Assembly (NCBI GenBank): GCA_910577875.1 | Contig: CAJTNY010000006.1 | Location: 397 to 64,396, forward strand | Length of the DNA: 64,000 nt | Origin: an uncultured Christensenella sp. | GTDB taxonomy: Bacteria > Bacillota > Clostridia > Christensenellales > Borkfalkiaceae | Reading direction: 5' to 3' | Part shown: positions 1-64,000 of the stretch, one piece after another | Layout of the letters: each line of letters starts with the position of its first letter | How positions within the stretch are numbered: the stretch's first letter is position 1 | Program-made: the position numbers and the translations under genes | The notes under the pieces: model-generated | What the model was told of the DNA's origin: nothing | The model's input: the letters and a program-made list of their open reading frames with translations, nothing else | The model's database searches: none

Positions 1-666
1 AGCGGCGGAGTGGATAGTGCGACTTGTCTCGGGTTGGCGGTTCAAAAATACGGCGCGACGGAAGTTTCTGCCCTTTCCGTTTACTATGGTCAGACTCATA
101 GTAAAGAACTCGACGCAGCGCAAAAAGTTGCTGACTTTTACGGCGTTGATTTAAAGCGGCTTGACCTATCGGTCATATTCGAAGGTTCCGACTGTTCGCT
201 TTTGGCGGATTCGCCCAAGGTTATACCTTTGCAAAGCTATGCCGAACAGCTTTCCGTAACAGGCGGTAAACCCGTTTCAACCTATGTCCCTTTCAGAAAT
301 GGGCTGTTTCTTTCGGCAGCGGCAAGCGTGGCGCTTTCTCATGGTTGCGAGGTGATATATTACGGCGCTCACGGCGACGATGCGGCGGGCAACGCCTATC
401 CGGATTGCAGCGAAAAGTTTAATTCCGCTATGGGAGAAGCTATTTATACAGGCAGTGGCGGACAGCTTAGAATTCTTGCGCCATTTGTAAACTTAAACAA
501 ATCTCAGGTTGTAAAAATTGGAATAGAACTCGGTGTTCCTTATAAATATACCTGGAGCTGTTATTCGGGGGGCGGAAAACCTTGCGGCGTATGCGCTACT
601 TGCCGTGACCGTGCTGCCGCATTTAAAGCCAACGGAATAGAAGACCCTGCAATAAAAGGAGAATAA
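1..666 (+). CDS. queC: 7-cyano-7-deazaguanine synthase QueC (5' end cut by window edge)
   Basis: Frame 1 opens on SGGVDS (PP-loop motif). C-terminal Cys cluster [10 protein letters not shown]. queF follows directly. Confidence 0.9.
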
Positions 667-667
667 T

Positions 668-1159
668 ATGCCAAGAGAAAAACAGAACGAAGGTATTACC
701 TTGCTCGGTAACAACAATACTAAATATCCGAATACTTACGATCCGTCTGTTTTGGAATCGTTTACAAACAAACATCCGGGAAGGGACTATTTCGTAAAGT
801 TCAATTGTCCGGAATTCACAAGTCTCTGCCCCATTACTGGACAGCCCGACTTTGCCACGGTCTATATTTCTTACGTACCTCGCGAAAAGATGGTTGAAAG
901 TAAGTCTTTAAAATTGTATCTTTTCGGGTTCAGAAACCGCGGCGATTTCCACGAGGATTGCATTAATATAATTATGAACGACCTTATTGATTTGTTGGAC
1001 CCTGCATATATTGAGGTATGGGGCAGGTTTTTGCCTCGCGGCGGAATTTCAATAGATCCATATTGCAACTATGGAAAAAATGGAACTAAGTGGGAACAGG
1101 TAGCCTGGGACAGACTTTCACATCACGATATGTATCCCGAAAAAATAGATAACAGATAA
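668..1159 (+). CDS. queF: NADPH-dependent 7-cyano-7-deazaguanine (preQ0) reductase QueF, type I
   Basis: 163 aa with CPITGQPDF catalytic Cys motif and the E(S/L)K(S/A)hK(L/Y)(Y/F/W)-type motif ([10 protein letters not shown]). Adjacent to queC. Confidence 0.9.
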
Positions 1160-1161
1160 TA

Positions 1162-1186
1162 AAAAAGCGGACGTACGTCCGTTTTT
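1162..1186 (+). terminator. Intrinsic terminator after queF
   Basis: Perfect palindrome CGGACGTACGTCCG (1168-1181) followed by TTTTT. Confidence 0.6.
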
Positions 1187-1238
1187 ATTGTATAACGAAA
1201 ACCACGCGACTATCGCGTGGTTTTCGTTATACAATAAA
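1184..1238. repeat. Perfect 26-bp inverted repeat with 3-nt loop (55-nt hairpin)
   Basis: TTTATTGTATAACGAAAACCACGCGA-cta-TCGCGTGGTTTTCGTTATACAATAAA, every position complementary. Lies between convergent queF and tRNA-Arg. Confidence 0.85.
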
Positions 1239-1272
1239 TGTCGTATTCAGTCTTTCGACAAAATACGACATT
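1237..1272 (-). terminator. Hairpin immediately 3' of tRNA-Arg (probable terminator or processing hairpin)
   Basis: AATGTCGTATT / AATACGACATT 11-bp arms with a 14-nt loop that contains a GTC-tttc-GAC sub-stem. Starts 6 nt after the tRNA CCA end. Confidence 0.5.
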
Positions 1273-1277
1273 ATTCT

Positions 1278-1352
1278 TGGTGTTCCCGCCGGGAGTCGAA
1301 CCCGAAATACGGACTTAGGAGGTCCGGGTTATATCCATTTAACTACGGAAAC
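1278..1352 (-). tRNA. tRNA-Arg (anticodon CCT)
   Basis: 75-nt cloverleaf: acceptor GTTTCCG/CGGGAAC (one G-U), D stem GTTA/TAAC, anticodon stem CGGAC/GTCCG with loop CTCCTAA, T arm TCGGG-TTCGACT-CCCGG, discriminator A, encoded CCA. Confidence 0.85.
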
Positions 1353-1365
1353 ATAAGCAAAATAT

Positions 1366-1394
1366 TTTATACCAATTTTATATTCAGTTGTCAA
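1366..1394 (-). promoter_or_regulatory. Sigma-A-type promoter for tRNA-Arg
   Basis: On the minus strand, TTGACA - 17 nt - TATAAA. The -10 ends about 14 nt before the mature tRNA 5' end. Confidence 0.5.
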
Positions 1395-1440
1395 AAGTAC
1401 GTCAAAACAGCCATTTTAGCCCCCAAATAGACTGTTTTTT

Positions 1441-1507
1441 CGTGTTCCGTGTGGATATAGTGAACACTTAGGAAGGGGGGGTAGATATCCATTAACTATG
1501 GAAGCGC
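1441..1507 (-). pseudogene. Degenerate tRNA-Arg(CCT)-like remnant
   Basis: Aligns to the 5' half of the neighbouring tRNA (TTCC.TAGTTAA.TGGATAT, anticodon loop TTCCTAAGT) and to its 3' end (CGGAACAC). The D stem, anticodon stem and T arm no longer pair, and it is about 10 nt shorter. Confidence 0.35.
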
Positions 1508-1517
1508 ATATTATTTC

Positions 1518-1544
1518 AAAAGCGAGCGGTGTACGCTCGCTTTT
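1518..1544 (-). terminator. Intrinsic terminator after rpsT
   Basis: AGCGAGCG-gtgta-CGCTCGCT flanked by an A-run and a T-run. On the minus strand it is followed by TTTTGAAAT. Confidence 0.6.
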
Positions 1545-1564
1545 AATAATTCGCGATAGAAGTT

Positions 1565-1828
1565 TTACGCCATAGCGTTAAGCTTTTTGGCAAGTCCCGA
1601 TTTTTTGTTAGCGGCGGTATTCTTTTTAAGAACGCCTTTTGAAACTGCGCCGTCGATAACGGAACAGGTATAGGGGAATTTCGCGGTTGCAGCTGCTTTA
1701 TCGCCTGCTTCGACCAAAGAAAGAAATTTCTTGACTTCGGTTTTTACTTCGGATTTAACGGCCTTATTTCTCTCCGTTTTTTTATCGGTAACAAGAACAC
1801 GCTTTTTTGCTGACTTTATGTTAGGCAT
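1565..1828 (-). CDS. rpsT: 30S ribosomal protein S20
   Basis: 87 aa, MPNIKSAKKR start, basic Lys/Ala-rich composition typical of S20. Confidence 0.92.
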   Translation of the reverse strand: MPNIKSAKKRVLVTDKKTERNKAVKSEVKTEVKKFLSLVEAGDKAAATAKFPYTCSVIDGAVSKGVLKKNTAANKKSGLAKKLNAMA

Positions 1829-1967
1829 TTATTATCTCCTTTGGAAACGCTTTTACTTAAATTCTTATGTGATTTTATCATAAAAAAGCATAGTTGTAAA
1901 CTGTTTTTTAACGGCTTTTCAGAAAATTTTAATATATTTTTATCTTTGATAATATTAATAATACTGT

Positions 1968-2723
1968 ATGGATAAAAATATTAACCGCTCGGTTTGCTTC
2001 TTTGACAGCGGTATAGGCGGACTAAGTTTATTATATGAATGCGTGCGCAGATTGCCGTGCGTAGATTTTACATATTTTGCCGATAATTTTCGTGTGCCGT
2101 ACGGTGCACTGACGCGTGAAGAATTAATAAGTATCGCCGATGAAAAGTTTACCAAGATAAGTAAACTTAAACCCATTGCTGCGGTATTGGCTTGTAATAC
2201 GCTTACGGCGCAGTGTATAGATTATTTAAGGCGGAAATACCCATTTGAAATTATCGGTATACAACCTGCAATTAAACCGGCTGCGGTCTGCAAAGGAAAA
2301 TGTGTCGTACTTGCAACTCCGTCAACTGCCGGAAGCAAATCTTTAAAATTGCTTGTCGAAAAATATGGCTTGGGGAATACTGAAGTTGTAGCTTGTCCCG
2401 ATTTGGCATATTATATAGAGAATAATATTTCTGAACTTTCGTTTGACAAAGTGAAACGGTTTTTGCCGGAAAAAAAAGCCGGCAGCGTCGTACTGGGTTG
2501 CACTCATTACGTGTTCGTGAAAGAGATGATAAAAGACTTTTATAACTGTCCTGTTTTCGACGGTATAGACGGGACGGCGGCGCATTTATGCGAAAAAATA
2601 GGGATTTTTGACCACCAATGTGAAAGAATACAAAAAATATCGTTTTTAAGCGGTGATACGGCTAAAAATCGACTTGTATTCAATACGCTTTTAATGAAAG
2701 GTGGAGTTAATTCCCAAAATTAA
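1968..2723 (+). CDS. murI: Glutamate racemase
   Basis: FFDSGIGGLS N-terminus and both catalytic Cys contexts (LACNT and LGCTHY). Confidence 0.9.
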   Translation: MDKNINRSVCFFDSGIGGLSLLYECVRRLPCVDFTYFADNFRVPYGALTREELISIADEKFTKISKLKPIAAVLACNTLTAQCIDYLRRKYPFEIIGIQPAIKPAAVCKGKCVVLATPSTAGSKSLKLLVEKYGLGNTEVVACPDLAYYIENNISELSFDKVKRFLPEKKAGSVVLGCTHYVFVKEMIKDFYNCPVFDGIDGTAAHLCEKIGIFDHQCERIQKISFLSGDTAKNRLVFNTLLMKGGVNSQN

Positions 2724-2775
2724 AATAAATAAATTAAAAATATTAAAAAAATTTAAACTTTTTATGCTTTGGTGG

Positions 2776-2804
2776 TTGACAGTGGTCATTTTAGGTGTTA
2801 TTAT
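2776..2804 (+). promoter_or_regulatory. dcw (mraZ) promoter with extended -10
   Basis: TTGACA (2776-2781), 17 nt, TATTAT (2799-2804), preceded by TGt. Lies 30 nt upstream of the mraZ ATG. Confidence 0.6.
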
Positions 2805-2833
2805 AGATACATAGTTTACTCAGGGTAGTTTCA

Positions 2834-3259
2834 ATGTTTTTTCTTACAGGCGAATACGAGCATCAGATTGATGCCAAAAACAGAATAAGAATACCTGCCA
2901 AGCTCAAGGGGAAGGAAGAAAAGCTTTACTTCTCTAAGGGTACGAACGGCTGTATTTTCGTGTTTTATGAAGCCGCAATAAAAGAAAAACTTGAAAAGCT
3001 CGAAGAAATAAAAATTTCAGATATGGAAAAGCAAAAAGGAATGAGAGCGTTCACGAAATCTCTAAAACTTGTTGAGATGGATACGCAGGGAAGGCTCGTA
3101 ATTCCTCCCGAATTAAAAAGTTATTCCAAGATAATCAAGGATATAAAAATCTGCGGCGCAGGTTCGAGAATAGAAATTTGGTCAAAAGAAGTTTACGACG
3201 AGTATTTTGCTGACGACGATGAAAACTTTGACAAAAATTTCGGGTATCTGGATATTTAA
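2834..3259 (+). CDS. mraZ: Transcriptional regulator MraZ
   Basis: 141 aa. The N-terminal copy carries the DxxxR motif (DAKNRIRIP); the second SpoVT/AbrB-like half reads DTQGRLVIP. First gene of the dcw cluster. Confidence 0.92.
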   Translation: MFFLTGEYEHQIDAKNRIRIPAKLKGKEEKLYFSKGTNGCIFVFYEAAIKEKLEKLEEIKISDMEKQKGMRAFTKSLKLVEMDTQGRLVIPPELKSYSKIIKDIKICGAGSRIEIWSKEVYDEYFADDDENFDKNFGYLDI

Positions 3260-3261
3260 CT

Positions 3262-4203
3262 ATGAAAGACTTTGCGCATATTCCCGTAATGCTTGACGAA
3301 TGTATGGACGCGCTTGATATAAAAGACGGCGGCGTATACTTCGACGGAACAGTAGGCGGTGGAGGTCATTCGTTCGAAATACTTAGTCGTTCCGCTCCGT
3401 CGGGTAGGTTGATTGCCACTGATTTGGACGACGATGCCATTTCGGCGGCGACGGAAAGACTTTCGCTGTTTCGCGGTAGATTTGAAATTTTTAAATATGA
3501 TTATAAAAACTATGACGAAGTTTTAAATCTTGCCGGTGTGGAAAAACTCGACGGCGCTCTGCTCGATTTTGGGGTTTCAAGTTTTCAGCTTGACTGTGAA
3601 GAGAGGGGATTTTCATATATGAAGCCGTCGTCACCGCTTGATATGCGCATGGATAAAAATGCGGATTTAACAGCCGAAATAATTCTAAACGAATATTCGC
3701 AGAAACAGATTTCGAATATTTTAAAAGATTTCGGCGAAGAAAAATTTGCAAACCAAATTGCCGCGAACGTGGTTAAGTTTCGGAACGTCAGACGTATGAC
3801 GACCTGCGGAGAATTTGCGGAAATTATAGAAAACAGCATACCTGCTAAATTCCGTCATAACGGACCTTGCGCGAGAAAAAGTTTTCAAGCGGTAAGAATA
3901 GCGGTTAACGGGGAACTCGAAGGACTATACGAATGTATTTTGGGTTTGACGCGCAGACTAAAAAAAGGCGGAAGAATAGCGATTTTGACTTTTCACTCGC
4001 TTGAAGACAGAATAGTAAAACAAGCTTTCAGAATGCTTGAATGCGATTGTCTCTGTGATAAAAGTCTTCCGGTATGTGTTTGCGGAAAAATCAAAGAGAT
4101 AGAAATTTTAACTAAAAAACCGATAACCGCAAGCGTAAAAGAAACGGCGGTAAATTCGCGTTCGAAGTGTGCAAAACTTCGTGTCGCGGAGAAAATTATT
4201 TGA
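3262..4203 (+). CDS. rsmH: 16S rRNA (cytosine1402-N4)-methyltransferase RsmH
   Basis: HIPVML, DGTVGGGGHS SAM-binding motif, DFGVSSFQLD. Canonical position after mraZ. Confidence 0.92.
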   Translation: MKDFAHIPVMLDECMDALDIKDGGVYFDGTVGGGGHSFEILSRSAPSGRLIATDLDDDAISAATERLSLFRGRFEIFKYDYKNYDEVLNLAGVEKLDGALLDFGVSSFQLDCEERGFSYMKPSSPLDMRMDKNADLTAEIILNEYSQKQISNILKDFGEEKFANQIAANVVKFRNVRRMTTCGEFAEIIENSIPAKFRHNGPCARKSFQAVRIAVNGELEGLYECILGLTRRLKKGGRIAILTFHSLEDRIVKQAFRMLECDCLCDKSLPVCVCGKIKEIEILTKKPITASVKETAVNSRSKCAKLRVAEKII

Positions 4204-4223
4204 TTACGGTAAGGAGAAAAATT

Positions 4224-4952
4224 ATGGCAGTTGCATCGCCCGTATTGGAAAGGAATGCCGATACCGAAGAAAAAGAATATACAAGAGAATATCGCGATTC
4301 TTATTTAAGCGAGGAAGAGAGGCATAATTCGCGCATAAGCGAAAACTATGCGAGATTAATCAATCCCGAGAGCAGAACGAAAGATATACTGCCTTCAAGA
4401 AGCGCGGAGAAGGAAATTACAGTCGAGCAGACGGAAACTAATTCTGCTGCGCGTGAAATTTTATTCCAAAGACCTTATCTTGTTGAAAATGCGCGTGCCG
4501 ACGCGGATATTTTCCGTGCCGACAGCTCGGTTAACCGCAAGTTGTTTTCTGCGGAAACGGCGGTTCCTGAGTCTGTGACGGACGAGGAAGAGAACGAGGA
4601 TCTTCGTCCCACGCAGACAACAATTCAGTATAAAACTGCGGGAGTGGTAAAAACCGTTGAAGAAGGTAAAATTGCAACAAGACCTTCGCAGACAAAGCGT
4701 TCTGCTTTGACAAAGAAAGACAGAATAATAATAGCCGTTGCACTGTCGGTGATAGTTGCTTTATTTATACTTATAATAGTTAACTCGGCTGTTATTTCTA
4801 ACTTGAACAAAGAAGTCGGTGCGTTGCAAAACAATTTGACGCAGGCTGAAAACGCTTATTCGGAAGCTCTTGCCGAAACGGAAGATTTTAAGTCCAATTG
4901 GTATCAGGAAGTAGAGGATTTTGCAAATAAAAACGGAATGATTCTCGGTTAA
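4224..4952 (+). CDS. FtsL-like cell division protein with long N-terminal extension
   Basis: AAGGAG RBS 7 nt before the ATG at 4224, which is better than the track start at 4167. Single TM (IIIAVALSVIVALFILIIVNSAVI) followed by a short coiled-coil tail. Positioned between rsmH and the PBP. Confidence 0.55.
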   Translation: MAVASPVLERNADTEEKEYTREYRDSYLSEEERHNSRISENYARLINPESRTKDILPSRSAEKEITVEQTETNSAAREILFQRPYLVENARADADIFRADSSVNRKLFSAETAVPESVTDEEENEDLRPTQTTIQYKTAGVVKTVEEGKIATRPSQTKRSALTKKDRIIIAVALSVIVALFILIIVNSAVISNLNKEVGALQNNLTQAENAYSEALAETEDFKSNWYQEVEDFANKNGMILG

Positions 4953-4959
4953 GGAGACA

Positions 4960-6720
4960 ATGAAAATAAAAAAATTTAATAAAATCAACAAATCGGGTTT
5001 CTCGATTACAGTATTACAAAAGAGGTTATTGTCAATGGGTTTGGCAATAGCCTTTATTTTTTGCATAATTTTCGCACGGTTGTTATATGTTCAGCTCGTA
5101 TGGGGGTCGGAGCTTAAATACAGAGCTTCGGACCAATGGAACAGGGAAATACCGGTTATTGCGAGCAGAGGTTTGATAACGGACGCAAACGGAGAAATTC
5201 TTGTCGGAAACAAGACTACATACAGCGTGTTTCTGCGTCCGAACGCAGTAGAAAACGCTGAGTATACCGCTACTGTTTTGAGCGGTTTGTTTACGATCGA
5301 TCCGAATTCTATAATCGAAAAAATCAATGGCGGGAAAGTTTCCGAAATAACGGTCGCAAGACAGGTTTCAAAGGAAAGCGTCGAAAAACTCGTTTCCTAT
5401 AATCTATCGGGTGTTTATTATTCGCGCGACAATACCAGACAATATGCGTACAATGACGTGCTTTGTCAGGTTCTCGGGTTTACTTCGAATGACGGTTCGG
5501 GACTTTCGGGGATAGAAAAATATTACAATAAAATTTTAAGCGGAACGAACGGCGAAATAAGCTATACAACCGATATCGTAGGCGTAGAAACGGAAAACTC
5601 GGTGGTCGTTTACAGCGAAGCTAAGGCGGGCGCTGAGATCAGGCTGACGGTCGATATTGATATTCAGCTTGCGGCGGAGGATGCAATGCGCAGCGTTTAT
5701 GTTTCAAGCGGCGCCAAGTCTGTATCGTGTATTGTGCTTAATCCTCAGAATTTCGATATTCTCGCAATGGTGAATTATCCCTCGTACGACCTTAACAATG
5801 TTCCGAGAGACGATAAGGATTCGCTCAACACGCTTTCGAGAAACAGTATTGTATGCGATATTTACGAGCCGGGTTCGACGTTTAAAATCGTTACTGCGGC
5901 GGCGAATATTGAAGAGTATCTACGCGGGAATAACAAGGCTTTTTCACCGTCATATGTATTTAACGGAAGCAGGACGAGAACTGTGGACGGAACGAAAATT
6001 AAGTGCTGGTCGGACCACTCGAACGGCAAACACTCGAACCAGACTCTTGCCGACGCGCTGAATAATAGCTGTAACCCGTGTTTTACGGACATAGCTCTTT
6101 CGCTCGGTACGGATAATTTTTATAATTATCTGAACGATTTCGGGTTTGGAAACGTAACAGGTCTTGACTTTAACGGCGAAGCGTTGGGAATGCTGGTGCC
6201 TCAGTCTTTGGTACGCGACTGCGATCTTGCTAGAATAGGTTTCGGTCAGACTGTCGCGGTAACGGGAATTCAGCTTGCCTGTGCGGCCGCGGCTACCGTG
6301 AACGGCGGTAATTATTATATGCCGCATTTTTTAAAATCGGTTGTGCTTTCAAACGGAAACGTGGAAAACTTTAAACCCGTTTTAAAATATAAGCCGATAA
6401 GCGAAAAAGCTTCGTCGATGCTTGCTTCGATGCTTGAAGGCGTAGTTACGGAAGGCAGCGGCAAAAAAGCTTACATAGATGGTTACAAAGTAGGCGGTAA
6501 GACTGGAACTGCGCAGAAATACGAAGACGGACACATTGCTTCGGGCAAATACATATCTTCGTTTGTAGGCTTTTTCCCTTCGGATAAACCGCAGTATCTC
6601 GCGTTAATCATAGTCGACGAACCGCAGGGAATTTATTACGGAAGCGCTGTTGCGGCTCCTGTAGCGAAAGAAATTTTCGAGGACATTATTAAAATCAAAA
6701 ATATCAAACCGTACGTATAG
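4960..6720 (+). CDS. Class B penicillin-binding protein (FtsI/PBP2B/SpoVD-type transpeptidase)
   Basis: N-terminal TM, then STFK (SxxK), SCN (SxN) and KTGT motifs in order. Located in the dcw cluster. Confidence 0.9.
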   Translation: MKIKKFNKINKSGFSITVLQKRLLSMGLAIAFIFCIIFARLLYVQLVWGSELKYRASDQWNREIPVIASRGLITDANGEILVGNKTTYSVFLRPNAVENAEYTATVLSGLFTIDPNSIIEKINGGKVSEITVARQVSKESVEKLVSYNLSGVYYSRDNTRQYAYNDVLCQVLGFTSNDGSGLSGIEKYYNKILSGTNGEISYTTDIVGVETENSVVVYSEAKAGAEIRLTVDIDIQLAAEDAMRSVYVSSGAKSVSCIVLNPQNFDILAMVNYPSYDLNNVPRDDKDSLNTLSRNSIVCDIYEPGSTFKIVTAAANIEEYLRGNNKAFSPSYVFNGSRTRTVDGTKIKCWSDHSNGKHSNQTLADALNNSCNPCFTDIALSLGTDNFYNYLNDFGFGNVTGLDFNGEALGMLVPQSLVRDCDLARIGFGQTVAVTGIQLACAAAATVNGGNYYMPHFLKSVVLSNGNVENFKPVLKYKPISEKASSMLASMLEGVVTEGSGKKAYIDGYKVGGKTGTAQKYEDGHIASGKYISSFVGFFPSDKPQYLALIIVDEPQGIYYGSAVAAPVAKEIFEDIIKIKNIKPYV

Positions 6721-6728
6721 GTAGGAAT

Positions 6729-8165
6729 ATGAAAATCGGCGAACTTTTAAAATACTTAGATTATAAAGAATTTACGGGCGACAGAGAAACGGTTTTTACG
6801 GGACTGTGTGCAGACAGTCAGAAAGTTAAACGCGGAGACTTGTTCTTTTGCTATGAAGGCGAAAATCACGATTCGCATCAATTTATATTCGAAGCTGAGA
6901 AAGCGGGTGCTTCGGCGGTTGTCTGCGAGAAAAGACTGCAGTGCACGCTCCCTCAGATTATAGTTGAAAACGGAAGAAAAGCCATCGCTCCTTCTGCACG
7001 TGCTTTTTACGGTTTTTCTGATAAGAAATTAAAAATCGTTGGAATCACGGGTACCAACGGCAAAACTACAACCGCTTATATGTTAGACGGTATTTTTAAG
7101 TCAGCCGGTAAAAAGACGGGTGTAATAGGGACTCTGGGTATAAGTTATGCCGATAAATTCGTTTCTCCCGAACTTACCACTCCTGACCCTATATTTCTGC
7201 ACTCTATATTTTTTGATATGTTAAACTGCGGTGTTGAATACGTGTTTATGGAGGTATCAGCTCACGCGCTTTATTACGATAAAATACACGGGCTGAAATT
7301 CGAAGTCGGCATTTTTACAAATTGCACTCAGGACCATCTCGACTTTTTTAAGAATATGGACGAGTACTCGGAATGCAAAAAGCTTTTGTTCGCTGACGGC
7401 AGGTGCGCATATTCTGTAATAAATTCCGACGATAATCTCGGACGTTGTATACTCGGGGATTGTAAAAACGTTATAAGTTACGGTCTGAAAAATCCTGCCG
7501 ACGTTTTTGCGGTAAATATTTCCGAGCGCATAGACGGTACTTCGTTCGTGATAAATCTTTTGGACGAACTGTACGATATGAAATTAAATCTGCCTGCGCT
7601 GCATAACGTTTATAATGCAATGGGCGCGGCGGCGTGCGCTAAAATTCTCGGCGTAAAGACGGAACATATTGCCAAAGGGTTAAGCGCTCTGAAAAACGTT
7701 TCGGGAAGATTGGAAAGAGTTGCAAGGTATAACGGCGCGGATATTTTCGTTGATTTTGCACATACTCCCGACGGACTCGAAAAATCTTTGCAAGCTTTGA
7801 AAAAATTATGTCAAGGCAAGCTTTATTGCCTTTTCGGTTGCGGCGGCAACAGGGATAAAAGCAAAAGACCACTTATGGGTGCGATAGCATCGAAGTATGC
7901 AGATTTTTGCATTATAACTTCGGATAACCCTCGGTATGAGGACCCGTATGATATCATTTCGGAAATAGAGGCGGGATTTAAGCCTTCGGGGAAAAAATAT
8001 GTAACCGTAACGGAGCGTGAAACCGCAACGGAATACGCGATTAATTTGCTTGAAAAAGACGATATCCTACTGGTTGCCGGAAAGGGCGGCGAATATTATC
8101 AGGAAATAATGGGAATAAAACATAGCTACAACGACAATACGGTAATAAAAAAAATCATCGGATAA
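6729..8165 (+). CDS. murE: UDP-N-acetylmuramoyl-L-alanyl-D-glutamate--2,6-diaminopimelate ligase
   Basis: GITGTNGKTTT P-loop. The DNPR motif (TSDNPRYEDP) is associated with meso-DAP-adding MurE enzymes. Confidence 0.9.
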   Translation: MKIGELLKYLDYKEFTGDRETVFTGLCADSQKVKRGDLFFCYEGENHDSHQFIFEAEKAGASAVVCEKRLQCTLPQIIVENGRKAIAPSARAFYGFSDKKLKIVGITGTNGKTTTAYMLDGIFKSAGKKTGVIGTLGISYADKFVSPELTTPDPIFLHSIFFDMLNCGVEYVFMEVSAHALYYDKIHGLKFEVGIFTNCTQDHLDFFKNMDEYSECKKLLFADGRCAYSVINSDDNLGRCILGDCKNVISYGLKNPADVFAVNISERIDGTSFVINLLDELYDMKLNLPALHNVYNAMGAAACAKILGVKTEHIAKGLSALKNVSGRLERVARYNGADIFVDFAHTPDGLEKSLQALKKLCQGKLYCLFGCGGNRDKSKRPLMGAIASKYADFCIITSDNPRYEDPYDIISEIEAGFKPSGKKYVTVTERETATEYAINLLEKDDILLVAGKGGEYYQEIMGIKHSYNDNTVIKKIIG

Positions 8166-8171
8166 TTATTA

Positions 8172-9116
8172 ATGAAAACTTTTCTTGCGGTTATGCTTGC
8201 CGCGTTCGGCGCTTCGCTGTTTTTGCTTTTGATTACGTTGCCGCTTTTAAAGAGATTGAAAGCGGGACAATATATTTTGGGTTACGTCAAAGAACATAAA
8301 GACAAGGGCGGTACTCCGACGATGGGGGGGCTTGCTTTCATTGCGGCAATAATTGCTGTCGGATTGTGTGCGCTCGGTGTTCGTGACGGTAAAGTCAATA
8401 TGACGCTTGCGGTAACGGGAGGATTTACAATCGTCGGCTTTTTGGACGATTTTTTAAAAATTTACCGTAAGGACAACGGTGGGCTCAAACCGTATCAGAA
8501 AATCATTTTTCAGTTAGCTATCGCAACAGTCGCGGCGGTATACTGTTATTTAAACGGAATCACGCGTCTTTTTATACCTTTTGCGGGAAAATCGGGGTTC
8601 GATATCGGTTGGGGAATTATTCCTCTTGTAATTTTGATTTTTATAGCGACAGTGAATTGCGTAAATTTGACGGACGGTCTCGACGGGCTTGCAGGCGGGA
8701 CAAGCACTGCATATTTGCTGGTGTTCGGAATTATCCTGTATATGCAAGGGAATGGTTCCGCAACGCTTTGTTTTATCGCGGTCGGCGCATTGTCGGCGTT
8801 TTTGTTGCTGAACGTAAATAAAGCTTCGGTGTTTATGGGGGATACGGGTTCGCTCGCACTCGGCGGTTTTATTTCCTGCATATCCGTATTTTCTGGTAAT
8901 GCCTTTTATATTCCTGTTATCGGAATAATGTTCGTGATTTCGGGAATATCCGTTATAGTTCAGGTAATATATTATAAACGGACAAGGCGCAGGGTGTTTT
9001 TGATGGCTCCGATTCATCATCATTTTCAGATGAAGGGGCATACGGAATGTAAAATAGTTTATGCTTACGTTTTAATTACCGCGCTTGTCGGAATAATCTG
9101 TTTGTTGTTTGTGTGA
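8172..9116 (+). CDS. mraY: Phospho-N-acetylmuramoyl-pentapeptide transferase
   Basis: Polytopic membrane protein with NLTDGLDGLA and MGDTGSLALGG motifs. Confidence 0.93.
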   Translation: MKTFLAVMLAAFGASLFLLLITLPLLKRLKAGQYILGYVKEHKDKGGTPTMGGLAFIAAIIAVGLCALGVRDGKVNMTLAVTGGFTIVGFLDDFLKIYRKDNGGLKPYQKIIFQLAIATVAAVYCYLNGITRLFIPFAGKSGFDIGWGIIPLVILIFIATVNCVNLTDGLDGLAGGTSTAYLLVFGIILYMQGNGSATLCFIAVGALSAFLLLNVNKASVFMGDTGSLALGGFISCISVFSGNAFYIPVIGIMFVISGISVIVQVIYYKRTRRRVFLMAPIHHHFQMKGHTECKIVYAYVLITALVGIICLLFV

Positions 9117-9122
9117 GGAAAG

Positions 9123-10481
9123 ATGTATTTTAAGAATCAGAAATTTATGGTAGCGGGAATGTCTAAGTCGGGCGAGTGTGCGGCGCGCTTCCTTCTTGAA
9201 CGCGGCGCGGACGTTTATGTTTACGACGACTTTGCAAACGATAAGGTTACTGCGGTTATGAACGAGTTTCAATCTCTCGGCGCGCATATTGTAACCGCTG
9301 AAAGTTACATAGACGCAACGCTTGTCTGCGACGTGCTTGTTTTAAGTCCGGGAATACCGATAGATAATCCGTTGCCTGTCGCGTTCAGAAAACAGGGAAA
9401 AGCGATAATAGGCGAAGAAGAGCTCGGTGCACTGTTTTTAAGAGCGACGGCAATTGCTGTTACGGGAACGAACGGTAAAACGACTACCGTATCAATGTTG
9501 AATTCCGTGCTTGAAAACGCAGGGTTGAAAAGTGTCGCCTGCGGTAATATCGGTAATCCTTTGGTTGGCGAGACGGAAAATCTCGGGTTTAACGATTATG
9601 CGGTTATAGAAGTTTCGTCTTTTCAGCTCGAAACGCTTTCCAGCCTTCGTCCGCACATAGCGATTGTTACCAATGTGACGGAAGATCATCTGAACCGTCA
9701 CTACAATATGGAAAATTACGTATATCTAAAAAGCAAATTGCTACGCAATCTTCGTGAAAGCGAATATGCAGTTTTAAATTATGACGATGAAGTTGTTCGC
9801 GGATTTGCCAAACTTACGAAAGCAAAGGTTATTTATTTTTCTATGCAGGAAAATAAGGATGGCGCGTATTTTGAGAACGGAGAGGTTTATTTTAATGGCG
9901 AAAAATATTTTGACGCCGACGAAATGACGCTCGGCGGGGTACATAATATTTATAATGCGCTTGCTTGCGTTGCCGCCGCTCATATACTCGGTATTAATAA
10001 GGACAAAGTCGCCGAAGCAATATGCTCGTTTAAAGGTATTAGACATCGTATAGAAGTAATCAGAACCGTAAACGGCGTAACTTATTATGACGACAGTAAA
10101 GGAACCAATGTCGATGCGACCGTTAAAGCGGTTCAGTCTATGACGGAACCTACGATAATTCTTTTGGGCGGTAAAGATAAGGGTTATGATTACGTTCCTT
10201 TATTTCAAGCGCTAAAAAACAGCAGGGTGATTCACGCGGTGCTGTACGGAGAAAACAGATTTAAGCTTCTCAATGCCGCAATAAAATCTGGCTTTACTGC
10301 TTTCGCGCTATGTTCCGAGTTTGAAACAGCTTTCCGTCTTGCGCGGTTTATTGCAAAATCAGGACAAAACGTATTGTTAAGTCCCGCAAGTTCGAGCTTC
10401 GATAGTTTTTCCAATTACGAGGAGCGCGGCGACGCGTTCAAGAAACTTGTGGAAGGAATAAATGAAGCGTTTGAAGATTAA
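9123..10481 (+). CDS. murD: UDP-N-acetylmuramoylalanine--D-glutamate ligase
   Basis: Rossmann N-terminus (VAGMSKSG), GTNGKTTT P-loop, Mur ligase C-terminal domain. GAGGAAAG RBS. Confidence 0.9.
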   Translation: MYFKNQKFMVAGMSKSGECAARFLLERGADVYVYDDFANDKVTAVMNEFQSLGAHIVTAESYIDATLVCDVLVLSPGIPIDNPLPVAFRKQGKAIIGEEELGALFLRATAIAVTGTNGKTTTVSMLNSVLENAGLKSVACGNIGNPLVGETENLGFNDYAVIEVSSFQLETLSSLRPHIAIVTNVTEDHLNRHYNMENYVYLKSKLLRNLRESEYAVLNYDDEVVRGFAKLTKAKVIYFSMQENKDGAYFENGEVYFNGEKYFDADEMTLGGVHNIYNALACVAAAHILGINKDKVAEAICSFKGIRHRIEVIRTVNGVTYYDDSKGTNVDATVKAVQSMTEPTIILLGGKDKGYDYVPLFQALKNSRVIHAVLYGENRFKLLNAAIKSGFTAFALCSEFETAFRLARFIAKSGQNVLLSPASSSFDSFSNYEERGDAFKKLVEGINEAFED

Positions 10482-11565
10482 GAAAAAAGCGGGAGATGTC
10501 CCGCTTTTAATATGCGTTTTTTTAATGGCGTGCTTCGGATGCGTTATGATATATTCCGCAAGCTCTTATGCGGCAGAGGTTCAATTCGGAGACAGTCTTT
10601 ATTTCGTGAAAAAACAGATTATAGGCGTTGTTTTAGGCACGGCGGCTATGGTCGGATTATGTTTTCTGCCGTATAAAAAACTTATAAAATGCAAGTATCC
10701 TGCGATAATAATCGCAGCCGTTCTGCTTACCCTTGTTTTTGTTCCGGGCATAGGTATCACTAATTACGGCGCGACGAGGTGGATTGGTTTCGGTGGGTTT
10801 ACGATTCAGCCTTCTGAAATTGCCAAATATGCTTACGCGCTGTTCGCGGCGGCTTATTTTGCAAAAAATCACGAAAAAGTTAAAACGGTAAAAGGGGTTT
10901 TACCCGTGCTTGCCGTAGGGTTAGGGTTCTGTGTATTGATTATAATAGAGCCTAATATGTCCATTACGATGTGCGTCGGACTGTTAATGCTTGCACTTGT
11001 ATTTTTAAGCGGCACAAATTTAAAAACTTTTGCGGTAATTTTAATACCGTTTGCGGTTGCGGTTCCGCTTTTGATTATATTAGAACCGTACAGGTTACAG
11101 CGGCTCAGCGCGTTTATTGATCCGTGGGCTTCTCCAAAGGACGAAGGCTACCAGCTTATACAATCTCTTTATGCTCTCGGTAACGGGGGCTTGTTCGGTA
11201 CGGGGTTGTTTAACTCTACGCAGAAATACAGGTTTTTGCCGTTTGCGGAAAGCGATTTTATTCTTTCGATTATGGGTGAAGAACTCGGCTTTATCGGACT
11301 TTTAATATTCTTTTTGTTTTGCGGATTTATAATTTTCAGAGGTTTTATAATAGCGAAGAACTGTAAAGACCGATTCGGTTTTTTACTTGCTTCGGGTTTT
11401 ACTCTCGTGTACGGAATACAGGTGGCGATAAACGCTCTTGTCGTAAGCGGCGCGATACCTCCGACGGGACTTCCGTTGCCGTTAATCAGTAGCGGAAACA
11501 CTTCGCTGATAATAACTATGGCATCAATAGGCGTGCTGTATAACGTGTCGCGTCAGGAAGATTAA
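10462..11565 (+). CDS. ftsW: SEDS-family peptidoglycan glycosyltransferase FtsW/SpoVE
   Basis: About 10 TM segments, with the motifs IQPSEIAK and LPFAESDFI. Follows murD. Confidence 0.85.
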   Translation: MKRLKIKKKAGDVPLLICVFLMACFGCVMIYSASSYAAEVQFGDSLYFVKKQIIGVVLGTAAMVGLCFLPYKKLIKCKYPAIIIAAVLLTLVFVPGIGITNYGATRWIGFGGFTIQPSEIAKYAYALFAAAYFAKNHEKVKTVKGVLPVLAVGLGFCVLIIIEPNMSITMCVGLLMLALVFLSGTNLKTFAVILIPFAVAVPLLIILEPYRLQRLSAFIDPWASPKDEGYQLIQSLYALGNGGLFGTGLFNSTQKYRFLPFAESDFILSIMGEELGFIGLLIFFLFCGFIIFRGFIIAKNCKDRFGFLLASGFTLVYGIQVAINALVVSGAIPPTGLPLPLISSGNTSLIITMASIGVLYNVSRQED

Positions 11566-11641
11566 CTTAAAATCTTTAAATTCCATATAATGAAGTATAT
11601 TTACATAGGGTAACTTTACGGTTGCTCTGTTCGGAGTTAAT

Positions 11642-12898
11642 ATGGAAAAATACATAATAAACGGAGGAAACAAGCTATACGGAAGCGTGAAAATCCAGAG
11701 TGCGAAGAACTCTGTGCTTCCTATACTTGCTGCGGCGGTCTTAACCGACCGAAAAGTTAAAATATTAAATGTTCCGCAAATATCCGACGTAAAAAATATG
11801 GTAAAAATTCTTACGTGTCTCGGATGCGGAGCGGTTTATGACGGTAACGATATAATTATCGACAGTTCTTCTGCGGATTGTTTTGAAATACCGAGTGCGC
11901 TTGCGCATGAACTGCGTTCTTCGGTCTTTTTGCTGGGTTCTGTTATTTCGCGTTTTCATTCGGCTAAAATTGCATATCCGGGCGGGTGCGATATAGGTTT
12001 GCGCCCAGTCGATTTGCATCTGACGGGGCTTAAAAGGCTCGGCGTCAAAATCACCGAAAGAAACGGATATATTTTATGTAAATGCGATAAGCTTTACGGA
12101 AACGAAATAATGCTCGATTGTCCGAGCGTTGGCGCTACCGAAAATATTATGCTCGCGGCTGTAAGAGCCGAAGGTACGACTATAATCAAAAACGCTGCGC
12201 GCGAACCCGAAATCGAAGACTTGCAGAATTTTTTAAACCGTATAGGTGCAAAAGTTTCTGGCGCGGGAAGCGGAACTGTAATGATAGAAGGCGTAAAAAG
12301 TCTCGGCGGGTGCGAATATTTGCCTATCCCCGACCGGATAGAGGCGGGAACTTTCCTTATTGCAGCCGCTATGTGTGGCGGCGAAGTGACGGCGGAGGGT
12401 GTTCATCCGGAAAATATCAGTTCTCTTATACATAAACTTGCGGAAAACGGTTGCAAAATAGGTTTGAATAATGATAAAATAATTATAGAAAATCACGGAA
12501 GGCTCGTTTCTGTAAAATCAATCGAGACCCAGCCGTACCCGGGTTTTCCTACCGATTTACAGGCGCAGTTTACGGCGCTTTGCGGTGTAAGCGAAGGACA
12601 TTCTATAATAACTGAAAATTTATTCGAAACTCGTTATAAATATGTGCCTGAACTAAGGAAAATGGGTGCGGATATTACCGTAATTGACAGAAACGCTTTT
12701 GTGCGCGGAGTCGATAGGTATAAGGGCGCAACGGTTATTGCTCACGACCTGCGCGGTGGAGCTGCGCTTGTTCTTGCCGGGCTTGCAGCAGAAGGCAGAA
12801 GCGAAATAGTTGATATTTCACACATAGACAGGGGGTACGGTTCTTTCGAATATAAACTCAGAAAACTAGGGGCCGATATCGTAAGAGTAACCGTCTGA
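11642..12898 (+). CDS. murA: UDP-N-acetylglucosamine 1-carboxyvinyltransferase
   Basis: INGGNKLYGSVKIQSAKNS N-terminus and active-site Cys in YPGGCDIGLRPVD. Confidence 0.92.
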   Translation: MEKYIINGGNKLYGSVKIQSAKNSVLPILAAAVLTDRKVKILNVPQISDVKNMVKILTCLGCGAVYDGNDIIIDSSSADCFEIPSALAHELRSSVFLLGSVISRFHSAKIAYPGGCDIGLRPVDLHLTGLKRLGVKITERNGYILCKCDKLYGNEIMLDCPSVGATENIMLAAVRAEGTTIIKNAAREPEIEDLQNFLNRIGAKVSGAGSGTVMIEGVKSLGGCEYLPIPDRIEAGTFLIAAAMCGGEVTAEGVHPENISSLIHKLAENGCKIGLNNDKIIIENHGRLVSVKSIETQPYPGFPTDLQAQFTALCGVSEGHSIITENLFETRYKYVPELRKMGADITVIDRNAFVRGVDRYKGATVIAHDLRGGAALVLAGLAAEGRSEIVDISHIDRGYGSFEYKLRKLGADIVRVTV

Positions 12899-12903
12899 CT
12901 TTT

Positions 12904-13653
12904 ATGAAGTACTTAAGAAAAATATCTGCTTTGCTGATAGGTATAATTTTTTTTGCCGCGGTTGTAATAAGTCTCGGTATGATTTTTGCTGTTAAGAACA
13001 TAAACGTTACTATGGTAACTTACGCAGACGACTGTTCGGAGAGTTATAACAGTATAAAAAAATCGCTTGATGTTTTTAAAGGCGACAGTATCGTGTTTTT
13101 AAACGAAAACAATATAAAAGAAGCGGTTTCCGACAGTAATTATACGGTAGTTTCCTGTGAGAAAAAATTTCCCTGTACTGTTAACGTTACAATAAAAGAG
13201 CGGCTTGAAACTTTCGCTGTTTTGGTAGGCGGAATTTATTCTATGTATGATAGTGACGGAAAACTTTTAAGAAGCAGTGTTGAAAACGTCAATATTAACG
13301 ACGGGTCGCCGAATGTGGAGCTTACGGGCGTTATAGTTGAAAATATAGGCAAAATATCCGAAATAGCTTTTAAATTCAAAGATAAGTTTAAAGCGTTCCG
13401 ATCGCTCGTGTCAAGCGTAAGCCTTGACGAGAGGGCGGATATAGAAGATTATACGAATAAACTTTGTTTTAATTTGAGATGCGGACTGAAAATTCAGCTC
13501 GATAATTTTACCGAACGCACAGATGAAAAGCTTTCTGCGGTATACACGCAATTTTGTCAACTTACCGACAGACAAAAACTCGGTGGTACATTGAGAGGAT
13601 ATGAAAACGTAATAGGAGACGTTAAATCAGACTATAAAAAAAGCGGTTCTTAA
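12904..13653 (+). CDS. DivIB/FtsQ-like cell division protein
   Basis: N-terminal TM followed by a POTRA-like region. Sits immediately upstream of ftsA-ftsZ. Sequence is divergent. Confidence 0.6.
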   Translation: MKYLRKISALLIGIIFFAAVVISLGMIFAVKNINVTMVTYADDCSESYNSIKKSLDVFKGDSIVFLNENNIKEAVSDSNYTVVSCEKKFPCTVNVTIKERLETFAVLVGGIYSMYDSDGKLLRSSVENVNINDGSPNVELTGVIVENIGKISEIAFKFKDKFKAFRSLVSSVSLDERADIEDYTNKLCFNLRCGLKIQLDNFTERTDEKLSAVYTQFCQLTDRQKLGGTLRGYENVIGDVKSDYKKSGS

Positions 13654-13665
13654 GAACCGCTTTTT
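13636..13665 (+). terminator. Intrinsic terminator after divIB-like gene
   Basis: GCGGTTC-ttaa-GAACCGC followed by TTTTT. The stop codon lies in the loop. Confidence 0.6.
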
Positions 13666-13677
13666 AGTTTGATTTAG

Positions 13678-13706
13678 TTGACTTATATTTAATACTATTA
13701 TATAAT
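13678..13706 (+). promoter_or_regulatory. Consensus sigma-A promoter for ftsA-ftsZ
   Basis: TTGACT - 17 nt - TATAAT. Confidence 0.6.
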
Positions 13707-13737
13707 TAAGAAAACACATTTTCAAACAGGATGACGG

Positions 13738-14892
13738 TTGAATATGCGCAAAAAAAGCGTAGCGGTGTTGGATATACGTTCGTCCGAAGTGACTGCAGTC
13801 GTCGGTGAAAGAGGCGTAAACAATACGTTTATAATCAAAAGTAAATACACTTGCGCTTACGACGGATACGCGGAAGGAAAGCTGATAGACGAAGATGGCT
13901 TTTTGGCTGCGGTAAACGACGTTGTTAGAAGCACGGTATCTGCTTGCGGAGGGTTAAAGTCTTTTTATGTCGGCGTCCCCGGAGAATTTACAAAGATTGT
14001 AAACGTTGATAAAGTCGTGAGTTTCCAGTCGGCAAGAAAAATAACGAACGCCGACCGTGATTATCTTGCGGGCATATCGGCGCCCGAAAACACCGACAGA
14101 TATCAGACTATAAAGCATAGCTGTCTTTACTACGTATTGTCGGACAAGCGTAAAATTATTTATCCCGTCGGTATGGTCAGCGACAGTTTACAGGGCAGAT
14201 TCTGTTTTTATCAATGCAGAAACGATTTTATAGACGTTCTTTTAAAAGCTTTCGGCAAATTTAAAGATATTTCCGACATAAACCTTATTCCTACGGTTTA
14301 CGCGGAAGCTATGTATCTGCTCAGCGCGGAACAGCGTGACGAGTATGCTGTGTTGTTTGATTTGGGTTATATTTCGTCGAGTTATAGCGTTGTCTGCGGG
14401 AACGGACTTGCGTTTTGTGAATCGTTTTCCGTCGGCATCGGGCATATAGCAGTTTACCTTATGACTGAGCTGGATATTCCTTTTGACGTTGCGTCTAAAT
14501 TTCTTTCTATGGTCAATCTAAATGCAAAAGAAACGCTGAATACTTATGAGGAATGTGTATGCGAGGGTAAAACTTATAGATTTCTAACCGTGACTTTGCG
14601 CGATAAAATACGCGAGGGACTCGACGGAATCTGCGAAACCCTAGAAGCGTGCAGACAAAGTTTTACAGGAAAAAATATCGATGTAAGAACAATCAATATT
14701 ACCGGCGAGGGCGTAAAAGTAATACGTGGAACTGCCGAACATATTTCCAACAGACTCGTTAAAAACGTGGAGATAGTTTCGCCTGCGGTGCCTTATTACG
14801 ATAAACCGCGGTTCTCGTCGCTTTTAAGTCTATTGGATGCCGCCCTAATAGATGCGGGTTCAGTATCATTTTTGAGTTTTTTTAATAAATAA
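13738..14892 (+). CDS. ftsA: Cell division protein FtsA (actin-like ATPase)
   Basis: VAVLDIRSSEVTAVVGE phosphate-1-like N-terminus. Hydrophobic/amphipathic C-terminus. Immediately upstream of ftsZ. TTG start with AGGA 6 nt upstream; ATG at 13744 is an alternative start. Confidence 0.75.
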   Translation: MNMRKKSVAVLDIRSSEVTAVVGERGVNNTFIIKSKYTCAYDGYAEGKLIDEDGFLAAVNDVVRSTVSACGGLKSFYVGVPGEFTKIVNVDKVVSFQSARKITNADRDYLAGISAPENTDRYQTIKHSCLYYVLSDKRKIIYPVGMVSDSLQGRFCFYQCRNDFIDVLLKAFGKFKDISDINLIPTVYAEAMYLLSAEQRDEYAVLFDLGYISSSYSVVCGNGLAFCESFSVGIGHIAVYLMTELDIPFDVASKFLSMVNLNAKETLNTYEECVCEGKTYRFLTVTLRDKIREGLDGICETLEACRQSFTGKNIDVRTINITGEGVKVIRGTAEHISNRLVKNVEIVSPAVPYYDKPRFSSLLSLLDAALIDAGSVSFLSFFNK

Positions 14893-14912
14893 ATAATTCG
14901 GAGGAGAGATAA

Positions 14913-16220
14913 ATGTTTAACGATTTAGCCGCGGGCAACGGCAGTGGAAATATTATGGGAAGAGCAAGAATAAAAGTTATAGGTGTCGGCGGCGCTGGTA
15001 ATAACGCCGTGAACAGAATGTTGGATGCGGGCATAAATTGCGCTGAATATTACGTTGTTAATACCGACAGTCAGATTTTAGCTTTATCGCCTTGTGAAAA
15101 TAAAATTCAAATAGGAAGTGCGCTTACAAAAGGTCTTGGAGCGGGCGCTGACCCCGATATAGGCAGGGCTGCTGCGGAAGAAAGCAAAGAAATTCTTACC
15201 GATGCGATAAGGGATACCGACCTTTTGTTTATAACAGCCGGTATGGGGGGCGGTACGGGTACGGGAGCCGCGCCTGTAATAGCGAAGATTGCCCGCGATA
15301 TGAAAATACTTACCGTTGCCGTAGTTACGGAACCTTTTGGTTTCGAGGGCAAAAAGCGTATGGAAAATACCGCTAAGGGGTTGGAAAATCTTAAAAAATT
15401 CGTTGATACGCTCATAATAATTCCAAACGATAAAATAAAGACCGTAGTAGCAAAGAATACGCCTATGAGGGAAGCTTTGCGCGTGGCGGACGAAATTTTA
15501 AAACAGGGCATAAAAGGAATTGCCGAGCTTATAGTTAATCCTTCTCTTATAAATCTCGATTTTGCCGACGTAAGAACTATTCTTAAAGACAAGGGTGTCG
15601 CGCATCTTGGAGTTGGTGTGGCTAAGGGCGATAACAGAATAATCGAAGCGGTAAGGCTTGCGGTTAATTGCCCCCTTCTCGAAACTACAATTGAGGGCGC
15701 GCGCGGCGTTATTCTTAACGTTGTGGGCGGTGATGATTTGACTTTCGATGAGGTTGCCGATGCTGCCGAGCTTGTCAAAAGCGTAGTGGATGCTTCCGCA
15801 AATATAATATTCGGCGCAAGGATCGACCCTAATGTCCGCGACGAAGTTGAAATTACTGTTATTGCTACGAGTTTCCCGGGTTTTGACAGCAGCAGACGCG
15901 AAGAGGACAATACTTTCAGAGGATACCAGAGCGGTAGAATTTACGACGGTCGTTCTTATAATTCCGCGCCGGCGGACAGAATGACGGTTAATGAACCTTA
16001 TTATAGCCGTCAGCAGGTAAATTCTGTACAGCCCGTCCAACCGTTGCAGCCAGTACAGCCTAATGCCGTACAGCCTGTTCAACCTATACAGCCGATACAA
16101 ACCGTTTCGCGTTCACAGATAAGGGAAGAGGAAGACGCTATCGAACGTCCGAACGACAAAAATGTTCCCAAGTTTGCGCAGATGCTGAGAAATCTCGGTA
16201 AAAGACGCAACGGCGACTGA
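14913..16220 (+). CDS. ftsZ: Cell division GTPase FtsZ
   Basis: GVGGAGNNAVNRM and the tubulin signature GMGGGTGTGAAPV. GGAGGAG RBS. Basic C-terminal peptide. Confidence 0.96.
   Translation: MFNDLAAGNGSGNIMGRARIKVIGVGGAGNNAVNRMLDAGINCAEYYVVNTDSQILALSPCENKIQIGSALTKGLGAGADPDIGRAAAEESKEILTDAIRDTDLLFITAGMGGGTGTGAAPVIAKIARDMKILTVAVVTEPFGFEGKKRMENTAKGLENLKKFVDTLIIIPNDKIKTVVAKNTPMREALRVADEILKQGIKGIAELIVNPSLINLDFADVRTILKDKGVAHLGVGVAKGDNRIIEAVRLAVNCPLLETTIEGARGVILNVVGGDDLTFDEVADAAELVKSVVDASANIIFGARIDPNVRDEVEITVIATSFPGFDSSRREEDNTFRGYQSGRIYDGRSYNSAPADRMTVNEPYYSRQQVNSVQPVQPLQPVQPNAVQPVQPIQPIQTVSRSQIREEEDAIERPNDKNVPKFAQMLRNLGKRRNGD
16036..16107 (+). repeat. Imperfect 9-nt tandem repeats encoding (V/L/I)QP units in the FtsZ linker
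   Basis: Translates to VQPVQPLQPVQPNAVQPVQPIQPIQ. The nucleotide units are variants of GTACAGCCN. Confidence 0.7.
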
Positions 16221-16243
16221 TAAAATATAAAATAACAAACAAT

Positions 16244-16272
16244 AAAACCGTCGGATTTCCGACGGTTTTATT
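16244..16272. terminator. Bidirectional terminator between ftsZ and spoVG
   Basis: AAAACCGTCGG-attt-CCGACGGTTTT with an A-run and a T-run on either side. Confidence 0.65.
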
Positions 16273-16320
16273 GTTTACAAACTCAGTATTAATTTAACTA
16301 ACGGAAAACCAAATTTGGAC

Positions 16321-16584
16321 TTAATTTTTAAGTTCATCATAGTAAGCCGTAAGGATTGCTTCTTTTAATGTTTCTCGGGTCTCGGTGTTAAGCGGATGTG
16401 CAATATCCTTATATTCGCCATCATTAGTTTTTCTGCTGGGCATCGCAATAAACGCGCCTTCGTCAGCTTCTATTACTTTAATGTCGTGTACGACAAAGCA
16501 ATTATCGATAGTAACGGAAGCTACTGCTTTTAGTTTATTGTCCTCCTTGTTAACTAATCTGATTCGTACATCTGTGATCTCCAT
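16321..16584 (-). CDS. spoVG: Septation protein SpoVG
   Basis: [11 protein letters not shown] start, typical of SpoVG, with a GGAAGGTG RBS. The longer track ORF (to 16647) adds a non-homologous extension. Confidence 0.9.
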
Positions 16585-16731
16585 TTTGCACCTTCCAGAA
16601 TATACTTTCATTGACTCCATTGTACAATAAAAGATATTTAATTTCAAGAACTTAGATAAAAAAATTTTATTTTTTTTAAAAATTTATTAATTTTTCGTGC
16701 TATTTGGACAAATTTTTTAATAAAATTTATT

Positions 16732-18063
16732 ATGCGCTTAAAAATTACGGATAAATTTGAGAGTTTTTACTTTATAGGTATAGGCGGAGTCAGTATGAGC
16801 GGGTTGGCAAAATATCTTTTGTCGCTCGGAAAAAAGGTTGGCGGTAGCGATATAATTTCAAACGTGTATACCGAAGAATTGAAAAATTTAGGTGCGCAGG
16901 TCAGTATTGAGCCTATAATAGACAGCGTAAAGAATTACGAACTCATAATATATACCGATGCCGTAAAAGATACGGATATTAGAATTTGCGAAGCTCGGCA
17001 ATTATCGAAGGAAATAATCTCTCGCGGTCAGTTCCTCTATGAAATAAGTCGTGAGTTCAATAAAGTTATAGCGGTTTCGGGCTGTCACGGCAAGACGACG
17101 TGCAGCGCAATGCTCACGCATATTTTTGCGGCTTCAGGAAAAAAATTTGCTTCGCATATCGGCGGTAGTGATATTTCTTATTCTAATTTTTATTATTGCG
17201 GCAACGATTTTTTTATAACCGAAGCCTGCGAATATAAAAAGAACTTTTTGCTTTTGAAACCGGATATAGCCGTTATTCTCAACAGCGACGCTGACCATTT
17301 GGAGTGTTACGGCAGCGAAGCGGAGTTAAAGCGTTCATATTTAAGGTTTGCGGACAGTGCGGAGATTGCAGTTACGCTTTACCGCGATTTGCCTGTGTCT
17401 TACGGCCCGCATTTCGGATATGATAAATCGGCTGATTATTACGCAAAAAATATTAAAAATTCAGACGGCGCATATTCGTTTAATTTGTATGAGCAAAACG
17501 TAGAACTCGGTACGGTGTATTTAAACGTTTACGGAAAGCATAATGTTTTAAACGCGTTGGCGGCTACTGCGGCGGCTAGAAGTGCGGGGGTAAATTTCGA
17601 CGATATTTTAAAGGGGCTTGCTTCATTTTCGGGTGTGAAAAGGCGTTTTGAAACTATCGGGAAAGTCAATGGCGCGAAATATATAGCAGATTACGCTCAC
17701 CATCCGAACGAACTCCGCGCAGTGATACGCACAGCGCAGAAATTGACTGCCGAAAAACTTTATGTGGTTTTTCAGCCTCATACTTATTCGAGGACAAAAA
17801 ATTTTTTTAAGCATTTCGTGAAAGTTCTGTCGCATTTAAACAATTTAATGATATATAAAACTTTTGCGGCGCGAGAATATTACGACGATGAAGGCAGTGC
17901 GCTTACGCTTTCGCAAAGTTTGAAAAAATCCCGTTACGGCGATTGCATATACGATATTAAAGAATTTATTTTAAAAGCGGGGAAGGGAGATACCGTTTTA
18001 TTCCTCGGCGCAGGAGATATATACGATTTGGCGAAACAATGCATCGAAACTGAAAAAAATTGA
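16732..18063 (+). CDS. murC: UDP-N-acetylmuramate--L-alanine ligase
   Basis: FIGIGGVSMSGLA N-terminus and GCHGKTTC P-loop. Confidence 0.9.
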   Translation: MRLKITDKFESFYFIGIGGVSMSGLAKYLLSLGKKVGGSDIISNVYTEELKNLGAQVSIEPIIDSVKNYELIIYTDAVKDTDIRICEARQLSKEIISRGQFLYEISREFNKVIAVSGCHGKTTCSAMLTHIFAASGKKFASHIGGSDISYSNFYYCGNDFFITEACEYKKNFLLLKPDIAVILNSDADHLECYGSEAELKRSYLRFADSAEIAVTLYRDLPVSYGPHFGYDKSADYYAKNIKNSDGAYSFNLYEQNVELGTVYLNVYGKHNVLNALAATAAARSAGVNFDDILKGLASFSGVKRRFETIGKVNGAKYIADYAHHPNELRAVIRTAQKLTAEKLYVVFQPHTYSRTKNFFKHFVKVLSHLNNLMIYKTFAAREYYDDEGSALTLSQSLKKSRYGDCIYDIKEFILKAGKGDTVLFLGAGDIYDLAKQCIETEKN

Positions 18064-18120
18064 TAATTATACATTTTTTAATTAAAATATGCAATTTTTC
18101 TAAATAAAATTCAATATTGC

Positions 18121-18149
18121 TTGACAAAAATGTATATAACAAATATAAT
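18121..18149 (+). promoter_or_regulatory. Consensus sigma-A promoter upstream of ilvC
   Basis: TTGACA - 17 nt - TATAAT, 47 nt before the ilvC ATG. Confidence 0.55.
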
Positions 18150-18196
18150 AACAAAAAAAGGGCGGAAGTGCCCTCGCGGGATTCGGAGGTTATTAT

Positions 18197-19228
18197 ATGT
18201 CTGAAATTTATTATCAGAAAGATTGCGATATTAAAGCATTGGAGAACAAGACGATTGCTGTTATAGGTTACGGAAGCCAGGGACACGCACACGCGCTCAA
18301 TCTCAGAGACAGCGGCGTAAAAGTTATTGTAGGCTTGCGTGAGGGCGGAAAGTCTTGGGGCAAAGCTGAAGCCGCGGGATTTAAAGTTTACAGCGTTGCC
18401 GAAGCGGTTAAGCGGGCAGACGTTGTGATGTTGTTGATTAACGACGAAAAACAGGCGGAAGTTTATAAAGAAAGTATTGAAAGCAATATTAAAGACGGTG
18501 CGGCTCTTGCTTTTGCGCATGGTTTCAATATTCATTTTAAACAGATAATTCCGCCCGCAAACGTCGATGTGTTTATGATTGCGCCAAAAGGCCCCGGACA
18601 TACGGTCCGTTCGGAGTATCAGGACGGGAAAGGGGTACCTTGTCTTGTTGCCATATATCAGAATTATACGGGAAAAGCTTTGGAAACTGCACTTGCTTAC
18701 GCAGCCGGAATAGGCGGCGCAAGGGCAGGCGTTTTAGAGACGACTTTTAAATGCGAAACAGAAACTGACTTGTTCGGGGAACAGGCAGTTTTGTGCGGAG
18801 GCGTTACGGCGCTTATGAAAGCGGGTTTCGAAACGTTGGTCGAAGCGGGCTATGACCCTAAGAACGCTTATTTCGAGTGTATTCATGAAATGAAGCTAAT
18901 AGTGGATTTAATTTATAAAGGCGGTTTTTCTATGATGAGGTATTCCGTTTCCGATACGGCGGAATACGGGGATTACGAAATCGGTAAACGCATTATTACG
19001 GAAAATACAAAAAAAGAAATGAAAAAGGTTCTCAAAGAAATTCAGGACGGTACTTTCGCGTCAAAATGGATTGCCGAAAATAAAAACGGCAGAACGCATT
19101 TCAATGCTGCAAGAGTTTCGGAAGCTTCGCACCTGCTTGAAGACGTTGGCAAGGAAATACGCAGTATGTATTCATGGAACGATGCAAACAGTATTTACGA
19201 AGCCGAAAAGGGCAAAACCAAACTTTGA
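18197..19228 (+). CDS. ilvC: Ketol-acid reductoisomerase
   Basis: [23 protein letters not shown]-binding motif. Class I length. GGAGG RBS. Confidence 0.95.
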
Positions 19229-19234
19229 TAAAAT

Positions 19235-19266
19235 AAAAAACGCGCTTTCAAAAGCGCGTTTTTTAT
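19235..19266 (+). terminator. Intrinsic terminator after ilvC
   Basis: AAAAAACGCGCTTT-ca-AAAGCGCGTTTTTT. Confidence 0.65.
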
Positions 19267-19383
19267 TTCGTTATTATATAAAAAAATAATAAATACAGCG
19301 TCATTTTGTTGTTATTTTTTACTGTAAATGTTATAATCAAATATGTATTGTTATCTTTTACGGTAACATATCGGAGAATAAAA

Positions 19384-22300
19384 GTGAAAAGCAAAAATAA
19401 AGTAAGAAATAATAAAACAACTTATATATTTACAAAAGAAACATTGGGTATGACGCTGTTATTATTCAGTGCCTTAGTTCTTATTATGCTTTTTGCCGAA
19501 GGCGCGCCTTTTTCAAGCATAGGTAAAGCGATTTGTACTTTTATGTTCGGAACTTTCGGTTACGGTTCGTTTCTTTTAATTGCGCTTACGGCGTATTTGG
19601 GAGTATGGTTGGTTTTCGGGAAGAAAATCAAAATATCTATTAAACCCGCGCTTGCAATTTCTTTGACCGTTTTCGTGTTGTTTCTTCTGTTTCATTCGGT
19701 AACGAGCAGAAATATTTCCACTGCCGATTACGGAAAGTATATAGCTGATTGTTATAAAAACGCGGTTAAAGGTTACTCGGGTTATACTTTCGGCGGAGTA
19801 ATATCGGCTGTATTCGTTTATCCGGTTGCCAAACTTACGACGTTTGTCGGAGCTTATGTAATATTTTCGCTGTTCTTAATCGCCTGCGGTTATCTGCTAT
19901 TTAAGGTGTTCCGCCGAGGATTTAGAATAAAACCGCAGGGGGAAGAGGTTACGGTAGCGGAAGAGATTGAAGCCGCGGTTGCCGAGGCGGAGTCAGTAAT
20001 TGTTAAATCGTCACAAACGGCACCTGTTAGGGCAGAAAGGCGCGTCATAGAACCGGATGTTCCGCAGTATGAAAACAACATAGCCGAGCAGTCCGTCCGT
20101 CATGCAGATGATAGCGATCCCTACTCGAAGAAGAATCTCGGACGTAAAATTTTATTCGAAAAAGGAGAGTTTGACGCGGAAAGTTACAGGAGAAATATGA
20201 TTTTTTATGATAACTCGTATTTTAATCATCCTGTAAACAATACGTCCGATTATCTGAATAATTTTACAAGCGGAAAAACTTCGTCAGTTGCGGGACAGAC
20301 TTATGCAGAAAGTTATCAACAGGAAGTTTTAAACCAGCCTGCTGTTTCTGCGCCGTCGAATTACGTGTACGGGGACAAGCCTGTTGAACAGCTTGATGAA
20401 TATGAACAGGTTATCGGTGGAAGCTATCCCGTACAGGAAACGGAAATAAACGAGGAAGATAAGGATACAGCAGAAGAATATACTCAGACTTTACGTGAAG
20501 AGGTAAAAGAAGTCCCTAAGGATGAAGAAAAACACGACTTCGGTTTCCGCATACACCAGAAAACCGAAGAAACGGCGAAACCTGTCGTGAAGGACGAAAT
20601 TATAACGCCGCCCGCCGAACCTAAGTTACGCGGACGTTCATCCTCGGAAGAAGACGACAAACCCGTTCACGGCGATAACGTAGATATGTTCAAATTATTC
20701 GGCTCGTCGAATACTGCCCGCAACAACCGTATAGAGCCAGACGTATCGAGGCTGTCATCGAGAAAGACTGAACGTAGCAACGCCAATCTGTTTGATGAAG
20801 ACGAAACCGAAAAAGACGAAAGTTTTACTTCTTTAACTAGGAATACTAAACGTGCGGAGAAAGCCGAACAGCAGGTTAAAAATATACAGGATACCGTATC
20901 GGATAATAGAACGGAAAATGTTTCTTTGCCTCGTCGTATTGTAGAAGAAAGAAAAAACGATACGGAATTAAGCGTTAAAAATTCTGTTCAGCAGTCTGTA
21001 ACGGACACCGCTAAACAGGAAGAAAAACCTAAGCACATATGGAAAAAATATATCCGACCGGGACTTGATTTACTTGACGATTATCCTGAGCACAGCAACG
21101 TAAATACGGGTGAAATAGAGGACAACAAGACAACTATTGTAGAAACTTTGGGAAGGTTTAAAATCGAGAGCGAGGTTTCTAACGTTACTATCGGTCCAGC
21201 GATAACGCGTTATGACGTTATAATAGAGGATAAAACAAAAATAAAACAGGCGCTGAATTACAAAGAAGCGATAGCTATGGCGCTGATGAAAGAAAACGTT
21301 ACAGCTTACCTTAATTATTCGAAAGGCGCATTGTCAATCGAAGTACCGAATAATGCGAGAACGGTTGTCGGACTTAAAAGCATGCTTTCAAGTCAAAAAT
21401 TTATAAACTGTAAATCCAATTCGGTAACTTTTGCACTCGGTAAAAACGTAGAGGGCGAAGTTGTATGTCCTGATATAACTAAAATGCCGCATCTGCTTGT
21501 CGCAGGAACTACGGGAAGCGGTAAGAGTATCTGTTTAAGTTCGCTTCTCATAAGTTTGTTGTATAAATACGGTCCGGAAGAATTGAGACTTATTCTTGTC
21601 GATCCCAAACAAGTCGAATTTATTTCCTATGACAGGCTCCCGCATCTTATGATTAACGAGATTATTTACGATGTGGATAAAGCTATAAAAGCTTTAAATT
21701 GGGCAATTAAGGAGATGGAACGGCGGTATTCGCTTTTTAAAGAGATGACTGAACAGGGTAGAGCAACAAAAAATCTCGACGAATACAACGCGCACATTGA
21801 CGCGGGCGAGGAAAAGCTTCCTAAAATAGTTATAATACTCGACGAGTTTGGCGATTTGATGTTGCAGGCGAAAAAAGATATAGAAGGCAGAATAATAAAG
21901 CTTGTACAGAAAGCGCGCGCCTGTGGTATACACCTTATTTTGGCTACCCAGCGTCCTTCCGTTGACTGTATTACAGGTCTGATAAAATCTAATCTTCCTA
22001 CGCGTATTGGATTTAAGGTAAACTCTTTCGACGACGCAAGAACTATATTCGATATAGGCGGCGCGGAAAAACTTTTGGGAAAAGGCGACTTATATTTCCG
22101 TTCTGCGGAAAGTCCCGACCTTGCGCGTATTCAGGGCTGTTTCGTCGATACGCACGAAGTACAGAAAGTTACCGATTTCGTAAAAGCGCATAACGAAACT
22201 TATTTCGACCAAAGCGTATCCGATTTCATAAATACCGTAGAGGTAGAAGAAACTCAGAATTCGCTCGGATCCGAAGACGGTGCGGGTGACGGAGGCGATA

Positions 22301-22530
22301 TTAAGATTGACGATACGTATATAAAAGCACTTCACTATTGTGTAACTTCCAATCAGGCTTCTGTTTCTATGATACAGCGTCGTTTCCCGGTTGGCTATAT
22401 AAAAGCCTGTAAGATAATCGATTGGATGGAAAATATGAATTATGTAACGCAGTCCGAGGGGTCTAAACCAAGAAAAGTACTGCTTTCGAAAGAAGAATTC
22501 ATAAACACTTATGGAGATATAGATGATTGA
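19384..22530 (+). CDS. ftsK: DNA translocase FtsK/SpoIIIE
   Basis: N-terminal TM helices, long acidic low-complexity linker, motor domain with Walker A GTTGSGKS and Walker B IVIILDEF, C-terminal winged-helix gamma domain. GTG at 19384 has a GGAGA RBS; the start is uncertain (track ORF starts at 19306). Confidence 0.9.
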   Translation: MKSKNKVRNNKTTYIFTKETLGMTLLLFSALVLIMLFAEGAPFSSIGKAICTFMFGTFGYGSFLLIALTAYLGVWLVFGKKIKISIKPALAISLTVFVLFLLFHSVTSRNISTADYGKYIADCYKNAVKGYSGYTFGGVISAVFVYPVAKLTTFVGAYVIFSLFLIACGYLLFKVFRRGFRIKPQGEEVTVAEEIEAAVAEAESVIVKSSQTAPVRAERRVIEPDVPQYENNIAEQSVRHADDSDPYSKKNLGRKILFEKGEFDAESYRRNMIFYDNSYFNHPVNNTSDYLNNFTSGKTSSVAGQTYAESYQQEVLNQPAVSAPSNYVYGDKPVEQLDEYEQVIGGSYPVQETEINEEDKDTAEEYTQTLREEVKEVPKDEEKHDFGFRIHQKTEETAKPVVKDEIITPPAEPKLRGRSSSEEDDKPVHGDNVDMFKLFGSSNTARNNRIEPDVSRLSSRKTERSNANLFDEDETEKDESFTSLTRNTKRAEKAEQQVKNIQDTVSDNRTENVSLPRRIVEERKNDTELSVKNSVQQSVTDTAKQEEKPKHIWKKYIRPGLDLLDDYPEHSNVNTGEIEDNKTTIVETLGRFKIESEVSNVTIGPAITRYDVIIEDKTKIKQALNYKEAIAMALMKENVTAYLNYSKGALSIEVPNNARTVVGLKSMLSSQKFINCKSNSVTFALGKNVEGEVVCPDITKMPHLLVAGTTGSGKSICLSSLLISLLYKYGPEELRLILVDPKQVEFISYDRLPHLMINEIIYDVDKAIKALNWAIKEMERRYSLFKEMTEQGRATKNLDEYNAHIDAGEEKLPKIVIILDEFGDLMLQAKKDIEGRIIKLVQKARACGIHLILATQRPSVDCITGLIKSNLPTRIGFKVNSFDDARTIFDIGGAEKLLGKGDLYFRSAESPDLARIQGCFVDTHEVQKVTDFVKAHNETYFDQSVSDFINTVEVEETQNSLGSEDGAGDGGDIKIDDTYIKALHYCVTSNQASVSMIQRRFPVGYIKACKIIDWMENMNYVTQSEGSKPRKVLLSKEEFINTYGDIDD

Positions 22531-23857
22531 TTTTACGCAAAAGAAATTCGGAATAATATCTCTCGGTTGCGATAAAAACAGAGTAGATTCCGAAAAACTT
22601 TTGTCAATAATAAAAGATAGAGGTTGCTCGATAACCGACGATATATCCGATGCGCAGATAATTGTTGTAAATACTTGCGCTTTTCTCAACGAGTCGAGAA
22701 AAGAAGCTATTGAAACCGTTCTCGACTGCGCGGCATATAAAAGTGAAAATCTTGAAAAACTTGTAATAACAGGTTGTCTTCCGCAAAAATATATTGATGA
22801 AACTTTTGATGTTCTTGAAGAGGCTGACGTTTTTCTCGGTATTACCGATTACGGCAAAATCTTTGATGCATTGGAAAAATCTTATCTTGGCATCAGAGTA
22901 AATTATGTCGGTAAAGGCGAGGATAATTATATTCCGCGAAGAATTCTGACTACTCCTCAGCACTATGCTTATCTTAAAATTTCAGATGGATGCAACAACC
23001 GCTGTACTTATTGTCTGATACCAAAAATTCGCGGTAAATATAAAAGTTATCCGATGGAGCAACTTTTAAGTGAAGCAGAGGGGCTCGGTGACGTATCGGA
23101 ACTTATTCTTGTCGCGCAAGATGTGACAAGGTACGGAATCGATTTATACGGTCAAAAAAAATTAAGAGAAATTTTACAAAAGTTGACAGCGCTTGTCAAT
23201 ATTAATAGTGTAAGATTATTGTACTGTTATCCAGATATGATTGATGACGGGCTTATAGAGGAAATACGGGATAACGAAAAAATTATAAAGTATCTCGATA
23301 TTCCTCTTCAGCACAGCGAAGACAGAATCCTTAAATTAATGAACCGTAAAGGAAGCAGAGCGGAGTATCTTAATCTTTTAAGAAAGATTAGAAAAAATAT
23401 TCCCGAAATCGCTATCCGTTCGACTTTTATTGCCGGGTTTCCTACCGAAACCGAGGAAGAGATTGAAGCTTTATGTTCTTTTCTGCGCGAGGCTGAACTT
23501 GATAACTGTGGATTTTTCACGTATTCAAAGGAGCCGGATACGCCGGCTTATAATTTAAAAGGACAGATTGCTTTCTCAATAAAGCGCAAAAGAGTAAAAA
23601 AACTTTATTCCGTTCAGCGTGAAATATCGGAGAAAAAACTTAAAGGCTATAAAAATAAAAAACTGCGCGTAATTTGCGACGGAATAGATTATGAAAAAAA
23701 CTGTTTTGAAGGAAGAGCATTTTTCAGCGCTCCGGATATTGACGGAAAAGTGTATTTCAACGCGAATAATGCTGTTCAGGGCGAATATTACGATGTATTG
23801 ATAGATAATTGCGACAGTTATGATTTGTACGGAGCAACGGAGGATTATACTTTATGA
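22523..23857 (+). CDS. rimO: Ribosomal protein S12 methylthiotransferase RimO
   Basis: UPF0004 N-domain (ISLGCDKNRVDSE), radical-SAM CNNRCTYC, C-terminal TRAM domain. Confidence 0.88.
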   Translation: MIDFTQKKFGIISLGCDKNRVDSEKLLSIIKDRGCSITDDISDAQIIVVNTCAFLNESRKEAIETVLDCAAYKSENLEKLVITGCLPQKYIDETFDVLEEADVFLGITDYGKIFDALEKSYLGIRVNYVGKGEDNYIPRRILTTPQHYAYLKISDGCNNRCTYCLIPKIRGKYKSYPMEQLLSEAEGLGDVSELILVAQDVTRYGIDLYGQKKLREILQKLTALVNINSVRLLYCYPDMIDDGLIEEIRDNEKIIKYLDIPLQHSEDRILKLMNRKGSRAEYLNLLRKIRKNIPEIAIRSTFIAGFPTETEEEIEALCSFLREAELDNCGFFTYSKEPDTPAYNLKGQIAFSIKRKRVKKLYSVQREISEKKLKGYKNKKLRVICDGIDYEKNCFEGRAFFSAPDIDGKVYFNANNAVQGEYYDVLIDNCDSYDLYGATEDYTL

Positions 23858-24504
23858 AAGAAATCGATAAAAACAGCAAAATGTATAAATTTGCGGCGGG
23901 AAAAGGCGTTATGAACTTGCCGAATAAACTTACACTGAGCCGTATCGTAATGATACCTGTATTTTTATTGTTTTTTTATTTTCAGTTTACGGCACATTAT
24001 TTTGTCGCTCTTGCGGTTTTCGGAATAGCAAGTTTAACTGATTTTTTGGACGGAATGATTGCGCGTAAATACGGTCTTGTTACAAATCTCGGTAAATTTC
24101 TAGACCCGATAGCCGATAAGGTTTTGGTACTGTCGTCATACGTAGTGTTTCTTACGGTTCCGGAAGTATTTTTCAACGGCTTGGGTGAATGGGTTATAAT
24201 AGCAGCAGGCTGTGGTGTTGCATTAATTCTTGCCAGGGAAATTATAGTCAGCGGTTTCAGAATGGTTGCGGCTAGCTCGAATATTGTCATTGCTGCCGAT
24301 ATAATCGGAAAATATAAAACGGTTTCGCAGGATATATGTATAATTGTTCTGCTAATAGGTGCGGGAGTAAGCGAACTGACTGACCATATAATCGGAGAAA
24401 TTATTAATTATATCGGAATCAGCTTTTTCATATTCTCGGTTATACTCACGATTGCTTCTGGAATCAATTATATCGTTAAAAATATTCAAGTGTTAAAACA
24501 ATGA
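23854..24504 (+). CDS. pgsA: CDP-diacylglycerol--glycerol-3-phosphate 3-phosphatidyltransferase
   Basis: CDP-alcohol phosphatidyltransferase motif DGMIARKYGLVTNLGKFLDPIADK. The ATG at 23911 (MNLPNKLTLSRI) may be the true start. Confidence 0.85.
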   Translation: MKEIDKNSKMYKFAAGKGVMNLPNKLTLSRIVMIPVFLLFFYFQFTAHYFVALAVFGIASLTDFLDGMIARKYGLVTNLGKFLDPIADKVLVLSSYVVFLTVPEVFFNGLGEWVIIAAGCGVALILAREIIVSGFRMVAASSNIVIAADIIGKYKTVSQDICIIVLLIGAGVSELTDHIIGEIINYIGISFFIFSVILTIASGINYIVKNIQVLKQ

Positions 24505-25628
24505 TTATAACGGATAAAGACGTTTTAAAAGCAAAAAGAAATTGTCTTCTTGTGTTAAGAAATAAAAAGATCAATATATTCGACGGTGCGGAGAATATAA
24601 TAAAAGATTTTGCGGACGGAGGATATTATTTCGATAAAATTAATTATATAGCTTTCGATAACCCCGATGAAATAGTGCGTTCACTGATAGACGGAAAAGA
24701 AAATTATGAAAATTTTGTAATTTTCTGTCCTTCGGAAATGGAAGAAACTTTAAAAAAATTCGTAACCGCGCTTTATAAATCGGAGTTTAATGAACTCGGA
24801 ATACTGAAGAGCGGACAATCTAATGCATTTATGCTTTTTTCCGACAAAGAAAACAGATTGCGTTTGGAAGACGTCAATAATATTTTCGATAAAAAGTACG
24901 GCGTAAAACACGAAAAAGCTTATATTAAAACGGTAGGCGCTCCTGCGCAGTCAATCAGCAAAGCTATTGCGGATGCGATAAATGTCAATCCCGAAAAAAG
25001 CGAGACTGTTAAAAAACTAATCGACTTCAACGTATCGGAAAAATTCGGAGATTGTACTATTCAGGTTGTATATTCGGATGAGGTACAAAAGAGCGTTTTC
25101 GATAACGTTTTCAGAAAACTCGTTAATGCTCTTGATGAGTATGTCTATTCCGTGGAAAATTTTAATCTTGCGGAGCGGTTGGTTCAGCTTTTGAAACTTC
25201 GCAGGATGAAAATAAGCGTTGCCGAATCTTTTACGGGCGGTGGAATCAGTAAAAAACTCGTTGAAGTGCCGGGAGTAAGTGAAGTATACTACGAAGGGCT
25301 GAATACCTATTCGAACGAAGCTAAGACCGGACGTCTCGGAGTCGTAAAAGATACTTTCGCGCATTGCGGAGCCGTTTCCGAAGAAACTGCAGCGCAGATG
25401 GCGGAAGGTCTAATAAATTCGGGTAACTGTAATATCGCTGTTGCAACGACTGGAATAGCTGGACCGAAATCAGACAATACGAATAAGCCTGTTGGTCTTA
25501 TTTATATAGCAATAGGGCTAAAAGAACGCGTGGAAGTTTATAAATACAATTTAAAGGGTACGAGGGAACAAATTACCGAAACTGCAATTAATCTTGCAAT
25601 GTTCCTTGCTTATAAAACTTTAAAATAA
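24501..25628 (+). CDS. cinA: CinA-like protein: PncC-type nicotinamide-nucleotide amidase domain with an atypical N-terminal domain
   Basis: The C-terminal 150 aa carry [14 protein letters not shown] and ATTGIAGP, typical of the CinA C-domain. Upstream of recA as in many Bacillota. The N-terminal roughly 225 aa lack the MoCF-type motifs I would expect. Confidence 0.7.
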
Positions 25629-25642
25629 TTCAGGAGATAAAA

Positions 25643-26644
25643 ATGAACGAAGAAAAATTAAAAGCACTAAACTCAACCGTTGCAATGATTGAAAAGCAGT
25701 ACGGCAAAGGCTCGATTATGAAGCTCGGAGATTACAAGGTGAATCAAGACCTTGAATTTATTCCTACAGGCTGTCTTTCGCTTGACCTTGCTCTCGGAGT
25801 AGGTGGAGTTCCCCGTGGAAGAATTCTTGAAATTTACGGTCCGGAATCTTCGGGTAAAACAACAGTAGCGTTGCATATAATTGCTGAAACCCAGAAAGCG
25901 GGCGGAGTAGCAGCTTTTATCGATGCGGAACATGCGCTCGATGCCCAGTATGCTCACGCGCTCGGCGTTGATACTAACGAATTATACTTATCTCAGCCCG
26001 ACACCGGCGAACAGGCGCTCGATATTTGCGAGTCACTCGTCCGTTCGAGTGCGGTTGACGTAATTGTCGTCGACTCTGTCGCGGCTCTTACTCCGAAAGC
26101 GGAAATAGAGGGCGATATGGGTGACACTCACGTCGGGCTTCTTGCAAGGCTTATGTCACAGGCTTTGAGAAAACTTACAGCAATAACCAACAGGTCTAAA
26201 ACTTGCGTAATTTTTATCAATCAGTTGCGCGAGAAGGTTGGAGTTATGTTCGGTAACCCCGAAACTACCCCTGGAGGTAAAGCGTTAAAATATTTTGCGT
26301 CTTTAAGACTAGATATAAGAAAGGCAGACGCTCTTAAAAGCGACAGCAACATAATCGGTAACAGGGCAAAGTGCAAAGTCGTTAAAAATAAAGTTGCTCC
26401 GCCTTTTAAAGTCGCTGAATTCGATATAATTTATGGCGAAGGCATTTCTCAGGAAGGATGTCTTATAGATTTGGGCGTAGAATACGGAATTCTTACAAAG
26501 AGCGGAGCGTTTTTCTATTATAATGAGGAAAAAGTTGCGCAGGGTAGAGAGAAGATGAGAGATTATTTGAAGAATAATCCGGAAGTGAAGGCTGAACTGG
26601 ATACTAAGATTAGAGAGGCGCACAGGGCTTCTCTCCAAAAATAA
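25643..26644 (+). CDS. recA: Recombinase RecA
   Basis: GPESSGKTT Walker [10 protein letters not shown] Walker B, and L1/L2 loop regions. AGGAG RBS. Confidence 0.97.
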
Positions 26645-26651
26645 TATTTAA

Positions 26652-28592
26652 ATGAGAAACGGATTTATAAAGGTATGCGCCGCAACTCCCGAAATTCGGG
26701 TTGCGGACGTGGAATTTAATACAAAGCAGATTATAAAAGCGATTAAAGAGAGCGCGAAAAGTGGGAGTATGCTGACGGTTTTTCCCGAACTCTGCGTGTG
26801 CGGATATACCTGCGGAGATTTATTTAATCAAAAAGCGTTGTTGGACGGTGTGGAAAATGCTTTGTTCCGAATTTGTGAAGCGACGCAGGGGTTAGATATT
26901 CTCGTCTTCGTCGGTGCGCCTTTATGTGATAATGACAGCGGTAAACTATACAATTGCGCCGTCGCTGTTTGCAACGGAGAATTTTTGGGCGCTGTTCCCA
27001 AAACTTATATTCCTAATTACGGCGAATTTTATGAACGCCGTCATTTTTCGCCTGCATCATGCGGCGCGGGATATGCTAAAATAAAAGACCACACTGTTCT
27101 TATCGATACCGATATTATTTTTAAAGCGCGGAACTGTCCTGAATTTACCGTTGCCGCAGAGATTTGCGAAGATTTATGGGCTCCGCAGTCTCCGTCTGTA
27201 AACCACGTTATAAACGGGGCTAATATTATAGTAAATCTTTCTTGCAGCGACGAAACCGTCGGTAAAGCTGAGTATAGAAAAAGTCTTGTAAAGATGCAAT
27301 CTGGAAAACTTATCTGCGGATATGTTTACTGTGATGCTGGAGATGGGGAAAGCACGACGGATTCGGTGTTTGCAGGGCATAATATTATTGCGGAAAACGG
27401 TAACGTTTTGGCTGAAAGCAAACTTTTCGAAAATGGATTGTTGTTCAGTGAAATCGATGTTGAAGCTGTTGTTTCAGAAAGACGTAGAATGTCGAGTGCG
27501 TTTTACGAAAGCAAAGACGATACAGTTAATTCAAATTATTGTTCCGTAAATAGGCGTAAATATTCCGAAATTTTTTTTAATGCCTCGGAGGGTGAAAGTA
27601 AGTTAACCCGAACATTTTCGCGATTGCCTTTTATTCCCGAAAAAGCCCTTGCTGAAAGAATGGAACTTATTTTAAACATACAGGCGAAAGGACTTGAAAA
27701 ACGTATAAAACATACATGTGCAAAAACGGCGGTAATAGGTATATCTGGCGGACTTGATTCGGCGCTTGCGCTGCTTGTAACGTACCGCGTATTTAAAGCT
27801 CTAGCAAAAGATTGTAAAGATATAATCGCGGTTACTATGCCGGGATTCGGAACGACGGGCAAGACAAAAAACAATTCTTTAAAATTAATAGAAACGTTGG
27901 GCGTATCTTGTAAAACAATTCCTATCATAGACAGTGTAAATCAGCATTTTAAAGATATCGGGCACGATACTGACAAACTCGACGTAACGTATGAAAACGC
28001 GCAAGCCAGAATGAGAACGCTTATTTTAATGGATATTGCAAATCAGACAGGCGGTATAGTTATAGGTACCGGCGATTTAAGCGAACTTGCACTCGGCTGG
28101 GCTACTTACAACGGAGACCATATCTCTATGTATGGAGTAAATTGTTCGGTGCCCAAAACGCTTGTACAATATCTTATCCAAAGCGAAGCTGAACGTTTCG
28201 GAGGAGAGTGCGGTAAAATTCTCGAAGATATTTTAAATACCGAAATCAGTCCCGAGTTGCTTCCCCCAACTGACGGCAAAATATCTCAGAAAACCGAAGA
28301 TCTGGTCGGACCTTACGATTTGCACGACTTCTTTCTTTATTACGGAATCCGTTGGGGATTCAGACCTGAAAAAGTACAGTTTTTAGCGGAACTTGCCTTT
28401 GACGGCTTTTACGATAAAAAAACGATAAAAAAATGGCTTGAAAATTTTTATAGAAGATTTTTTTCACAGCAATTTAAACGTTCGTGTCTTCCCGACGGCG
28501 TTAAAGTGGGTTCGGTTTCTCTTTCTCCCAGAAGCGATTGGCGAATGCCGTCCGACGCTGTTTCGAATTTATGGATAAACGATATAAAATAA
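26652..28592 (+). CDS. nadE: Glutamine-dependent NAD+ synthetase (CN-hydrolase plus NAD synthetase domains)
   Basis: N-terminal nitrilase-like domain (FPELCVCGY, EICEDLW) and a PP-loop domain with GISGGLDSA. Confidence 0.88.
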   Translation: MRNGFIKVCAATPEIRVADVEFNTKQIIKAIKESAKSGSMLTVFPELCVCGYTCGDLFNQKALLDGVENALFRICEATQGLDILVFVGAPLCDNDSGKLYNCAVAVCNGEFLGAVPKTYIPNYGEFYERRHFSPASCGAGYAKIKDHTVLIDTDIIFKARNCPEFTVAAEICEDLWAPQSPSVNHVINGANIIVNLSCSDETVGKAEYRKSLVKMQSGKLICGYVYCDAGDGESTTDSVFAGHNIIAENGNVLAESKLFENGLLFSEIDVEAVVSERRRMSSAFYESKDDTVNSNYCSVNRRKYSEIFFNASEGESKLTRTFSRLPFIPEKALAERMELILNIQAKGLEKRIKHTCAKTAVIGISGGLDSALALLVTYRVFKALAKDCKDIIAVTMPGFGTTGKTKNNSLKLIETLGVSCKTIPIIDSVNQHFKDIGHDTDKLDVTYENAQARMRTLILMDIANQTGGIVIGTGDLSELALGWATYNGDHISMYGVNCSVPKTLVQYLIQSEAERFGGECGKILEDILNTEISPELLPPTDGKISQKTEDLVGPYDLHDFFLYYGIRWGFRPEKVQFLAELAFDGFYDKKTIKKWLENFYRRFFSQQFKRSCLPDGVKVGSVSLSPRSDWRMPSDAVSNLWINDIK

Positions 28593-28616
28593 AGCGGTTT
28601 CTACCGCTTTTTTTGT
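28591..28616 (+). terminator. Intrinsic terminator after nadE
   Basis: AGCGGT-ttct-ACCGCT followed by TTTTTTTG. Confidence 0.6.
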
Positions 28617-28645
28617 TTTGTAAGTAAAGTATTTTTATTATTAAA

Positions 28646-28674
28646 TTGACTTTTAACAAATTGTGTTGTAAAAT
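28646..28674 (+). promoter_or_regulatory. Sigma-A-type promoter for rny
   Basis: TTGACT - 17 nt - TAAAAT. Confidence 0.5.
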
Positions 28675-28741
28675 AAATAAGGATATAAACTAATCTGTAA
28701 AGATTTCGTATATATTTAAAATTAAACATCAGGAGGCTTAA

Positions 28742-30355
28742 ATGTACACCATCAAATTAAGCACCCTGTTTCTTGCTGATATGAACCTCGGCTTAGCTAT
28801 TGGGCTAATCGTTGCCGGGTCCATTGTCGCGCTTGGTATTGGCATTTTCGTCGGGATAGTTATCAATAAAAAACTGACGGAAAAAAGATTAGGTAAAGTT
28901 CAGATAAGAGAGCAGAAAATAATCGAAGACGCTAAACTCGAATGCAAAGCGTTAAAAAAAGAAGCAATATTAGAAGCTAAGGAACAGGAGCTGCAATTAA
29001 GAAACGAGTTTGAAAGAGAGAGTAAAGAGAAGAAATCTGAATTACAGAAGCAGGAACAAAGGCTTATGCAGAAAGAAGATTCTCTCGATAAAAAGGAAGA
29101 AGCTTTAACGAAGAAGAACGAAGCTTTGGACCAACAGAAAAAAGAACTTGCAAATAAAGAACTCGAAGTCAAAAAGACGCAGGAAAAAGTAAACCACCAG
29201 CACGAATTGATGGTTCAGGAGCTTGAAAAAGTTGCTCAGCTTACAAAGGAAGAGGCAAAGCAGATACTCTCTAACGAGATTCTCGACGAAACCCGCCACG
29301 ACGTCGCGTTGCAGGTAAGGAACATAGAGCAGACGGCAAAGGACGAAGCCAACAACGAAGCGAAGAAAATCATTTCTCTTGCTGTTCAGCGGTGCGCGGC
29401 GGATCACGCTTCCGAAATTACCGTTTCCGTTGTGCAGATTCCAAGCGACGATATGAAGGCAAGACTTATCGGAAGAGAGGGCAGAAATATCCGAGCAATC
29501 GAAAACGCAACGGGTATAGAACTCATTATTGACGATACTCCCGAAGTAGTTATCCTTTCGGGTTTTGATCCCGTCAGGCGTGAAATTGCAAGACTTTCGC
29601 TTGAAAAGCTTATTTCCGATGGCAGAATTCATCCGGCAAGAATAGAGGAAACAGTTGAAAAAGTCAAAAAAGAAATGGATTCGGAAATCAAGTCTGCTGG
29701 TGAAAGCGCGATGTTTGAGGTCGGTATTTTCGGACTTCATCCCGAGATAATAAAACTTTTGGGCAGATTAAAGTATAGGACGAGCTACGGTCAGAACGTG
29801 TACAAGCACTCGATAGAGGTTGCTCAGCTTGCGGGGCTTATGGCTTCCGAACTCGGACTTGACGTAACGCTTGCAAAACGTGCGGGACTTCTTCACGACA
29901 TAGGTAAAGCAGTCGACCACGAGCAGGAAGGTACTCATATTCAGCTCGGTGCAGACCTTGCGAAGAAATACAGAGAAAGCGCGAAAGTCATTAACGCAAT
30001 AGCAGCGCATCACGGCGATTGCGAACCGACGACGACTGAGGCGGTGCTTGTTGCTGCGGCGGACGCTATATCGGGCGCGAGACCCGGTGCGAGAAGGGAA
30101 ACGGGCACAAATTACGTTAAAAGGCTCGAAAAACTTGAACAGCTTGCGGGCAGTTTCCGCGGCGTTGATAAATGCTATGCGATTCAGGCAGGCAGAGAAG
30201 TGCGCGTAATCGTTAAGCCCGAGCAGATTGATGATGCGCAGACTATGTTCCTTGCAAAAGATATAGCCAAGAAAATAGAGAAAGAACTCGAATATCCCGG
30301 ACAGATAAAAGTTAACGTTATAAGGGAATTCAGAGCAAGCGAATTTGCTAAATAA
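28742..30355 (+). CDS. rny: Ribonuclease Y
   Basis: N-terminal TM, coiled-coil, KH domain ([11 protein letters not shown]) and HD domain (LLHDIGKA). AGGAGG RBS. Confidence 0.93.
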
Positions 30356-30423
30356 TTCAAAATAATACTATAAATCGTCTTTCTCATTAGGTACTAAATT
30401 AATTGAATTAATTAATTGAATAT

Positions 30424-30461
30424 AAAAAGGTTCTCGGATAAATTGTTCGAGAACCTTTTTT
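30424..30461 (+). terminator. Intrinsic terminator after rny
   Basis: AAAAAGGTTCTCG-gataaattgt-CGAGAACCTTTTTT. Confidence 0.65.
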
Positions 30462-30482
30462 ACGTGCAATTTTTACGTGCAA
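30458..30482 (+). repeat. Two tandem copies of TTTTACGTGCAA
   Basis: Copies at 30458-30469 and 30471-30482, with a 13-nt period, directly after the rny terminator. Confidence 0.6.
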
Positions 30483-30504
30483 ATAAATTTAAATAAAAAT
30501 GGTT

Positions 30505-30891
30505 TTATTCTTTAAAAATAACTAAAATGTCTTTATCGTCATCATCCAGTTTAACGCTATAACGAGTAGTAGCTATTTGAGTTCCGTCTGTACCAAATAA
30601 GTCTCTTACAACACTTTTAATTTCGATAATCATTCCTGTTATTTACTTACCATTAATTTGTTTACGTTAGATTTTAATTGAATCGGCAACATATTCTTTA
30701 AAAAATTTAATGCCAATATAGTTTTTTTTATTTTGTGTTGCTTTTAGTAGTTTTACATATGTATAGTCTTCATAATTTTTAATTAATTCACTAGCTGCCG
30801 CACTTAATGATATTTTACCGTATCATATACTTGCATATGGTGTGTTTCTGCCTTTTTGTTCTCCATAGATTTTTACTGTTTATCAATTCAT
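30505..30891 (-). pseudogene. Decayed small gene (protein-like segments interrupted by in-frame stops)
   Basis: AAGGAG RBS 7 nt before the ATG at 30891, but codons 3, 4 and 23 are TGA, TAA and TGA. The same frame continues through two more TAA codons to a 42-codon ORF (30505-30633). Sits in an AT-rich region. Confidence 0.3.
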
Positions 30892-30983
30892 AAAATAGCT
30901 CCTTTGTTTTTTTGCTATTATATAATGTAATTTTATTTGTATTTAATTCTGTCACTGGTGGATGAATTTGCTCACATAATAAA

Positions 30984-31010
30984 GAAAAAAGCGTGGCTTT
31001 ATGCCACGCC
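30984..31010 (-). terminator. Intrinsic terminator after the PadR-like gene
   Basis: GCGTGGC-tttat-GCCACGC, followed on the minus strand by TTTTTTC. Confidence 0.55.
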
Positions 31011-31063
31011 TAATTTTTATAAAATATTACTTATATATGTTATAAATAAATCAAAATTTGTTT

Positions 31064-32563
31064 TTAATTATTTTTACTGAAAGCATAGAAACAACCCGCA
31101 AATAAGGGTATATTCAAAGCTACAATGCAGGGTATGATAATTTTTGCGAATATATCGCCTGCAGACGAGAAATTTACGTTGAGTAATATTGACACGATAA
31201 ATATAATTAATATAAGAATTACCGTTACTATTATGCAGGCTGATAAATAAACCGTTGAAACAGGTTTTCTTGAATTTTTTCCGAGCTCGGTATAATATAT
31301 TACTCCGAAAATCAACAATTGCGCGATATCAATCGCAAAAATTACAAATGGATAAGTGAGAGTTACTCCGAGTTTGGTTCTGAAAATAAGGCTCAACATA
31401 AATACGAGTAAAAGTACCGCGCTTACCATAAGTGAACTTTTAAAAAGCGTTCCGCCGCGGTTATAGCTTTTTTTACGCGTAGATACTACATATTCGGATG
31501 TGCTTATTTTTAGTCCGTCATTATCAGCTTTTACATTTATATCGTCAACTCTTATGTTACGGGTAGGTTTACGGATTTCTTCCGATTCCTGTTTAGGCGG
31601 TTGTTTTATAGTTCTTACGAAAAGATTATTTATAAGATTACGGTAATCTCTTTCTGTTTCCGGTTTGTTGTTATAAATAAGTTTTTCAGTGTCTATCTCG
31701 TCCGCTACGGGAACAACGTCGGGTTCTTCTTCCTGCGGCTGGACAACGGGTTCCGAAATTAGTCTCATATAATTTTCGTGAACAATTCGTCTTTGTTCTT
31801 CGTTCATTACAGGCTCTTCGCGAACTGTATTTTCAGTATTATCTTGTGTAATTACAAATCTTTGAGGTTCGATTGGAAGACTGTGTTGTTCTTCTTTCGG
31901 TTCGACAGTAGACGCGGGAGAAGGGGGTATTGTTTCGTAATATATCGTTTGTTCCGTATAAGTTACGGTTTCGGGTTTGATTTCAACTGCTGGTATTTCT
32001 TCTTTTATTTCGATAGGCGCTTCTTTTTTTAACGCTTCATCATTCTGAATCTTTTCATCATCGTCATCATCGTTGTCTTCATCTTTAACAACGGGAACGC
32101 GTGTGGTCGATTTTTTAAGTATTTTAAAATCGACAGAGGCAGGCGCAGGCTGAGAAAAATCGAAAGAGCGGTCTGAAATCAGGTTATCGATAACGGTTCT
32201 AGAATATTCCCATTCCGCTTGGTTTCTTTCCGCGATTTCGCGTCCGCTGTCGGTTAACGTATAATATTTCCGCCTTCCACCCAACGACACTTCGTCGGTC
32301 TTCCAATAAGCGTTAATATAGTTCTGTGATTCAAGACGTTTCAGCGCGCTGTAAAGAGTAGGCTGTTTTAAAGAATATTGTCCGTGACTCTTTTTTTCTA
32401 TTTCTTCGATTATTTCATAACCGTATTTATCGCGCTCGTACAAAGTACGCAAAATTATTGTATTGATATGCCCTCTGATAAGGTCTGCGCTAATCGCGCT
32501 TTTGTTCTCATCTTCAGCGGGATTTTTATCGACGGGTTCGGATAAATCTTTTGTATCGTCCAT
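31064..32563 (-). CDS. Membrane-anchored PadR-family transcriptional regulator
   Basis: N-terminal PadR winged helix (GHINTIILRTLYERDKYGYEIIEEI ... GGRRKYYTLTDSG), an acidic/Pro-rich linker of about 200 aa, and four C-terminal hydrophobic helices. Confidence 0.75.
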   Translation of the reverse strand: MDDTKDLSEPVDKNPAEDENKSAISADLIRGHINTIILRTLYERDKYGYEIIEEIEKKSHGQYSLKQPTLYSALKRLESQNYINAYWKTDEVSLGGRRKYYTLTDSGREIAERNQAEWEYSRTVIDNLISDRSFDFSQPAPASVDFKILKKSTTRVPVVKDEDNDDDDDEKIQNDEALKKEAPIEIKEEIPAVEIKPETVTYTEQTIYYETIPPSPASTVEPKEEQHSLPIEPQRFVITQDNTENTVREEPVMNEEQRRIVHENYMRLISEPVVQPQEEEPDVVPVADEIDTEKLIYNNKPETERDYRNLINNLFVRTIKQPPKQESEEIRKPTRNIRVDDINVKADNDGLKISTSEYVVSTRKKSYNRGGTLFKSSLMVSAVLLLVFMLSLIFRTKLGVTLTYPFVIFAIDIAQLLIFGVIYYTELGKNSRKPVSTVYLSACIIVTVILILIIFIVSILLNVNFSSAGDIFAKIIIPCIVALNIPLFAGCFYAFSKNN

Positions 32564-32728
32564 TAGCTACCTCCGTAATTTAGCATATTATACAATAAAT
32601 CGACAAATATGTCAATAATCTGACAAAATTAAAAGGTACTATGCCACGCATAAATAAGAAATTTTTTTAATTTAATAGACTTCTTGAAGATTAAGTGCTA
32701 AAATAAACGCAAATTATAGAGGTAAAAT

Positions 32729-33460
32729 ATGTACAGACATATAAAAAGTTTCGAATTGAGATATACCGACGTTGACGCTTACGATAATTTAAAGTTGTCT
32801 GCTCTTTTGTCGTTTTTAGAGGAATCCGCTTGTTTGTCCGCAGACGAACTCGGTTTCGGCTATGCAGACGTAGCGCCGAAACATTTAGGTTTTGTAATAG
32901 TAAACTGGTATATAGAACTTAAAAGGAATATTAAATTCGGCGATATTTTAACTCTTCATACTTGGCCTTTGAAACCCAAATTTTCGGTTTTTTTGAGAGA
33001 TTTCGAATTTTATTGCGGCGAAGAAAAGGTAGGTGTCGCAACGGCGCGTTGGTGTATGATAAATACGGATACTTTTTCCGTGCTTCCCGCTTCGGCTTTT
33101 TTTGCCGAAGACGCTTTCGACAATTATAATACGGATCGAAGCGTTTGTTTTTCTGCTTGGAAAATTCCCCGTATTTCCTACGGGGAACTGAAATATAAAA
33201 AAGCGGTTACGTATTCGGACTACGACCATTATTTTCATGTCAACAATACTAAATATGCGGATTATTTGATGGATGTGTTTAGCGTGGACGAGCTTAAGGA
33301 TAAAGATATGCGTTCTGTACAGATAACTTACGTCAAACAGTGCAAAGAAGGCGAAATTATTGATTTTGTACGGCAGCGGAACGAAGAGTGCTATTTAATC
33401 GAAGGAAGAGTCGGTGATGAGTTGCGCGTTCAGATGAGGATAAATTTTAATGGAGTATGA
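32729..33460 (+). CDS. Acyl-ACP thioesterase family protein
   Basis: 243 aa double hot-dog layout (YTDVDAYDNLKLSALLSFLEE ... YSDYDHYFHVNNTKY), as in bacterial FatA/B-like thioesterases. Confidence 0.8.
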   Translation: MYRHIKSFELRYTDVDAYDNLKLSALLSFLEESACLSADELGFGYADVAPKHLGFVIVNWYIELKRNIKFGDILTLHTWPLKPKFSVFLRDFEFYCGEEKVGVATARWCMINTDTFSVLPASAFFAEDAFDNYNTDRSVCFSAWKIPRISYGELKYKKAVTYSDYDHYFHVNNTKYADYLMDVFSVDELKDKDMRSVQITYVKQCKEGEIIDFVRQRNEECYLIEGRVGDELRVQMRINFNGV

Positions 33461-34088
33461 TTTAAAGATTATCCGTTCCAACCGTAAATCCGTTTCGCTA
33501 TCTGTTTCGCCAGAGAATGAGATAACCGTTCGTTGTCCGCTGAAATTTTCGGAAAGCCGAATTAATTCTTTTGTTGCAGATAAAAGACAATGGCTTGAAA
33601 AGATACTGAATAAAAATCTGATTAAATTATCCGAAAATAAATCAATTGTGGATTACAATGAAATTTACGTCTGCGGAAAAAAATTTCCGTTAAAATTCTG
33701 CAATAAAAACGAAATATCAGAAAACACAGTATATGTAAAGAATGTAAAACAGATAAAAAAACTGTTTATTGACCGTTTTTGGACAGAGTTCGAAGTTAAT
33801 GCCCGTAAAATTTCGGAAGTAACGGGATTAAGTGCAAATTCTTTTTTTATTAAAGCATATAAACGAAGATGGGGATGCTGCGATTTAAAAGGCAACATAA
33901 CTTTTAATTATATCCTTTTTATGCTTCCTCGGCGTTTACAAAATTATGTGATAATACATGAACTGTGTCATACGGTTTACTTTAATCATACCGCCGAATT
34001 TTGGCGTCTGGTTGCGTGTTTCGAGCCTGAATATAAGAAAATGAGGACGGTACTTAAAGGTTTCGATTATATTACAAATCTTTATTGA
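33450..34088 (+). CDS. YgjP-like (DUF45/M48-type) metal-dependent hydrolase
   Basis: HEXXH motif in VIIHELCHTVYFNHTAEFW near the C-terminus. Family-typical length. Confidence 0.8.
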   Translation: MEYDLKIIRSNRKSVSLSVSPENEITVRCPLKFSESRINSFVADKRQWLEKILNKNLIKLSENKSIVDYNEIYVCGKKFPLKFCNKNEISENTVYVKNVKQIKKLFIDRFWTEFEVNARKISEVTGLSANSFFIKAYKRRWGCCDLKGNITFNYILFMLPRRLQNYVIIHELCHTVYFNHTAEFWRLVACFEPEYKKMRTVLKGFDYITNLY

Positions 34089-34105
34089 ATATATAAAAAT
34101 TTCGC

Positions 34106-34135
34106 TTGACTTTATATATAACGGTATTGTATAAT
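34106..34135 (+). promoter_or_regulatory. Sigma-A promoter with extended -10 upstream of the carA leader
   Basis: TTGACT (34106-34111), 18 nt, TATAAT (34130-34135), with TG immediately upstream. Confidence 0.55.
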
Positions 34136-34145
34136 TTTTAAGGTT

Positions 34146-34300
34146 ATGGAAAACATAAGACAGTTTGAAAAGCAAATCACAACTTTTGATACAGCCGACG
34201 GCAGAGTTTCCTTTTCGGCAAGTAAAGTGTTTTCCGAAAAATATTACGAAATAATTTTTTTTAATTGACTGATTTATTTATTAAATCAGTCTTTATTTTA
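34146..34300 (+). promoter_or_regulatory. carA leader: 40-codon uORF ending inside an intrinsic terminator (candidate attenuator)
   Basis: uORF ATG at 34146 and TGA at 34266-34268. Terminator GACTGATTTA-tttat-TAAATCAGTC (34267-34291) is followed by TTTATTTTA, 20 nt before the carA RBS. Confidence 0.4.
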
Positions 34301-34319
34301 GGTAAAAAGGAAAAACAAA

Positions 34320-35393
34320 ATGAAAAACGGAACAGCGTATTTAACTTTACAAAACGGTAAGCAATTTGTAGGCAAACGCTTCGGTGCGGACGGCGATATT
34401 ATCGGTGAACTCGTGTTTACGACAGGTATGACGGGTTATATAGAAACATTGACCGACCCGAGTTATTATGGACAAATAGTTATGCAGACATTTCCGCTTA
34501 TAGGTAACTACGGCATTATACCGTCTGATTTTGAAAGCAAAAAACCCTGGGTTTCGGCTTATGTTGTAAGAGAGAAGTGCGACGAGCCTTCAAATTTCAG
34601 ATGCGAAAAAACTATCGACGAGTTTCTCTCCGAAAGCGGAATAGTCGGTTTATACGGTATAGACACACGCGAGCTCACGAAAATAGTCAGAGAAGCTGGA
34701 GTTATGAACGCGGCTATAACTTCCAAACCGCTGAAAGATTTGAGTCTGGTCAACGGTTATGTAATAAAGAACGCGGTCGACAGCGTTACTTGCAGGGAAT
34801 TACAGTATTACGGTAATCCGAACGGGATTAAATTAGTCGTTTGGGATTTCGGCGCAAAAGACAATATTATACGCGGACTCGTTAAACTCGGTTGTTATTG
34901 CATAAAAGTACCTTCGTTTTATACTGCGGAGCAAATATTAGAACTTAATCCCGCGGGACTTATGCTTACCAACGGACCCGGCGACCCTGCCGATAACAAA
35001 GGAATAATCGAAAACCTTAAAAAACTGGCGGGCAAGCTTCCTATATTCGGAATTTGTTTGGGGCATCAGTTATTGGCGCTTGCGATGGGCGGTAAAACCA
35101 AGAAAATGAAGTACGGACACAGGGGCGCGAACCAGCCGGTTAAAAATCTCGTAACAGGCAGAGTTTATATTTCGAGCCAGAACCACGGTTTCGAGGTGGT
35201 GACTTCGAGTCTGCGCGCGGGGAAACTATCTTATATCAACGTTAACGACAATACCTGCGAGGGTATAGATTATCCGGAACTCAACGCGTTTAGCGTGCAG
35301 TTTCATCCGGAAGCTTGCGGAGGTCCTCACGACGCTTCTTACCTTTTCGATAAATTTATAATCAACATTAAGGACGGAAAGTATAATGCCTAA
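34320..35393 (+). CDS. carA: Carbamoyl-phosphate synthase small (glutaminase) subunit
   Basis: Class I GATase triad context GICLGHQLL and HPE. Overlaps the carB start. Confidence 0.95.
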   Translation: MKNGTAYLTLQNGKQFVGKRFGADGDIIGELVFTTGMTGYIETLTDPSYYGQIVMQTFPLIGNYGIIPSDFESKKPWVSAYVVREKCDEPSNFRCEKTIDEFLSESGIVGLYGIDTRELTKIVREAGVMNAAITSKPLKDLSLVNGYVIKNAVDSVTCRELQYYGNPNGIKLVVWDFGAKDNIIRGLVKLGCYCIKVPSFYTAEQILELNPAGLMLTNGPGDPADNKGIIENLKKLAGKLPIFGICLGHQLLALAMGGKTKKMKYGHRGANQPVKNLVTGRVYISSQNHGFEVVTSSLRAGKLSYINVNDNTCEGIDYPELNAFSVQFHPEACGGPHDASYLFDKFIINIKDGKYNA

Positions 35394-38300
35394 GAGAGAA
35401 GATATTAAAAAAGTACTTGTGATAGGTTCGGGTCCGATTGTTATCGGACAAGCTGCTGAATTCGACTATGCCGGCGCACAGGCTTGTCGCGTGCTTAAAG
35501 ACGCGGGTATCGATGTTGTTTTGTGCAATTCGAATCCTGCTACGATAATGACGGATCGCGCTCTTGCGGACGAAATTTATCTCGAACCTTTAACTGTAGA
35601 TAGTTTAAAAAGAATTATCGTTAAAGAGCGTCCCGACAGTCTTTTGGCTTCGCTTGGTGGTCAAACCGGGCTTACGCTCGGTTGTCAGCTTGCAAAGTCG
35701 GGGTTCCTCGACGAATACGGAGTAAAATTAATAGGAGTAAATCTCGAATCAATCGACCGAGCGGAAGATAGGGAGCTGTTTAAGGAAACGATGCAGAAAA
35801 TCAATCAGCCTGTCGTTCCCTCGGATATAGCTTATACCGTAGAAGAGTGCGTGGCAATCGCGGAAAAAATCGGTTATCCTGTAATCGTACGTCCGGCCTA
35901 CACGCTCGGCGGAGCGGGTGGCGGAGTTGCCGAAAACGAAGAAGAGCTTAGAATGATTTCGCATAACGGATTGATGCTTTCGCCTATTACGCAGGTACTG
36001 ATTGAAAAATTTATTGGCGGTTGGAAGGAAATCGAATTCGAAGTTCTGCGCGACGGCGCAGGAAACGTTCTTACGGTGTGTTCTATGGAAAATATAGACC
36101 CCGTAGGAATTCACACGGGCGATTCGATAGTAATAGCACCTGCTGTAACGCTTTCCGATAAAGAATACCAGATGCTTAGAACCGCTTCGCTTGATATTAT
36201 AACTGAACTCGGTATAGAGGGAGGCTGTAACTGTCAGTTTGCGCTTCATCCCGATTCGTTCGAATATGCGGTAATAGAAGTAAATCCCCGAGTTTCGCGT
36301 TCTTCCGCACTCGCTTCCAAAGCGACGGGATTCCCAATTGCAAAGGTATCGACTAAAATTGCGCTCGGATATACGTTAGACGAGATAAAGAACGATGTTA
36401 CAGGCAAAACATATGCCTCTTTCGAGCCCACAATAGATTATGTCGTCGTCAAACTTCCTAAATGGCCGTTCGATAAATTTCTTTATGCGAAGAGAAATCT
36501 CGGAACAAGAATGAAAGCGACCGGCGAAGTCATGGCGATAGGAACCAGCTTTGAAATGGCTATTATGAAGGCTGTAAGAGGCGCGGAAATTTCTGTTGCG
36601 ACGTTAAATCTTCCCAAATTTGCCGCGCTTTCAGACGATGAAATCATCGAAAAACTTTCAGAGCTTACCGATGAAAGATTATTTGTCGTTTATGAGGCTA
36701 TAAAACGCGGTGTTCCGATTGAAAAAATTTATTCGATTACTAAAATCGACGAATGGTTTTTATATAAATTTAAAAATCTTTCCGATTATGAAAAGGAAAT
36801 TTCCGGAGTTAAGATAACGCCCGAACAGTATCTGCGCGGTAAAAAACTCGGTTATCCAGATAGAGAACTTGAAAAGTTCTCCGGCTGTGCGCTTCCTAAG
36901 CACGTAAACGCTGTATTTAAAATGGTTGACACGTGCGCTGCGGAATTTTCCGCGCAAACGCCTTATTTCTATTCGACGTACGATGAAAAGGAACATGACG
37001 AAGCAAGACAGTTTGTAAAATCCGGAACTAAGAAGAGAATAGTGGTTATCGGTTCGGGTCCTATAAGAATAGGTCAGGGTATAGAGTTCGATTATTCTTC
37101 CGTACATTGTGTATGGGCTTTGAAGCGTTTAGGATACGAAGTTGTAATTATAAACAATAACCCCGAAACTGTTTCGACGGACTTTGATACTGCAGACAGA
37201 TTGTACTTCGAAGCATTGACTCCCGAAGATGTTCAGAATGTTCTCGATATAGAAAAACCTTACGGTGTTGTTATAACGTTCGGCGGACAGACTGCTATCA
37301 AGCTTTGTAGTTATCTCGATAAGAAAGGAGTGCGTATTCTCGGAACGCCTGCGGACAGCGTAGACCTTGCCGAGGACAGGGAGAGATTTGACGCTCTTTT
37401 GGAACAGTTCGGTATTGCACGCCCCAAGGGACTTACGGTAATGACTAAAGAAGAGGCAGTGCGTGCGGCCGAAACGCTTGGTTATCCCGTACTTTTGCGA
37501 CCTTCATACGTTATCGGCGGACAGAATATGACTATTGCGTTTACGCAAAACGATATCGAAAGATATATGGACGTAATTCTCGCGCAGAACATTGAAAATC
37601 CCGTACTTTGCGATAAATATCTTATGGGAACAGAGCTCGAAGTTGATGCTATTTCCGACGGTACGGATGTACTGATTCCCGGCATAATGCAGCATATAGA
37701 AAGAGCGGGCGTTCACAGCGGAGACTCGATTGCGGTTTATCCTCCGTATAATTTAAGCGATGCGATGCTTAAAAAAGTAGTTGATATTTCGACTAAACTT
37801 GCAGTCTCTTTAAAAACCAAGGGATTAATCAATATACAGTATCTTATCTATCAGAACGAACTTTATGTTATAGAAGTAAACCCGAGAGCGTCGAGAACTA
37901 TTCCTTATATATCTAAAGTCACGGGCGTTCCTATGGTGGATATTGCAACGCAGATTTTAATGGGGGCAAAATTGAAAAAGCTCGGTTATGGTACGGGGCT
38001 TTATCCAAATTCTCCGTATGTGGCAGTCAAAGTGCCGGTTTTCTCGTTCGAGAAGCTCAATGATGTTAATTCACAGCTCGGTCCCGAAATGAAATCGACC
38101 GGAGAAGTGCTCGGTATCGGCAAGACAATTGAGGAAGCGCTTTTCAAAGGTCTTGTGTCTGCTGGGTTCAATATGAAACATCCGACGAAACAAAATCCGT
38201 CGGGGGTTTATCTTACTGTTAACGACCAGGATAAGTTTGAAATAGTTAATATAGTTAAAAAGTTTGCCGATCTCGGGCTTACGTTGTACGCTACGAAAGG

Positions 38301-39435
38301 CACTTGTCAGGTTATTAAAAGTCTCGGATTGGAATGCAGCGAAGTTGCGAGATTGTCCAGCAATGAAGAAATTTTCAAGCTTATGGACGAGGGTAAGATT
38401 GATTATATAGTTTATACAGGCAAAACGGATGTGGAGTCAATATCGAACTATATAAGTATGCATCATCACGCGATATTGCTCGGTATTACGGTTCTTACGT
38501 CTTTGGATACGGCTAACGCGCTTGCTGACGTAATTGCGGGTAGATATAATCAGTTCAATACCGAACTCGTGGATATAAACAAGCTTAGAAAAGAGAAATT
38601 AAAACTTAATTTCTGTAAAATGCACAGTTGCGGAAACGATTACATTTTCTTCAATAATATGGACGGAGGTATAACGTGTCCCGAATCACTTGCGATTAAT
38701 TTTTCCGACAGACATAATGCTATCGGCGCGGACGGGGTTGTAATGATAGAAAAGTCCGATGTTGCCGATGCGAAAATGAGAGTGTTCGGCAAAGACGGTA
38801 GCGAATGCGGTCTTGCGGCAAATCCGTTAAGGTGCGTTGCGAAATATCTATTTGATAATGGTTTGGTAGCTGAAACGGTTAAAGTAGAGTGTAACTGCGG
38901 AGTTAAAGAACTTTCAGTAAACTCTTTCAACGGCAAGGCAAGTTCGGTTTCCGTCAATCTCGGTAAAGCTGTATTTAACGGAAGTTTTATACCTTCGGAA
39001 TTCGACGGTAATATTATAGATAAAGAATTAAGCTTCGGCGGTCAGACATATAGAACGACGCTTATTAATGTGGGCAATACTCATTGCATAGTTTATTGTG
39101 AAACAATCGATGATATAGATATCGAAGCTTTGGGTCAGGCAGTTAACGATTCAGGTTATTTTCCTCACGGGGTGTTTGTGGAATGCGTGCGTATAGTAAA
39201 CAACGTTACCGTAAAAATGCGCGTTTGGGATAAAGTGAACGGTGAAACGCGTTCGTGCGGAACGGCGGCTGCTGCCGTAGCTGTTGCCGCCATCGTTGGC
39301 GGTTACTGTCGCAAAAATGAAATTATTACCGTTAAATCCAACGGCGGGGATTTATTTGTTAAGCTAAACGAGAACGATGAAATCGAGCTTGACGGAACGG
39401 TTAAACAATCTTTTGAAGGCACGATAGAGATTTAA
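35386..39435 (+). CDS. carB: Carbamoyl-phosphate synthase large subunit fused to a C-terminal DapF-like (diaminopimelate epimerase fold) domain
   Basis: Two ATP-grasp halves and an MGS-like domain up to about residue 1070, then a continuous frame into about 275 aa that starts LNFCKMHSCGNDY. Total 1349 aa, versus about 1070 aa for typical CarB. Confidence 0.9.
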   Translation: MPKREDIKKVLVIGSGPIVIGQAAEFDYAGAQACRVLKDAGIDVVLCNSNPATIMTDRALADEIYLEPLTVDSLKRIIVKERPDSLLASLGGQTGLTLGCQLAKSGFLDEYGVKLIGVNLESIDRAEDRELFKETMQKINQPVVPSDIAYTVEECVAIAEKIGYPVIVRPAYTLGGAGGGVAENEEELRMISHNGLMLSPITQVLIEKFIGGWKEIEFEVLRDGAGNVLTVCSMENIDPVGIHTGDSIVIAPAVTLSDKEYQMLRTASLDIITELGIEGGCNCQFALHPDSFEYAVIEVNPRVSRSSALASKATGFPIAKVSTKIALGYTLDEIKNDVTGKTYASFEPTIDYVVVKLPKWPFDKFLYAKRNLGTRMKATGEVMAIGTSFEMAIMKAVRGAEISVATLNLPKFAALSDDEIIEKLSELTDERLFVVYEAIKRGVPIEKIYSITKIDEWFLYKFKNLSDYEKEISGVKITPEQYLRGKKLGYPDRELEKFSGCALPKHVNAVFKMVDTCAAEFSAQTPYFYSTYDEKEHDEARQFVKSGTKKRIVVIGSGPIRIGQGIEFDYSSVHCVWALKRLGYEVVIINNNPETVSTDFDTADRLYFEALTPEDVQNVLDIEKPYGVVITFGGQTAIKLCSYLDKKGVRILGTPADSVDLAEDRERFDALLEQFGIARPKGLTVMTKEEAVRAAETLGYPVLLRPSYVIGGQNMTIAFTQNDIERYMDVILAQNIENPVLCDKYLMGTELEVDAISDGTDVLIPGIMQHIERAGVHSGDSIAVYPPYNLSDAMLKKVVDISTKLAVSLKTKGLINIQYLIYQNELYVIEVNPRASRTIPYISKVTGVPMVDIATQILMGAKLKKLGYGTGLYPNSPYVAVKVPVFSFEKLNDVNSQLGPEMKSTGEVLGIGKTIEEALFKGLVSAGFNMKHPTKQNPSGVYLTVNDQDKFEIVNIVKKFADLGLTLYATKGTCQVIKSLGLECSEVARLSSNEEIFKLMDEGKIDYIVYTGKTDVESISNYISMHHHAILLGITVLTSLDTANALADVIAGRYNQFNTELVDINKLRKEKLKLNFCKMHSCGNDYIFFNNMDGGITCPESLAINFSDRHNAIGADGVVMIEKSDVADAKMRVFGKDGSECGLAANPLRCVAKYLFDNGLVAETVKVECNCGVKELSVNSFNGKASSVSVNLGKAVFNGSFIPSEFDGNIIDKELSFGGQTYRTTLINVGNTHCIVYCETIDDIDIEALGQAVNDSGYFPHGVFVECVRIVNNVTVKMRVWDKVNGETRSCGTAAAAVAVAAIVGGYCRKNEIITVKSNGGDLFVKLNENDEIELDGTVKQSFEGTIEI
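38602..39432 (+). other. DapF-like domain of the CarB fusion
   Basis: DapF landmarks present: KMHSCGNDY, DGSE....RCVAKY, VGNTHCIV, GETRSCGTAAAA. The first catalytic Cys position (CGNG) reads AANP. Confidence 0.75.
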
Positions 39436-40562
39436 TGATTTATCTTGATAATGCGGCGACCACAAAGCCTGTCGAACAATGCGTCAAAAATGCAGAAAGA
39501 TACCTTTTAAGGGAATATTATAACCCTTCCGCATTGTATGCGGAAGGTTATAATTTGAACCTTGAATTAAAAGAAGCAAGGCGAAAAATTTTATCGTTTA
39601 TAGCGGACGAAAATAATTTTTCGCTTAATTTTACTTCAAGCGGAACAGAAGCGGATAATCAGGCTGTATTTTGCGGAGGCAAGAGAGGCAATATCGTGAC
39701 TACTCTCGGCGAACATTCTGCAGTCTATTCGGCGGCTGAGGAGCTTAAACAGAGAGGAACAGAAGTAAGATTTGCAAACCTTAACTCTGACGGAAGTGTA
39801 AATACAAAGCATTTATTAAGTCTTATCGACGAAAAAACATCTTTGGTTTCCGTTATTCATGTAAATAATGAAACTGGCGCGATAAACGATATTTTTAAAA
39901 TTGCAGAAGAGGTAAAAATTAAAAATAAATATGCGCTCTTTCATTCCGATGGCGTACAGGCTTTCGGTAAGTTTTCGTTTAAACTTACGAAAAATATTGA
40001 CTTATACTCGGTAAGTGCGCACAAAATCGGCGGAGTAAAAGGTTGCGGAGCATTAATCAGGAGAAAAAATCTTGTAATAAAACCTTTTATATTCGGCGGG
40101 GGACAGGAAAATGGATTCCGAAGCGGAACCGAAAACGTGTTTGCAATAAAGTGCTTTGAAATGGCGGCGGAAATTGCATTTGAAGATATAAACGTTTCAC
40201 GCGAAAAAGTCAAAAAATTAAACGTTGCTATGCGTTCCCTTTTGGATAATGAAGTTTTCAGAATACTTTCCTATGATGATGCTTCGCCATATATTCTTGC
40301 AGTATCCGCGGCGGGATTACGCGGAGAGACGGTTCTTCACGAAGCCGATGACAACGGTCTTATAATCGGAACGGGTTCTGCGTGTTCTTCAAATGCGAAG
40401 AAACGTTTTTCCCGTGTTATTTTGGCTTGCGGGGCTGATAAACAGACTGCCGACGGAGTCCTAAGATTAAGTTTTTCTTCGGAAAACACGATTGACGAAG
40501 TTAAAACCGCCGCGGAAATTTTAAATAAAATAGTAAAAAACAGATTAAATATAATGGCGTAG
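39435..40562 (+). CDS. Cysteine desulfurase (NifS/IscS-like, class V aminotransferase)
   Basis: YLDNAATT N-terminus, PLP lysine in SVSAHKIGG, active-site GSACSS. ATG overlaps the carB stop (TAATG). Confidence 0.88.
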   Translation: MIYLDNAATTKPVEQCVKNAERYLLREYYNPSALYAEGYNLNLELKEARRKILSFIADENNFSLNFTSSGTEADNQAVFCGGKRGNIVTTLGEHSAVYSAAEELKQRGTEVRFANLNSDGSVNTKHLLSLIDEKTSLVSVIHVNNETGAINDIFKIAEEVKIKNKYALFHSDGVQAFGKFSFKLTKNIDLYSVSAHKIGGVKGCGALIRRKNLVIKPFIFGGGQENGFRSGTENVFAIKCFEMAAEIAFEDINVSREKVKKLNVAMRSLLDNEVFRILSYDDASPYILAVSAAGLRGETVLHEADDNGLIIGTGSACSSNAKKRFSRVILACGADKQTADGVLRLSFSSENTIDEVKTAAEILNKIVKNRLNIMA

Positions 40563-40563
40563 T

Positions 40564-41718
40564 ATGGAAAAAGTAATTATAATCAGATATGCTGAAATAC
40601 ATTTAAAAGGCAAAAACAGAGGCTGGTTTGAGCGCGTATTTGTTGTTAATATAGAAAAGAGTCTTAAAGGACTAAAACACGAAATCCGTCGTCACAGCGG
40701 AAGGTATTTAATTGAAAATTTCGAAGATAGCGAAACTGAAATAATTCTTGAAAGATTGAAAAGAGTTTTCGGAATACATTCTTACAGCGTTTCTTTAAAA
40801 GTTTGTACAGATATGGACGCCGTATTCAATGCGGCGAAAAGTGTATGTGCGGCGGAAGGTAAGTTTAAAGTAAATACTCATAGGGCTGATAAAAATTTTC
40901 CTTTAAATTCAATGCAGATTAGTGCGGAAATCGGCGGACGTCTTTTAGACGTTAACAGTAAAATTAAAGTCGATGTGCACAATCCGGATTTCATAATCAA
41001 TATAGATTTGCGTGAAAACGGAACTGCACTTGTATTTAACGAGTTTTTTAAAGGTGCGGGCGGTATGCCTGTCGGCACTTCCGGAAAAGGAATGCTCCTT
41101 ATTTCCGGCGGAATTGACAGCCCTGTAGCGGGGCATATGATTGCAAAGCGCGGTATGAGTATTGATTGTGTTCATTTTCATAGTTATCCCTATACGAATA
41201 TGCAGGCGCGTGAAAAGGTAATAGAGCTTACCAAACATCTTTCTTCTTATACTTGCGGCTCAAAATTGAACATTGTTTCGGTTACGCAAATACAAGAGGA
41301 AATTCATAAAAAATGCAACGGCGATTATATGGTAACTTTATTAAGGCGATTTATGATGCGCATTGCGGAAAGAATAGCAATAGACAGCGGTGCGCAATGT
41401 CTGATTACCGGTGAGAGTCTGGCACAGGTGGCTAGTCAGACTGTGGAGGGAATGACTTCGGCAAGCAGCGTTCTTAAAACGCTTACGGTTCTTCGTCCGT
41501 TATGTGGATTCGATAAAGATGAAATAATTGAACGGAGCAGGGCGATAGGCACTTATGAAACTTCCATAGAGCCTTACGAAGATTGCTGTACTGTATTTTT
41601 GCCGAAACATCCTGTAACCCGTCCAAAACTTTGCGATGTGATAGCGGAAGAGGAGAAGCTAAATGTAAACGCACTTGTTGATGAAGCTTTGAAAACTCTC
41701 GAAACTTTAATATTATAA
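40564..41718 (+). CDS. thiI: tRNA 4-thiouridine synthase ThiI
   Basis: N-terminal ferredoxin-like/THUMP region and PP-loop SGGIDSPVAG. Paired with a cysteine desulfurase. Confidence 0.9.
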   Translation: MEKVIIIRYAEIHLKGKNRGWFERVFVVNIEKSLKGLKHEIRRHSGRYLIENFEDSETEIILERLKRVFGIHSYSVSLKVCTDMDAVFNAAKSVCAAEGKFKVNTHRADKNFPLNSMQISAEIGGRLLDVNSKIKVDVHNPDFIINIDLRENGTALVFNEFFKGAGGMPVGTSGKGMLLISGGIDSPVAGHMIAKRGMSIDCVHFHSYPYTNMQAREKVIELTKHLSSYTCGSKLNIVSVTQIQEEIHKKCNGDYMVTLLRRFMMRIAERIAIDSGAQCLITGESLAQVASQTVEGMTSASSVLKTLTVLRPLCGFDKDEIIERSRAIGTYETSIEPYEDCCTVFLPKHPVTRPKLCDVIAEEEKLNVNALVDEALKTLETLIL

Positions 41719-41747
41719 AAAAAGCACCGAAATTTCGGTGCTTTTTA
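41717..41747. terminator. Bidirectional terminator between thiI and the PBP1A gene
   Basis: AAAAAGCACCGAA-at-TTCGGTGCTTTTT. Confidence 0.7.
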
Positions 41748-41749
41748 AT

Positions 41750-43975
41750 TTATTGATTATACCAATCTTTATGCGCAATATCCGGAATTTTTATCTGCGT
41801 GTCTGAACCGTTTTTATTCATATTTACCGCAGGTAGTAGAATTTCTTCGCCGAAATATTTATTTTTGCCGTCATCAAAATAAGGTATTACTGAATAAACG
41901 TAAACTCCGTAACCGGGTTTATCTGTTACAAATTTTTGCCATTTACCGTCAAAAATTGTTATAATTTGATTATTATCAACCCTATTTACAATATATGAGT
42001 AGTACTTTGTCTGGCATAATTCAATATTTACTGCTCTGTCTGTAACAGAAATAGACGGTGCGGATATAACGGGTTTACTGAATCTTTCTGACTGTTCGTA
42101 ATGTTTGCCGTCTTTTAATGTTTTGACGGTTAAAATATTTAATTTAGGACATACGGGGTCTGCAAGTACGATTTTGTTGTTTTGTAAATATTCTTCGCAG
42201 TCTATATTTATTGCTTCGGTACCTGCTTGTGTGTTTAGATTTTTAGGAGTATGGTTTTCATATAGTGACTGAATAATCGGTTTGATAATTTTACAGCAGT
42301 CGTTTCCTCCGGTAATATTGCTTCTTTTATTGTCTTTATCGCCGAGCCAAACGGTTATACAGTGTTCGCTTGTATAACTTACCGCATAGGCGTCTGTGTT
42401 GCCTTCCGCATTTCCGCAAGTCCCGGTTTTAGAGGCAATGTCGAAATTAAAATCTTTGAGTTTTCTTGCTGTGCCGTCTTTGGTTGTTTCCAAGAGTATA
42501 TCGTTAATCAGTGAGCATGTGCCGACGGAAAATACGCTGTTGAATGCGTAGTCGTCTTTATATAGTATTTTGCCTTCTTTTGAAACGATTTCTTTAACGT
42601 AATGCGAAGGGCGGTAATGTCCTCCGTTAGGGAATATAGAATATTTATCTGCTATTTCTTTTATGCTCAGACCGTATTTCATACCGCCGAGTGCGAGTGA
42701 AAGATTTTTTTCACCGTCTTCGAGTTTAACGTCCATGGCGGTAAGATAATTTTCGCATTTATCAACGGTGAGGGAATTCAGAGTTTTTACAGCGGGTACG
42801 TTATAGCTGTTTTTTATGCATTCCGTTACCGTGACATAGCCGTGATATTTTTTATCGAAATTTTCAGGTGAATAACCGTTAAAATCGACTTTTTCATCAA
42901 AAATTTTCGTAAACGGGCTTATGTTTTTTTCTTCTATGGCGGGTGCGTAAACGAAAATGGGTTTAACAGTGGAGCCCGGTTGTCTTTTTGCTCCGTTTAT
43001 TGTGGTTTTGTAAGCTTTGACACCGCCTGAAACGTTATCTGTTATAATTACTGCGTTGTCGCAAGGGTATTCGTAAGTTTCTATTAAATTTTGAATTTCT
43101 GTATCTAAATACGTTTTTATTATACACCCGTCGGCTAATGCGTAGTAATTGAAATCAATTTCCGAGAGTTCTTCGAATACGGCGTTTATATAAGAATCGT
43201 ATCTGTTTTCGGCTGTTGATTTAACGGTGTTTAACGGCGAGTTTACGGCCTCGTTATAAACGCTTTCGTATATATAACCGCAGTCAAACATACTTTTTAA
43301 TACCAAGTTTCTGCGCTTGAGGCTTTTTTCGGGGTTTTTAAACGGTGAATAATTATTCGGAGATGAAAGCAGTCCGACGATTGTCGCGCTTTCTGTAAGG
43401 GAGAGATTTTCTGCTTTTTTGTTGAAGTAAAATTCCGACGCGCTTTGTAGGCCGTAGCAATTGTGTCCGAAATAAATTGTGTTCAGATACATTTCCAGAA
43501 TTTCTTTTTTGTCGTATCTTTTTTCAAGCTGTTTGGTTAGTTTGATTTCGTTAAGTTTTCTTTTTATCGTTTTATCATTCGAAAGGTGCGTGTTTTTTAT
43601 TAGTTGCTGGCTGATTGTGGAAGCGCCTTCCTTGAACGAGCGCGAAACTATGTTTTTATACAAAGCTTTGAGCATACGTTTATAATTTAATCCGTTATGC
43701 GTGAAAAACGTTCTGTCTTCGGATGCAATAAATGCGTTTACCGTGTGTTCCTGCAAATTACTTACGGAAACGCTTTTTTTCTGGGCGTTAAGTGATGCGC
43801 TTATTACGTCGTTGCCATTGTTGTCGTAGATTACAACGTTTTGTCCTGAACCCGTAAGTTTATCGGCGTTGAGTTTAGCGTCTTTTGTAATTGCCGCATA
43901 AGTAAAAAAAAGTATAGCAATTAACATTAAAATACTTAAAAATATTATTAAAAGAATTTTCAAAAATTTTGTCAT
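41750..43975 (-). CDS. Class A penicillin-binding protein (glycosyltransferase plus transpeptidase)
   Basis: N-terminal TM. GT51 motifs EDRTFFTHNG and RKLNEIKL. Transpeptidase motifs STVKP and KTGT. Confidence 0.9.
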   Translation of the reverse strand: MTKFLKILLIIFLSILMLIAILFFTYAAITKDAKLNADKLTGSGQNVVIYDNNGNDVISASLNAQKKSVSVSNLQEHTVNAFIASEDRTFFTHNGLNYKRMLKALYKNIVSRSFKEGASTISQQLIKNTHLSNDKTIKRKLNEIKLTKQLEKRYDKKEILEMYLNTIYFGHNCYGLQSASEFYFNKKAENLSLTESATIVGLLSSPNNYSPFKNPEKSLKRRNLVLKSMFDCGYIYESVYNEAVNSPLNTVKSTAENRYDSYINAVFEELSEIDFNYYALADGCIIKTYLDTEIQNLIETYEYPCDNAVIITDNVSGGVKAYKTTINGAKRQPGSTVKPIFVYAPAIEEKNISPFTKIFDEKVDFNGYSPENFDKKYHGYVTVTECIKNSYNVPAVKTLNSLTVDKCENYLTAMDVKLEDGEKNLSLALGGMKYGLSIKEIADKYSIFPNGGHYRPSHYVKEIVSKEGKILYKDDYAFNSVFSVGTCSLINDILLETTKDGTARKLKDFNFDIASKTGTCGNAEGNTDAYAVSYTSEHCITVWLGDKDNKRSNITGGNDCCKIIKPIIQSLYENHTPKNLNTQAGTEAINIDCEEYLQNNKIVLADPVCPKLNILTVKTLKDGKHYEQSERFSKPVISAPSISVTDRAVNIELCQTKYYSYIVNRVDNNQIITIFDGKWQKFVTDKPGYGVYVYSVIPYFDDGKNKYFGEEILLPAVNMNKNGSDTQIKIPDIAHKDWYNQ

Positions 43976-44017
43976 TAAAAATAGTATTTATAAAAATAAA
44001 TATTTGTTGCAAATCAA

Positions 44018-44046
44018 TTGAAAAAAATCGTAAAAAATTATATAAT
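44018..44046 (+). promoter_or_regulatory. Sigma-A promoter directly abutting the miaB start codon
   Basis: TTGAAA - 17 nt - TATAAT. The -10 ends 9 nt before the ATG at 44056. Confidence 0.55.
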
Positions 44047-44055
44047 CTTTTATAT

Positions 44056-45369
44056 ATGCAAAAATATTATCACATTATAACGTATGGATGTCAGATGAAC
44101 GTCCACGAATCGGAAAAAATAGCGGGAATGCTCAGTGAACTCGGTTATAAGAACTGCCCTGAAATAACTGGGGCTGATATTGTTGTATTTAATACGTGCT
44201 GTATACGCGAGAATGCGGAAAATCACGCTTTCGGCAATATCGGAATGTTAAAAAAACTTAAATCGCAGAAACGCGATTTGATTATCGCTGTCGGTGGATG
44301 TCTTCCGCAGCAGATTGGGAAAGCGGAAGATTTATACGAAAAATTTCCTTATGTCGATATAATTTTCGGTACACATAATCTGCACAAATTAAAAGAATAT
44401 GTGCTGTTAAAGGAAAAGCAGAAAAAAACTGTTATCCGCATTGAAGAAGACGGTGGTTTTATATGTGAAGACGAGAAGCCTTTGAGGACAAGTTATCCCA
44501 ATGCCTGGGTAAATATTACGTACGGCTGCAATAATTTTTGCAGTTATTGCATTGTTCCTTATGTACGCGGACGGGAAAGAAGCAGGAAGTCGGAGAATAT
44601 AATCTCCGAGGTGAAAGAACTTGTTGCAAAAGGATATAAGGAAATAACTTTACTCGGACAGAACGTAAATTCTTACGGAAACGGTACAGACGATTTAAGT
44701 TTCCCTCGGTTGCTTGAAAGAATTGCGGGAATAGACGGAAAGTTCAGATTACGGTTTATGACGAGTCATCCTAAGGATTTTTCTGAAGAACTTGCAAAGG
44801 TAATTTCGGAAAATGCGAAAATTTGCCGTTGCATCCATTTGCCTGTCCAGAGCGGTTCAGACGCCGTTTTAAAGGCTATGAACAGGAAATATACTTCGCA
44901 GGAATATAAAAATAAAATAGACGTCCTTAAAAAGTACATACCGGATTGCGCTGTTACTACCGATTTAATTGTTGGATTTCCGGGTGAAACGGAAGACGAT
45001 TTTGAGAGAACGCTCGAATTGGTAAAATCGATAAATTATTCTTCGGCGTTTACGTTCGTTTATTCTAAACGAGACGGAACGGTTGCTGCGGGCATGCCTG
45101 ATCAGATACCGGAAGAAGTTTCAAAACATAGAATAATTAAACTTGTCGAACTCGTCAATTCTATTACCCGTGAACAGTCTTTAAAATACGTCGGTAAGAC
45201 CGTCGAAATTCTATGTGAAGGTTACGATGAAAAGAAAGATATGTATCTCGGCAGGGATGAATACGGCAGAATGGGATATTTTAAAGGCAATACGGACGTA
45301 ATAGGTAAATTCGTAAATATAAAAATACAAAAGGCAAACGGCGTTTCGCTAGTCGGTGAACGTGTGTAA
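44056..45369 (+). CDS. miaB: tRNA-2-methylthio-N6-dimethylallyladenosine synthase MiaB
   Basis: The MQKYYHIITYGCQMNVHESE start matches MiaB N-termini. Radical-SAM CNNFCSYC. C-terminal TRAM domain. The track start at 43969 overlaps the divergent PBP gene. Confidence 0.9.
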   Translation: MQKYYHIITYGCQMNVHESEKIAGMLSELGYKNCPEITGADIVVFNTCCIRENAENHAFGNIGMLKKLKSQKRDLIIAVGGCLPQQIGKAEDLYEKFPYVDIIFGTHNLHKLKEYVLLKEKQKKTVIRIEEDGGFICEDEKPLRTSYPNAWVNITYGCNNFCSYCIVPYVRGRERSRKSENIISEVKELVAKGYKEITLLGQNVNSYGNGTDDLSFPRLLERIAGIDGKFRLRFMTSHPKDFSEELAKVISENAKICRCIHLPVQSGSDAVLKAMNRKYTSQEYKNKIDVLKKYIPDCAVTTDLIVGFPGETEDDFERTLELVKSINYSSAFTFVYSKRDGTVAAGMPDQIPEEVSKHRIIKLVELVNSITREQSLKYVGKTVEILCEGYDEKKDMYLGRDEYGRMGYFKGNTDVIGKFVNIKIQKANGVSLVGERV

Positions 45370-45378
45370 GGAAGAATT

Positions 45379-47952
45379 ATGGCGCTTTCTAAAATGATGG
45401 AGCATTACCTTTCGGTAAAGGATAAGTATAAAGATTGTATCGTTTTTTACAGACTCGGAGATTTTTACGAGATGTTTTTCGACGACGCCAAGAAGGCTTC
45501 TGTTTTGCTTGATCTGACTCTTACAGGCAGAGATTGCGGACTTAACGAACGCGCACCGATGTGCGGAATTCCTTTTCACGCCGCGGATGCATATATAGCG
45601 AAACTTGTTTCGCTCGGTGAAAAAGTAGCGATTTGTGAACAGCTCGAAGATGCTTCGGTGTCGAAGGGAATGGTTGCTCGAGGGGTTGTCCGCGTAGTTA
45701 CGGCGGGTACGATTACAGACGACGGACATCTCGAAGAGAAGGAGAGTAATTATATTTGCTGTGCTTATAAAAACGGAAACAATGTTGCGCTGGCTTGGGC
45801 GGATATAACGACAGGCGAATTGATTACGGCTGAGTTTTCAGGGGGCGGATGCGTAAAGCAAGCGATTGCGCATATTGCAAAAATTTACGCAAAAGAAATA
45901 ATCTGCAACGATGATATGCTTTTTGCGGCAAAAGACGAACCGGAAGTTTCCCGCGGAGTAATTCCGAGGTTTTCCGATTATCCTGCCTGGGCGTTTAATT
46001 ATCCTGCAGCGGAAAGAGCGCTTTTAGAACAGTTTAATGCAAAAACTATTTCAGCATATCCCGTAGCGGGAAAAGAATACGCGGTGTGCGCGGCAGGTGC
46101 GCTGGTACAGTATCTGAAAGAAACCCAGATGCACTCTCTAAAAAATATCGACGGAATCAAATATCTTAAAGTCGATAATTTTATGCAGTTGGACGGAACG
46201 GCGATAAAAAATCTTGAAATTGTAAAAACGCTCGGCGGCGGAAAGAAATACGGTTCTTTATTGTGGTTGATGGATAAGACAAATACCGCGATGGGGGCAA
46301 GACTTCTTAATAACTGTATTTTATCGCCGTTTGCGCGTAAAGAAGATATAGATTACAGACTTGACGGCGTTGAGGAACTTTATAATTCTACGGTTGTCAG
46401 GCTCGGATTGTCCGATTTATTAAAGGGCGTAAAGGATATTGAAAGACTTACCGGTAAAATAAGCAATAACAATATTTTACCTAAGGACTGTCTTGCTTTG
46501 GCGCAGTCGATATCGGTTGTACCTAATATAAAATTTCAGCTTTCGGGATTTAATTCTGAAATCATATCCGAAGTTTCTGAAAATCTTTATGATTTATCCG
46601 AGGTTGCCGAACTTATTAATAATGCTATTGCGGAAGAACCGCCCGCGCAAATGAAAGACGGCGGATACATTAAAGACGGTTATAGTTCTCAGCTTGACGA
46701 ATTGAGATGTGTAGGTAAAAGCGGAAACAAGTTAATAATCGAAATGGAAGCCCGTGAAAGGGATACGACAGGAATAAGAACGTTGAAGATTAACTATAAC
46801 AGAGTTTTCGGGTATTACATAGAGGTTTCCAAATCATTCAAGGATAAAGTGCCTTTACATTATCAACGCAGACAAACGATTGCGAATGCGGAGCGCTATA
46901 CGACAGAAGAGTTAAAAGAACTTGAAAGTAAAATATTGGGAAGCGAAGAACTCGCAATGAAACTCGAAAATCAGCTTTTCGGGTACGTTAAATCTGTTTT
47001 AACGGAAAATATAAATAAACTCAAGGTTATATCATCGGCGATAGCACAGATAGATTTACTTATAAGTTTTGCTGAAATTGCGAAAACAAATAAATACGTA
47101 AGACCTCAAATAGTTCAAAGTGATAAACCGCTTATTATAAAAGAGGGGCGACATCCGGTTGTTGAGATTATTTCAAAGGAACGCTTTATTGCTAACGATA
47201 CTTTACTCGACGAAGGTGAAAACAGGACTATGATTTTAACCGGTCCGAATATGGCCGGCAAGAGCACTTATATGCGTCAGACCGCTATAATAGCTATAAT
47301 GGCGCATCTCGGAAGTTTTGTTCCCGCAAAGTCTGCTCAGATACCGCTTATCGACAGGGTGTTTACGAGGGTAGGAGCGAGTGATAATTTAATTTCCGAC
47401 CAAAGCACTTTTATGGTCGAAATGATAGAAGTTGCTTCGATTTTGCAAAACGCTTCAAAAAGCAGTTTGCTTATTCTCGATGAGGTTGGCAGGGGTACGA
47501 GTACATATGACGGACTTAGCATAGCCTGGGCGGTTATCGAATATCTTACCGAAAAAATCGGCGCGAAAACGATGTTTGCAACTCATTATCACGAGCTTAC
47601 GGAACTAGAAAGCAGGCTTAACGGAGTTAAAAACTATAAAATTTCAGTTAGAGAAATAAACGGCGGTATAGTATTTTTGCGTAAAATTTTGCGCGGCGGG
47701 GCAAACAGGAGTTTCGGTATAGAGGTGGCTTCGCTTGCCGGTGTGCCCGCTTGCATCACTGATAGGGCAAAAGCTATATTAAAAAGTATTGAAAGCGGTG
47801 ACAGGGAATTTGCGGTGTCATCTGGTGATACGGAAACGGAGAAGTCTCTTTCCGAGGTCGAGAAAATTATAAGCGAAGTCGATATGAATTCTATTTCGCC
47901 TATGCAGGCTTTTTTACTGCTCGGAGACTTGACGGAAAAGGTTAAATTATGA
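45379..47952 (+). CDS. mutS: DNA mismatch repair protein MutS
   Basis: MMEHYLSVKDKY and GDFYEMF mismatch-binding N-terminus. Walker A GPNMAGKST. Confidence 0.96.
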   Translation: MALSKMMEHYLSVKDKYKDCIVFYRLGDFYEMFFDDAKKASVLLDLTLTGRDCGLNERAPMCGIPFHAADAYIAKLVSLGEKVAICEQLEDASVSKGMVARGVVRVVTAGTITDDGHLEEKESNYICCAYKNGNNVALAWADITTGELITAEFSGGGCVKQAIAHIAKIYAKEIICNDDMLFAAKDEPEVSRGVIPRFSDYPAWAFNYPAAERALLEQFNAKTISAYPVAGKEYAVCAAGALVQYLKETQMHSLKNIDGIKYLKVDNFMQLDGTAIKNLEIVKTLGGGKKYGSLLWLMDKTNTAMGARLLNNCILSPFARKEDIDYRLDGVEELYNSTVVRLGLSDLLKGVKDIERLTGKISNNNILPKDCLALAQSISVVPNIKFQLSGFNSEIISEVSENLYDLSEVAELINNAIAEEPPAQMKDGGYIKDGYSSQLDELRCVGKSGNKLIIEMEARERDTTGIRTLKINYNRVFGYYIEVSKSFKDKVPLHYQRRQTIANAERYTTEELKELESKILGSEELAMKLENQLFGYVKSVLTENINKLKVISSAIAQIDLLISFAEIAKTNKYVRPQIVQSDKPLIIKEGRHPVVEIISKERFIANDTLLDEGENRTMILTGPNMAGKSTYMRQTAIIAIMAHLGSFVPAKSAQIPLIDRVFTRVGASDNLISDQSTFMVEMIEVASILQNASKSSLLILDEVGRGTSTYDGLSIAWAVIEYLTEKIGAKTMFATHYHELTELESRLNGVKNYKISVREINGGIVFLRKILRGGANRSFGIEVASLAGVPACITDRAKAILKSIESGDREFAVSSGDTETEKSLSEVEKIISEVDMNSISPMQAFLLLGDLTEKVKL

Positions 47953-49886
47953 GAAAGATAAATATTTTAACTAAAAGCATTTATAATAGGATTGCAGCGG
48001 GCGAAGTAATAGAAAGACCGTATTCCGCAGTTAAAGAACTTATAGAAAACAGTCTTGATGCGGGAGCTACCGAAATTGAAGTTTCAATCGAGCGCGGCGG
48101 TAAACAGCTTATCAAAGTCGCTGATAACGGTTGCGGTATCGAACGCGACGATATGCGCGCGGCTTTCTTTCCTCACGCAACGAGTAAAATTTCTACGGCA
48201 GAGGACCTTGACAATATAAAAACGCTCGGTTTCAGAGGCGAGGCTCTCGCAAGTATTTCCGTAATTTCACGAGTAGAATTGATTTCCGTCACAGACGGTA
48301 ACCCTGCTTATAAAGTAAGCTGCATTGACGGAAACGTCGGCGCGGTCGAACTTGCTGCATTACAGAGAGGTACTCAAATTTGTGTCCGCGATTTGTTTTA
48401 TAATACGCCGGTCAGAGCGAAATTTTTGAAGGCGGATAAAAAGGAAGAGACGGATATAACAAATTTTATAACGAGATACATACTTGGAAACCCATCGGTA
48501 TCTTTCAAATATTTCGTGGACGGAAAATTAACTCTTCAATCTCACGGAGGCGGGCTTGACGAAGCCTTGGCGCAAGTTTACGGTGCAAAAACAATTTCGC
48601 AGTGCTATAAGATAGAGGCGGAAAAAGAAGGAATTAAAATTCACGGTTTTATCGGTAATCAAAACTTTTTTAAACCGAATAAAACTTATCAAAGTTTGTT
48701 TTTAAACGGAAGGTACATAATTAACAATACAATTGCTACGGCGGTTGCGAACGCTTATGCGAGCTATGCTATGAAAAGGCAATACCCGTTTTACGTGCTT
48801 TTCGTTGAAGTTCCTTCCGAGCAGGTTGACGTAAACGTTCATCCCAATAAGGCGGACGTAAGGTTTGTCGATAATCGCCCGATTTTCGGCGCGGTTTATT
48901 CCGTAGTGTCATCGGTTTTGGATGGTACCGCATCCGCGGCTCGGTTTGTTGTCGACAGTATTCGATTGCCCGAAATAAAATCTGTTTCCGATAAAAACAC
49001 GAATAAGATTTACGAATCAAACCGGTCGAGCTTGTCGGTAAAAGATGAGAAGCAAAACGTCGGTTTGGGTGCGGCGCAATTTGATTTCGGATCGGCAAAA
49101 ATCGCGGGTAAACAAGAAGATATAAAAACTGAAGAAAAGAAGATAAAGTATTACGACCCGTTGCGCGATAAACCTATGAACGGATATTTGGAGCAGACGA
49201 AACCGTTTACTCTTACAGTGTCGAACGATACGATGTCGAGCGGATTGGGCGGGGATATAAGAATAGACAAAGCATACGAAAAGCGTAAGTTTGAACAGCA
49301 AATGATTAAATATGAAAAATGTAAGTTTCGAGGCTGTGTTTTTGATACTTATTTGATTTATGAAATTTGTGATACGGTATATCTTATCGACCAGCACGCC
49401 GCGCACGAAAGATTGATTTACGACAGCTTAAAAGAAAAGTTGGCGAATAGGAAAATTAACAGACAAGGCCTTATTATTCCTTATCTGTTCAGTACGAATG
49501 TTCAGGAAACTGAGTTTATCGAAAATAATATTTCTTTGATACGCAGTCTCGGATTTGACTTAAAACCGTTCGGTGTCGGTTCTTTCAGGGTTGACGAAGT
49601 GCCTGCGGATCTGCAGGATATAAATCTCGAAGAGTTTTTCTGCGATTTGATGTCGGATTTAAAAGGGCTTAAAGAAATCAGGCTTGAAGAAATGTTAAAG
49701 GATAAAATAGCAATGACGGCCTGCAAACACGCCGTAAAGGGCGGTATGGCGCTCAGTCAGGATGAGATTGACGCGCTGTTCAAAATGCTTAAAGGAAATA
49801 TGGGATTAAAATGTCCTCACGGCAGGCCTGTGTGCGTCGCTTTAACTAAAAAAGATATTGAGAAAATGTTTAAAAGGATAGTCTGA
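47949..49886 (+). CDS. mutL: DNA mismatch repair protein MutL
   Basis: GHKL ATPase motifs (IAAGEVIERP, ELIENSLDAG, DNGCGI). Endonuclease motif DQHAAHERL in the C-terminal domain. Confidence 0.95.
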   Translation: MRKINILTKSIYNRIAAGEVIERPYSAVKELIENSLDAGATEIEVSIERGGKQLIKVADNGCGIERDDMRAAFFPHATSKISTAEDLDNIKTLGFRGEALASISVISRVELISVTDGNPAYKVSCIDGNVGAVELAALQRGTQICVRDLFYNTPVRAKFLKADKKEETDITNFITRYILGNPSVSFKYFVDGKLTLQSHGGGLDEALAQVYGAKTISQCYKIEAEKEGIKIHGFIGNQNFFKPNKTYQSLFLNGRYIINNTIATAVANAYASYAMKRQYPFYVLFVEVPSEQVDVNVHPNKADVRFVDNRPIFGAVYSVVSSVLDGTASAARFVVDSIRLPEIKSVSDKNTNKIYESNRSSLSVKDEKQNVGLGAAQFDFGSAKIAGKQEDIKTEEKKIKYYDPLRDKPMNGYLEQTKPFTLTVSNDTMSSGLGGDIRIDKAYEKRKFEQQMIKYEKCKFRGCVFDTYLIYEICDTVYLIDQHAAHERLIYDSLKEKLANRKINRQGLIIPYLFSTNVQETEFIENNISLIRSLGFDLKPFGVGSFRVDEVPADLQDINLEEFFCDLMSDLKGLKEIRLEEMLKDKIAMTACKHAVKGGMALSQDEIDALFKMLKGNMGLKCPHGRPVCVALTKKDIEKMFKRIV

Positions 49887-49889
49887 CTT

Positions 49890-50795
49890 TTGAAAATTCT
49901 CGTCATTTGCGGCGCAACTGCATCTGGTAAAACCAAATTAGCGGTTGATTGCGCTCTTAAACTTAATACGGAAATTGTTTCCGCTGATTCGCAGCTTATA
50001 TATAAGGGCTTGAATGTGGGGACGGCTAAGCCTTCAGCTGAAGAGATGTGCGGCGTAAGACATCATTTAATAGATGTTGTTGAGCCGACAGAAGGTTTCT
50101 GTGTATCGGATTATGCGGCGCAAGCAGAACCGATTTTAGACAATCTTCTGAATAGCGGTAAAATACCGGTTGTTTGCGGGGGCACCGGTTTTTACATTAA
50201 TTCTTTATTGTTCGATTTAAGTTACGGCAATGTTGCGGCAGACTCTTTAATCAGAGAAAAATATAATAAAATATTGCTTGAAAAAGGCAAGGACTATATT
50301 TACAGTATATTAAAAAATACAGACCCTGAATCCGCAGAAAAAATAAGCGTTAGCGATACGAAGCGTGTTATCAGGGCTTTGGAAATTTATGAAGTCAGCG
50401 GTATAAAGAAATCTGAAATACGCGACGATATGGAGCCTAAGCGAGAGTATTTCGCTGTGGCGTTGGATTATCCTCGCGAAGAGTTGTATAAAAGAATAAA
50501 TAAGCGTGTCGACGAAATGTTTGAGAGCGGATTGCTGGAAGAAATTGAAAATTTATTGCGTCAAGGAATTAATGAAAATTATCAATGTATGCAAGCAATT
50601 GGATACAAAGAAGTACTCGAATGTTTAAAAAATGGCAGCAATCAAAGTACTATGCGTGACATGATTAAGCAAAATACACGACGTTATGCTAAAAGGCAGA
50701 TAACTTTCTTTAAAAAATTAAAAGGGTTAATATGGCTGAAGCCCTATGAAGCTACTGCCGAAAAAGTTTTGGAGTTAATGAATGAACAATCTTGA
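49890..50795 (+). CDS. miaA: tRNA dimethylallyltransferase MiaA
   Basis: P-loop GATASGKT, then DSQLIYKGLNVGTAKP. TTG start. Confidence 0.92.
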   Translation: MKILVICGATASGKTKLAVDCALKLNTEIVSADSQLIYKGLNVGTAKPSAEEMCGVRHHLIDVVEPTEGFCVSDYAAQAEPILDNLLNSGKIPVVCGGTGFYINSLLFDLSYGNVAADSLIREKYNKILLEKGKDYIYSILKNTDPESAEKISVSDTKRVIRALEIYEVSGIKKSEIRDDMEPKREYFAVALDYPREELYKRINKRVDEMFESGLLEEIENLLRQGINENYQCMQAIGYKEVLECLKNGSNQSTMRDMIKQNTRRYAKRQITFFKKLKGLIWLKPYEATAEKVLELMNEQS

Positions 50796-51996
50796 ATTTA
50801 TAAACGATTGCGAAAAAAAGCTTTTAGAAAAATTTAAAAATGTCGATGAAATTGCTTATTTTAACCAAGTGAAAGTTTTAAAAGCGTTCGGCGAATGCCG
50901 CGTTGCATTAAGGCATTTTAACGGCACCACCGGTTATGGTTACGATGACGAGGGCAGGGACGTTCTCGGAAAACTTTATGCGAAAGTTTTCGGTGCCGAG
51001 AGCGGTATAGTTTCTCCGCACATAGTTTCCGGCACTCACGCGTTGACCGTTGCGTTATTCGGTCTGTTGCGTCCCGACGATACACTATTGTGTATAAGCG
51101 GTTTACCGTACGATACCATAAAGGGCGTAATATCCGGTAAAGATAACGGTTCTTTAAAAGATTTCGGAATAAATTTCGAATACTGTGATTTGATAGACGG
51201 AAAGTTCGATTATGAAGAAATAAGAAATAAATTCACTAAGAAAGTAAAAGTGATTTATATACAGCGTTCGCGCGGGTATGAACTACGCGATGCGTTTTCT
51301 TGCGCCGAAATAGGAGAGGCCTGTGAATTTGTAAGGTCGCTCGGTTTTACGGGTTGTATTTTTGTTGATAATTGTTACGGAGAATTCGTGGAAAAGTTCG
51401 AGCCGACCGAAACGGGCGCCGATTTGGCGGTGGGTTCTTTGATAAAGAACGCGGGCGGAGGACTTGCTCCCACAGGCGGGTATATTTGCGGAAAACAAGT
51501 TTATATAGATATGATAGGAAAACGGCTGACCGCGCCTTCGATAGGGCTTGAAGTCGGTTCCTGTTCGGGTGGGTATCAATATTTTTATCAAGGACTTTTT
51601 ATGGCTCCGCATACGGTAGCGCAAGCGGTAAAGAGCAGCCTTTTAATCGGGCAGGCAATGTCGGAACTCGGTTACGTAAATTATCCTTCTGTCGATAAAA
51701 ATCCTTACGATATTACACGCGCGATAAAATTCAACAGTGCGGAAAAAATGATAGATTTCATAAGGGAAGTGCAGTACGCTTCTCCCGTTGACGGTTACGT
51801 ATGCTGTGAGCCGTGGGATATGCCCGGGTATGAAGAACCTATTATTATGGCTGCCGGTACGTTTGTTTCAGGCGCGTCTATAGAACTCTCCGCCGACGGT
51901 CCTGTTAAACCGCCCTTTATAGCTTATTTTCAGGGCGGTCTGACTTACGAGCACGGTAAATACGCGCTTGAAAGAATATTGAATAAAATTAGGTAA
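50782..51996 (+). CDS. Methionine gamma-lyase-family PLP enzyme (YnbB / aluminium-resistance-like)
   Basis: 404 aa. FNGTTGYGYDDEGRD and SGTHAL motifs typical of this family. Usual location downstream of miaA in Bacillota. Confidence 0.8.
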   Translation: MNNLEFINDCEKKLLEKFKNVDEIAYFNQVKVLKAFGECRVALRHFNGTTGYGYDDEGRDVLGKLYAKVFGAESGIVSPHIVSGTHALTVALFGLLRPDDTLLCISGLPYDTIKGVISGKDNGSLKDFGINFEYCDLIDGKFDYEEIRNKFTKKVKVIYIQRSRGYELRDAFSCAEIGEACEFVRSLGFTGCIFVDNCYGEFVEKFEPTETGADLAVGSLIKNAGGGLAPTGGYICGKQVYIDMIGKRLTAPSIGLEVGSCSGGYQYFYQGLFMAPHTVAQAVKSSLLIGQAMSELGYVNYPSVDKNPYDITRAIKFNSAEKMIDFIREVQYASPVDGYVCCEPWDMPGYEEPIIMAAGTFVSGASIELSADGPVKPPFIAYFQGGLTYEHGKYALERILNKIR

Positions 51997-52003
51997 ATTA
52001 AGT

Positions 52004-52516
52004 ATGGTTTGTGAATTAAGACTGTGGAGAACCGAATACGCCGAAGATTTGGCGGTTTTGTTGAACAATAAAAATATTTTGGATAATCTTCGTGACGGCT
52101 TGCCTTATCCTTATACGGCAAGCGATGCGTATGATTTTATTAAAGCAATGCTAGATTTTGATAAAGATAATCTTTTCGCGTTTGCGGTATTTTACAAGAA
52201 CGAGCTTGCCGGTAGTATCGGGATATTCCGCCAGAGTAATATTCATTCGAGAACAGCTGAATTAGGATATTATATAGGCGAAAGGTTTTGGAATAAAGGT
52301 GTCGCAACCGAAGCAGTGGAAAAGATTTGTCAGTTTGTGTTTGATAATTCTGATATAATTAGAGTTTACGCGGAGCCATTTTCGCGGAATAAAGCGTCCT
52401 GCCGCGTACTAGAAAAAGCCGGTTTTGTTTGCGAGGGAACAATGAAAGCCAACGCCGTTAAAAACGGTGTTATAGAAGATATGAAAATTTATGCAAAAAT
52501 TAAAGAAGTAAAATAA
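52004..52516 (+). CDS. GNAT-family N-acetyltransferase (RimJ/RimL-like)
   Basis: 170 aa. Acetyl-CoA motif region WNKGVATEAVEKI and RVLEKAGF. Confidence 0.8.
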   Translation: MVCELRLWRTEYAEDLAVLLNNKNILDNLRDGLPYPYTASDAYDFIKAMLDFDKDNLFAFAVFYKNELAGSIGIFRQSNIHSRTAELGYYIGERFWNKGVATEAVEKICQFVFDNSDIIRVYAEPFSRNKASCRVLEKAGFVCEGTMKANAVKNGVIEDMKIYAKIKEVK

Positions 52517-52531
52517 TTAAGTTTGTATAAA

Positions 52532-52568
52532 AAACAACCTCGGCAAAAGCGTACTTCCCGTAGGGAAT
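52532..52568 (+). repeat. Left copy of a roughly 40-bp inverted repeat pair
   Basis: AAACAACCTCGGCAA-aagc-GTACTTCCCGTAGGGAAT, 16 nt after the GNAT stop codon. Confidence 0.8.
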
Positions 52569-52570
52569 AT

Positions 52571-52604
52571 AAAAAGCGAAGAATTTAAAATTTCTTCGCT
52601 TTTA
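52571..52604. terminator. Bidirectional terminator (GNAT gene / Cass2-like gene)
   Basis: AAAAAGCGAAGAA-tttaaaat-TTCTTCGCTTTT. Confidence 0.6.
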
Positions 52605-52639
52605 TAATTGAGGATAAATTGAAATTTATCTTATAAGCG

Positions 52640-53092
52640 TTATTTTACTGCTATGTATAAATAACAATGCGATTTACCGTCTTTGGTATATTCGGCAGGA
52701 ACTGTGCTTTCGTAGTCGACAGTAAAAGCGCGTTTAATATCGCCGTTTGCGGTAAGTTGCCAAACTTTCGACCACGCTTTATTTGCGCAATCGGTAATCG
52801 TTTCGCCGCTCTCGTCAATTTTTATGTATTTTCTTTGTGCGACCAATTCTTCCATTTTTGCAAAGAAATCGGCGGTTACGGTCATAACGGTTAAGTTGTA
52901 TTTGCCTTTTTCGTCGCTCTCGTAATCGCTGTATGACGAAATAGGCGAAAGTCCTTTTACGGGTACGCCGTTTTCTATAAAGTCAAGCGGGATTTTGCCC
53001 GTCATAATATCTGACCAAAGTTCGTTGATTTTCGCCATACCGCTCTCGGAATTGTCCGTGCGTATTGTTACGCTTTTAAATGAGTAAGCCAT
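52640..53092 (-). CDS. GyrI-like / Cass2-like small-molecule (effector) binding domain protein
   Basis: 150 aa stand-alone domain. Family-like pattern INELW ... YSDYESDEKGKYNLTV ... AWSKVW ... RAFTVDYE. Confidence 0.65.
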   Translation of the reverse strand: MAYSFKSVTIRTDNSESGMAKINELWSDIMTGKIPLDFIENGVPVKGLSPISSYSDYESDEKGKYNLTVMTVTADFFAKMEELVAQRKYIKIDESGETITDCANKAWSKVWQLTANGDIKRAFTVDYESTVPAEYTKDGKSHCYLYIAVK

Positions 53093-53129
53093 TGTATTCC
53101 TCCGTTAAATTACTGTTTATTGCACAATT

Positions 53130-53158
53130 ATTATACAACAACCCAATCAAAATGTAAA
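53130..53158 (-). promoter_or_regulatory. Sigma-A promoter for the Cass2-like gene
   Basis: On the minus strand, TTTACA - 17 nt - TATAAT, about 37 nt before the ATG. GGAGG RBS. Confidence 0.5.
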
Positions 53159-53159
53159 G

Positions 53160-53196
53160 AAAAAACGCACTTACCTTGCTTGCAAGGTATAGTGCG
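53160..53196 (-). terminator. Intrinsic terminator downstream of groEL
   Basis: CGCACTATACCTTGC-aa-GCAAGGTAAGTGCG (one bulge), followed on the minus strand by TTTTTT. Confidence 0.5.
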
Positions 53197-53225
53197 CTAT
53201 ACTTACATTCTGTTCCTGTGGTAAA

Positions 53226-53265
53226 ATTCCATATGGGAAATACGATAATATTGCCGAGGTTGTTT
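53226..53265 (-). repeat. Right copy of the roughly 40-bp inverted repeat pair
   Basis: The reverse complement reads AAACAACCTCGGCAA-tattatc-GTATTTCCCATATGGAAT. That is 15/15 and 15/18 identity to the left copy. It lies 9 nt after the groEL stop. Confidence 0.8.
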
Positions 53266-53273
53266 AAATTAAT

Positions 53274-55204
<1,931 letters not shown>

Positions 55205-55289
55205 AAATATTCCTCCGAAAAATGTTACTTTTTTGTACGGTTATTTTATAAACTAACCTAAATAAAATAAAACATAATAATGTAAAAAA

Positions 55290-55318
55290 TTGCTTTTTCA
55301 GAAAAAATATGTTAAAAT
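55290..55318 (+). promoter_or_regulatory. Sigma-A promoter (extended -10) for comEB-ppiB-purB
   Basis: TTGCTT - 17 nt - TAAAAT, with TGt immediately upstream of the -10. Confidence 0.5.
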
Positions 55319-55348
55319 ACAGTACAATTAATATAAGGAACGCTTTTT

Positions 55349-55801
55349 ATGGATAAGTGGGACAAAAGATTTATGGAAATGACCGAACAGATAGGTTCTT
55401 GGTCGAGTTGTTTTCAGGAAAATAGGCACGTGGGTGCGGTAATAGTTAAGAATAAAAGAATTATAGCCACAGGCTATAACGGTGCTCCTCAGGGTATTAA
55501 AAGCTGTGCGGACAAGAAAGAATGTCTGAGGAAAAAACTTAACGTCCAAAGCGGGACGATGCACGAACTTTGTTACGCGGTGCACGCGGAACAAAATGCG
55601 ATAATTCAGGCAGCGAGAGTCGGTTGCAGTGTGGAGGGGTGTACACTTTACTGTACTCATCAGCCTTGCGTTATCTGTGCGAAAATTATAATAAATTCGG
55701 GAATAAGCCGAGTCGTGTTTAAAGACGGGTATCCAGATAATTTTTCTATTCAGCTTTTCGAAGAAGCCGGAGTCAAGATTGAAAAATACAGTGAACTTTA
55801 A
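55349..55801 (+). CDS. comEB: Deoxycytidylate (dCMP) deaminase, ComEB-type
   Basis: Zn-binding motifs HAEQNAI and PCVICAKII. Confidence 0.88.
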   Translation: MDKWDKRFMEMTEQIGSWSSCFQENRHVGAVIVKNKRIIATGYNGAPQGIKSCADKKECLRKKLNVQSGTMHELCYAVHAEQNAIIQAARVGCSVEGCTLYCTHQPCVICAKIIINSGISRVVFKDGYPDNFSIQLFEEAGVKIEKYSEL

Positions 55802-55831
55802 ATAATATAAATTGAAACAGGAGACAATATT

Positions 55832-56353
55832 ATGCAAAATCCTATAGTAACAATTGAAATGTCCGACGGAGAAATTATAAAAGCAGAGCTTTATCCCGAA
55901 AAAGCGCCTAATACAGTAAACAATTTTATCAGTCTTGCATCGGGCGGTTTTTACGACGGATTGGTTTTCCACAGAATAATTTCTGGCTTTATGATACAGG
56001 GAGGAGACCCTGCCGGCGTCGGTACGGGCGGACCCGGTTATTGCATAAAGGGAGAATTTGCCTTGAACGGTTTTAAAACCAATGATATAAAGCATGAACG
56101 CGGAGTTCTCTCGATGGCGCGCGCTATGGCTCCCGACAGCGCAGGTTCTCAGTTTTTTATTGTGCATAAGAACGCATCGCATTTGGACGGACAGTACGCA
56201 GCTTTCGGAAAAGTAACCGAGGGAATAGAAGTTGTGGATAAAATCGCGTCGGTTGCAACCGATTGGAACGATAAACCAAAAAAACCTCAGGTTATGAAAA
56301 AAGTTAGTGTGGAAACTTTCGGGGTTGAATACGCTCAACCTGTAAAATGTTAA
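55832..56353 (+). CDS. ppiB: Cyclophilin-type peptidyl-prolyl cis-trans isomerase
   Basis: FHRIISGFMIQGGDP and GSQFFI motifs. AGGAGA RBS. Confidence 0.92.
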   Translation: MQNPIVTIEMSDGEIIKAELYPEKAPNTVNNFISLASGGFYDGLVFHRIISGFMIQGGDPAGVGTGGPGYCIKGEFALNGFKTNDIKHERGVLSMARAMAPDSAGSQFFIVHKNASHLDGQYAAFGKVTEGIEVVDKIASVATDWNDKPKKPQVMKKVSVETFGVEYAQPVKC

Positions 56354-56368
56354 AACGGAGTAAAAATT

Positions 56369-57805
56369 ATGACGGATAATTCGGTTTATCAGAATCCTTT
56401 GATTACAAGATATGCAAGCAAGGTTATGGCGGAAAATTTTGCGGACGAAAAGCGTTTCCGTCTTTGGAGGAAACTTTGGATTTCGCTTGCGGAATCGGAA
56501 ATGGAACTTGGTCTTAAAATAACAAAGTCGCAAATCGACGAGATGAAAAAATATGCCGAGGATATAAATTTTGAGCTTGCCGAAAAATATGAACGCGAAG
56601 TCCGTCACGACGTTATGGCTCACGTTCACGCTTTCGGTGACCAGGCAAAATCGGCTATGCCGATAATACATCTCGGTGCGACGAGCTGTTTTGTGGATTG
56701 CAATTCCGAGTTGATAATTATTTACGATGCGTTGGAAATCATAAAAGCCAAGATTGTCAACGTTTTAGACAAGCTGAGCGCTTTTGCACTTAAATATAAG
56801 GATACGCCGACGCTCGGTTTTACGCACCTTCAACCCGCACAGCTTACGACAGTAGGCAAGCGTGCGACTCTTTGGTTGCAGGATTTGACTATGGACTATA
56901 AAAACCTTGTCAATCTTCAATCTGCTTTCAAGCTTCGCGGTGTTAAGGGTACTACGGGAACTCAGGCAAGTTTTATGGAATTGTTTGAGGGCGATGAGAA
57001 CAAAGTTAAAGAATTAGAAAAAAGAGTCGTTGAAAAACTCGGTTTCGATAAAGTTTACGGAGTAACGGGTCAAACATATCCGAGAAAATTCGATTACAAC
57101 GTTCTTTGCGTTCTTTCGCAGATTGCCCAGAGCGCGTACAAATTCTCTAATGATATTCGCATACTTCAAAATATGAAAGAAATAGAGGAACCGTTTGAAA
57201 AATCACAGATAGGTTCTTCTGCTATGGCTTATAAGCGTAACCCTATGCGTAGCGAGAGAATGGGCTCGCTTGCAAGGTTTGTAATTTCGCTCCCCGTAAA
57301 CTGCGCTATTACAGCGGGAACACAGTGGTTTGAAAGAACGCTCGATGATTCGGCAAATAGAAGAATTGTTAATGCTCAGGCTTTCCTTGCGCTTGACGGA
57401 ATACTCAATATTTATATGAATGTTTCTGAAAACCTTGTCGTTTACGATAAAGTTATAGCAAAGCATATTTCGGCGGAGCTTCCTTTTATGGCGACGGAAA
57501 ATATAATGATGGAGTGCGTTAAAGCCGGCGGTAACCGGCAGGAGTTGCACGAGAAGATTAGAGTGCTTTCAATGGAGGCAGGCAAAAATGTAAAAGAGCT
57601 TGGTAAGGAAAACAATCTTATTGAACTTATTAAGGCCGATAAAATATTTGCGGCTGTGCACGGTAAACTTGATGAAATTCTCGACGCGGGGAAATTTATC
57701 GGCAGAGCGCCTTCGCAGGTTACGGAATTTATTCAAAACGAAGTAGACCCTATATTAAAAGAAAACAGCGCCGTTCTCGGACAGAAAGGCGACGTTAAAA
57801 TTTAA
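56369..57805 (+). CDS. purB: Adenylosuccinate lyase
   Basis: 478 aa. Fumarate-lyase signature GSSAMAYKRNP. Confidence 0.95.
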   Translation: MTDNSVYQNPLITRYASKVMAENFADEKRFRLWRKLWISLAESEMELGLKITKSQIDEMKKYAEDINFELAEKYEREVRHDVMAHVHAFGDQAKSAMPIIHLGATSCFVDCNSELIIIYDALEIIKAKIVNVLDKLSAFALKYKDTPTLGFTHLQPAQLTTVGKRATLWLQDLTMDYKNLVNLQSAFKLRGVKGTTGTQASFMELFEGDENKVKELEKRVVEKLGFDKVYGVTGQTYPRKFDYNVLCVLSQIAQSAYKFSNDIRILQNMKEIEEPFEKSQIGSSAMAYKRNPMRSERMGSLARFVISLPVNCAITAGTQWFERTLDDSANRRIVNAQAFLALDGILNIYMNVSENLVVYDKVIAKHISAELPFMATENIMMECVKAGGNRQELHEKIRVLSMEAGKNVKELGKENNLIELIKADKIFAAVHGKLDEILDAGKFIGRAPSQVTEFIQNEVDPILKENSAVLGQKGDVKI

Positions 57806-57865
57806 ACATCGATTATAATAATAAACAGTTTCGCAAAGCTACGAAACCGTCTTCGGCGGAGCATT

Positions 57866-58036
57866 ATGAAAAAATACCGATAGTTCCTGTTGGTAATAAG
57901 CAGTGTATTGTGTTTGTTTGCTTTATTCGCTGTGTACGGTTGCAAAACGGACGAGATTGTAATTACGGAATATTCAATAAAGTATGAAACGGACGGAAAC
58001 GGCACGATTATTAGGAAAAACAACTCAACCAATTGA
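57866..58036 (+). pseudogene. Lipoprotein gene fragment with in-frame TAG at codon 6
   Basis: MKKYR-TAG-FLLVISSVLCLFALFAVYGC (lipobox VYGC). It ends at TGA 58034-58036, and the sequence continues in another frame (ORF 57984-58271). Confidence 0.45.
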
Positions 58037-58201
58037 CGAGAGAAAAGCCTGTTCGGCTGTAATGGGATTTGGTTTATATAGTAAAAGTACTATATTGACG
58101 GGGTTTGTAGATTATTCGGGCTATGTGGAACTGAAAGCGGTAACCGAGAGTGAAAATGAATCAGAAAAAGTATTAAAAAATCGAAAAATCAATATTGAAT
58201 A

Positions 58202-58429
58202 TTGTGGAGACGAAATAAATATGCGTTATACAACTTATTTGGCGAAATATTTGAAAACGCTCAATACATAGAATGGAATCTTGCTTTAATAGTTTCTGAA
58301 TCTCACAATGAGGCAATAAATTTATTTGAAAAAATCTCGGAATATATTTTAGATAAACGCAATTATCTTGCTCATCATTTTTTAAGCAAAACGATATTGT
58401 TAAACATAAAAACAACGAAAAATTTTTAA
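58202..58429 (+). pseudogene. HEPN-like remnant (Rx4H motif)
   Basis: A 75-codon fragment with DKRNYLAHHF (R-x4-H) near its end. Protein-like continuations occur in other frames upstream and downstream. No credible start or RBS. Confidence 0.3.
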
Positions 58430-58751
58430 GAAATAAAATAGGCGAATTGCAGAACATTTTTGACGCGATTTCAAAATTATAACAGTGCATTATCGGACTT
58501 TTATAGAAAGAATTTTAGGAAATAATAAAAGGTTTATATTTTTATAAGGATAGTATAGTTGTTGGAAACAAATTACCCGACAATAAGTAACAATTTCTAT
58601 TACCCGTTCACCTCCGTAACATTTAACGCATTTTTTAAGCGTTTTGGTGTAAAAACGGCATAAAAATGCCATTAGGCCAAATTACCCTAATGGCACTGCG
58701 CAACACGGAACATAAGTTAAAACCCTTGCGAGTGGGCTGGGTGGGAATAAA

Positions 58752-58779
58752 AGAAAAAAGCAATGCCTAAGCCATTGCT
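58752..58779 (-). terminator. Terminator-like hairpin (minus-strand orientation favoured)
   Basis: AGCAATG-cctaagc-CATTGCT. On the minus strand it is followed by TTTTTTCTTTT. Confidence 0.4.
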
Positions 58780-59003
58780 CTTATCTTTGAATGGGACAAA
58801 GCCCGAAACACCGTTAATGAAAATGTATTCCATTTTCTTAATATTCAAACTTTGTCGATTGTGGCAGGGGAGACACGAGCTTAACTTTAGGTTAAATTTA
58901 CGAAAAAATCCTTAAAATATTGTAAAAAACAAGTAAAATTAGATTAAAATGACTAAATTATTACTTTAAAAAAATGAAAATTTAAATTTTTTTAGAAATT
59001 TTA

Positions 59004-59032
59004 GTGGACACTTTTGTGTTCACTATTTTTTT
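59004..59032 (+). terminator. Terminator-like hairpin upstream of the large NTPase gene
   Basis: GTGGACAC-tttt-GTGTTCAC (one G-U), followed by TATTTTTTT. Confidence 0.4.
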
Positions 59033-59151
59033 AGAGTTTGCACTTACAAATTACAACTATAATTCGAAAGAAAATTGGAAATTATTGTGTAAATTGGTTT
59101 TTTCTGTTTTATAAAATATATAAAGATAATTAAAAATTTTTAGGCAAAATT

Positions 59152-62100
59152 ATGGTCGTTAAAAGACAAAAGAAAATTGAAGAACAAATGTTATTTGATA
59201 ATGCTCCAGTTGAAAGCGATGATTACGAAATCGAAGCGCAAATTTTGGATGCACAGGTGAAAAAGCAGAACGTTACAAATATAGGCGTTGTGGCAACTTA
59301 TGGTGCGGGTAAAAGCAGTGCTATTAATACTTATTTAAAAAGATATAGAAAAAAAGGGATATGCCAACCCAAACATGTACAGATTTCTTTAGCTGATTTT
59401 AATAAAGACGAAATCGATGCTAATAATGAAAATAATAATTACAGCGAGAATGCCATTGAAAGAAGTATCTTGCAACAATTATTTTATAGTCAAAAAAGAT
59501 ATAATTTACCGAAATCAAGTATTAATAGGACGAACAAGTCAAGTTGGTTGTTAACAACTGGTTGTGCGTTATTGTCTATAATTTTTATATTATCTGTTAT
59601 TGTATTATCCTTTGAAATAAGCGGTAACGGTTTATTTAATGTTAACAATTCTTCAATTGTTAATTCTATTGCAAGTTGCGTTGCAACGATTTCTTTAGTG
59701 GTCGCAATTATTTGTTTAGCTAAATTTGGATATCTAAAGAAAGTAAAGTACAAAGATTTAGAGATAGCTATTGATGAGAAAGGTAATGTTCCCCAAGATT
59801 ATTCGTTATTTAACAATTTTATTAATGAGGTGCTTTACTTTTTTGAGTGCATTAATGTCGATTTAGTTATATTTGAAGATTTAGACCGTTTAGATAATTT
59901 AAAAATATTTGTTAAACTTAGAGAGTTAAATACTATTATTAATAATAGTCCGAGAAAAGCAAATAAAGTTACGTTTATTTATGCAGTAAAAGATTCGATG
60001 TTTAAGGATGAAAATCAGAGAGCAAAATTTTTTGAATTTATTTTGCCTATAATTCCTGTAATTAATCCTGTAACTTCTTTTGATAATATCGATAAAATGC
60101 ATAAGCAGTTAGCTACTTTAGATTCTTCATTAAAATTGTCAGAACAATTTTTAAAAGATATTTCATTTTATGTTTCTGATATGCGAGTGCTTAAAAACAC
60201 ATTCAATGATTATGTTATTATGGTAAATAAATTATCGGAAAATTTAGATAATAAATTGCCGTTAAAGAAAGAGAATTTATTTGCTTTGGCTTTATATAAA
60301 AACTTATATCCCTATGACTACTCGAGATTGCAGAAGAATGAGGGATTAATACCACTATGCATAGAAAAAGATAAATTAATAGAGTATTACAAAACAGATA
60401 TTGTAAATCGAATTAATGACCTTGAAAGCGAGAAAAAAAGGATTGATAGTGAATTTTTAAAAGATTTTGAAGATTTAAAATTGATATTTAAAGGTCAACA
60501 TTTTTCTTGTAATACATTAAGCAAATATGGTATTGAATATGTTGACAATATAAATACGTTTGAAGGTATAAACTTTCTTCGTCATCCGGTTCATACGGGA
60601 TATGCGGTTCAAGTTCAAAATTTGCCTAATGGTGAATCTTATTTTGAAAGAGAGAAAATTATTAAAGATAAAACAAATGAAAGATTAGCCGAGATAGATA
60701 ATGAAATCAGAGAATGCAAAAGTAAAATTGAAGAAATAGAGATAAAAACTTTTAATTCTTTATTGAAAGATTATGGAATTGAAAAATATTTTTCGGAGGA
60801 AAATTTAGCAAAAATAAAAGCAGATTATAAAGAATTAATTGCAAATGAGCTGTTTAAAGGACAAGCGAAAGAAAAATTATTTAATGATGAAAATGAGAAA
60901 AGATTCGATTTGCAATCGGATTTTATAAGAATGCTGATACATAAAAATTATTTGGATGAAAATTATTTGGAATACACATCAAATAATATATCTGATTTGT
61001 CATTAAATGACAGAGAATTTATTCGTAACGTAAAACAAGGTTATGTTAGAACTTACAATTACAAATTGGATAATGTAAAGGCAGTAATTATCAGTTTGAA
61101 TGAAGAAGATTTCTTGCAACCTGCGGTATTGATTAAAGATATATGTTTATCATTAAGCAAAATACAAGCATTAGATTTTAATAACAAAAATAAATTCGAG
61201 AATATAATGTCATTATTAGCTACGGGTAGTAAGCTCGTGGTTAATGCCGTAATTGAATTTTTAAATGTTTCAAATAATGAAGAAAAAGCAGCTTTCTCGA
61301 AATATATTGCGGAATATTCTTCGGAACTTATTAAACCTCTATTTTTAAAAGATATAAGCAAAGTTGATAAAGATATTTTTATAAAAACGCTTATCAAAAA
61401 TAATAAGATTGATATATTGCAAAAGAAGGTAATTAAAAATTATATTCAGGAACATACGAAATATCTGCAATTATTTGATGATTTAAACTCATCAAGAGTA
61501 TGTGATTTGATAAATGTTTTAAATTTACAGTTTAATTTAATAGACTTAACTAATGGCAAAGATGAAGTTTATAAATTTATTGTTAATAGTGGGAATTACA
61601 ATCTTACAGTGGACAACCTAAAGATTATATTGGATATCAATGAGTCAAACATATTTGATTTTGAAGAGAAGAACTTTTCTTTTATTCCGGATAGCGGCAA
61701 TGATAGTTTAATTAATAAAATAAATCATAACTTGTCTGATTATTTAAATAACGTTTTTATTAAATTGCCTAATAGTAATGAATCAGAGAAGGTGTTTAAA
61801 GCATTTTTATTAAATAAAAAATTAGATAAAGAAACTAAATTAAAACTAATAAAACATTCTAAAGTAAAAATAGAAAATATTAAAGATTTAGATGAACAAC
61901 TTTATGAAGATTTACTTATTGCAAACAAAATTGAAGCATTATGGACGAATATTTTTTCAGTATATAAAATCAGTCAGTATAGGAATTCATTAAAAGAATA
62001 TATATCGTTGAATAACGGAAAAATAAATGGTTCATATGCTAAACAAGATATAAATTTGCTAATAGATTTATTTAATTACTTATTAGCAGCGAATTTATCA

Positions 62101-62763
62101 GAAGAAATATATTCAAATTTAGCTAAGTCAATAGATATTCATTTTACAATGACAAGTGCTTATGCAAAGAATGAAAATTGCAAACAATTTGTATTAAATG
62201 GCTGTTTCATATACAATGTAAACGATATGTCTTTAATGTCAAATACTCATAATATGTTTCCTTATTTGATATGCCATCAAGATGAAATATTAAAAGCAAT
62301 GAGTCAATTTTTTAGAGGGCACACATTTGAAGCTTCATATATGAAAGCAATAATTGATGACAAAGATTTAAGGACTGAATTTAAAAAAGAATTTGTTTTT
62401 AAATGCGGAGATTCATTAGTTGATTTAGTCGGCATAGAAACAAAACTTGCACAATTTATTGTAGATAGCAACTGCAATATGACTGAAAAACTTTTGTATA
62501 AATTTACAGATGTAAATATTGATGAATCATTGAAAGTTGAGTTGTTATCAATTGCTGTAAATCAAAATATAATAACAAACTTTAATAGTTTTAAAAGTTA
62601 TTTCACTTCTATTTCTGAAGATTATGCCGAACTGTGGAACGAGTCAAGGAAGACTATTTTGGAAGATACTCCTAAAATAAGGTCTATAGCGAATTATATG
62701 AAAGAAAAGGACATTGCTACATATACACCGAGAAAAGGTAAATTATATTTGCGGTGTTCGTAG
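59152..62763 (+). CDS. Giant KAP-family (YobI-like) P-loop NTPase with two transmembrane helices inserted in the NTPase domain
   Basis: Walker A GVVATYGAGKSS, two hydrophobic helices (residues about 130-195), Walker B LVIFEDLDRLDN, then about 900 aa of K/N/I/L-rich helical sequence. Strongly AT-rich. Weak RBS; ATG at 59188 is an alternative start. Confidence 0.8.
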   Translation: MVVKRQKKIEEQMLFDNAPVESDDYEIEAQILDAQVKKQNVTNIGVVATYGAGKSSAINTYLKRYRKKGICQPKHVQISLADFNKDEIDANNENNNYSENAIERSILQQLFYSQKRYNLPKSSINRTNKSSWLLTTGCALLSIIFILSVIVLSFEISGNGLFNVNNSSIVNSIASCVATISLVVAIICLAKFGYLKKVKYKDLEIAIDEKGNVPQDYSLFNNFINEVLYFFECINVDLVIFEDLDRLDNLKIFVKLRELNTIINNSPRKANKVTFIYAVKDSMFKDENQRAKFFEFILPIIPVINPVTSFDNIDKMHKQLATLDSSLKLSEQFLKDISFYVSDMRVLKNTFNDYVIMVNKLSENLDNKLPLKKENLFALALYKNLYPYDYSRLQKNEGLIPLCIEKDKLIEYYKTDIVNRINDLESEKKRIDSEFLKDFEDLKLIFKGQHFSCNTLSKYGIEYVDNINTFEGINFLRHPVHTGYAVQVQNLPNGESYFEREKIIKDKTNERLAEIDNEIRECKSKIEEIEIKTFNSLLKDYGIEKYFSEENLAKIKADYKELIANELFKGQAKEKLFNDENEKRFDLQSDFIRMLIHKNYLDENYLEYTSNNISDLSLNDREFIRNVKQGYVRTYNYKLDNVKAVIISLNEEDFLQPAVLIKDICLSLSKIQALDFNNKNKFENIMSLLATGSKLVVNAVIEFLNVSNNEEKAAFSKYIAEYSSELIKPLFLKDISKVDKDIFIKTLIKNNKIDILQKKVIKNYIQEHTKYLQLFDDLNSSRVCDLINVLNLQFNLIDLTNGKDEVYKFIVNSGNYNLTVDNLKIILDINESNIFDFEEKNFSFIPDSGNDSLINKINHNLSDYLNNVFIKLPNSNESEKVFKAFLLNKKLDKETKLKLIKHSKVKIENIKDLDEQLYEDLLIANKIEALWTNIFSVYKISQYRNSLKEYISLNNGKINGSYAKQDINLLIDLFNYLLAANLSEEIYSNLAKSIDIHFTMTSAYAKNENCKQFVLNGCFIYNVNDMSLMSNTHNMFPYLICHQDEILKAMSQFFRGHTFEASYMKAIIDDKDLRTEFKKEFVFKCGDSLVDLVGIETKLAQFIVDSNCNMTEKLLYKFTDVNIDESLKVELLSIAVNQNIITNFNSFKSYFTSISEDYAELWNESRKTILEDTPKIRSIANYMKEKDIATYTPRKGKLYLRCS

Positions 62764-62834
62764 AAAATATTTTATTTCCAATTTAAAAAATAGAGTGGAA
62801 ACAAAGTCTATGGAATAACAATACAATTGTTCAT

Positions 62835-62863
62835 TTGACATTTTGGTTTTCATTTCGTATAAT
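62835..62863 (+). promoter_or_regulatory. Perfect consensus sigma-A promoter
   Basis: TTGACA - 17 nt - TATAAT, 34 nt upstream of the zinc-ribbon ORF. Confidence 0.65.
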
Positions 62864-62897
62864 GTTTCAGTCAAATATTTGATTTGGAGATAACGAT

Positions 62898-63059
62898 ATG
62901 CTATATTCGGTAAAATGTCCGAATTGCGGAGCCGAGCAGAAAGGACTTGATTTGAAAGAAACCAACGGTTCGGTAGTATGTTCAGAGTGCGAAATGCAAT
63001 TCAAAGTCAAAGTGGAAGAAAAGAAAGAAGCAATACAACAAGCAGATACGGCGGAGTAA
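62898..63059 (+). CDS. 53-aa zinc-ribbon protein (not in ORF track, below size cutoff)
   Basis: GGAGA RBS 7 nt upstream. CPNC ... CSEC pairs 17 residues apart. Its own promoter and terminator. Confidence 0.55.
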   Translation: MLYSVKCPNCGAEQKGLDLKETNGSVVCSECEMQFKVKVEEKKEAIQQADTAE

Positions 63060-63075
63060 ATCCGCCGTTATTTTT
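63048..63075 (+). terminator. Intrinsic terminator after the zinc-ribbon ORF
   Basis: ACGGCGGA-gtaaa-TCCGCCGT followed by TATTTTT. The stop codon lies in the loop. Confidence 0.6.
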
Positions 63076-63100
63076 GTTTAAAAAAGTAAATACTAAACAT

Positions 63101-63364
63101 ATGGTAAATTACGAAAAGGTTTACGTTGCGGTGTATCTCAAAATTAACACGGACGGAATTATGAAGCCTGTGGCAATCGAATGGACGGACGGAGCGCGGT
63201 ATGATATAGATAAAATCATAGACGAACGCAACGCTCCGCCGGAACATACAGGAGGAGTGCTTACAAGAAGGTATAAGGTAATAATCAAGGGCAGAGAAAA
63301 GATTATTTATTTAGATAAACAGACGAACAGATGGTTCGTGGAAAGGTTTACGGGGCAGTCGTAA
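63101..63364 (+). CDS. Small conserved-looking protein preceding the Y-family polymerase
   Basis: The track ORF (62978-63364) overlaps the zinc-ribbon gene and its terminator, so a later start is needed. ATG 63101 has no RBS. ATG 63161 (MKPVAIEWTDG...) has GGACGGA upstream. Ends ...NRWFVERF. Confidence 0.5.
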   Translation: MVNYEKVYVAVYLKINTDGIMKPVAIEWTDGARYDIDKIIDERNAPPEHTGGVLTRRYKVIIKGREKIIYLDKQTNRWFVERFTGQS

Positions 63365-63392
63365 GCCTTTTTATTTTGCGCATAATAACCTT

Positions 63393-64000
63393 ATGCGGAC
63401 AATTCTTCACAGCGATTTAAATAACTTTTACGCTTCGGTCGAGTGTTTGAGAAACCCCGAAATACGCGATAGTCCCGTCGTCGTGGTCGGTAGTAAAGAA
63501 GACAGACACGGTATAGTTTTGGCGAAGAATATGATAGCCAAAAATTTCGGTGTAAAGACGGGCGACGTGTATTGGGAAGCCAAGCAAAAGTGTGGTAATA
63601 CGCTTATAGAAGTACCGGCAGATTTTATTACTTATCTTAACGTATCAAGAGAAGTCCGCGCTATCTACGAGGACTACACGGACAGAATAGAAGCCTACGG
63701 CATAGACGAATGTTGGTTGGACGTAACCAAGAGTGTGAAAGCTTTCGGTGGTGGCAAAGAGATTGCCGAAACTATAAGAGAAAGGATAAAACAAGAAATA
63801 GGACTTACTGTAAGCATAGGTGTGAGCTGGAACAAGATATTCGCAAAGCTCGGCTCTGATATGAAAAAGCCCGACGCAGTGACAGAAATTACACCCGAAA
63901 ACTATAAACTAAAAGTATGGACTTTACCCGTGGAAGATTTGCTTTACGTTGGTAAGGCAACGCAGCAAAAACTTAACCGCATGGGCATTAAGACGATAGG
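63393..64000 (+). CDS. Y-family DNA polymerase (DinB/UmuC-like), 3' end beyond window
   Basis: MRTILHSDLNNFYASVE (catalytic Asp context), then YGIDECWLDV and SIGVSWNKIFAKLGSD motifs. The open frame runs to the window end. Confidence 0.9.
   Translation, partial: MRTILHSDLNNFYASVECLRNPEIRDSPVVVVGSKEDRHGIVLAKNMIAKNFGVKTGDVYWEAKQKCGNTLIEVPADFITYLNVSREVRAIYEDYTDRIEAYGIDECWLDVTKSVKAFGGGKEIAETIRERIKQEIGLTVSIGVSWNKIFAKLGSDMKKPDAVTEITPENYKLKVWTLPVEDLLYVGKATQQKLNRMGIKTI

Follow-up and report, generated by a model that had tools for sequence, protein, structure and literature searches.

In the window, the 64,000-nt stretch of DNA analysed here, the carB gene runs in frame into a DapF-derived tail (DapF*) in which the first catalytic cysteine of DapF is replaced by alanine. 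Judged from mutagenesis of homologues, DapF* almost certainly has a function other than DAP epimerisation. We see about an even chance that it serves carbamoyl-phosphate synthetase (CPSase) as an accessory module that does not epimerise and has a ligand-binding or regulatory role. The initial annotation had inferred either a pseudo-enzyme or sensor or an enzyme with altered chemistry, which agrees with the altered pocket, the purifying selection and the clade-wide cysteine loss described below. The features concerned are collected in Table 1.

Table 1. Coordinates of carB::dapF*, its functional positions and the genes discussed with it
Feature	Position	Strand	Description or basis
murE, DNPR motif at aa 399	6729..8165	+	Pfam Mur ligase domains; outside the operon, context only
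carA, CPSase small glutaminase subunit	34320..35393	+	CPSase_sm_chain and GATase, on the identical contig
carB::dapF*, whole fused ORF	35386..39435	+	1349 codons plus stop; exact protein on 3 metagenome contigs
CarB proper (aa 1-1051)	35386..38538	+	two ATP-grasp halves, oligomerisation domain, allosteric domain
MGS-like allosteric domain of CarB (aa 952-1037)	38239..38496	+	Pfam PF02142, E 1.8e-10
Junction/linker (aa 1054-1074, YNQFNTELVDINKLRKEKLKL)	38545..38607	+	CarB natural C-terminus straight into DapF N-terminus
DapF*, two-lobed DapF-derived domain (aa 1075-1347)	38608..39426	+	TIGR00652, PDB match, AF2, dN/dS
Gly1135, Asn64 column, DAP recognition sub-site	38788..38790	+	alignment; specific to the window, P0001 and L002
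Ala1144 (GCG), Cys73 column; AANP vs canonical CGNG	38815..38817	+	phmmer alignment
Phe1264, Asn190 column, DAP recognition sub-site	39175..39177	+	alignment
Asp1282-Lys1283, Glu208-Arg209 columns (DAP amino/carboxyl contacts)	39229..39234	+	alignment
Cys1291, retained second catalytic Cys (C217 column), in SCGTA	39256..39258	+	alignment
nifS-like cysteine desulfurase	39435..40562	+	Aminotran_5
thiI, tRNA 4-thiouridine synthase, last of the conserved cluster	40564..41718	+	ThiI_fer/THUMP/ThiI

The fusion claimed by the initial annotation was borne out, since CarB and the DapF-like tail are encoded by one 1349-codon ORF that reads from the MGS-like domain into the tail without a stop. The HMM domain scan that it had proposed detected CPSase_L, MGS and DAP_epimerase in this single ORF. 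carA is adjacent and translationally coupled, its end overlapping the start of carB by 8 nt, and it lies upstream in 56 of the 64 related loci. On the other side, the start of the nifS-like gene overlaps the stop codon of carB::dapF* by 1 nt (TAATG), and the nifS-like gene and thiI are each found downstream in 60 of the 64 loci. The order carA-carB::dapF*-nifS-thiI was kept in about 60 of these loci. With the 1-nt overlap and the conserved gene order, the operon carA-carB-nifS-thiI, in which nifS was said to overlap the stop, also stands.

The CarB part is a full-length CarB. It scored 1443 bits against the NCBIfam equivalog NF003671 (cutoff 599) and 1407 bits against TIGR01369 (cutoff 1027), every CarB domain was present in the Pfam scan (CPSase_L_D1/D2/D3 and MGS), and its dN/dS was 0.01-0.04. 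The architecture of the junction was identical in CarB-DapF fusions that lack Cys73 and in those that keep it. The structure of aa 930-1349 was predicted by AF2 from a 37-sequence alignment, with CarA and the remaining CarB left out. The individual domains were modelled well, but the pTM was 0.64, the linker pLDDT fell below 50 at aa 1054-1065, and no confident fixed interface was obtained between the allosteric domain and DapF*. A rigid CarB-DapF* interface is thus unsupported, and structural support for an allosteric coupling is absent from this model.

The tail belongs to the DapF family by its full-length family match and its two-lobed fold. TIGR00652 matched aa 1075-1347 with 187-192 bits (cutoff 114.65), Pfam DAP_epimerase (PF01678) matched in two halves (E 6e-34), and phmmer against the PDB returned DapF 2otn at E 3.8e-45. 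The AF2 model of DapF* shares the fold of the solved structures of canonical DapF (EC 5.1.1.7; E. coli 4ijz, B. anthracis 2otn and C. glutamicum 5m47) with a TM of 0.84-0.90. No PhzF or Pro_racemase (PF05544) match was found in the Pfam scan of the tail. Moreover, the dN/dS of DapF* was 0.02-0.13 and about 30 canonical core and cleft positions stay about 100% conserved; DapF* is therefore under strong purifying selection. An essential catalytic residue has been lost while the fold is retained under this selection, as in a pseudoenzyme.

To locate the catalytic cysteines, DapF* was aligned by phmmer with the PDB DapFs 2otn, 9mro, 3ejx and 8qzy. The stretch SECGLAANPLRC paired with SEGKSCGNGLRC without a gap, so that the column of the first catalytic Cys is Ala in the window (Ala1144), and the second Cys is kept (Cys1291), both as first noted. 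The Cys73 column held Ala in 95% of the window's clade and Cys in 100% of canonical DapFs; Cys217 was 100% conserved in the window's tier. By this alignment, DapF* does not have the thiol/thiolate pair of Cys73 and Cys217. The nearby Cys of the 'SEC' motif, whose placement at the catalytic position had been named as a refuting outcome, is not conserved: it is missing even from a 92%-identical orthologue (SES), and most relatives have SDG or SEG there. Cysteines at columns 9, 79 and 160 were likewise rejected as substitutes, being variable and also present in canonical Clostridial DapFs. No replacement Cys, Ser or Thr conserved alongside the loss of C73 was found in the family alignments. Furthermore, some lineages (P0056, P0059 and P0093, the last with 168 member sequences) have lost both cysteines, Cys217 being replaced by Ser, and have retained the domain and its DAP contacts, which argues that thiol chemistry is dispensable.

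The pocket was then compared with that of canonical DapF. DapF* keeps N11, N75, H159 and C217-G-T, and its residue at the Y268 dimer position is still aromatic; it differs in having Ala for Cys73, G74A, G76P, N64G, N190F, E208D and R209K. The recognition sub-site formed by Asn64, Asn157, Asn190, Glu208 and Arg209 reads G, N, F, D and K in the window, and N, N/K, F/Y, E/D/G and K in the window's tier. At the Asn190 column the tier has F (59%) or Y (40%), against N in 100% of canonical DapFs, and at the Arg209 column K (89%), against R in 100%. Going by these residues, the window does not have the L-DAP recognition sub-site of DapF. In the carboxylate cradle of the window, N11, N75, G218 and T219 are kept, and G74A, G76P and G220A are changed. 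Cys217, His159, Gly218, Thr219, Asn11 and Asn75 were 98-100% conserved in the window's tier. We take N74, N194, E212 and R213 of CgDapF to be the columns N64, N190, E208 and R209. In CgDapF, the alanine mutants N74A, N194A, E212A and R213A each almost abolish activity, as does C83A, the equivalent of C73A (PMC5296763). The window is altered at all five columns equivalent to C83, N74, N194, E212 and R213.

A search for the same fusion in relatives, also suggested at the outset, recovered about 55 genomes that carry carB::dapF*. Each of about 55 full-length fused ORFs of 1343-1362 codons, with Ala at the C73 column, came from a different species-representative genome, and dozens of metagenome fragments also span the carB/dapF* junction in frame. 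The missed stop or frameshift that could have undone the fusion was not found, the fusion being conserved throughout these genomes. The carriers are Christensenellales/Borkfalkiaceae/Coproplasma MAGs, that is, uncultured gut Clostridia. Our literature search returned no paper on a CarB-DapF fusion, in line with the remark of the initial annotation that none was known to it, and nothing specific on Cys-less DapF paralogues or on DAP/lysine metabolism in Borkfalkia or Christensenellales.

Other CarB-DapF fusions retain Cys73, among them the full-length P0128 (1349 aa; CarB 1469 bits, DapF 282 bits) and P0124, P0126, P0068, P0120 and P0134, which are uncharacterised database proteins. They have in common with the window the domain order, a full-length CarB and the junction, which reads NTELVDINxMRxxKxKLx followed by FxKM. 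They keep all DAP contacts and reach 282 bits with TIGR00652. Their identity to free-standing canonical DapFs is 64-80%, against only 36-46% to the catalytically stripped DapF* of the window. CarB-DapF fusions as such are widespread in MAGs and some keep Cys73, so that being fused does not in itself set the window apart; since the junction is shared, the fusion came first and Cys73 was lost later in one large subclade. In an NJ tree without bootstrap, where the Cys-keeping fusions fall among the free-standing canonical DapFs, the Cys-less variants form essentially one clade of 70 leaves with one Cys leaf inside, and the window's tier is nested inside the tier that lost only C73. A single fusion origin is likely, resting on the shared junction rather than on the tree. 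The less-derived tier lost C73 alone, with every DAP contact intact; the window's tier adds G74A, G76P, N190F/Y and R209K, and the window itself adds N64G and E208D. The locus of the tier-2 protein P0022 is syntenic with the window, and the two Cys73-less tiers are therefore orthologues. The TIGR00652 score falls in steps (282, 272 and about 190 bits) between the Cys-keeping fusions and the window.

Canonical dapF in related Clostridia is a free-standing gene that adjoins dapL (TIGR03542, 536 bits) and not carB, unlike DapF*, which is fused to the C-terminus of CarB. No second dapF was found by tblastn with canonical and Ala-variant queries in the 64-kb window, and both a second dapF and dapL were absent from 752 kb of flanks of 64 related genomes. 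MurE carries the DNPR motif that had been reported for it, and the motif indicates DAP-type peptidoglycan as far as the sequence goes. Walls of Christensenella contain LL-DAP (PMC7937921), so that wall synthesis in that lineage can do without an epimerase. If genomes without a canonical dapF nevertheless make lysine via LysA, the epimerase would be needed.

We propose that carB and dapF were once neighbouring genes and that the stop codon separating them was lost, which would have produced a bifunctional CarB-DapF. In one large gut-Clostridia subclade Cys73 was then replaced by Ala or Gly, removing the thiol/thiolate pair for epimerisation, after which the sub-site for the L-end of DAP was remodelled in the window's lineage (N190F/Y and R209K, with N64G and E208D in the window). 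DapF* is retained with both lobes of its clamshell intact and its cleft conserved, attached to the CarB allosteric domain by a short flexible linker. It may close on a small candidate ligand of the amino-acid type, putatively DAP in the less-derived tier and a relative of DAP in the window, and this closure and/or a dimerisation of DapF* could modulate the activity or the oligomeric state of CPSase. We infer both the ligand binding and any effect on CPSase. E. coli DapF activates RppH through binding, which is a precedent for a non-catalytic role of DapF and for a DapF fold that modulates another enzyme by protein-protein contact, irrespective of the reaction of that enzyme (PMC6061791). It differs from DapF* in having kept its epimerase activity and in acting in trans on a Nudix hydrolase, and to our knowledge no link to CarB is known for it. 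A narrower version, rather unlikely and put forward as speculation, is that DapF* serves as an allosteric sensor of CPSase, binding DAP or, in the window's tier, a related cell-wall or amino-acid metabolite without turnover and tuning the carbamoyl-phosphate output to that pool.

The main rival to an accessory module is that DapF* works as a single-base enzyme with Cys217 only and with altered chemistry and/or substrate, catalysing for example an elimination, a dehydration or a one-sided protonation of an amino acid that is D-configured or resembles DAP; we consider this possible but doubtful. Cys217 is 100% and His159, Gly218, Thr219, Asn11 and Asn75 are about 100% conserved in the window's tier in spite of a mean identity of 64%, which would exceed the needs of simple ligand binding and fits residual thiol chemistry. 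The changes to A74, P76, F/Y190, C193, K209 and A220 are concerted and conserved, and suggest re-specification more than decay. A racemase fold with two Cys gave rise to the one-Cys arylmalonate decarboxylase, and the C73A variant of H. influenzae DapF reportedly still eliminates HF from fluoro-DAP. The DapF fold also hosts other substrates, as in the histidine racemase HisR (PMC11602996), and the Foldseek matches of DapF* include the O-ureidoserine racemase 7vdy, PhzF and trans-3-hydroxy-L-proline dehydratases. In this group (HisR/CntK, DcsC (7vdy), PhzF and the dehydratases), an altered pocket accompanies a new substrate, and where one partner of the acid/base pair is lost the type of reaction changes; a single-base DapF* would parallel such PLP-independent racemase folds. 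However, both cysteines are present in HisR, CntK and DcsC, PhzF works with Glu/Asp, and in the dehydratases it is the second Cys that has become Thr, whereas in DapF* the first has become Ala or Gly and no polar residue has been gained. Judged from these residues, DapF* is not one of the one-base Pro_racemase enzymes (PF05544, second Cys to Thr), and its likeness to proline-racemase-family structures is at the level of the fold only (TM about 0.6 in Foldseek). Moreover, the less-derived tier has all DAP contacts and a lone Cys217 gives DAP no net reaction, the lineages with Ser for Cys217 have kept the domain, and only carAB consistently co-localise as pathway genes, nifS and thiI serving tRNA thiolation.

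A truly bifunctional CarB-DapF, which would convert LL-DAP to meso-DAP with the help of water or another residue and be the DapF of the organism, is very improbable. The tail exceeds the TIGR00652 equivalog cutoff, closely related fusions have both cysteines and presumably epimerase activity, the DNPR motif of MurE implies that DAP is used, and no other dapF was seen in the window or the related flanks. Against this, substitutions in CgDapF at C83 and at the equivalents of N64, N190, E208 and R209, all changed in the window, nearly abolish activity, no conserved replacement for the cysteine was found, the TIGR00652 score falls stepwise toward the window, and with LL-DAP reported in Christensenella walls the epimerase is not obligatory for the wall. 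It is hardly credible that the tail stems from an error of assembly or sequencing, such as a missed stop or frameshift, or is a decaying dapF relic carried neutrally. Several 'split' versions in the database resemble separate genes at first sight, but they were traced to runs of N or a single in-frame stop in individual assemblies. P0094 (L067) was rejected as a free-standing Ala variant in an arginine operon, because its frame continues (LVDINAMRL) and the split consists of scaffold Ns; P0098 (L068) and P0068 (L073) were rejected as separate genes on account of one in-frame stop and of runs of N, respectively. With the splits explained, the intact ORF recurring in about 55 independent genomes, a dN/dS that excludes neutral decay and an intact predicted fold, this reading is refuted.

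Since DapF* passes the DapF equivalog cutoff, pipelines will annotate it as DapF or as 'bifunctional'. In metabolic reconstructions, Christensenellales/Borkfalkiaceae-type bacteria would thereby be credited with a synthesis of meso-DAP and lysine that is probably impossible via carB::dapF*, and the misannotation affects the predicted auxotrophy and cell-wall type in a widespread, largely uncultured gut lineage. The family offers a natural series from free DapF through fused active DapF and a Cys73-less form with an intact pocket to a remodelled pocket, with both cysteines lost in some lineages, and can be used to study the passage from an enzyme to a pseudoenzyme or a new function. If DapF* does regulate CPSase, one of the classic allosteric enzymes would have a new effector input. 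If it is a sensor, the carbamoyl-phosphate output that it tunes would set UMP/UTP for UDP-linked peptidoglycan precursors and/or arginine, and the fusion would represent a previously unknown link, order-wide in gut Clostridia, between cell-wall precursors and pyrimidine/arginine synthesis.

Carrying forward the claim of an in-frame fusion between CarB and a DapF-like domain without the first catalytic cysteine, we found carB::dapF* to be one ORF, and the junction region inspected (38480-38720) contained neither a stop nor a frame change. The Pfam architecture of CarB was complete (CPSase_L_D1/D2 twice, D3 and MGS), and Pfam DAP_epimerase matched in two halves C-terminal to MGS. The NCBIfam CarB equivalogs scored 1443 and 1407 bits on the ORF, and TIGR00652 (DapF) scored 187-192 bits over the DapF-derived C-terminal domain, hereafter DapF*, exceeding the cutoff of 114.65. 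In a phmmer search against PDB, the domain matched B. anthracis DapF (2otn, E 3.8e-45), and the DapF-like part of an AlphaFold2 model of aa 930-1349 (mean pLDDT 85.5) superposed on solved DapFs with TM 0.84-0.90. The nifS-like overlap and the MurE motif were also present as the initial annotation had described, and all its factual statements were correct.

Features of the window and of related loci (L numbers)
Feature	Position	Strand	Remarks
carB::dapF*	35386-39435	+	1349 codons
MGS domain	aa 952-1037
DapF*	aa 1075-1347
First catalytic Cys column	aa 1144 (GCG at nt 38815)		Ala
Second catalytic Cys	aa 1291		retained; SCGTAA aligned with ACGTGA
carA			overlaps carB start by 8 nt
nifS-like gene			overlaps carB stop by 1 nt
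MurE	6729-8165		DNPR at aa 399
Racemase-like gene	1968-2723	+	251 aa; upstream of dcw cluster
Division-cluster ORFs	4167-4952, 12904-13653, 13738-14892	+	no Pfam match at E <= 1e-5
YobI-like ORF	59152-62763	+	1203 aa; N-terminal P-loop NTPase domain (PF20693, E 2.7e-94)
carB::dapF* of L068	5307-9350		GCA_054290425.1, JAZPGL010000014.1; one in-frame stop
Contig of P0031, L066	1-1362		P0031, 281 aa
Canonical dapF loci	L069:1-14000, L070:1-12000, L074:4110-6374		consistently paired with dapL
Gene between carB::dapF* and nifS	L077:2396-3010		204 aa; faint DUF6106 match

The exact fused protein of the window was present on three metagenome contigs, and dozens of independent fragments bridging the MGS and DapF domains were recovered by protein search. 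Scanning a single genome from each species yielded 64 loci (tail identity 50-92%) in MAGs labelled Christensenella sp., Christensenellaceae, Candidatus Borkfalkiaceae, Candidatus Coproplasma or Clostridia bacterium. The two parts shared one ORF of 1343-1362 codons in the approximately 55 loci with enough upstream DNA, and the order carA - carB::dapF* - nifS - thiI - (PBP1, opposite strand) was kept in approximately 60 of the 64. The DapF-like tail has diverged more quickly than CarB (mean identity 64% versus 90%); for close pairs, the dN/dS (Nei-Gojobori) was 0.02-0.13 for the tail and 0.01-0.04 for the CarB part. The tail is clearly under purifying selection. A missed stop or a decaying relic was ruled out by the intact ORFs and the low dN/dS of the tail, and the reading of the tail as an assembly artefact or relic is extremely unlikely.

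Three database proteins resembling separate genes after carB proved to be assembly splits caused by N runs or a single in-frame stop; in one such locus, the fusion lies within an argJ-argB-argD-argF-carA-carB operon. In L068, the stop (PPYYAV-stop-VPVFSFEK) means that the gene is a pseudogene or was misread in sequencing. It has argG and argJ upstream, and directly downstream lie genes for a 449-aa protein of the Mur-ligase family and for an Amidase_3 protein.

Residues were numbered on E. coli DapF, identical to PDB 5ygu/4ijz. Since SECGLAANPLRC of the window fell on SEGKSCGNGLRC of the PDB DapFs without gaps (phmmer), Ala occupies the first catalytic Cys column, and the second Cys is kept, since its motif aligns with that of DapF. 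The DAP-bound C. glutamicum DapF structure defines two sub-sites: a catalytic one (C73, C217, E208, with backbone and side chains of G74, N75, G218 and S/T219) and one recognising the L-end of DAP (N64, N157, N190, R209), and the clamshell enzyme closes on its substrate (PMC5296763). In that enzyme, the Ala mutants of C83, C221, N15, N74, N85, N159, N194, E212, R213 and T223 were each almost inactive (PMC5296763).

We then tabulated the active-site columns over approximately 300 relatives. In 134 non-redundant canonical DapFs, C73, C217, N64, N190 and R209 were invariant (100%), with E208 at 99% and N157 at 95%. A large group, tier 2, had changed C73 alone (A 82%, G 15%, S 3%) and kept every DAP contact. 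The window's group, tier 1, additionally carried G74A (98%), G76P (94%), N190 to F/Y (99%), F193C (86%), R209K (89%) and G220A (97%), with E208 relaxed (E 63, D 16, G 14) and N157 partly K; N64G was limited to the window and its 91-92% relatives P0001 and L002. Set beside the Ala mutants, the window domain differs from canonical DapF at five positions where one Ala mutation suffices to inactivate. Approximately 30 canonical positions remained at about 100% in both tiers, including N11, D12, N75, R78, H159, T214, C217, G218 and T219. The TIGR00652 score dropped stepwise from a Cys-keeping fusion (282 bits) through tier 2 (272) to the window (~190). No conserved replacement thiol was found among the tabulated relatives: in place of the nearby SEC Cys, raised by the initial annotation as a possible catalytic substitute, the closest orthologue has SES and most relatives have SDG or SEG, and the Cys residues at columns 9, 79 and 160 vary and are found in canonical Clostridial DapFs as well.

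When 1.84 billion cluster representatives were searched exhaustively, 15,224 homologues were returned, and the best 150 included fusions keeping both cysteines: P0128 (1349 aa; CarB 1469 bits, DapF 282 bits) and the long fragments P0124, P0126 and P0134, besides P0068 and P0120, which the first search had already returned. Their junction matches that of the Cys-less proteins in both length and architecture (...CLTSLDTANA..SRY...NTELVDINxMRxxKxKLx / FxKMxGCGNDY). Here the natural CarB C-terminus is joined to the natural DapF N-terminus, which is what stop-codon loss between adjacent genes predicts. In a neighbour-joining tree without bootstrap, the Cys-less variants formed essentially one clade (70 leaves, one Cys leaf inside), with tier 1 nested within tier 2. 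Since the locus of the tier-2 protein P0022 is syntenic with the window (nifS, thiI, PBP1, miaB, mutS, mutL), the two tiers are orthologues at one locus; the L077 gene, in the syntenic tier-2 locus, is absent from the window. The likely order is that carB and dapF would have been adjacent, then fused with DapF still active, after which Cys73 would have been lost and the recognition sub-site remodelled. Cys217 was lost too in a few lineages of the Cys73-less clade that keep the domain and DAP contacts: P0056 and P0059 (G73/S217) and P0093 (A73/S217; 407 aa, 168 member sequences). P0093 also has N157E and a precomputed FeoA match (PF04023) on its N-terminal side.

Related metagenomic Clostridia carry free-standing DapFs with both Cys. 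P0112 lies between an ABC transporter and an aminotransferase gene; P0115 and P0084 belong to a glutamate-synthase/glutamine-synthetase cluster, with pyrG and the same aminotransferase gene after them. This neighbour is LL-DAP aminotransferase DapL (TIGR03542 536 bits, cutoff 365), and canonical dapF is therefore embedded in the DapL lysine/DAP pathway. Thus, the canonical gene sits with dapL; the Cys-less form, by contrast, is in every case joined to carB. In two of the contigs L069, L070 and L074, dapF is part of a cluster for nitrogen assimilation (asnA, archaeal-type glutamate synthase, glnA, ANTAR, dapF, pyrG, dapL, asnB). P0031 was the only convincingly free-standing Ala73 variant; approximately 90 nt upstream, another DapF*-like gene ends in GGELKIHYTDERVLMTGKAEKVYDGVVEV, which suggests a tandem duplicate beside a fused copy, on a short, low-coverage contig that could be chimeric. 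Other unusual architectures were P0127 (512 aa), an OTCase N-domain followed by a CarB C-terminal tail and a Gly73 DapF*, and P0226 (427 aa), which joins a GNAT acetyltransferase to a canonical Cys73 DapF.

LL-DAP has been reported in the walls of Christensenella species (PMC7937921). If this holds for the lineage, MurE would use LL-DAP, the wall would need no epimerase, and meso-DAP would be needed solely to make lysine through LysA. In the 64-kb window and the 752 kb of flanking DNA from related genomes, neither a second dapF nor dapL was found. The racemase-like gene matches Asp/Glu/hydantoin racemase only weakly (E 3.3e-10) and is presumably a divergent MurI; it would be the window's second family of PLP-independent two-Cys racemases. 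The unmatched ORFs of the dcw/cell-division cluster are probably divergent ftsA/ftsQ/ftsL-type genes, and the remaining ~800 aa of the YobI-like ORF had no Pfam match.

DapF* is an intact, constrained and cleft-conserved domain. Judging by the mutagenesis (PMC5296763) and the changed columns, canonical two-base epimerisation would be excluded for practical purposes, and a still-active epimerase is quite improbable. A non-catalytic role is documented for E. coli DapF, which binds and activates RppH (PMC6061791). We consider it about an even chance that DapF* is a non-epimerising CPSase accessory module, binding a ligand and/or dimerising, with DAP as the putative ligand in tier 2 and some relative of it in tier 1. 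Supporting this, tier 2 lost the catalytic Cys only, with every DAP contact retained, and some lineages dispensed with both thiols. Furthermore, R2, E27, S28, A58, L84, T201 and C234 are conserved in the Cys-less clade and the Cys-keeping fusions, and N18, E49, R195, N198 and K241 in the Cys-less clade specifically, suggesting new surface constraints. Against an accessory module, Cys217 is invariant (100%) across tier 1, and AlphaFold2 predicted that the linker is disordered over 12 residues and gave no confident geometry between the domains (pTM 0.64). The main rival, a single-thiol enzyme with new chemistry or substrate, would also fit the concerted, conserved pocket substitutions; we regard it as possible, if somewhat doubtful.

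Searching the literature turned up no account of a CarB-DapF fusion or of a DapF clade lacking Cys73. The families of the two parts are very well known, and it is a familiar course of evolution for domains to fuse and then lose catalytic residues. The practical importance lies in annotation, since DapF* passes the DapF equivalog cutoff. Conceptually, it is of interest as a natural series leading from enzyme to pseudoenzyme, and because it may provide CPSase with a new regulatory input.

Follow-up and report, generated by a model that had tools for sequence, protein, structure and literature searches.

A full-length clostridial member of the Tmn family, predicted to be a single-gene anti-phage system, in an AT-rich chromosomal island of an uncultured Christensenella sp.

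Tmn (transmembrane NTPase) was reported to be anti-phage by Gao et al. 2020, as cited in a 2026 preprint (PMC13001434, ref. 19), and its synergy with Gabija and Septu has been studied (10.1101/2022.08.21.504612). The preprint characterises the mechanism, with an 11.6 A map: Tmn-25 of E. coli forms a decameric membrane assembly in which a trigger induces ATP hydrolysis, Mg2+ export and plasmolysis. The variants assayed there, all in E. coli, belong to clades Ia, Ib and VIII; the Tmn proteins tested so far come only from enterobacteria and one other clade. E. coli Tmn (Tmn-25 / WP_064055658.1; Wu et al. 2024) is encoded by a single gene on IncF plasmids. Few other membrane-integrated phage defences unite sensing and action in one protein, as Tmn does.

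Several known systems invite comparison. The KAP NTPases (Kidins220/ARMS, PifA; PF07693) are likewise membrane-associated P-loop NTPases implicated in phage exclusion, but PifA causes membrane depolarisation and nucleotide leakage, neither of which was seen with Tmn (PMC13001434). With Avs and the bacterial STAND NTPases, Tmn shares its logic: one large polypeptide holds both a repeat-solenoid sensor, which binds a phage protein, and an NTPase, which transduces the activation. In contrast to these, Tmn belongs to another NTPase family, lacks a separate effector domain, is embedded in the membrane, and is reported as a decamer rather than a tetramer.

Here we describe a gene in a 64,000-nucleotide stretch of contig CAJTNY010000006.1 from an uncultured Christensenella sp. 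(GCA_910577875.1); this whole stretch is referred to below as the window. An earlier note, made from the sequence alone, had singled out this gene as a candidate stand-alone defence system. Judged by homology along its length, it belongs as a full-length member to Tmn, an already described family of single-gene anti-phage systems, and is not a new kind of system. The gene and its parts are as follows.

59152..62763, + strand: complete tmn-like gene (ORF list; Pfam PF20693; PADLOC Tmn; hhalign to E. coli Tmn)
59239..60351, + strand: part matching PF20693, with the alpha/beta core, residues 30-400 (Pfam match; AF2 model)
59284..59319, + strand: Walker A, GVVATYGAGKSS, residues 45-56, with G53 and K54 (motif coordinates; alignment with Tmn-25 G66, K67)
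59542..59613, + strand: transmembrane (TM) helix 1, SWLLTT...VLSF, residues 131-154 (hydropathy peak 2.64; long AF2 helix)
59668..59736, + strand: TM helix 2, IASCVA...FGYL, residues 173-195 (hydropathy peak 2.49; long AF2 helix)
59863..59898, + strand: Walker B, LVIFEDLDRLDN, residues 238-249, with D243 and R246 (motif coordinates; alignment with Tmn-25 D276, R279)
60352..60876, + strand: proximal arm, a coiled coil and a small beta element with Y497 and R500, residues ~401-575 (AF2; alignment)
60886..62640, + strand: distal arm, an all-alpha solenoid of ~42 helices, residues ~579-1163 (AF2; hhalign; Foldseek, weak)
62653..62757, + strand: small C-terminal alpha/beta element, residues ~1168-1202 (AF2 strands 1165-1168, 1186-1191, 1194-1199)

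The family assignment rests on three profile comparisons. The Pfam YobI-ATPase profile PF20693 matches with E 2.7e-94 and 317.1 bits, against a gathering cut-off of 27, over profile positions 3-362 of 363; the same domain is present in all listed full-length homologues, and the two listed proteins that lack it, of 749 and 875 aa, are truncated. The PADLOC Tmn profile PDLC02220 matches with E 2.3e-56 and 189 bits, a profile match only, which aligns residues 32-998 with positions 46-1058 of 1273, or ~80% of the profile. Finally, a profile of 97 homologues aligned by hhalign with the E. coli plasmid protein WP_064055658.1 gives a probability of 100% and E 1e-63 over 1074 aligned columns (profile columns 44-1226, residues 44-1245 of 1273). 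That protein is annotated as an 'anti-phage transmembrane ATPase' and has every mutated residue of Tmn-25 at the published number; P0106, also of 1273 aa, was rejected as E. coli Tmn, to which it is 24% identical. By BLASTP, the protein described here, which is 70 residues shorter than E. coli Tmn, shows 28% identity to it over 760 N-terminal residues and no alignment in the distal arm.

Residues G53, K54, Y229, D243, R246, N264, K292, F293 and R345 are invariant in 98 of 98 aligned sequences and correspond, in the same order, to G66, K67, Y262, D276, R279, N297, K325, F326 and R374 of Tmn-25. In the alignment, therefore, all nine NTPase residues whose mutation abolishes defence in Tmn-25 are conserved. 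Y497 and R500 have their counterparts in Y541 and R544, proximal-arm residues that are essential in Tmn-25. F506, a further essential residue of that arm in Tmn-25, aligns with T469, beside the invariant F470, which makes its counterpart ambiguous.

These comparisons bear out the YobI-like, membrane-inserted P-loop NTPase of the earlier note, and of the searches that it had proposed, those with PADLOC and Pfam gave the matches described above. An NCBIfam scan, proposed for a YobI-family match, returned zero families at E <= 1. The KAP label has no profile match behind it: Pfam KAP_NTPase (PF07693) is unmatched at E <= 1, and PMC13001434 places YobI as phylogenetically distinct from KAP. Because papers of 2023-2025, including 10.1101/2022.08.21.504612, termed Tmn a KAP NTPase, the question is one of classification, and the observation itself was not at fault. 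Neither does the suggestion of an undescribed mechanism, with the novelty that it implied, survive the assignment to Tmn, whose mechanism is characterised in PMC13001434.

In size and layout the protein presumably also resembles YobI of B. subtilis; the common ground is the match to the whole of PF20693, and the link runs through this profile rather than through YobI's own sequence. We know of no function assigned to B. subtilis YobI.

The order of elements is that of E. coli Tmn: Walker A, two TM helices and a Walker B of the form hhhhEDLDR. Walker A (GxxxxGK[ST]) ends in YGAGKSS at residues 50-56, Walker B reads LVIFEDLDR at 238-246, and the columns of both motifs are invariant in the homologue alignment. 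The earlier note had placed Walker A exactly, the two hydrophobic helices at about 59538-59735, ahead of Walker B, and Walker B itself at about 59860-59897, all in agreement with the coordinates listed above. In 19-residue windows along the whole protein, Kyte-Doolittle hydropathy exceeds 1.6 only at the two TM helices. Four K/R residues precede TM1 and five follow TM2, and the 18-residue loop that joins the helices has none, a charge distribution that agrees with the positive-inside rule. Accordingly, the sequence fits a hairpin that would leave both large parts of the protein in the cytoplasm.

The AlphaFold2 model (pLDDT 81.9) shows a P-loop core, a TM hairpin, a coiled coil (positions 403-429 and 494-528) and a long alpha-solenoid (~42 helices between positions 576 and 1160), which is the published Tmn layout; pLDDT is mostly 85-91 in the distal arm and falls below 50 at positions 112-128 and 190-210. 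As in E. coli Tmn, the coiled coil belongs to a proximal arm and the solenoid to a distal arm, and homology extends over approximately the full length. The C-terminal ~900 aa, taken earlier for a module without a recognisable motif, are thus homologous along their length to the Tmn arms by hhalign. A search of the PDB with the family profile found no solved relative, and Foldseek with the full model returned zero PDB matches at E <= 1e-3. The Foldseek matches are weak (best E 2.7e-3) and generic: solenoids, among them karyopherin/exportin HEAT/ARM solenoids for the distal arm, and AAA+ proteins (ORC4, Cdc6, TnsC and RdrA). The solenoid of the distal arm is presumed to be the trigger sensor.

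Taken together, this evidence makes it very probable, as far as sequence can tell, that the protein is a clostridial Tmn member, that is, a YobI-type transmembrane P-loop NTPase predicted to work as a self-contained anti-phage system. By homology with the E. coli protein (PMC13001434), it would oligomerise in the membrane, and its solenoid arms would bind a protein that the phage produces early in infection; this binding would activate ATP hydrolysis. ATP would then fall and ions, Mg2+ in E. coli, would be exported; the cytoplasm would collapse, phage development would stop and spread through the population would be limited. Since the distal arm is the divergent part, the trigger of the clostridial lineage probably differs from T2 RIIB. 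Moreover, the gene described here is chromosomal, in an uncultured Clostridia bacterium, unlike the enterobacterial plasmid gene of E. coli. The host is presumably monoderm, and plasmolysis as seen in E. coli, where the inner membrane detaches from the outer, may not be transferable to it.

The identity of only ~28% to the E. coli proteins and the lack of a pairwise alignment of the distal arm make this clostridial lineage a candidate for a mechanistically distinct Tmn branch, with a trigger from phages of Gram-positive anaerobes and, in cells that lack an outer membrane, an output other than Mg2+-driven plasmolysis, an idea to which we give a rather small chance. A related alternative, that a Tmn-family sensor is joined to another output in a monoderm host, such as ATP depletion alone, export of another ion or PifA-like permeabilisation, appears improbable. 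The authors of PMC13001434 do allow for homologues with other exported ions or other triggers, the arm is strongly divergent from that of E. coli Tmn, and for the TM hairpin and its loop conservation is weak and model confidence low. Against this stand the conservation of the whole NTPase core with all essential residues, the end-to-end homology with E. coli Tmn found by hhalign, and a Pfam scan that gave no indication of an added effector domain.

The tmn-like gene lies in a region that differs from its surroundings, with the following features.

57806..62897, no strand: AT-rich variable island, 27% GC, between purB and the Zn-ribbon/87-aa/dinB block (composition)
59002..59025, + strand: terminator-like hairpin followed by a T-run, between the debris and the gene (consensus scan only)
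59071..59151, + strand: 81-bp upstream stretch that accompanies the gene in other genomes (59071 is where blastn homology to L001, L005 and L018 begins)

The ORF has a GC content of 26.2%, as opposed to 40.7% for the window outside 57806-62897, and its product is rich in K, N, I and L, in line with the AT-richness and the composition described in the earlier note. The ORF was also described there as the largest non-housekeeping one in the window, rightly: the only longer one (35386-39435, 1349 aa) encodes a fusion of the carbamoyl-phosphate synthase large chain with a DAP-epimerase domain, and a 1074-aa ORF is FtsK. The island content varies among related genomes and the right flank is kept. 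Between 57806 and 59151 there are only short ORFs without family matches, and 57863-58055 is the 5' fragment of a surface-protein gene that is located elsewhere in a related genome. The 'gene debris' reported beside the gene is therefore confirmed in part, as short unmatched ORFs and one gene fragment.

The 81 bp upstream of the gene are its 5' leader and possibly hold the promoter too; no strong sigma-70 consensus was found in 59071-59151, and a strong ribosome-binding site is also absent upstream. Around the island, att-like repeats, direct or inverted, were sought, and only short AT-rich chance matches came up; no tRNA or integrase lies nearby. The Rfam scan of 57500-64000 gave only a sub-threshold ctRNA-like match, in fact the terminator that follows the 87-aa gene, and neither the protein nor the upstream debris matched the phage database. 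When the small flanking ORFs and the unannotated neighbours in L001, L003, L005 and L008 were scanned with Pfam and PADLOC, nothing significant emerged; the sole results were a generic Zn-ribbon and weak matches to a type I methyltransferase (E 0.001) and an Arm-DNA-binding domain (E 0.0011).

The 1.3 kb of debris and the lack of a clear promoter or strong ribosome-binding site upstream could be read as signs of an inactive relic, a horizontally acquired gene in decay, but we give this reading almost no credence. The ORF starts with ATG and is intact over 1203 codons and a stop (3.6 kb at 26% GC). Given its own base composition, a stop is expected in ~9.8% of codons, and the chance of 1203 stop-free codons is ~1e-54. 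The gene is under purifying selection (dN/dS 0.10-0.19), its catalytic residues are all intact, and copies in other metagenomes are identical over the recovered stretches. The ORF in L019 looks split, like that of a natural pseudogene, only because Ns fill a scaffold gap there.

The ratio dN/dS is uneven along the gene. In the three closest comparisons, it is 0.27-0.29 for the distal arm as opposed to 0.06-0.14 for the NTPase part; relative to synonymous change, the differences among close alleles fall more on the distal arm. Several close alleles of the gene exist, at 69-94% identity.

Four related genomes have the gene at one shared position, upstream of the 87-aa/dinB/Ku/LigD block, and the left flank and co-cargo differ in each. 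Across seven contexts examined, the neighbouring genes differ in all seven and no neighbour is conserved, as would suit the stand-alone, single-gene system proposed earlier. Defence genes adjoin the homologue in four of them: Eco57I-type methylase, T5orf172/ResIII, PRTase-CE and RVT_1 genes in L008; SNF2, DUF4391 and a methylase in L010; Wadjet JetABCD, a DpnII restriction-modification system, HipA and an OLD-type ATPase in L012; and SIR2 with methylases, on a resolvase-bearing element, in L015. The defence or mobile neighbourhoods that the earlier note had suggested looking for around homologues are thus found. Summed up, the relatives stand alone amid genes of restriction-modification, Wadjet, retron-like, SIR2 and OLD types.

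Horizontal acquisition, likewise suggested in the earlier note, is well supported by the anomalous GC content, by the comparison of islands in related genomes and by synonymous divergence. Compared with the related genome L003, tmn has a dS of 0.15; the upstream genes groEL, groES and purB have values of 1.0-1.4 or are saturated, and those towards dinB have 0.47-0.53. In tmn, GC3 is 0.21 as opposed to 0.39-0.49 in neighbouring core genes. A dS in tmn so far below the values above 1 in the groEL-to-purB core genes points to a recent horizontal exchange. The gene is transferred horizontally as a cassette of one gene; its relatives are found in defence islands.

These observations also bear on the possibility that the protein is a YobI-family membrane NTPase with a non-defence role, such as NTP-dependent assembly of membrane complexes or signalling, and that the defence context is incidental. 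B. subtilis YobI itself is, as far as we know, uncharacterised, and the shared position in four related genomes could be read as a fixed context. We nevertheless consider this highly unlikely: the left flank and co-cargo change from genome to genome, distant homologues lie in unrelated defence or mobile contexts, a close relative occurs in only 1 of 185,579 species-representative genomes, GC is anomalous and dS far below that of the flanking core genes, and the match to the defence-curated PADLOC Tmn model is strong.

The assignment to Tmn offers a well-conserved clostridial representative with which to ask whether Gram-positive anaerobes follow the same mechanism and whether the arm determines specificity there too. 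The locus also illustrates clearly how a defence cassette of one gene is exchanged between diverged genomes, at a chromosomal hotspot where no mobility gene is visible. Beyond these two points, the finding is one of annotation, not discovery.

The hotspot upstream of dinB-Ku-LigD carries other unannotated cargo as well, including a gene of 317 aa in L003 and, in L005, genes of 251, 501 and 49 aa together with a radical-SAM/SPASM gene. Some of the unannotated hotspot genes might be new defence genes.

Located as the earlier note had placed them, the open reading frame of tmn, its motifs and its hydrophobic segments are as follows.

59152-62763, + strand: tmn, 1203 aa (ORF list of the window)
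59284-59319, + strand: Walker A, GVVATYGAGKSS, residues 45-56 (motif check)
59542-59613, + strand: hydrophobic segment 1, residues 131-154 (hydropathy)
59668-59736, + strand: hydrophobic segment 2, residues 173-195 (hydropathy)
59863-59898, + strand: Walker B, LVIFEDLDRLDN, residues 238-249 (motif check)

Given that a stop is expected in 9.8% of codons at the composition of the ORF, the chance of 1203 stop-free codons is about 1e-54. The description of tmn as the largest non-housekeeping ORF is accurate, the sole longer ORF in the window being a CarB-DapF fusion; the 1074-aa ORF is FtsK. Apart from the two hydrophobic segments, no Kyte-Doolittle peak in the protein exceeds 1.6. Lys and Arg residues lie on the outer flanks of the pair, and none occurs in the 18-residue loop that separates the segments; this fits a membrane hairpin with the two large portions of the protein on the cytoplasmic side.

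Membership of the product in the Tmn family of single-gene anti-phage systems is nearly certain. Pfam PF20693 (YobI-like P-loop NTPase) is matched over the full domain (residues 30-400, E 2.7e-94), and the only PADLOC family is Tmn (E 2.3e-56; residues 32-998 aligned to profile positions 46-1058 of 1273). Of the previously proposed KAP/YobI label, the YobI part is backed by a profile match and the KAP part is not, KAP_NTPase having no Pfam match to the product at E <= 1; the NCBIfam scan that had been recommended assigned no family. The published classification of Tmn differs between papers (YobI, distinct from KAP, in PMC13001434; KAP in earlier work). A search of a large protein database yielded at least 2829 homologues; among those listed, nearly all contain PF20693, and lengths are mostly 1150-1340 aa. 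With tblastn, 628 plasmid records were found, mainly E. coli IncF plasmids, in which the gene is 26-31% identical; the IncF copies are annotated as 'anti-phage transmembrane ATPase'. No partner gene is conserved across the contexts compared, which, together with the PF20693 and Tmn matches, bears out the reading of tmn as a YobI-like single-gene defence candidate. Gao et al. 2020, as cited in PMC13001434, described Tmn as a defence gene. A PADLOC survey placed it in 5,915 of 223,572 genomes (24% of these Bacillota), in ten clades without a conserved operon. That tmn is a further member of this defence family, representing Gram-positive anaerobes, is well supported.

The E. coli protein WP_064055658.1 (1273 aa) is usable as an experimental reference because its residues are identical to those mutated in Tmn-25, the studied E. 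coli variant (PMC13001434), at all 15 positions (33, 66, 67, 183, 262, 276, 279, 297, 325, 326, 374, 506, 541, 544 and 867). BLASTP aligned 760 residues of the tmn product to this reference at 28% identity (E 1e-53) and left the distal part unaligned. The profile of the family alignment A1, comprising 97 homologues, aligned over 1074 columns with reference residues 44-1245 of 1273 (probability 100%, E 1e-63). By this alignment, the roughly 900 C-terminal residues, once considered unrecognisable, are homologous to the Tmn arms. In the joint alignment, G53, K54, Y229, D243, R246, N264, K292, F293 and R345 are the counterparts of the nine Tmn-25 NTPase-domain residues at which mutation abolishes defence (PMC13001434); all nine are invariant in 98 of 98 sequences, and the catalytic apparatus is intact. 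In the proximal arm, Y497 and R500 align with Tmn-25 Y541 and R544, and Tmn-25 F506 aligns beside the invariant F470 of the tmn product.

An AlphaFold2 model of residues 4-1203, with A1 as input (mean pLDDT 81.9, pTM 0.51), has an N-terminal alpha/beta P-loop core in which the hydrophobic segments form two long helices. Structure prediction of the C-terminal part, suggested in the earlier note, gave a coiled coil (403-429, 494-528) accompanied by a small beta element, a solenoid of about 42 helices in 576-1160, and a small tail containing beta. The predicted layout is that of Tmn: NTPase core, two transmembrane helices, coiled-coil proximal arm with a variable alpha/beta part, and ARM/HEAT-like distal solenoid. 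A family-profile search of the PDB revealed no sequence-related solved structure, and Foldseek found no PDB match to the model at E <= 1e-3; its weak matches, to karyopherin/exportin-type solenoids and to AAA+ or RdrA-type ATPases, fit the two modelled halves of the protein and prove nothing further.

The gene lies within a 5-kb AT-rich island, with purB to the left and the 53-aa Zn-ribbon gene, an 87-aa gene and dinB to the right; its GC content is, as had been noticed, low (26.2% vs 40.7% in the window outside the island, 57806-62897). The closest homologous loci in other genomes are arranged as follows.

L003 (94% allele): groEL-groES-dCMP deaminase-PPIase-purB, 79-aa and 185-aa ORFs, tmn, 317-aa ORF, 87-aa gene, dinB; synteny as in the window
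L001 (89% allele): left flank pfkA/pfkB instead
L005 (78% allele): tmn, then 251-, 501- and 49-aa ORFs and a radical-SAM/SPASM gene, then 87-aa gene, dinB

The site is a variable chromosomal hotspot, with cargo that differs among these four loci and a right flank that is kept (87-aa gene, dinB, SRAP, rhodanese, rubredoxin, Ku, LigD). DNA homology begins 81 bp (L001, L005 and a further locus, L018) or 290 bp (L003) before the tmn start codon, and the exchanged unit is essentially tmn alone, since in L003 and L005 homology stops at its stop codon. Against L003, tmn has a dS of 0.15, groEL 1.41 and groES 1.05, with saturation at purB and the dCMP deaminase gene; GC3 is 0.21 in tmn and 0.39-0.49 in neighbouring core genes. 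Accordingly, tmn moved between the window and L003 lineages long after their divergence, in agreement with the horizontal acquisition proposed earlier. On the dinB side (63048-64000), dS against L003 is about 0.5 (0.47-0.53), a lower value than in the core genes upstream (above 1); part of the right flank may have been transferred together with the cargo by recombination at the hotspot.

The gene evolves under purifying selection, with a full-length dN/dS of 0.10-0.19. In the three closest comparisons, the NTPase part gives a dN/dS of 0.06-0.14 and the distal arm 0.27-0.29, as would be expected of an arm that tunes specificity.

Distant homologues clearly occupy defence or mobile settings, as the suggested inspection of neighbourhoods revealed. 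They adjoin an Eco57I-type methylase, T5orf172/ResIII, PRTase-CE, an RVT_1 reverse transcriptase and HTH-DUF3990 (HTH_3) in L008 (69% allele); helicase, SNF2, bAvd, DUF4391 and methylase genes in L010; Wadjet JetABCD, a DpnII restriction-modification system, HipA and an OLD-type ATPase in L012; and SIR2 and methylase genes on a resolvase/Rep element in L015. The L008 allele is at the edge of a dense defence island (1-9944), where PRTase-CE adjoins RVT_1 (retron-like) and an unannotated 261-aa gene is also present. Among 185,579 species-representative genomes, a close relative occurs only in a single uncultured Clostridia MAG, and no phage record encodes a relative; other metagenome assemblies contain stretches identical to the window. 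The single seemingly split copy contains a gap of Ns, not a natural break.

By analogy with Tmn-25, an anti-phage function of the tmn product is quite likely. The mechanism, previously taken to be undescribed, is published for Tmn (PMC13001434), and on that model the product would assemble as a decameric membrane complex with cytosolic arms that would bind a phage protein, the trigger of Tmn-25 being RIIB of T2. Binding would raise ATP turnover, leading to Mg2+ export and ATP collapse; plasmolysis would follow and halt phage development, without depolarisation or leakage (PMC13001434). The ATP drop could also activate ATP-depletion sensors such as Gabija and Septu I (PMC13001434; 10.1101/2022.08.21.504612). 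Because the host is presumably monoderm and the mechanism is known from a single preprint whose map is at 11.6 A, Mg2+ export and plasmolysis would be a plausible output here. What tmn adds is a Tmn of a Gram-positive anaerobe with a graded natural allele series, plus its hotspot.

Several further features of the hotspot were observed. ORFs of 317 aa (L003), 258 aa (L001) and 251, 501 and 49 aa (L005) have no family match; these and the L005 radical-SAM/SPASM gene could be additional genes of defence or RiPP type. The suspected gene debris beside tmn is genuine for 57863-58055, since this fragment encodes only a lipoprotein-like signal sequence and then stops short; it shares 77% identity with the 5' end of an L003 gene (position 20818) located some 7 kb downstream from tmn, and L001 has an 801-aa Flg_new_2 repeat protein at the corresponding place. 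A 75-aa debris ORF (58202-58429) with KRNYLAHH, an Rx4H motif as in HEPN domains, and a weak PADLOC match to a type I methyltransferase model (E 0.001) may be the leftover of an earlier defence gene. Downstream, a perfect sigma-70 consensus (62835-62863; TTGACA, 17 nt, TATAAT), with no terminator-like site between it and the tmn stop codon, lies immediately 5' of the CxxC...CxxC zinc-ribbon ORF (62898-63059), which is present in the window and L001/L002 and missing from L003 and L005. The sub-threshold Rfam hit to ctRNA_p42d at 63340-63379 (24.9 bits, gathering score 50) is the hairpin of the terminator that follows the 87-aa gene. Elsewhere in the window, the 1349-aa ORF at 35386-39435 is an unusual fusion, in which a complete carbamoyl-phosphate synthase large chain is followed by a C-terminal diaminopimelate-epimerase domain (Pfam DAP_epimerase, E 5.9e-34).
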